A stretch of 20,000 nucleotides of DNA from an uncultured virus (IMG/VR IMGVR_UViG_3300008339_000030) (Duplodnaviria > Heunggongvirae > Uroviricota > Caudoviricetes), in the IMG/VR virus record IMGVR_UViG_3300008339_000030, positions 58,531-78,530 of that record, one strand, 5' to 3'. The number at the start of each line of letters is the position of its first letter. Position 1 is the first letter of the stretch. Below are positions 1 to 20,000 of the stretch, piece after piece. Made by a program: the position numbers and the translations under genes. The notes below the pieces were generated by a model that was not told the DNA's origin, ran no database searches, and saw only the letters and a program-made list of their open reading frames with translations.

Positions 1-1
1 C

Positions 2-1003
2 AACCATTTTTGGAAATTCTGGAACGAAGCTGAAAAGGGTAAAAACGGGTTCGTTCATCACTTTATTCCATATTGGGAAATTCCGGGTCGTGATGAAGCC
101 TGGGCAGAAGAACAAAGAAAGACGTTGGGTGATGTGAAATTCAATCAAGAAGTACTATGTCAGTTTTTGGGTTCTACAAACACGTTGATTAATGGCGCAA
201 CACTGGCATATATGAGTAGTATGGATCCTGTGTTTTACAATGAAATGGGGTTGTCCATTTATACTGAACCCAGCAAAGATAGAATGTATGTCATTTGTGT
301 TGACGTTGCCCGAGGTGTGGGAGGAGATTATTCGGCATTCACCATTGTTGATGTCACTGAGATGCCGTATAAACTTGTAGGTAAGTTTAAAAACAATACC
401 ATTTCTCCCATGTTGTTCCCAGATGTCATTGTGAAAGCTGCACGAGATTACAATAATGCATATATACTTGTAGAAACAAATGACATTGGCGGACAAATTG
501 CAGACATTCTACATATTGAACATGAATATGAAAATATGCTCTGTACAATACAAGAAAACAAACAAACCTACATTAGTCCAGGATTTGCCAAATCCACAAC
601 AATGGGTGTTAGAACCACAAAGTCTGTGAAACGTCAAGGGTGTTTCGCCATCAAATCTCTCCTCGAGGAGAAAAAACTAAATATATTTGACGCCGAAACC
701 ATTCATGAATTTTCAACATTCATTGAGAAAAATGGTACATTCGTAGCTGACGAAGGATATCATGATGACTTAGTGATGACGTTAGTACTATTTGGTTGGC
801 TTACCACAAACCAATATTTCCGCGAACTCACAGACATCAACGTTCGTGAGAGAATCTACAAACAACAAATGATGCAAATTGAAGATGAACTGACACCATT
901 TGGTTTCATAGATGACGGCACTTCAGAATCCATATTTGTTGAGAACAATATTGTGTGGTCAACCGATAAATCTTTGCCATGGAACAACATCTACAAGAAT
1001 TAA
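2..1003 (+). CDS. gp17: Terminase large subunit, C-terminal nuclease portion (5' truncated by window edge)
   Basis: The frame is open from base 2 (NHFWKFWNEAEKGKNGF...WEIPGRDEAW...FNQE), so the listed 125 start is not the real start. RNase H-like nuclease motifs CVDVARGVGGDYSAF, VETND and GYHDDLVM are present, and it sits directly before the sheath gene as in T4. Confidence 0.96.
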   Translation, partial: NHFWKFWNEAEKGKNGFVHHFIPYWEIPGRDEAWAEEQRKTLGDVKFNQEVLCQFLGSTNTLINGATLAYMSSMDPVFYNEMGLSIYTEPSKDRMYVICVDVARGVGGDYSAFTIVDVTEMPYKLVGKFKNNTISPMLFPDVIVKAARDYNNAYILVETNDIGGQIADILHIEHEYENMLCTIQENKQTYISPGFAKSTTMGVRTTKSVKRQGCFAIKSLLEEKKLNIFDAETIHEFSTFIEKNGTFVADEGYHDDLVMTLVLFGWLTTNQYFRELTDINVRERIYKQQMMQIEDELTPFGFIDDGTSESIFVENNIVWSTDKSLPWNNIYKN

Positions 1004-1026
1004 AGTATTTTGAAGGTGTGTAAAGT

Positions 1027-1034
1027 TATAAATA
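1027..1034 (+). promoter_or_regulatory. T4-type late promoter TATAAATA upstream of gp18
   Basis: Exact gp55 consensus in the intergenic region; AGGAG RBS before the ATG at 1103. Confidence 0.88.
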
Positions 1035-1102
1035 TTATAAACCATAGTGTAATCACGCCCTGAAAATACTATTAAGATTTCAATCACTAACAGGAGAATA
1101 AA

Positions 1103-2776
1103 ATGGCATTTCAATTATCACCAGGCGTACTTGTAGTCGAAAAAGACCTAACAGGTATCGTTCCTGCTGTTGCCACATCAATAGGTGGCTACGTAGGAGC
1201 CTTCCAATGGGGTCCGGTAGAACAAATCACAACCATCAGCAACGAAGCTGAACTCGTCAAAACATTTGCAAAGCCAAACAATACAGTTGCCGCTAGCTGG
1301 TTCTCAGCCGCCAACTTCTTGGCATATGGCAACAACTTAAAGGTTGTTCGCTCAGTAGGTAGTAATGCAAAGAATGCTGTAACATCAGGCACAGCAATTC
1401 TCATCAAGAACGAAGACCAATGGGAAGCACAATATTCAAACGGCGCCGCATCAGTAGGTGAATGGGCTGCTAAGTTCCCAGGTGTTCTAGGTAACTCATT
1501 AAAGGTGTCAGCATGTGACGCTTCAGGCTTCTCAGCATGGACCTATCGCACAGAATTCGACGCAGCACCTGGCACATCAGACTTCCTCGTGAATTTAGGA
1601 AACACTGAAGCCGGCGACGAAATGCACATTGTCGTTGTTGACGAAGATGGTTTATGGACAGGCACACCTGGTACTGTACTAGAAAAGTTTGCATTCGTTT
1701 CAAAGGGTAGTGACGTTAAGAAGGCTGACGGATCAAATGCATTCTATCGTGATGTACTTCGTGGTTCACGTTACGTATATTGGATGGATCATCCTGCAGG
1801 AACAAACTGGGGCAGTGCTGCATCAGCATCAATCGAATATGATGGCTTAGGATCAGACGATTGGTCACTTGCCAATGGTGTTTCTGACGATGCACCATCA
1901 ACCGGCGCACTTCAAACAGGTTGGGACTTATTTGCCAATGCAGAAATCGTTGATGTAAATCTTCTATTCAACGGTCCTAACGCATTAGCAGTTGGACAAT
2001 ACATGATTCAAACTGCTCAAGCACGTATGGATTGCGTAGGTTTCGTTTCACCTCTCTTAGCATCTGTATTAAATAACGCAGGCAGCGAAGCTGAGGACAT
2101 CATCACAGACCGTCAAGATACATTAAATGTCAATACATCATATGGTGTTATGGACTCAGGTTGGAAATATCAATACGACAAGTACAATGATTTGTATCGT
2201 TGGGTTCCATTGAATGCCGACATTGCAGGTCTCTGTGCACGTACTGACACCATTGCCGATCCTTGGTTCTCACCAGGTGGTTTAAATCGTGGTCAAATCA
2301 AGAATGTTGTGAAGTTGGCATATTCACCTGACAAGACTGACCGCGATGAACTATATAAGAATGGCATCAACCCAGTTGTGTCATTCCCAGGCGAAGGTAC
2401 TGTATTGTTTGGCGACAAGACACTTCTTGCCAAGCCATCAGCTTTCGATAGAATCAACGTTCGTCGTTTGTTCATCGTTCTAGAAAAGGCAATTGCCACA
2501 GCAGGCAAGTATCAATTGTTTGAATTCAACGATGCCTTCACACGCGCACAATTCCGTAACTTAGTGGAACCATTCTTGCGCGATGTTCGTGGTCGTCGTG
2601 GTATCTTTGACTTCCGCGTAGTTTGCGATGAAACAAATAACACAGGCGAAGTCATTGACCGTAACGAATTCGTAGCTGACATCTTCATCAAGCCAGCTCG
2701 TTCAATCAACTTCATGCAATTGAACTTCATCGCCACACGTACTGGTGTGAGCTTTGAAGAAGTCGTAGGCGCCTAA
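1103..2776 (+). CDS. gp18: Contractile tail sheath protein
   Basis: N-terminal MAFQLSPGVLVVEKD and FQWGPV; C-terminal PWFSPGG, RDELY..GINPV, GDKT, SAFDRINVRRLF and FIKPARSINF, all typical of T4-like gp18. Confidence 0.97.
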   Translation: MAFQLSPGVLVVEKDLTGIVPAVATSIGGYVGAFQWGPVEQITTISNEAELVKTFAKPNNTVAASWFSAANFLAYGNNLKVVRSVGSNAKNAVTSGTAILIKNEDQWEAQYSNGAASVGEWAAKFPGVLGNSLKVSACDASGFSAWTYRTEFDAAPGTSDFLVNLGNTEAGDEMHIVVVDEDGLWTGTPGTVLEKFAFVSKGSDVKKADGSNAFYRDVLRGSRYVYWMDHPAGTNWGSAASASIEYDGLGSDDWSLANGVSDDAPSTGALQTGWDLFANAEIVDVNLLFNGPNALAVGQYMIQTAQARMDCVGFVSPLLASVLNNAGSEAEDIITDRQDTLNVNTSYGVMDSGWKYQYDKYNDLYRWVPLNADIAGLCARTDTIADPWFSPGGLNRGQIKNVVKLAYSPDKTDRDELYKNGINPVVSFPGEGTVLFGDKTLLAKPSAFDRINVRRLFIVLEKAIATAGKYQLFEFNDAFTRAQFRNLVEPFLRDVRGRRGIFDFRVVCDETNNTGEVIDRNEFVADIFIKPARSINFMQLNFIATRTGVSFEEVVGA

Positions 2777-2784
2777 ACTAAATA
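2777..2784 (+). promoter_or_regulatory. Late promoter variant ACTAAATA upstream of gp19
   Basis: TAAATA core directly after the gp18 stop, followed by AGGAG and the ATG at 2806. Confidence 0.6.
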
Positions 2785-2805
2785 ACTTCTAGGAGATAGA
2801 AACAA

Positions 2806-3321
2806 ATGGATATTACCCAATTTAGAAACAAGTTAGGCGCAGGTGGTGCTCGTCCAAATCAATTTTTGGTAACACTTACTTGGCCTGCAGCAGTAGGAGT
2901 AGCCGCTTCTGATGACTCATTACTTGTCACAGCCGCTGCACTCCCTGCATCAAACGTTAACCCAACAATCGTTCAATATCGTGGTCGTGAAGTAAAGATG
3001 GCAGGAGAACGCATCTTTGATCCATGGACAATCACAGTTATCAACGATACATCTTTGAAGATGCGTCAATACTTCGAACGCTGGACAAACTTAATGAACG
3101 ACCGTGTAAACAACGGTGGTCAATTAACCCCTGCGTTGTATCAATGTGATTTACGTGTACAACAATTGGATAGAAATGATGTTACACTTCGTACATATGA
3201 AATTCGTAACGCATTCCCAATTAACGTTTCAGAAATTGCATTAGCATACAGTCAAAATGATGTCATTTCAGAATTCACAGTGACTTTCCAATATTCGCAT
3301 TTTGACGTAACACCTGTTTAA
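2806..3321 (+). CDS. gp19: Tail tube protein
   Basis: GGARPNQF, YRGREVKMAGERIFDPWTITVIND, AFPINVSEI and EFTVTF motifs; lies between sheath and portal. Confidence 0.96.
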   Translation: MDITQFRNKLGAGGARPNQFLVTLTWPAAVGVAASDDSLLVTAAALPASNVNPTIVQYRGREVKMAGERIFDPWTITVINDTSLKMRQYFERWTNLMNDRVNNGGQLTPALYQCDLRVQQLDRNDVTLRTYEIRNAFPINVSEIALAYSQNDVISEFTVTFQYSHFDVTPV

Positions 3322-3343
3322 TCTTTGACAAGGTAAAAATATT

Positions 3344-4927
3344 ATGGATATTTTTGGATATAGCATCAAGCGGAAGGAGCCCGCACGAACTGAAATTAGT
3401 TTCGTGCCTCCTTCCGACGATGGTGCTCTCGACACTGTCCGGGCAGGTGGGTACTACGGTACCTACCTCGACCTGGATAATGCAGCAAAAAATGAATCAG
3501 ATTTAATTCAACGCTATCGTGCCATTTCTTTAATGGCGGATGTTGATAGTGCCATTGATGATATCGTCAATGAATCCATTGCCAATATTGAAGATGAGGA
3601 TCCTATTGAAATTGATTTAGATGATGTAAAGGCTCCAGCATCAATCAAGAAAGCCATCAAGGAAGAATTTGCAAACATCACACAAATTCTTGACTTTAAA
3701 CATCGAGCACAAGATTATTTTCGTCGCTGGTATGTAGATGGTCGTGTGTATTTTCACAAAGTTGTAGACGTAGCAAAACCCAAACAAGGGTTAACTGATA
3801 TTCGTTATATTGATCCAAGAAAAATCAAGAAAATCAGAAACGTCATTAAAGAAACTGAAAAAAATACAGGTGTAGAACTTGTACGTAAGGTGGAAGAATT
3901 TTTCGTATATAATGAAAAGGGTGTATTAACTACACCTGTGACACAAGCAAGTCCAAGTGCCACACAAGGATTGAAAATAACCAAAGACGCCATTTGTTAT
4001 GTCCCATCAGGTTTAGTTGATGTAGATAATAACATGGTGTTGAGCTATTTACATAAAGCCATCAAAACAGCAAACCAATTGCGTATGATGGAAAATGCTC
4101 TTGTCATCTATCGTTTAGCAAGAGCGCCCGAAAGAAGAATTTTCTATATTGATGTAGGTAACCTTCCCAAGTTGAAGGCTGAACAATACATCAAGGACAT
4201 CATGAATCGTTATCGCAACAAGTTGGTGTATGATGCCAACACAGGCGAGATTCGTGATGATAAAAAGACTATGAGCTTGTTGGAAGATTTCTGGTTGCCT
4301 CGTCGTGAAGGAGGTAAGGGTACTGAAATTGATACTCTACCTGGTGGTCAAAACCTCGGTGAAATTGCCGACATTGAATACTTCCAACGTAAGTTGTATG
4401 AAAGTTTATATGTTCCTGTTTCTCGTTTGCAACAACAATCAGGATTGAACTTTGGTCGTGCCGCTGAAATTAATCGTGATGAATTGAAGTTCACAAAATT
4501 CATCAATAAATTGCGCCGTCAATTTTCACGTATGTTTGATGACCTGTTGAAAACACAACTTGTGTTAAAAGGTGTCACAACTGAAACTGATTGGGAAGAA
4601 ATGAAGGAAGATATCAAGTATAAGTTTGCTCAAGATGCCTATTATTCTGAAAGCAAAGACCAAGAATTGTTGCGGGCTCGCGTTGAATTACTATCACAAC
4701 TTGCAGAATTTGATGGTAAATATATAAGTAAGAGTTACATTCAAAAGCATGTGTTGCGTTTAACTGATGAAGAAATTGCACAAATGAATTCAGAAAACGA
4801 AGAAGCTGCTTCAGCAGGAATGGATTACTCTGAACCCCTTGAAGACCCAAATCAGCCCGGCAACATATTACCTAAGGGATCTCCTTTCCCCGCCCCACCG
4901 GAGAAGAAAAAGAATGGAACTACATGA
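3344..4927 (+). CDS. gp20: Portal vertex protein
   Basis: FRRWYVDGR, YIDPRKI, LSYLHKAIK..NQLRMMENALVIYRLARAPERRIFYIDVGNLPK and EDFWLPRREGGKGTEIDTLPGGQNLG, all hallmark T4-like gp20 sequences. Confidence 0.98.
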   Translation: MDIFGYSIKRKEPARTEISFVPPSDDGALDTVRAGGYYGTYLDLDNAAKNESDLIQRYRAISLMADVDSAIDDIVNESIANIEDEDPIEIDLDDVKAPASIKKAIKEEFANITQILDFKHRAQDYFRRWYVDGRVYFHKVVDVAKPKQGLTDIRYIDPRKIKKIRNVIKETEKNTGVELVRKVEEFFVYNEKGVLTTPVTQASPSATQGLKITKDAICYVPSGLVDVDNNMVLSYLHKAIKTANQLRMMENALVIYRLARAPERRIFYIDVGNLPKLKAEQYIKDIMNRYRNKLVYDANTGEIRDDKKTMSLLEDFWLPRREGGKGTEIDTLPGGQNLGEIADIEYFQRKLYESLYVPVSRLQQQSGLNFGRAAEINRDELKFTKFINKLRRQFSRMFDDLLKTQLVLKGVTTETDWEEMKEDIKYKFAQDAYYSESKDQELLRARVELLSQLAEFDGKYISKSYIQKHVLRLTDEEIAQMNSENEEAASAGMDYSEPLEDPNQPGNILPKGSPFPAPPEKKKNGTT

Positions 4928-6101
4928 GGTTAAGATAGGCGATACCGTTTCTTTCACCCATAAAGGAAAGAAAGTTACAGGTAGAGTAATACATCGTCAC
5001 GACGGAAATAAGAATTCTGCCCTTGCGGGTCATGTGAATATTCAGCCATCAAATGCAGATTCTAATCCCCATACCATACATGTGTCTAAATTAAAACCTG
5101 CTACACAAATAAAAGAGGATATTCAGATGGCAGATATTAACGAACAAATTTTAGATTTAATTGATAACATTGAAGCAGGCAATCATCTAGAAGCCAATAA
5201 CATCTTCAACGAATTATTACAATCAAAAATTGATGCTTTGCTTGATGCAAAGAAAAATGAAGTTTCTTCATCAATGTTCAACACAGAAGAATGTGCTGAA
5301 TGTATGGAAGAAGAAAAGAAAATGAAGAAGGAAAAGAAAGAAGATGAGGATGACGATGAAGAAGATGACTACGAAGATGAAGATGAAAGAATGGATGAAG
5401 CTTTAATTGGTGGTCAAAAGAAAATTGATGTCAACAAGAATGGTAAATTAGATGCCATGGACTTCAAGATGCTTCGTGCCAAGAAGAAGGGCATGAAGGA
5501 AGAAGTGAAATCAACTTCAGAAGCATATTCAGATCCATATGCTGCCAAGAAGGCGGCTGAAATGAAGAAGTCATATAGTAAGACTATGGCAGATGCCAAG
5601 AAGGAATATGAAGCTGCCAAGAAGCCAAAGTTTGCCAAGAACTTCATGAAGATGAAGAACGAAGAAGTGAAGCCCATTGATGAATGGAAATCTGCAACGC
5701 TCGGTTCGTATATCAAAAAGGCAGCAGATTCATATGCAGGTGAAGCTCAGTCTGGTACATACCAAAAGGTAGACAAGCGAGAAAGAGGAATTGCAAATGC
5801 TACAAACAAGCTTGTTAAGCGTGCAAAGGCTAATGAAGAAGTGGAATCCATTGATGAAATTTCTTCTGAAACTTTGAAGTCGTATCAACGAAAGTCCATG
5901 GATCAAGGCACCAGAGTGTTGAAGAAGCAAGAAGCACCTTTGTCAGCAAAAAAATTTGCCAAGCGCGTGAAGGGTATGGCCCGTTCCTCACAAATATTAG
6001 ACAAGCGTGAACCTCCCAAAAAACTTTATAGAGGTGACAACAAGGGTGGATATCCAAAACAATGGGATGAAAGTACAAAGTTCACCGTTGAAAAGGATTA
6101 A
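4914..6101 (+). CDS. Modular prohead core / internal head protein containing a gp67-like segment (alternative start at 5127)
   Basis: ATG at 4914 with GGAG at 4900-4903; a second ATG at 5127 with GAGG at 5115-5118 begins a helical segment (MADINEQILDLIDNI...LLQSKIDALLDAKKNEVSSSMF) resembling the small core protein found after gp20. The rest is E/D/K-rich with repeats. Occupies the T4 gp67 position. Confidence 0.65.
   Translation: MELHEVKIGDTVSFTHKGKKVTGRVIHRHDGNKNSALAGHVNIQPSNADSNPHTIHVSKLKPATQIKEDIQMADINEQILDLIDNIEAGNHLEANNIFNELLQSKIDALLDAKKNEVSSSMFNTEECAECMEEEKKMKKEKKEDEDDDEEDDYEDEDERMDEALIGGQKKIDVNKNGKLDAMDFKMLRAKKKGMKEEVKSTSEAYSDPYAAKKAAEMKKSYSKTMADAKKEYEAAKKPKFAKNFMKMKNEEVKPIDEWKSATLGSYIKKAADSYAGEAQSGTYQKVDKRERGIANATNKLVKRAKANEEVESIDEISSETLKSYQRKSMDQGTRVLKKQEAPLSAKKFAKRVKGMARSSQILDKREPPKKLYRGDNKGGYPKQWDESTKFTVEKD
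5658..5894 (+). repeat. Two imperfect 21-codon repeats (5658-5720 and 5832-5894), NEEVxxIDExxSxTLxSYxxK
   Basis: NEEVKPIDEWKSATLGSYIKK versus NEEVESIDEISSETLKSYQRK; also visible in the DNA (gaagaagtg...ccattgatgaa...tcgtat). Confidence 0.8.
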
Positions 6102-6103
6102 TC

Positions 6104-6454
6104 ATGGCAAAGATGAGCGAAAAGGATATGGCTCAACGAGAAAAGATTGTGAAGTCCATGAAGAAAAACTTCAAAGATTTTCGCAAACGTTACGGTGCCA
6201 ATGCAAAAAATGTAATGTATGCCACAGCCACTAAAATGGCAATGAAGGAAGAAACATCCGAAGAAAGAGGTGAATATGATTATGAAGGTGATATGGCAAA
6301 ATCTTCATTGAAAACAATTATTCGTAATGCACAAGAAATGCATGATATGTTATCTGAAGATACCAATCTTCCTGAATGGGTTCAAGGCAAAATTACCTTA
6401 GCAGAAGATTATATTGTATCGGCTGCACAATATATGCAATCAGAATCGGAGTAA
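6104..6454 (+). CDS. Hypothetical protein, probably head-internal (basic N-terminal module plus acidic helical module)
   Basis: AAGGA RBS and tight packing in the head operon; basic REKIVKSMKK...RYG...VMYATATKMA followed by DYEGDMAK...LPEWVQGKITLAEDYI. Confidence 0.7.
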   Translation: MAKMSEKDMAQREKIVKSMKKNFKDFRKRYGANAKNVMYATATKMAMKEETSEERGEYDYEGDMAKSSLKTIIRNAQEMHDMLSEDTNLPEWVQGKITLAEDYIVSAAQYMQSESE

Positions 6455-6457
6455 CAA

Positions 6458-6832
6458 ATGGCCATATCAATACTTAAAAAGACACCCATACATGTTGTAG
6501 TTGCCATTACAGGCGCAAATGCATCTGAAACCATTGATTTAGAAACAACACTAGAAACTACAACACAGAATGCCGCAACACCTAAGGCAAATATTAGTGG
6601 CATCTATTGGTCAATACCTTCAGGTAACGGAACCGTTTCAAGAAATTCTGTACAACTTTGGGCTATGACAGGTGCACGTGATTTTCAATTTCACGGATTT
6701 TCTGATAACAGAGAAAATGGTAGTAACATAGTTGTGACATTACCCGCAGGTGGTGGTACCATTATTCTTGAAATCATGAAGGTCTCAGGATATGGTGATA
6801 CACAACATCTTAATCAATCAATAGGAGCATAA
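6458..6832 (+). CDS. Hypothetical beta-rich protein directly upstream of the prohead protease (probably structural)
   Basis: GGAG RBS; 2-3 nt gaps to both neighbours; T/S/G/I-rich composition. No function recognised. Confidence 0.7.
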   Translation: MAISILKKTPIHVVVAITGANASETIDLETTLETTTQNAATPKANISGIYWSIPSGNGTVSRNSVQLWAMTGARDFQFHGFSDNRENGSNIVVTLPAGGGTIILEIMKVSGYGDTQHLNQSIGA

Positions 6833-6834
6833 TC

Positions 6835-7485
6835 ATGAGACTCATTGCTGAAATAGTTGAAGATGTTCAAATCATCAACGAAGAAAATTCAAAAAATCTT
6901 TTCATTGAAGGTGTGTTTCTTCAAAGTGAAATTGCCAATAAAAATTCACGTATCTATCCCAAGACAGTTATGGAACGCGAAGTAAAGCGTTACATGAAGG
7001 AATATGTCGAAGCCAATCGCGCATTTGGTGAACTGGGACATCCTGAAGGTCCAACCATCAATCTTGACCGTGTCTCTCACATGATTGTGTCATTGAAGGA
7101 AGATGGAAACAATTATGTTGGTCGTGCAAAAATCATGAACACCCCAATGGGTAATATTGCACGTAACATCATTGAAGGTGGTGGTAAGTTGGGTGTGTCG
7201 TCACGCGGATTGGGTTCATTAAAAACCACTTCAGAAGGTATCAACGAAGTTCAAGATGATTTCTATCTTGCAACGGCGGCTGACATTGTGGCTGACCCTT
7301 CGGCACCTGATGCTTTCGTACAAGGGATTATGGAAAATAAGGATTGGATGTTTGTAAATGGTTCATGGACATATCAAAATATGGATGAAACTAAGAAGCT
7401 GATTGAAAAGACCAATCAACGTCAATTGCAAGAAATGAAGATTCGTGCCTTTGAAACCTTCTTAAATGCCATTTCAAAGAAATAA
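6835..7485 (+). CDS. gp21: Prohead core protease
   Basis: LFIEGVFLQSE..NKNSRIYP, AFGELGHP (catalytic His), GVSSRGLGS (catalytic Ser) and DIVADPSAPDAFV. Confidence 0.97.
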   Translation: MRLIAEIVEDVQIINEENSKNLFIEGVFLQSEIANKNSRIYPKTVMEREVKRYMKEYVEANRAFGELGHPEGPTINLDRVSHMIVSLKEDGNNYVGRAKIMNTPMGNIARNIIEGGGKLGVSSRGLGSLKTTSEGINEVQDDFYLATAADIVADPSAPDAFVQGIMENKDWMFVNGSWTYQNMDETKKLIEKTNQRQLQEMKIRAFETFLNAISKK

Positions 7486-7490
7486 ACTCG

Positions 7491-7498
7491 TATAAATA
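7491..7498 (+). promoter_or_regulatory. T4-type late promoter TATAAATA upstream of gp22
   Basis: Exact consensus, intergenic; AGGAG before the ATG at 7535. Confidence 0.88.
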
Positions 7499-7534
7499 AT
7501 ATAAAGTTTTTGAAACAACTACAGGAGATACTAA

Positions 7535-8818
7535 ATGTCAGTAGAAAACAAGATTCGAGAAATGATGGCTAAAAAGCTCGATGAAGCCTTCCCAGGAATG
7601 GGTAAGAATTTGGAAACTAAGGCTCCAGCTCAAGGCTCATCACAAACACCAGAAGTTCAAATGATGCACAAGGGCGGTGGCGCAGAAAAGCCATCAAACC
7701 CTGTAAATCAATTACAAGCAGGCGCAGGCCCCAAAGAAGCTGCTCCCATGAAGCAAGGTTCATCACAAGATGCTTCAATTGATTTAGAAACTGATGAAAA
7801 GAATCAAGGTAAGGCACAAGCATCAAAGAAGGCTAAGATGCCTACTGTTTCACATCAAGGTGCAGGCGCTGCCACTAACTACACAACAGTAGCAGATCCA
7901 TCATCTGTCATCAACCAAGCATCTTCAAAGGGCAATGTTCACCAAGAAGAAGCTGAAGTAGAAGGCGAAGAAGTCATTTCAGAAGAAGAATACAATGCTC
8001 TTTCAGAAGAAGAAAAGGCACAATATTCATTAGTAGAAGAAGGCCCAGAAGAAACTGAAGAAGAAGATGAAACAGCACTTGCCGAAGCCATGGAAAACAT
8101 GAAGGCTGAATTGGCAAAGGATGTTGAAAATCTTTTTGCATCAGAAGTTGACTTGTCAGAAGAATTCAAGACAAAGGCAGCTTCATTATTCGAAGCCGTC
8201 GTAACTGCTCGCGTTGCTCACGAAGTAGAAAAGATGCAAGATGCGCTTGCTGAACAAGCAGCACACACCGTCGTGAACATCCACGAAGAAATGGTTTCAA
8301 AGATTGATGCCTATCTCTCATATGTTGCTGAACAATGGTTGGCAAACAATGAAGTTGCAATTGAAACAGGACTTCGTGCAGAAGTCACTGAAGATTTCAT
8401 TGCAGGCTTGAAGGTGTTGTTCAAGGAACACTACATTGAAGTTCCTGAAGAAAAGTACGATGTTTTAGGCGACATGCAAAATCAAATTGATACATTAACT
8501 GCACAAGTTAACGAATCATTGGCAAAGGCAGTTGAACTTAATACAGAGTTGAACGAAGCAAAGCGTGAAGTTGTATTCTCAAAGGCAACAAGTGACTTAG
8601 CACAAACTGAAGCTGAAAAACTTCGCGGCTTGATTGAAGAAGTTGAATTTGAAAATGAAGAATTATTTGAACAAAAGATTTCAGTTATTAAAAATAACTA
8701 CTTCCCCAAGTCAACTGTTTCTTCACCCATCACAGAAGAAGTGGTAGAAACACAAGAAGTATCAGGTACGGTTGCTAAATATGCAGAAATGCTTTCACGC
8801 AACACATTTGGAAAATAA
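7535..8818 (+). CDS. gp22: Prohead core scaffold protein with a long low-complexity N-terminal extension
   Basis: LSEEFKTKAASLFEAVV, KIDAYLSYVAEQW, FIAGLKVLFKEHYIEVPEEK and IKNNYF; lies between gp21 and gp23; acidic and coiled-coil-like. Confidence 0.93.
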   Translation: MSVENKIREMMAKKLDEAFPGMGKNLETKAPAQGSSQTPEVQMMHKGGGAEKPSNPVNQLQAGAGPKEAAPMKQGSSQDASIDLETDEKNQGKAQASKKAKMPTVSHQGAGAATNYTTVADPSSVINQASSKGNVHQEEAEVEGEEVISEEEYNALSEEEKAQYSLVEEGPEETEEEDETALAEAMENMKAELAKDVENLFASEVDLSEEFKTKAASLFEAVVTARVAHEVEKMQDALAEQAAHTVVNIHEEMVSKIDAYLSYVAEQWLANNEVAIETGLRAEVTEDFIAGLKVLFKEHYIEVPEEKYDVLGDMQNQIDTLTAQVNESLAKAVELNTELNEAKREVVFSKATSDLAQTEAEKLRGLIEEVEFENEELFEQKISVIKNNYFPKSTVSSPITEEVVETQEVSGTVAKYAEMLSRNTFGK

Positions 8819-8824
8819 AGCTAG

Positions 8825-8832
8825 TATAAATA
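8825..8832 (+). promoter_or_regulatory. T4-type late promoter TATAAATA upstream of gp23
   Basis: Exact consensus, intergenic; AGGAG before the ATG at 8875. Confidence 0.9.
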
Positions 8833-8874
8833 ATAGTAACGTTTAACAGTAAACAAAAACTCAGGAGAACGTAA

Positions 8875-10167
8875 ATGTTTTTATCAGAATCATTACAAAA
8901 GAAGTGGGCTCCAGTTCTAGAACACGGATCCCTACCAGCCATCAAAGACAACTACAAGAAGGCTGTTACTGCCGTTATTCTTGAAAACCAAGAAAAGGCA
9001 TTGCGCGAAGAAAAGCAAGCATTGTTCGAAGCTGTTCCAGTTAACAACATTGCTGGCTCAGGATCAACCGAAATTGACCGTTACGACCCAATCTTAATTT
9101 CATTGGTTCGTCGTTCACTTCCAAACTTGATGGCCTATGACGTAGCCGGCGTACAACCAATGACTGGTCCAACTGGCCTCATCTTCGCCATGAAGTCACG
9201 TTATTCAACCCAAGATGGTGCAGAAGCATTATTCAATGAAGCTGATACCGACTTCTCAGGCACAGGCACACACGAAGGTACAAACCCAGTTGATGGCACA
9301 TACACATACGGCACAGGCTTAACAACAGCAGCAGCTGAAGCTCTAGGCACAGGCGGTATGGCTGGTGACTTCAACGAAATGGCTTTCAGTATCGAAAAGA
9401 CAACTGTAACAGCCAAGTCACGTGCATTGAAGGCCGAATACACAGTTGAATTAGCACAAGACTTGAAGGCAATTCACGGTCTTGATGCAGAAAGTGAATT
9501 ATCAAACATTCTTTCACAAGAAATTCTTGCTGAAATGAACCGTGAAGTAATTCGTACTATCTACAAGGTTGCTAAGCCAGGTGCTGCTTCAACAGCAACA
9601 GCAGGTACATTCGACCTTGACGTTGACTCAAACGGTCGTTGGTCAGTAGAACGCTTCAAGGGCTTGATGTTCCAAATCGAACGCGATGCAAACGTAATCG
9701 CACAAGAAACTCGTCGTGGACGCGGTAACTTCATCGTCTGTTCATCAGACGTTGCAGCAGCTCTTGCCATGACAGGTAAGTTGGATTACACACCTGCTCT
9801 TTCAGGCAACGACGGCATCTCAATGGATGACACAGGCAACACATTCGCAGGTACATTGAATGGTCGCTTCAAGGTGTTCATTGATCCATACTCAGCCAAC
9901 ACAAACTCAGCTTCACAATTCGTAGTAGTTGGTTATAAGGGTTCAAATGCATATGACGCAGGTATCTTCTACTGCCCATACGTTCCATTACAAATGGTAC
10001 GTGCCATTGACCCATCTTCATTCCAACCCAAGATTGGATTCAAGACACGTTACGGCATGATTGCAAATCCATTCGTAACACAAGCCAACGGTACAACTGA
10101 CGGCGATACATTCACCGCTAACCGTAATCACTACTATCGTCGCTTGAAGGTCACAAACCTTCTATAA
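8875..10167 (+). CDS. gp23: Major capsid protein
   Basis: KKWAPVL, ILENQE, DPILISLVRR, GVQPMTGPTGLIFAM, AKSRALKAEYTVELAQDLKAIHGLDAE, FYCPYVPL and FQPKIGFKTRYG. Confidence 0.99.
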   Translation: MFLSESLQKKWAPVLEHGSLPAIKDNYKKAVTAVILENQEKALREEKQALFEAVPVNNIAGSGSTEIDRYDPILISLVRRSLPNLMAYDVAGVQPMTGPTGLIFAMKSRYSTQDGAEALFNEADTDFSGTGTHEGTNPVDGTYTYGTGLTTAAAEALGTGGMAGDFNEMAFSIEKTTVTAKSRALKAEYTVELAQDLKAIHGLDAESELSNILSQEILAEMNREVIRTIYKVAKPGAASTATAGTFDLDVDSNGRWSVERFKGLMFQIERDANVIAQETRRGRGNFIVCSSDVAAALAMTGKLDYTPALSGNDGISMDDTGNTFAGTLNGRFKVFIDPYSANTNSASQFVVVGYKGSNAYDAGIFYCPYVPLQMVRAIDPSSFQPKIGFKTRYGMIANPFVTQANGTTDGDTFTANRNHYYRRLKVTNLL

Positions 10168-10186
10168 TCGAAGTAGCAGATGAAAC

Positions 10187-10225
10187 AGGAAAGGGAGAGG
10201 CTGAAAAGTCTCTCCCAATCCTTTT
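10187..10225. terminator. Intrinsic terminator-like hairpin after gp23, possibly bidirectional
   Basis: GGGAGAGGCT-GAAA-AGTCTCTCCC (10193-10216; 10-bp stem with one G-U pair, GNRA loop), followed by AATCCTTTT on + and TTTCCTGTTT on -. Confidence 0.8.
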
Positions 10226-10281
10226 GCTATATACTTGTATACTTTCTCAGGAGTAGGGAGTATATAGCTGTTTTATAGTAT

Positions 10282-10289
10282 CATAAATA
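10282..10289 (+). promoter_or_regulatory. Late promoter variant CATAAATA upstream of gp3
   Basis: 7/8 match to TATAAATA, downstream of the gp23 terminator and upstream of a late gene. Confidence 0.7.
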
Positions 10290-10317
10290 GTATTATCAAT
10301 TCATCCCAGACATAGTG

Positions 10318-10346
10318 AGTTTAACACTCTGTCAAGTGCCAGTCAA
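10318..10346 (-). promoter_or_regulatory. Candidate antisense sigma70-type promoter TTGACT-N17-TAAACT
   Basis: -35 at 10346-10341, 17-nt spacer, -10 at 10323-10318; points back toward the gp23 terminator. Confidence 0.45.
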
Positions 10347-10362
10347 GAGAGATAGGTGAAAC

Positions 10363-10959
10363 ATGTCAACCGAAATCACAGAAGCAAAATGGACTAATCG
10401 TCAACCTGAGGAACTAGATTTTCTACGTCCCAATGGCTTTCGTTTCATGATTCAAAGTCTGCCGAAAGTAACATACTTTTGTCAGGCAGCAAACATTCCG
10501 TCCATGAATTTAGGTGTAGCAAAACAACCCACGCCATTGATTGATATCCCAAAGCCAGGTGAAAAACTTGACTTCGGTGAACTCACCATTCGTTTCATGA
10601 TTCAGGAAGACATGGCAAATTACATTGAATTGTACAACTGGATGATTGCTTTAGGTTTCCCAGAGAACCATAAACAATTTCAAAAGAGATTCGCGGATCA
10701 AGCATTCCGAACACCTGAAATCAATAACCAAGATGTGGGTACACAACGTAGAACTGACCTACCGGAATATAGTGATGCCACATTAATGGTATTGAATTCC
10801 AGTGACCTCCCAATCGTTCGGTTAAACTTCATAGATTGTTTCCCCATCTCGTTATCTGGATTGGATTTCGATGTATCAACAGGAAACACACAATACTTTG
10901 TAGGCAACGCCGTCTTTAAATATCGCATGTTCACGGTGGAGTCTTTATTGACTACTTGA
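10363..10959 (+). CDS. gp3: Tail completion / sheath stabilizer (tail tube terminator)
   Basis: FLRPNGFRF..LPKVTYFCQAANIP, PGEKLDFGELTIRFMIQEDMANYIELYNWM, SDATLMVL and FIDCFPISLSGLDF; gp23-gp3-uvsY-uvsW synteny. Confidence 0.9.
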   Translation: MSTEITEAKWTNRQPEELDFLRPNGFRFMIQSLPKVTYFCQAANIPSMNLGVAKQPTPLIDIPKPGEKLDFGELTIRFMIQEDMANYIELYNWMIALGFPENHKQFQKRFADQAFRTPEINNQDVGTQRRTDLPEYSDATLMVLNSSDLPIVRLNFIDCFPISLSGLDFDVSTGNTQYFVGNAVFKYRMFTVESLLTT

Positions 10960-10984
10960 CAAATGTAGTTGTACTGTGTATGTT
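10956..10984 (+). promoter_or_regulatory. Sigma70-type early promoter TTGACA-N17-TATGTT upstream of uvsY
   Basis: Perfect -35 overlapping the gp3 stop, with a 17-nt spacer; shares ACTTGACAAAT with the queE promoter. Confidence 0.7.
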
Positions 10985-11011
10985 ACATGATGTATTAACA
11001 AGTGAGGTGGT

Positions 11012-11452
11012 ATGAAGTTACAAGAAATACAGGACATGTGGACAGAAGATTGTAAAATTGACCAAACTAATTTAGGGCGTAGTGCCGCCCGTGTTCCTGA
11101 ACTTCACGCAAAATATCTCAACATGATGTCATCAGTCCGCCTTCAATATCGTAAGGCTGAGGCTGAATACCTTCGTATCCGAAAGTTGAAAGGTAGATAT
11201 TATCGTGGCGAACTCTCAAAAGAAGAACTTAGTGAATTGGGCTGGGAACAATATCTCAATGCGCGTCCATTAAAAAATGAAATGGATGATGTCATGAATA
11301 CTGACGATGATGTTATCCGCATGACGGATAAGTTGGAATATTTAAAAACTGTCATGTACCAATTGGAACAAATCATTAAAAGCATCAATAGTAGAACATG
11401 GGACATCAAGTCTGCTATTGAATGGTATAAGTTTACGAATGGTGGATTATGA
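11012..11452 (+). CDS. uvsY: Recombination mediator UvsY
   Basis: W.EDCKID, VPELHAKY, YYRG and I.SRTWDIKSAIEW.KF..G; GAGG RBS; ATGA overlap with uvsW. Confidence 0.92.
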   Translation: MKLQEIQDMWTEDCKIDQTNLGRSAARVPELHAKYLNMMSSVRLQYRKAEAEYLRIRKLKGRYYRGELSKEELSELGWEQYLNARPLKNEMDDVMNTDDDVIRMTDKLEYLKTVMYQLEQIIKSINSRTWDIKSAIEWYKFTNGGL

Positions 11453-12930
11453 GTGATGTTACCATTAGCAAGAAAGATGAGGTTTATCTTCATGTAGATG
11501 CCGATGCATCCATTCTACTTGAAATGAATGACTTCTTCACGTTTGCAGTTCCGGGTGCTCAATTCACACCCCAATATCGTGCAAAACTTTGGGACGGAAA
11601 AATTCGTCTACTAAGTTTGTTCACAAAGGAGTTATATGTAGGTCTTGCTCCTTATGTAAAAGAATTTTGTAAGTCAAACAATTATACACTTACAAATCAT
11701 TTACCTTCATATGCCGAAGATGTTGAACAAGCAAAACAATTCATTGCATCATTGAATTACCATTCAAATGGTAAGCCCGTTGATATTCGTGATTATCAAG
11801 AAGATGCTGTACTAGAATCCATTCATCGTGGACGAACACTTCTTCTTTCTCCTACTGCGTCAGGCAAAAGTTTAATCATTTATTCTTTGGTTCGTTGGCA
11901 TCAGACCCAAGGGCGCCGACAACTTATCATCGTTCCCACAACTTCTTTAGTCGAGCAATTGTATGGTGACTTTGCTGATTATGCTACAGCGTCGGATTGG
12001 AAAGTATCTGAAAACTGCACCCGCATTTATTCAGGTAAAGAAAAAGTTACAAACGTTCCTATTGTAATCTCCACGTGGCAGAGCATCTACAAGATGCCGA
12101 AAAGTTATTTTGAAAATTTTGATGTGGTATATGGTGATGAGTGCCATTTGTTTAAAGCCAAATCATTATCATCAATTCTACACAAATGCACCAAGGCACC
12201 TTTTAAGATAGGTACAACAGGAACATTGGATGGCACCAAGACACATCGTTTAGTATTAGAAGGATTGTTTGGTGCTGTTCATAAAGTAACAACCACAAAG
12301 AAGTTAATGGATACACAACAGCTTGCTGATTTAAAGATTCGTTGCTTACAGTTGGATTACAGTGATGAAGAAAAACAGTTGTGTAAGAAGTTCACCTATC
12401 AACAAGAATTAGATTGGTTAGTCACACACCCCAAGAGAAATAAATTTATACAAAATTTAGTGCTTGACCAAAAAGGAAATACTCTAGTATTATTCCAATA
12501 TGTTGAAAAACATGGTGAAGTATTGTTTGATATGCTCTCTGAAAAAGTTGAAAAGGGACGAGAGTTATTCTTTGTACACGGTGGAGTTGAAACTAAAGAT
12601 AGAGAAGCAGTTCGTGCCATTACAGAAAAATCTGAGAATGCCATTATTCTTGCGTCATATGGAACATTCTCTACGGGGATAAATATTAGAAATCTCCACA
12701 ACATTGTATTTGCTTCGCCCTCGAAATCTCGTATCAGAAATTTACAAAGTATTGGTCGCGGTCTTCGATTGGGAGAACAAAAAACAAGTTGTAAGTTGTA
12801 TGATATTGGAGATAACCTCTCATGGAAAACACATAAAAATTATACCCTACTTCATTTAATTGAACGTGTAAAAATTTACAATGAAGAAGGATTCAATTAT
12901 AAACTATTAACAATACCCTTACATGCATAG
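11449..12930 (+). CDS. uvsW: SF2 DNA helicase UvsW
   Basis: WDGKIRL, RDYQ, SPTASGKS (Walker A), DECH (motif II), GTTGT, STGINI and LQSIGRGLR. Confidence 0.97.
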   Translation: MSDVTISKKDEVYLHVDADASILLEMNDFFTFAVPGAQFTPQYRAKLWDGKIRLLSLFTKELYVGLAPYVKEFCKSNNYTLTNHLPSYAEDVEQAKQFIASLNYHSNGKPVDIRDYQEDAVLESIHRGRTLLLSPTASGKSLIIYSLVRWHQTQGRRQLIIVPTTSLVEQLYGDFADYATASDWKVSENCTRIYSGKEKVTNVPIVISTWQSIYKMPKSYFENFDVVYGDECHLFKAKSLSSILHKCTKAPFKIGTTGTLDGTKTHRLVLEGLFGAVHKVTTTKKLMDTQQLADLKIRCLQLDYSDEEKQLCKKFTYQQELDWLVTHPKRNKFIQNLVLDQKGNTLVLFQYVEKHGEVLFDMLSEKVEKGRELFFVHGGVETKDREAVRAITEKSENAIILASYGTFSTGINIRNLHNIVFASPSKSRIRNLQSIGRGLRLGEQKTSCKLYDIGDNLSWKTHKNYTLLHLIERVKIYNEEGFNYKLLTIPLHA

Positions 12931-13390
12931 TTACAACAAGTATAATGAGGGAACGTATTATAAGATTGTGAAATTGAAAACAGGAGAAACTATACTCTGT
13001 ACCATGAATCATGATGTTCGGTCGTTGGCATCTGAAACACATTTACAAATGAATGTTCCTGTACAGGTTATCCCTCACCAAGAAACACGACGCAATGGTC
13101 AAGTGATAGGCGAAAGTTTTGTTTTGCGTCCATGGATTGGATTAAGTGATAGTGATGAATTTACAATTAGTACTGACATTGTATTAACCATAGGAAGTTT
13201 AAAGAAAGAGGTACGTCAACAATATGTCAACTATATTGAACATACCATTGAAACACAAAAGCGCCAAGAAGAACAAATAGAACGTGAAGAAGCAGCAGAA
13301 AATTTATTACGTGAAATTACACCCGGTGAGTTATATTTTGTTGATGAACCTTTGAATATGGAAAATAACCATGACGAAAACCAAGAGTAA
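12923..13390 (+). CDS. Conserved hypothetical protein between uvsW and gp55 (Sm-like beta fold plausible)
   Basis: KIVKLKTGETILC...LRPWIGLSD..F.I...VL pattern and position match the ORF usually found here in aquatic T4-like phages; overlaps both neighbours. Start site uncertain. Confidence 0.7.
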   Translation: MHSYNKYNEGTYYKIVKLKTGETILCTMNHDVRSLASETHLQMNVPVQVIPHQETRRNGQVIGESFVLRPWIGLSDSDEFTISTDIVLTIGSLKKEVRQQYVNYIEHTIETQKRQEEQIEREEAAENLLREITPGELYFVDEPLNMENNHDENQE

Positions 13391-13982
13391 AACAAACAAT
13401 CATTACATAGATAATAAAAAGTTTCTACAAGCCTTAATAGATTATAAAGTAGAGGTACGTGAAGCAGAACAGAACAAAGAGGAACGTCCACAAGTTCCAG
13501 AATACATAGGCGACTGCTTCATTAAAATTGCCAATCATTTAGCCTATAAAAATAATTTCATTAATTACAGTTTCCGTGAGGATATGATTTTAGATGCCAT
13601 TGAAAATTGTCTCACATATATGGACAACTTCGATCCCGCGAAATCAAGCAATCCCTTTGCCTACTTCACACAAATTACCTATTATGCCTTTGTGCGAAGA
13701 ATTCAAAAAGAGAAGAAGCATCTACAAACCAAATATAAGTATATTGCTTCGTTAGATGTGGATAACATCATTCGTCAAGCTCATGACGAAGGCACACATA
13801 CAAATGAGTTCATTCGGTACTTGCAAAAGCAAGCTGATGCCGCCAACCAAGAATTAAGTGCCGACAAAGAAACGAAAAAGATTACACGTAAACCAAAATA
13901 TCTACAGGCACTTGATGACGATGTGGTGATTATTGAATCTGAGTATATTGATGTGGAAGAAGTGGATGAATATGATGAGTGA
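13371..13982 (+). CDS. gp55: Late transcription sigma factor
   Basis: HYIDNKKFL, YIGDCFIKIA.HL, NFINYSFREDMILDAIENCL.Y..NFDP.KS.NPFAYFTQI.YYAFVRRIQKEK. Confidence 0.96.
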   Translation: MTKTKSKTNNHYIDNKKFLQALIDYKVEVREAEQNKEERPQVPEYIGDCFIKIANHLAYKNNFINYSFREDMILDAIENCLTYMDNFDPAKSSNPFAYFTQITYYAFVRRIQKEKKHLQTKYKYIASLDVDNIIRQAHDEGTHTNEFIRYLQKQADAANQELSADKETKKITRKPKYLQALDDDVVIIESEYIDVEEVDEYDE

Positions 13983-13985
13983 AAC

Positions 13986-14014
13986 TTGACAAATACCTAA
14001 ATAGTCTGTAGATT
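13986..14014 (+). promoter_or_regulatory. Sigma70-type promoter TTGACA-N17-TAGATT heading the deazaguanine cluster, with late-like CCTAAATA (13996-14003) in its spacer
   Basis: Perfect -35, 17-nt spacer and a 4/6 -10 keeping TA...T; GGAG RBS at 14034-14037. Confidence 0.7.
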
Positions 14015-14043
14015 GTTATATAACTTTGTGATTGGAGTGTGAT

Positions 14044-14949
14044 ATGCGTATTCGTTACTCAGAAATTTTTTATTCATTTCAAGGTGAAGCTGAATTGGCA
14101 GGAACGCCTGCCGTTTGGTTACGTTTCTTTGGTTGTAATTTAAATTGTAGTGGATTCGGACAAAAGAATCCCACAGACCCATCTACATATGAATTACCAT
14201 TCGAAACATTCGATGTGGATTCTGTGAAGCATGTCAATGACCTTCCCGTGTGGAAGTTTGGGTGTGACTCATCCTATTCTTGGTCACAACGTTTCAAGCA
14301 TCTAGCGCACGATGCATCTCCCGAAGAAATTGCTGACCGTTTAGTTGAAGCCAACAAGAGCGAGCATAACCCACAAGGATTGTTCATTCATCCTGTAACA
14401 CAACAACCCATCATGCTATGCTTCACGGGCGGCGAACCCATGATGCAACAAAAGGCAATGATGGAAATTCTTCGTGTGTTGCGTGACAGAAATAATGCAC
14501 CACAACTTGTCACGGTGGAAACAAATGCCACACGCCCCTTGTCAGAAGAATTAAGAAAATTCATGTCATTTGAATTCCCATTCATGGGAAATGGTAAGGC
14601 GCGTTGGCATTGGTCAATGAGTCCAAAATTGTTCACGGTATCAGGTGAAGATAATGTGGTGAGTGCAGAACACATTCATGAATATTCACTTGCCAATGCT
14701 ACATCCATTTTGAAATTTGTGTGTAACGGGACAAAAGAAAATTGGGATGAACTTGACAATCACCTAAATAGAATTAGATTACTATGTGGGAGATACATGC
14801 CAGACGTATGGGTGATGCCTGTCGGCGCCACAAAGGATGCTCAAGAGGATCCGTATATTGGTGATTTGTGTATCGAAGCAATGAATCGTGGTTATAAAGT
14901 TGCCACACGAAATCATTGTTATGTCTTTGGCAACGTCATTGGGAGATAA
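14044..14949 (+). CDS. queE: 7-carboxy-7-deazaguanine synthase (radical SAM)
   Basis: EIFYSFQGE, G.PAVWLRFFGCNLNC...GCDS, FTGGEP, VETN and SMSPKL. Start placed at ATG 14044 because of the GGAG RBS. Confidence 0.93.
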   Translation: MRIRYSEIFYSFQGEAELAGTPAVWLRFFGCNLNCSGFGQKNPTDPSTYELPFETFDVDSVKHVNDLPVWKFGCDSSYSWSQRFKHLAHDASPEEIADRLVEANKSEHNPQGLFIHPVTQQPIMLCFTGGEPMMQQKAMMEILRVLRDRNNAPQLVTVETNATRPLSEELRKFMSFEFPFMGNGKARWHWSMSPKLFTVSGEDNVVSAEHIHEYSLANATSILKFVCNGTKENWDELDNHLNRIRLLCGRYMPDVWVMPVGATKDAQEDPYIGDLCIEAMNRGYKVATRNHCYVFGNVIGR

Positions 14950-14950
14950 T

Positions 14951-15652
14951 ATGAAGTCACAACATCGTTTTAACGCATCAGCTATTCGTTCTGCCATGGG
15001 CAAGACTGATCCTGAATTGGGATTACAGGTACATAAGCATCTTGTTGCTCAGGGTGTAGAGACACCTTTCATGCAGACGGAAGAATATAGTGACAAGAAG
15101 ATTAAGAAGATTGAAAAACATTTCACTGAAATCATGACAACTCTAGGTATGGATTTGACTGATGACAGTCTCCAAGATAGTCCTAAGCGTGTTGCCAAGA
15201 TGTTTGTGAATGAACTATTTTGGGGATTAGATTATGCAGCATTTCCGAAGTGTACTGCCATTGAGAATAAGATGGGGTATGATGAGATGGTTCTTGAAAA
15301 GAACATCACGGTGACTTCGGCATGTGAACATCACTTTGTCACTATTTCAGGTGTGGCACATGTTGCCTACATCCCGAAAAATAAGGTGTTGGGGTTGAGC
15401 AAGTTGAATCGTGTTGTTGAATATTTCTCACGCCGTCCTCAGGTTCAAGAGCGCCTTGCAGAACAAATTTATCATGCTCTGTCATTCATCCTTGACACGC
15501 CTGATGTAGCGGTTGTTATTGACGCCGAACATTTCTGTGTAAAGGCACGAGGTGTTGAGGATCCACATTCCAATACAATCACATCGAAGTTGGGTGGCGG
15601 ATTCAAGGAGAATCCTGCCCTTCGTTCAGAATTCATGCATCTCATCAAGTAA
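14951..15652 (+). CDS. folE: GTP cyclohydrolase I
   Basis: DSPKRVAKM, SACEHHF, AYIP, GLSKLNR, RPQVQERL and H.C...RG (zinc ligands intact). Start at ATG 14951 after GGGAG. Confidence 0.97.
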   Translation: MKSQHRFNASAIRSAMGKTDPELGLQVHKHLVAQGVETPFMQTEEYSDKKIKKIEKHFTEIMTTLGMDLTDDSLQDSPKRVAKMFVNELFWGLDYAAFPKCTAIENKMGYDEMVLEKNITVTSACEHHFVTISGVAHVAYIPKNKVLGLSKLNRVVEYFSRRPQVQERLAEQIYHALSFILDTPDVAVVIDAEHFCVKARGVEDPHSNTITSKLGGGFKENPALRSEFMHLIK

Positions 15653-15656
15653 TATC

Positions 15657-16172
15657 ATGTCAAGTGATATCAATGTAATGATTGACTTGGAAACCATGAG
15701 TACCGAGTCAAACGCAGCAATCGCCTCTATTGGTGCGGTAAAATTTTCTATCGAAGCAGGTGTGATAGATACATTTTACTGCACGGTAGATGTGGCTGAC
15801 TGTAAATTACAGGGATTACACATTTCTGCTGATACTGTGAAATGGTGGAGTAAGCAACCCAAGGAAGTATTAGAAATGCTTCGTGAAAATAATGTATCTC
15901 TGCGCGAAGCTCTTACAAAGTTTTCTCAATGGTATGGAACAGTACAATATCCTACATGGGGTTGTGGTTCTGATTTTGATAATGTCATTATGGAAAATGC
16001 CTATAAGGCAGTAAGTATGGTACGTCCTTGGAACGCCTGGAGAAACAGGTGCTATCGCACAATACGCGAAGTAATTAAATTACCAGAAGCTGAACGAACA
16101 GGCACATATCACAATGCACTTGATGATGCGTTACATCAGACACATCATCTACTTAAAATCTTTGGGAGCTAA
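15657..16172 (+). CDS. DEDDh 3'-5' exonuclease (DnaQ-like; DexA/Rv2179c-like)
   Basis: ExoI MIDLET, T..WW..Q, ExoII WGCGSDFD, RCYRT and ExoIII HNALDDA..Q. Start at ATG 15657. Confidence 0.88.
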   Translation: MSSDINVMIDLETMSTESNAAIASIGAVKFSIEAGVIDTFYCTVDVADCKLQGLHISADTVKWWSKQPKEVLEMLRENNVSLREALTKFSQWYGTVQYPTWGCGSDFDNVIMENAYKAVSMVRPWNAWRNRCYRTIREVIKLPEAERTGTYHNALDDALHQTHHLLKIFGS

Positions 16173-16174
16173 TA

Positions 16175-17434
16175 ATGTTTGAATATGTTGCTTCTGGGTT
16201 ATCCTTTCTGCGTTGCAACTTTAAGGATACACATACAGGATATCTATTGGGTGAATTGAATAAAATGTGGGGACATATTCGTGGTAAATATGACCACGAA
16301 TTTTCATTCCTGTATAACGCCTATATTGAAAAGCATTTCGGTGAGGTGTTTTATGGTGCCTATCGTGGTAAAGGTATTAATCAGGTGTATGCCGACTCGG
16401 GCGGTCTACAAATTGTCACACAAGGATTGACCATCACGCCGGCATTAAAACAGAAGGTGTACGAGAGTCAAGCCATGTACTCTGATTGCGCCATGAGTTT
16501 TGATGAAATTCCTGTGAGCATTATTGGCACAAAGGCGGTACGTTCAGATATTAACAGTAAATATTTTGATAGAAATAAATTTGAATGGTGTGCGCGTGAA
16601 TCAGGCAGAAATGTGAAGAACCAAATTGACACATTCATCGCCATGAAATCTGATGCCAAGCCCATGTTCATTGTACAAGGCGGTGACCTTGACACATACA
16701 TCAAATGGTGTGAGTTGGCACTGGAAGAAATTCCTAAGGAATATCATGAACGCATTGGCGGTGTCGCCATGGGTTCAGGTGGTATCGGTAACGGGATGTT
16801 TGAAGATTGTAAGCGAGCATTTTATTACACACAAACACCCTTGTTTGAAATGAACAATCATCTCCATTTGTTAGGTATTGGTGCAGTATCACGTATGGTA
16901 CCTACATTGGCAATGATTGAAAGTGGCTTATACACAAACAAACATATTAGTTATGATAGTACGACCCATACATCGGGTGTACAAATGGGAAGATACTATG
17001 GTCCTGATTTCTCTTGGATTACTCCCGGCAAACACTTCATCAATGAAAATGGTCCTCAGTATTCCATTATCAATGCCGACATCAAGAAAAATGTTCCGTT
17101 CTATGATGTAACAGATGAAGTATTCCATGAGGTCATGAACATCAGTGTTCGAAAGTATCAGGCAAAAACAAATGATCCTAATCCGCCCATTCTTGCATTT
17201 AACGCATACTTCACTTCATCAGTCATTAACTTTCTACGTCACTTAGATACCATGAGAAAGGATTTTTCACAGATTCATACATTGATGAGTGACGATGAAT
17301 ACAATGCCATGATGGCGTTTAGTCGAGTTAAAAACAGAGTGGATTTTGAAAAGTGGGAAAATGAAATGGGACGATATCTCCCAAGTCAAGCTGTTCGTGA
17401 TGGCATACCTGCAACATTACCTGAGGACTTTTAA
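16175..17434 (+). CDS. dpdA: DNA 7-deazaguanine transglycosylase (TGT-fold, DpdA family)
   Basis: TGT-barrel motifs YADSGGLQ, SFDEIP, FIVQG, GVAMG, HLHLLGIG and SYDSTT. It lacks the C-terminal CxCxxC zinc site of tRNA Tgt and is clustered with folE/queD/queE in a phage. Confidence 0.85.
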   Translation: MFEYVASGLSFLRCNFKDTHTGYLLGELNKMWGHIRGKYDHEFSFLYNAYIEKHFGEVFYGAYRGKGINQVYADSGGLQIVTQGLTITPALKQKVYESQAMYSDCAMSFDEIPVSIIGTKAVRSDINSKYFDRNKFEWCARESGRNVKNQIDTFIAMKSDAKPMFIVQGGDLDTYIKWCELALEEIPKEYHERIGGVAMGSGGIGNGMFEDCKRAFYYTQTPLFEMNNHLHLLGIGAVSRMVPTLAMIESGLYTNKHISYDSTTHTSGVQMGRYYGPDFSWITPGKHFINENGPQYSIINADIKKNVPFYDVTDEVFHEVMNISVRKYQAKTNDPNPPILAFNAYFTSSVINFLRHLDTMRKDFSQIHTLMSDDEYNAMMAFSRVKNRVDFEKWENEMGRYLPSQAVRDGIPATLPEDF

Positions 17435-17436
17435 TC

Positions 17437-17808
17437 ATGATAAAGCGTTACATTGAAGTGACATTTCAGAAAGAAGGTATTCACAAATATCCCGCAGCAT
17501 TGACTGACCCGAAATTGAAAGATGTAGAATTTTTAGGATATCCTCATAGACACATGTTTCATTTCCGTGTTCGTGTATCGGTGACACATAATGACCGAGA
17601 CATTGAATTCATCTTATTCAAGCGTGAACTTGAACATCTATATCAAGGCACGTTGCATGTTGATTATAAGAGCTGTGAAATGTTGGCAGAAGATTTAATA
17701 GAGTACATTACTAATGTTTATCCGGGCAGAGAAGTTGAAGTAGGTGTGAGTGAAGATGGTGAGAACGGTGCAATCATTCAATATCAACCAATGGGGAGTT
17801 TGACATGA
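17437..17808 (+). CDS. dpdL: QueD-like T-fold protein, probable CDG decarboxylase DpdL
   Basis: 123 aa with EGIH, LGYPHRHMF (LxxxHRHxF in place of QueD CxxxHGH), DRDIEF, SCEMLA and V.VSEDGENG; directly downstream of dpdA. The DpdL motif is recalled from the literature, not searched. Confidence 0.75.
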   Translation: MIKRYIEVTFQKEGIHKYPAALTDPKLKDVEFLGYPHRHMFHFRVRVSVTHNDRDIEFILFKRELEHLYQGTLHVDYKSCEMLAEDLIEYITNVYPGREVEVGVSEDGENGAIIQYQPMGSLT

Positions 17809-18968
17809 AGATTTTCTATATGGGATTGGAATCATATGAATCACGATATACATTGCAACTAACTAAGTGGGCAACTACCACTATGGATCGTCGTGGTGTT
17901 GAATATGTGATTGTTCCCGGCAAGACCATTGATAACAGTCAGGCAATTTCTGTGGGACAGGTTCTTGATGCACATGGAAGAAGTTATTTCGCTATGTCAC
18001 AAATGATGAATCTTGTGCAGATGATGAAAGATGGGACAGTCACCGGTGAAGATGCCATCTTTTTTGAAGATATGTTTCAACCCGGCATTGAATCGCTTCC
18101 TTACATCATGAATCAAATCCCTGAAAAGGATCGACCGAAGGTGTGGGTACGTTGTCTTGCACAAAGCATTGATCCTGATGACTTTGTTCATGTGTGGGGT
18201 ATGGCACCTTGGATGAGTAAGTATGAACACATGGTGAATGATTTTGTTACGGGTGTTCTTGCGTCAAATGAAGAAATGGTGGCACATATGAAGATTGCAG
18301 GTTGGACAGCACCTCTCTACAACATTTCAGGCTTGACGTTTGACCGTGATGAGGTGAGAAGTCGAGTATCGCATATTCCAGAATTCTCATCTAGAAAGAT
18401 GCGTGTTGTATTTGCTGCTCGGTTTGACCAAGAAAAGCAACCCAACTTCTTCATGGATATTGCTGAACAAGTTGCAGAAACATATAACATTGAATTTGCC
18501 ATAGTATCGGGCGGTCCATTACGGAGTAACAATCCGGTATATTTGGAACGTGCTCGTAAATTAGAAAAGAGTGGTCTTTTAAAGATTTATGATAATCTTT
18601 CTAAGAATGAGTATTATGAGATTGTTGCCAATAGTCGTGTATTGTTTAATTGTGCATTACAAGATTGGGTAAGTAACACGGTGTCTGAGGCAGATGCACT
18701 TGAATGTAATGTGTTGTATCCTGCCTATCGGTCATTCCCAGAAACGTTTGCCAATGATGCTGAACGTTTATATGTACCTTGGTCACAACAAGATGCCATT
18801 AACAAGTTGTTCAGGCACTTGAATGAACCTCATAGAAACATGGGAAAGATTTCAGCTTGGACATCACAGACAATGGATAGAATTCTAGATGTGATGTTGG
18901 GTCAAGGTGAAGCATGGCGCCGGGATGATAATCGTTATCGTGACTACACTTCTACAAACAAATACTGA
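17805..18968 (+). CDS. GT-B fold glycosyltransferase (GT4-like)
   Basis: 387 aa with a two-domain layout; VVFAARFDQEKQP (R-x4-K donor binding), LSKNEYYE, QDWVSNTVSEA (D-x7-E variant of E-x7-E) and VLYP.YRSFPE. ATGA overlap with dpdL. Confidence 0.85.
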   Translation: MKIFYMGLESYESRYTLQLTKWATTTMDRRGVEYVIVPGKTIDNSQAISVGQVLDAHGRSYFAMSQMMNLVQMMKDGTVTGEDAIFFEDMFQPGIESLPYIMNQIPEKDRPKVWVRCLAQSIDPDDFVHVWGMAPWMSKYEHMVNDFVTGVLASNEEMVAHMKIAGWTAPLYNISGLTFDRDEVRSRVSHIPEFSSRKMRVVFAARFDQEKQPNFFMDIAEQVAETYNIEFAIVSGGPLRSNNPVYLERARKLEKSGLLKIYDNLSKNEYYEIVANSRVLFNCALQDWVSNTVSEADALECNVLYPAYRSFPETFANDAERLYVPWSQQDAINKLFRHLNEPHRNMGKISAWTSQTMDRILDVMLGQGEAWRRDDNRYRDYTSTNKY

Positions 18969-18978
18969 GGAGATGACA

Positions 18979-19422
18979 ATGAAATTCTATTCAACGAAAA
19001 CATTTGGTAATGAGCGTGGTTTGAGCTGTGCATTTCGTCAATGGCGAGCAAAATCACATTGCAATCAAATTCATGGTTATAGTTTAGGATTTCGTTTCAT
19101 CTTTGAGGCAGATGTCCTAGATGAAAGAAACTGGGTATATGACTTTGGTGATACCAAGTGGATTAAGGAATACTTAGATGTTGCCTTTGACCACACAACG
19201 GCAGTTGCCAAGGATGATCCTTTGCTTCCCTTGTTCAAACAAATGGATAAGGAAGGCGGATGCACATTGCGTATTTTTGATAGTGTTGGATGTGAAGCAT
19301 TTGCTCATATGGTATATGTTGACATTGCCCCCGGTGTTGTACACAAGACGAACGGGCGAGTTCGCCTTAAGAGTGTGGAAGTATTTGAACATGGGAGCAA
19401 CTCTGCCCTGTACGAGGGATAA
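18979..19422 (+). CDS. queD: 6-carboxy-5,6,7,8-tetrahydropterin synthase (QueD/PTPS family)
   Basis: HCNQIHGY, LDERNWVYDFG, FDH, GCEAFA and VEVFEH..NSA.Y; GAGGAG RBS at 18967-18972 favours ATG 18979 (18973 possible). Confidence 0.88.
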   Translation: MKFYSTKTFGNERGLSCAFRQWRAKSHCNQIHGYSLGFRFIFEADVLDERNWVYDFGDTKWIKEYLDVAFDHTTAVAKDDPLLPLFKQMDKEGGCTLRIFDSVGCEAFAHMVYVDIAPGVVHKTNGRVRLKSVEVFEHGSNSALYEG

Positions 19423-20000
19423 ATGAAAGTTGCCATAATCACAGATACACATTTTGGTGCGCGAAATGATTCACAGCATTTCGACGCCTATTTCCGAAAA
19501 TTTTATGATGAAGTATTTTTCCCATATCTAGATGAAACGGGAATCAAAACTCTTTTGCATTTAGGGGATGTATTCGATAGAAGAAAGTACATCAACTTCA
19601 ATACACTACGTTCATGTAAGGAATATTTTTTCGAGCAACTAAAGATACGTGGTATTGACATGAAGGTGATTCCTGGCAATCATGATACATATTATAAGAA
19701 TACAAATGAAGTGAATAGTTTAGATTTATTGTTACGGGAATATCATAACATTGAAATCATTGAAGACCCAACCATCACACAATTAGATGGTCGCACAGTA
19801 TCTTTTATTCCTTGGATGTGTGCAGAGAACTATGATGCCTGTATGAAAGTCATTCAACAACCTGCTGAGTTATGTTTTGGGCATTTTGAAATTGCCGGAT
19901 TTGATATGTTTCGTGGGGCAAAGAATGATGGAGGTATGGATAGACAGGTTCTGAAAAACTATTCAATGGTACTCACAGGACATTTCCATCATCGTAGCAC
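19423..20000 (+). CDS. gp47: Recombination endonuclease subunit (Mre11/SbcD-like), 3' truncated; absent from the ORF track
   Basis: Translated by hand: MKVAIITDTHFGARND...HLGDVFDRRK...IPGNHDTYYKNTN...IPW...FGHFE...GHFHHRS, i.e. the metallophosphoesterase motifs; GAGG RBS. Confidence 0.95.
   Translation, partial: MKVAIITDTHFGARNDSQHFDAYFRKFYDEVFFPYLDETGIKTLLHLGDVFDRRKYINFNTLRSCKEYFFEQLKIRGIDMKVIPGNHDTYYKNTNEVNSLDLLLREYHNIEIIEDPTITQLDGRTVSFIPWMCAENYDACMKVIQQPAELCFGHFEIAGFDMFRGAKNDGGMDRQVLKNYSMVLTGHFHHRS

What the first reader, a model, noticed from the sequence alone, without database searches (positions are those of the whole stretch)
17437..18968. dpdL and the glycosyltransferase are translationally coupled (ATGA overlap) directly after dpdA
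Seen: the dpdL stop overlaps the GT start at 17805-17808, and the GT carries D-x7-E instead of the GT4 E-x7-E. Established: T4-like DNA glycosyltransferases are GT-B enzymes that act on hydroxymethyl-pyrimidines, and no hydroxymethylase is present in this window. Inference: dDG has no C7 substituent to accept a sugar. So the GT may act on the CDG carboxylate, N2 or C7, or DpdL plus GT may form a two-step unit in which dDG is only an intermediate or breakdown product. Any of these would be new chemistry.
Basis: inference. Interest (0 to 1): 0.8.

Follow-up and report, generated by a model that had tools for sequence, protein, structure and literature searches.

The report
Sugar transferase wedded to phage deazaguanine genes
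An uncultured T4-like phage keeps a sugar-transferring enzyme inside the gene set that replaces guanine in its DNA with 7-deazaguanine, and the same pairing recurs in hundreds of other phages, which points to a sugar-bearing purine in DNA that nobody has yet measured.

Summary
The dpdL stop and the glycosyltransferase (GT) start share ATGA at 17805-17808. The GT has D287-x7-E295. A TGT-fold DpdA2 gene ends 2 nt before dpdL.

The overlap itself is ordinary. All seven junctions from queE to gp47 are -4 to +10 nt. Only 28 of 154 related loci with dpdL upstream of the GT overlap it.

What is not ordinary is the linkage:
- In 200 non-redundant GT loci (GT identity 28-85%, shuffled gene orders), dpdL lies on the same strand in 187. 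Ten of the 13 misses have cut flanks.
- 198 of 200 hold at least one deazaguanine gene.
- 89 of 200 have a nucleotide-sugar dehydratase/epimerase directly after the GT.
- Conversely, dpdL occurs without the GT. Cellulophaga phage phiST, the only lineage with measured DNA (pure dDG), is one such case.
- Four of five complete GT-bearing phage genomes have no ThyA/hydroxymethylase-family gene, so hydroxymethyl-pyrimidines are not the acceptor there.

Best reading (0.6): a retaining GT4-like enzyme adds a sugar to the DpdL product, 7-deazaguanine, before or after DpdA inserts it. dDG would then be the aglycone, not the end product. The attachment site and the chemistry are inferred.

I found no paper describing this. 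This scan noted the same module earlier on other genomes. Mass spectrometry on cultured carriers (PA5oct, BUCT-ZZ01, Phosso) would settle it.

The parts
14032..14949 (+). queE (radical-SAM 7-carboxy-7-deazaguanine synthase)
   Evidence: phrog_2076 QueE-like, E 9.4e-48. N-terminal QueE NCBIfam matches.
14951..15652 (+). folE (GTP cyclohydrolase I). The ORF is open from GTG 14888; ATG 14951 lies 1 nt after the queE stop.
   Evidence: PF01227, E 1.5e-62. Junction analysis.
15657..16172 (+). Rv2179c-like 3'-5' exonuclease sitting inside the cluster. The ORF is open from GTG 15552.
   Evidence: PF16473, E 2.7e-43. A homologue lies next to the GT in BUCT-ZZ01.
16175..17434 (+). dpdA of the DpdA2 type (guanine transglycosylase that inserts the deazaguanine base into DNA). 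The DSGGLQ motif is at 16394-16411.
   Evidence: 29-33% identical over full length to the ACP17 and X1 proteins; Cui 2023 DS1 lists the ACP17 protein and the BUDD counterpart (not X1) as DpdA2. AF2 model pLDDT 84.6. All top 50 Foldseek PDB hits are TGTs, with bacterial DpdA 7ui4 at rank 12.
17437..17808 (+). dpdL (QueD-like T-fold; proposed CDG decarboxylase). The LGYPHRHMF motif is at 17533-17559.
   Evidence: phrog_17812, E 5.7e-38. Motif. 38-64% identical to the DpdL of phiST, RHph_I1_18, PA5oct and ACP17.
17805..17808 (+). ATGA overlap of the dpdL stop and the GT start
17805..18968 (+). GT-B (GT4-like) glycosyltransferase of a phage-restricted family with its own conserved N-terminal acceptor domain
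   Evidence: AF2 pLDDT 95.9. VIA-align Z 26.9-21 to retaining GT-B enzymes. Pfam Glycos_transf_1 scores 23.5 bits, below the 26.4 cut-off. 783 representatives at 50% identity.
18663..18689 (+). D287-x7-E295, standing where GT4 enzymes carry E-x7-E
18979..19422 (+). queD (6-carboxytetrahydropterin synthase)
   Evidence: PF01242, E 1.4e-16. phrog_2389, E 3.9e-36.

Best explanation
The GT is a working part of a DpdL-type 7-deazaguanine DNA-modification pathway.

Proposed steps:
1. FolE, QueD and QueE make 7-carboxy-7-deazaguanine (CDG) from GTP. This is established pathway knowledge.
2. DpdL removes the carboxyl group to give 7-deazaguanine (DG). Cui et al. 2023 proposed this; it has not been shown in vitro.
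3. The GT, a retaining GT4-like enzyme with a family-specific acidic and aromatic acceptor domain, transfers a sugar from a nucleotide sugar onto the DG moiety. This step is inferred.
4. DpdA2 exchanges guanine in phage DNA for the base.

This contig has no sugar-nucleotide genes, so a host UDP-hexose would be the donor here. Many relatives carry their own dehydratase and aminotransferase, which would supply a modified sugar.

I cannot decide whether glycosylation comes before insertion (on the free base; slight lean, about 55:45) or after it (on dDG in DNA). C7, which faces the major groove, is the most plausible attachment site. In GT-bearing phages dDG would then be the aglycone rather than the final base. 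The sugar would add protection against restriction and other DNA-sensing defences.
For: Linkage:
- 241 GT loci were gathered, of which 200 are non-redundant. dpdL lies on the same strand as the GT in 187 of them: 154 upstream and 33 downstream.
- Of the 13 misses, 10 have a flank under 1.2 kb.
- 198 of 200 hold at least one of dpdL, queD, queE, folE or dpdA.
- Gene order differs between the window, BUCT-ZZ01, X1, ACP17 and BCSR5, yet the GT stays beside dpdA and dpdL.
- The GT travels with both DpdA2 and DpdA3.

Sugar supply:
- An NAD-dependent nucleotide-sugar epimerase/dehydratase sits directly downstream of the GT in 89 of 200 loci.
- A DegT-type aminotransferase is present in 39 and a cytidylyltransferase-like gene in 25.

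Nesting:
- The GT profile is absent from phiST, RHph_I1_18, Ahp1, D479, Bakedbeans and MA9V-3, which all have dpdL. Positive controls were found in the parallel search.
- Of 75 non-redundant dpdL loci, 64 have the GT.
- On a DpdL tree the GT state needs at least 6 changes.
- phiST DNA is fully dDG without any GT.

The enzyme looks active:
- R206, E210, K211 and D287...E295 are conserved, and the model is a confident GT-B fold.

No hydroxymethyl-pyrimidine route:
- PF00303 is found in only 1 of 5 complete GT-bearing genomes.

A cultured carrier has an unidentified modified G:
- PA5oct DNA resists G-containing restriction sites. In the passages I read of PMC12191111, the modification was not identified by mass spectrometry.
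Against: - No chemistry has been measured anywhere; the product is inferred from gene context alone.
- DG offers no ordinary hydroxyl. C-glycosylation by a retaining GT4-type enzyme has no precedent that I know of (recalled).
- Three loci with at least 4 kb on both sides have the GT without a recognisable dpdL (L149, L159, L221). One of them (L221) has no deazaguanine gene within about 8 kb.
- The loci are related by descent, so the counts are not independent events.
- The window's contig, 68 kb upstream, encodes a small QueC-like PP-loop protein. The precursor pool may therefore not stop at CDG.
- The GT family is acidic (median pI 5.5). That sits poorly with direct DNA binding, although the DpdA families are acidic too.
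- The Pfam GT score is below the curated cut-off.
Confidence: 0.6

Rival explanations
1. The GT acts on the carboxylate of CDG or dCDG and forms an acyl-glycoside (sugar ester). DpdL would then be an accessory, or dDG would arise by later loss of the ester.
For: CDG is the only pathway intermediate with an obvious oxygen nucleophile (pathway knowledge). DpdL's decarboxylase activity was never shown: ACP17 and phiST dpdL plus dpdA gave no dDG in E. coli.
Against: If CDG were the acceptor, the GT should also occur in dpdL-less CDG phages. It is tied to dpdL in 187 of 200 loci. phiST makes dDG at full replacement without the GT. The conserved acceptor-domain residues are mostly acidic (E9, D55, D89, D123, D126, E141), which suits an anionic substrate poorly (inference).
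Confidence: 0.12
2. The GT glycosylates a pterin intermediate (from FolE plus a T-fold enzyme), as cyanobacterial tetrahydrobiopterin glucosyltransferase does. The product would be a soluble pterin glycoside rather than a DNA base.
For: BGluT (5zer/5ze7) is among the structural neighbours, Z 23.6 at rank 9. T-fold proteins bind pterins (Cui 2023 text). FolE is present in 147 of 200 loci.
Against: BGluT is no closer than a dozen other GT4 enzymes. The strongest partner is dpdL (187), not folE (147) or queD (116). queE and dpdA are not needed for a pterin glycoside, yet queE is present in 121 of 200 loci and dpdA in 125 of 200. The carriers include hosts not known for pterin glycosides (recalled).
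Confidence: 0.07
3. The GT has a target unrelated to deazaguanine (hydroxymethyl-pyrimidine DNA as in T4, a phage protein, or host surface glycans), and its position is a matter of operon packing.
For: T4 alpha-GT is a structural neighbour, Z 21.7. The contig has other GTs near the tail-fibre genes.
Against: The linkage to dpdL survives down to 23-28% GT identity and through shuffled gene orders. No ThyA/hydroxymethylase-family gene is found in 4 of 5 complete carriers, nor in this contig. The nearest clusters in the protein atlas are viral only.
Confidence: 0.05
4. The protein keeps the GT-B fold but transfers no sugar. It would serve as a scaffold or specificity factor for DpdA or DpdL.
For: The first acid of the GT4 E-x7-E motif is replaced by D. 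The Pfam score is below cut-off.
Against: The donor-site residues R206, E210, K211 and E295 are invariant or nearly so. Nucleotide-sugar tailoring genes directly follow the GT in 89 of 200 loci, and these only make sense if a sugar is transferred.
Confidence: 0.05

Closest known systems
DpdL/DpdA 2'-deoxy-7-deazaguanine (dDG) system of Cellulophaga phage phiST (Cui, Hutinet et al., NAR 2023, PMC10516641)
   Same: It has FolE, QueD, QueE, a DpdL with the LxxxHRHxF motif and a DpdA transglycosylase, with no canonical QueC. The window's DpdL is 38% identical to phiST's.
   Different: phiST has DpdA3 and no GT. The window has DpdA2 plus the GT. The paper lists ACP17, BUDD and BCSR5 as DpdL/DpdA2 phages but never mentions the GT that lies between those genes: 'glycosyl' occurs 0 times in the main text and once in the supplement, in a chemical synthesis.
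T4 alpha- and beta-glucosyltransferases (glucosyl-hmC DNA)
   Same: These are phage-encoded GT-B enzymes that decorate a non-canonical DNA base for counter-defence. T4 alpha-GT (1y6f) aligns at Z 21.7.
   Different: Their acceptor is the hydroxyl of 5-hydroxymethylcytosine. The hydroxymethylase family is absent here and in 4 of 5 complete carriers. GT4-type enzymes with small-molecule acceptors are closer in structure.
Deazapurine-glycosylating GTs of secondary metabolism (HuiG of huimycin; dapiramicin pathway)
   Same: Here a GT transfers a sugar onto a nitrogen of a free 7-deazapurine made by the same FolE/QueD/QueE route (bioRxiv 10.64898/2026.04.15.718813, passages only).
   Different: Those clusters lack dpdA and sit in actinomycete genomes. 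Their products are soluble antibiotics, not DNA. No sequence relation was tested here.
UDP-glucose:tetrahydrobiopterin alpha-glucosyltransferase BGluT (PDB 5ze7/5zer)
   Same: It is a GT4-like fold acting on a bicyclic 2-amino-4-oxo heterocycle derived from GTP. Z 23.6.
   Different: It is no closer than other GT4 enzymes. The acceptor is a side-chain hydroxyl of a pterin, and there is no link to queE or dpdA.
Eukaryotic queuosine glycosyltransferases QTMAN/QTGAL (recalled, not tested)
   Same: They are sugar transferases acting on a 7-deazaguanine derivative already inside a nucleic acid.
   Different: Their acceptor is the cyclopentenediol hydroxyl of queuosine in tRNA. No Pfam match of the window's GT to any N-terminal-domain family, QTMAN's included, appeared at E<=0.01.

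Membership tests
GT-B glycosyltransferase, GT4-like (retaining) clan | Two Rossmann-like domains with a cleft between them (GT-B fold) | tested here: met
   AF2 pLDDT 95.9, pTM 0.93. VIA-align Z 26.9 (sucrose-phosphate synthase), 26.2 (BshA) and 24.5 (PimA) over 311-340 residues. Foldseek probability 1.00.
GT-B glycosyltransferase, GT4-like (retaining) clan | Pfam Glycos_transf_1 (PF00534) match above the gathering score | tested here: not met
   23.5 bits against a cut-off of 26.4. PF13692 scores 23.2 against 27. Some homologues pass in the precomputed column.
GT-B glycosyltransferase, GT4-like (retaining) clan | E-x7-E motif in the C-terminal domain | tested here: not met
   The motif is D287-x7-E295, kept in at least 90% of 48 homologues. 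Its equivalence in position to the GT4 motif rests on spacing from R206/K211 and on secondary structure, compared with PimA numbering that I recalled.
GT-B glycosyltransferase, GT4-like (retaining) clan | Conserved basic pair that binds the donor diphosphate | tested here: inconclusive
   R206 and K211 are invariant in 48 sequences. No donor-bound model was made.
DpdL (proposed CDG decarboxylase, Cui 2023) | LxxxHRHxF in place of the QueD motif CxxxHGH | tested here: met
   LGYPHRHMF at residues 33-41. L33, H37 and H39 are invariant in 40 homologues.
DpdL (proposed CDG decarboxylase, Cui 2023) | Homology to the phiST and ACP17 proteins named DpdL | tested here: met
   38% identical to phiST, 54% to ACP17 and 64% to RHph_I1_18. 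Accessions are listed in DS1.
DpdL (proposed CDG decarboxylase, Cui 2023) | Genome encodes FolE, QueD, QueE and DpdA but no QueC | tested here: inconclusive
   FolE, QueD, QueE and DpdA are present. The contig is 44% complete and holds a 192-aa PP-loop protein with weak QueC likeness: Pfam 34.3 bits on the C-terminal part only, and the NCBIfam QueC equivalog at 21 against a cut-off of 150. QueC passes the cut-off in 0 of 5 complete GT-bearing relatives.
DpdL (proposed CDG decarboxylase, Cui 2023) | Decarboxylation of CDG to DG | not testable with these tools
   The published heterologous test was also negative.
DpdA (DNA guanine transglycosylase), DpdA2 subfamily | TGT TIM-barrel fold with the catalytic DSGG motif | tested here: met
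   Model pLDDT 84.6. All top 50 Foldseek hits are TGTs, with DpdA 7ui4 at rank 12. D74-S-G-G77 is invariant.
DpdA (DNA guanine transglycosylase), DpdA2 subfamily | Closest to proteins classed as DpdA2 | tested here: met
   E 2e-55 to ACP17 and 5e-58 to X1 over full length. ACP17, BUDD and BCSR5 are listed as DpdA2 in DS1. No tree of DpdA subfamilies was built.
T4-type DNA glucosyltransferase acting on hydroxymethyl-pyrimidine | A co-encoded dCMP/dUMP hydroxymethylase provides the acceptor | tested here: not met
   No PF00303 domain in 81 ORFs of the contig. None in BUCT-ZZ01, ACP17, X1 or BCSR5; one ThyA-family gene in PA5oct.

The most novel reading that the evidence does not exclude
The GT carries out a glycosylation with no precedent: a carbon-carbon (C-glycosidic) bond at C7 of 7-deazaguanine. 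This could be direct attack by the electron-rich pyrrole carbon, or capture of the C7 nucleophile released as DpdL decarboxylates CDG. Most DpdL phages in nature (64 of 75 sampled dpdL loci) would then carry a C7-glycosyl-7-deazaguanine in their DNA. That would be the first sugar-bearing purine in any genome, and dDG would be only the minority, sugar-less form.
Probability: 0.25. Interest if true: 0.9.

Novelty: new variant of a known kind. Interest (0 to 1): 0.72.

Why it matters
All known glycosylated DNA bases are pyrimidines (glucosyl-hmC, arabinosyl-hmC, base J). All known phage 7-deazaguanines carry small C7 groups or none. A sugar on a deazapurine would be a new class of DNA base. It would probably need new enzyme chemistry, and it would be a new obstacle to restriction enzymes, sequencing and DNA-sensing defences.

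The GT family is large: at least 7987 clusters at 90% identity (capped) and 783 representatives at 50%. It rides with most dpdL genes sampled. The published picture that DpdL phages end at dDG may therefore describe the exception.

The GT could also be the 'other unknown enzyme' that Cui et al. invoked when ACP17 dpdL plus dpdA failed in E. coli. The question can be tested directly, because cultured carriers exist (PA5oct, BUCT-ZZ01, Phosso, ACP17, X1/BUDD, BCSR5).

Tried and rejected
- **DpdL-GT complex prediction** (A1 + A6). No verdict: ipSAE 0.00 in two runs, controls not run. It says nothing either way about binding.
- **Fused forms.** The 'longer' search (679-2000 aa) found none at E<=1e-10 (weak evidence by the tool's own text). 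None of the best 150 representatives starts the GT match later than residue 58. The 655-aa P0156 has an unassigned C-terminal part with no match to neighbouring gene families.
- **Megablast** of 16175-19422 against phage records: no match.
- **Bacterial genomes.** The genome-contig scan with A1 failed because no stretch was conserved enough. The atlas neighbours are viral.
- **PDB by sequence.** Searches with DpdA and the DpdA3-like protein gave nothing useful. The fold search settled DpdA.
- **Global pI as a test of DNA versus small-molecule acceptor.** Not discriminating, since the DpdA families are acidic too.
- **'GT goes with DpdA2 only'.** My early idea from tblastn was rejected. The family profile finds the GT beside DpdA3 in PA5oct and in 107 loci.
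- **The small PP-loop protein as a conserved partner.** Rejected: no homologue near the GT in 241 loci.
- **Literature.**
  - Searches found no paper describing a glycosylated 7-deazaguanine in DNA or this GT.
  - Passages were read.
  - The 2024 MMBR review (PMC10966956) is not held.
  - bioRxiv supplements are closed. The Extended Data of PMC12191111 were not seen and might bear on the PA5oct base.
Full report
**What is in the window.** The window is the last 20 kb of a 78.5-kb uncultured viral contig that CheckV rates 44% complete. It comes from a T4-like phage.
- Bases 1-10167 encode the terminase C-terminal part, tail sheath, tail tube, portal, prohead protease, scaffold and major capsid protein.
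- These are followed by a second tail-tube-like gene, uvsY, uvsW and the gp55 late sigma factor.
- Then comes a tightly packed plus-strand block:
  - queE, 14032-14949
  - folE, 14951-15652
  - an Rv2179c-like exonuclease, 15657-16172
  - a 419-aa gene, 16175-17434
  - a 123-aa gene, 17437-17808
  - a 387-aa glycosyltransferase, 17805-18968
  - queD, 18979-19422
  - a gp47/SbcD-like gene from 19423

**The observation.**
- The 123-aa ORF ends with TGA at 17806-17808 and the GT starts with ATG at 17805, so ATGA is shared. A GGGGAG run lies just upstream.
- The GT has D287-x7-E295 (18663-18689).
- The 123-aa protein carries LGYPHRHMF. This matches the LxxxHRHxF signature by which Cui et al. 2023 set DpdL apart from QueD.
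- That protein is 38-64% identical to the proteins the paper lists as DpdL in phiST, ACP17, PA5oct and RHph_I1_18.
- The 419-aa protein is 29-33% identical over its full length to the ACP17 and X1 proteins; Cui's table classes the ACP17 protein and X1's relative BUDD as DpdA2.
- Its AlphaFold model (pLDDT 84.6) matches only tRNA-guanine transglycosylases among the top 50 PDB hits, including bacterial DpdA.

**Is the overlap meaningful?** Not on its own.
- Two of the 22 plus-strand junctions in the window are ATGA overlaps.
- All seven junctions from queE to gp47 lie between -4 and +10 nt. This is ordinary phage operon packing.
- In related phages the overlap is not conserved. Of 154 non-redundant loci with dpdL upstream of the GT, 28 overlap (9 by exactly 4 nt). 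The median gap is 226 nt, often filled by a 74-aa basic ORF.

**The GT family.**
- Pfam sees only a sub-threshold Glycos_transf_1 match (23.5 bits against 26.4). PHROGs and NCBIfam see nothing.
- The family is nevertheless large:
  - at least 7987 clusters at 90% identity (capped);
  - 783 representatives at 50% identity with E<=0.001;
  - the nearest protein-atlas clusters are viral.
- Homologues align from residue 1. They share a distinctive N-terminal domain with the motifs LExYxxRYT, VLDAxGR, DMFHPGxEALPY, AQSxDxxDFT and WMRxYE. The C-terminal motifs are SRxDxEKQP and FNCALQDWVSxTLLEA.
- The model is confident (pLDDT 95.9) and is a GT-B fold.
- The best structural neighbours are sucrose-phosphate synthase (Z 26.9), BshA (26.2), PimA (24.5), the pterin glucosyltransferase BGluT (23.6), LmbT (23.6) and SenB (22.2). 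T4 alpha-GT is lower at Z 21.7.
- From recalled CAZy knowledge these are retaining enzymes, many with small-molecule acceptors.
- The fold says 'sugar transferase' but does not name the acceptor.

- tblastn against 50,697 phage records found the GT in 6 records of 5 phages: BUCT-ZZ01, X1, BUDD, ACP17 and BCSR5. In the four I opened, it sits inside a folE/queD/queE/dpdA/dpdL cluster, with a different gene order each time.
- Five scans of IMG/VR gave 236 loci. Two of these scans used alignments headed by distant family members. With the window and the four cultured loci this makes 241 loci, of which 200 are non-redundant by GT DNA.
- I built iterative HMMs on the loci's ORFs and assigned each ORF to its best-scoring model, to keep DpdL and QueD apart.
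- Results in the 200 loci:
  - dpdL in 187, always on the GT's strand (154 upstream, 33 downstream);
  - folE in 147, queE in 121 and queD in 116;
  - a DpdA of either type in 125.
- Of the 13 loci without dpdL, eight have under 1.2 kb upstream of the GT and two have under 0.6 kb downstream.
- Three have at least 4 kb on both sides (L149, L159, L221). Two of these still carry queD, queE and folE.
- Only 2 of 200 loci show no deazaguanine gene at all.
- These loci share ancestry, so the counts are not independent events. But the linkage holds from 85% down to about 25% GT identity, and through rearrangements.

**Sugar-supply genes.** I clustered same-strand ORFs within 6 kb of the GT and ran Pfam on one example per family.
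- An NAD-dependent nucleotide-sugar epimerase/dehydratase lies directly downstream of the GT in 89 of 200 loci.
- A DegT-type aminotransferase is present in 39, a phosphoribosyltransferase in 33, a HIT protein in 25 and a cytidylyltransferase-like protein in 25.
- An unknown basic protein of about 303 aa lies directly downstream of the GT in 55.
- Some loci, and BUCT-ZZ01, have a second GT.
- Nucleotide-sugar tailoring genes woven into the cluster are hard to explain unless a sugar is transferred in this pathway.
- The window's own contig has no such gene, so a host nucleotide sugar would be used here.

**Which DpdA?**
- The roughly 512-aa protein found in 107 loci is a distant DpdA homologue. 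hhalign against the DpdA2 alignment gives E 2.7e-5 and shares the DSGGxQ, QG, HxLG and ISxD motifs.
- Its PA5oct counterpart, by position and size, is listed as DpdA3 by Cui et al..
- So the GT travels with both DpdA2 and DpdA3. Its constant partner is dpdL.

**The reverse direction.**
- dpdL occurs in 28 phage records.
- A whole-record search with the GT profile found the GT in BUCT-ZZ01, ACP17, Phosso and PA5oct. Single-sequence tblastn had missed the last two.
- It found none in phiST, RHph_I1_18, Ahp1, D479, Bakedbeans or MA9V-3.
- In Phosso the annotated dpdL and GT coordinates overlap by 4 nt, as in the window.
- A scan seeded with a DpdL alignment gave 75 non-redundant dpdL loci. Of these, 64 have the GT within 9 kb and 11 do not; three of the 11 have short flanks.
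- On a DpdL tree of 85 rows (short protein, weakly resolved), GT presence needs at least six changes, three of them forced by well-supported branches. GT-less Ahp1 is sister to GT-bearing PA5oct with SH-aLRT 97.
- The GT is therefore an add-on that is gained and lost within DpdL systems. It almost never exists outside them. That pattern is expected of an enzyme acting on the DpdL product.

**What the acceptor is not.**
- PF00303 (ThyA and dCMP/dUMP hydroxymethylases) is absent from BUCT-ZZ01, ACP17, X1 and BCSR5. It is present once in PA5oct.
- It is absent from all 81 ORFs scanned in this contig. Hydroxymethyl-pyrimidine is therefore not the acceptor.
- Canonical QueC passes its cut-off in none of the five complete carriers, so preQ0-derived bases are unlikely.
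- One caveat: 68 kb upstream of the cluster this contig has a 192-aa PP-loop protein with a QueC-like cysteine cluster. It is not conserved near the GT elsewhere.

**Mechanism.**
- Shown by homology: GTP goes to CDG through FolE, QueD and QueE, and a TGT-fold DpdA swaps bases in DNA.
- Proposed by others and still unproven: DpdL decarboxylates CDG to DG. In support, phiST DNA is fully dDG.
- Inferred here: the GT glycosylates the DG moiety.
- Evidence for action on the free base:
  - the closest tie is to dpdL, which Cui et al. model as acting on the base;
  - the conserved acceptor-domain residues are acidic and aromatic;
  - the closest folds have small-molecule acceptors.
- Evidence for action on DNA: the T4 analogy, and the fact that two DpdA subfamilies, both also used by GT-less phages, serve GT-bearing ones.
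- The site is unknown. DG has no hydroxyl. C7 faces the major groove and is the position TGT-family pockets tolerate. N2 glycosylation of free deazapurines has a precedent in huimycin, but it would clash with TGT recognition and with the minor groove (inference).

**Rivals.**
- A CDG sugar ester (0.12).
- A pterin glycoside (0.07).
- An unrelated target (0.05).
- A non-catalytic role (0.05).

**Novelty.**
- Cui et al. list ACP17, BUDD and BCSR5 as DpdL/DpdA2 phages. [quoted passage not shown] The GT between those genes is not mentioned.
- A 2025 preprint shows that PA5oct DNA resists G-containing restriction sites and infers a modified G. In the passages I read, it was not identified by mass spectrometry.
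- Eight literature searches found no description of a glycosylated 7-deazaguanine in DNA. The 2024 MMBR review could not be read.
- Within this scan, eight earlier notes on other genomes reached the same reading. I saw them after forming mine and re-derived the counts independently. They are not independent evidence.

**Verdict.**
The overlap is ordinary. The gene linkage is real and strong.
- The GT is a new, unrecognised component of a known kind of system. The product is probably a sugar-bearing 7-deazaguanine. It remains to be measured.

Noticed in passing
L006:8060-8638 (own contig C1:8060-8638, about 50 kb before the window): A 192-aa PP-loop ATPase with an SGGxDS motif and a QueC-like C-terminal cysteine cluster. 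Pfam QueC scores 34.3 bits on the C-terminal part only, and the NCBIfam QueC equivalog is far below cut-off. It could act on the CDG carboxylate, so 'QueC-less' is not fully safe for this phage.
   Followed up: partly
L006:1644-4387 (own contig): A twitch-domain radical SAM protein (NF033640, 224 bits) is followed by a NodU/Nol-like carbamoyltransferase (phrog_1601, E 1e-103). This may be a second nucleic-acid or sugar tailoring module.
   Followed up: no
L008:3778-5765 (own contig, tail-fibre region): An FkbM-type methyltransferase, a DXD sugar-binding GT and a GT2-like protein sit together among tail-fibre genes. This is a separate glycosylation set, probably for structural proteins.
   Followed up: no
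L033:9185-10706, L058:9194-10733, L013:9196-15757 and 89 of 200 loci: In jumbo-phage relatives the GT is followed directly by a nucleotide-sugar dehydratase/epimerase and a DegT aminotransferase. Other neighbours include HIT, cytidylyltransferase, phosphoribosyltransferase, GMP-reductase-like, methyltransferase and radical SAM/SPASM genes. This suggests more elaborate sugars and possibly nucleotide-level steps.
   Followed up: partly
L001:5004-6347 (BUCT-ZZ01) and L013:13563-14915: A second GT-B protein of about 450 aa lies in the same cluster (Glyco_trans_1_4/Glycos_transf_1, near or below cut-off). A disaccharide is possible.
   Followed up: no
L248:7212-8363 (Vibrio phage Bakedbeans) and L253:7431-8312 (Chryseobacterium phage MA9V-3): In two GT-less phages DpdL is the C-terminal part of a longer protein (383 and 293 aa), with an unassigned N-terminal domain.
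   Followed up: no
L247:5227-6849 (PA5oct) versus L252:8801-9580 (phiST) and L251:8426-9298 (Ahp1): The DpdA3 of GT-bearing phages is about 510-540 aa. The GT-less Ahp1 has one of 290 aa, and phiST's, going by gene position, is about 259 aa. The extra half may go with the GT.
   Followed up: no
L031:6976-7209 and 60 of 200 loci: A conserved 74-aa basic ORF (median pI 9.4) lies between dpdL and the GT in many relatives. It is absent from the window.
   Followed up: no
L149:7558-7995, L159:7537-7974, L221:7527-8000: In the few GT loci without dpdL, a 145-157-aa ORF of an unrelated family abuts or overlaps the GT start. Most other loci with that family also have dpdL (21 of 22).
   Followed up: partly
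window 15657-16172: An Rv2179c-like 3'-5' exonuclease sits between folE and dpdA, and a homologue flanks the GT in BUCT-ZZ01 (L001:9162-9686). Its role in the cluster is unknown.
   Followed up: no
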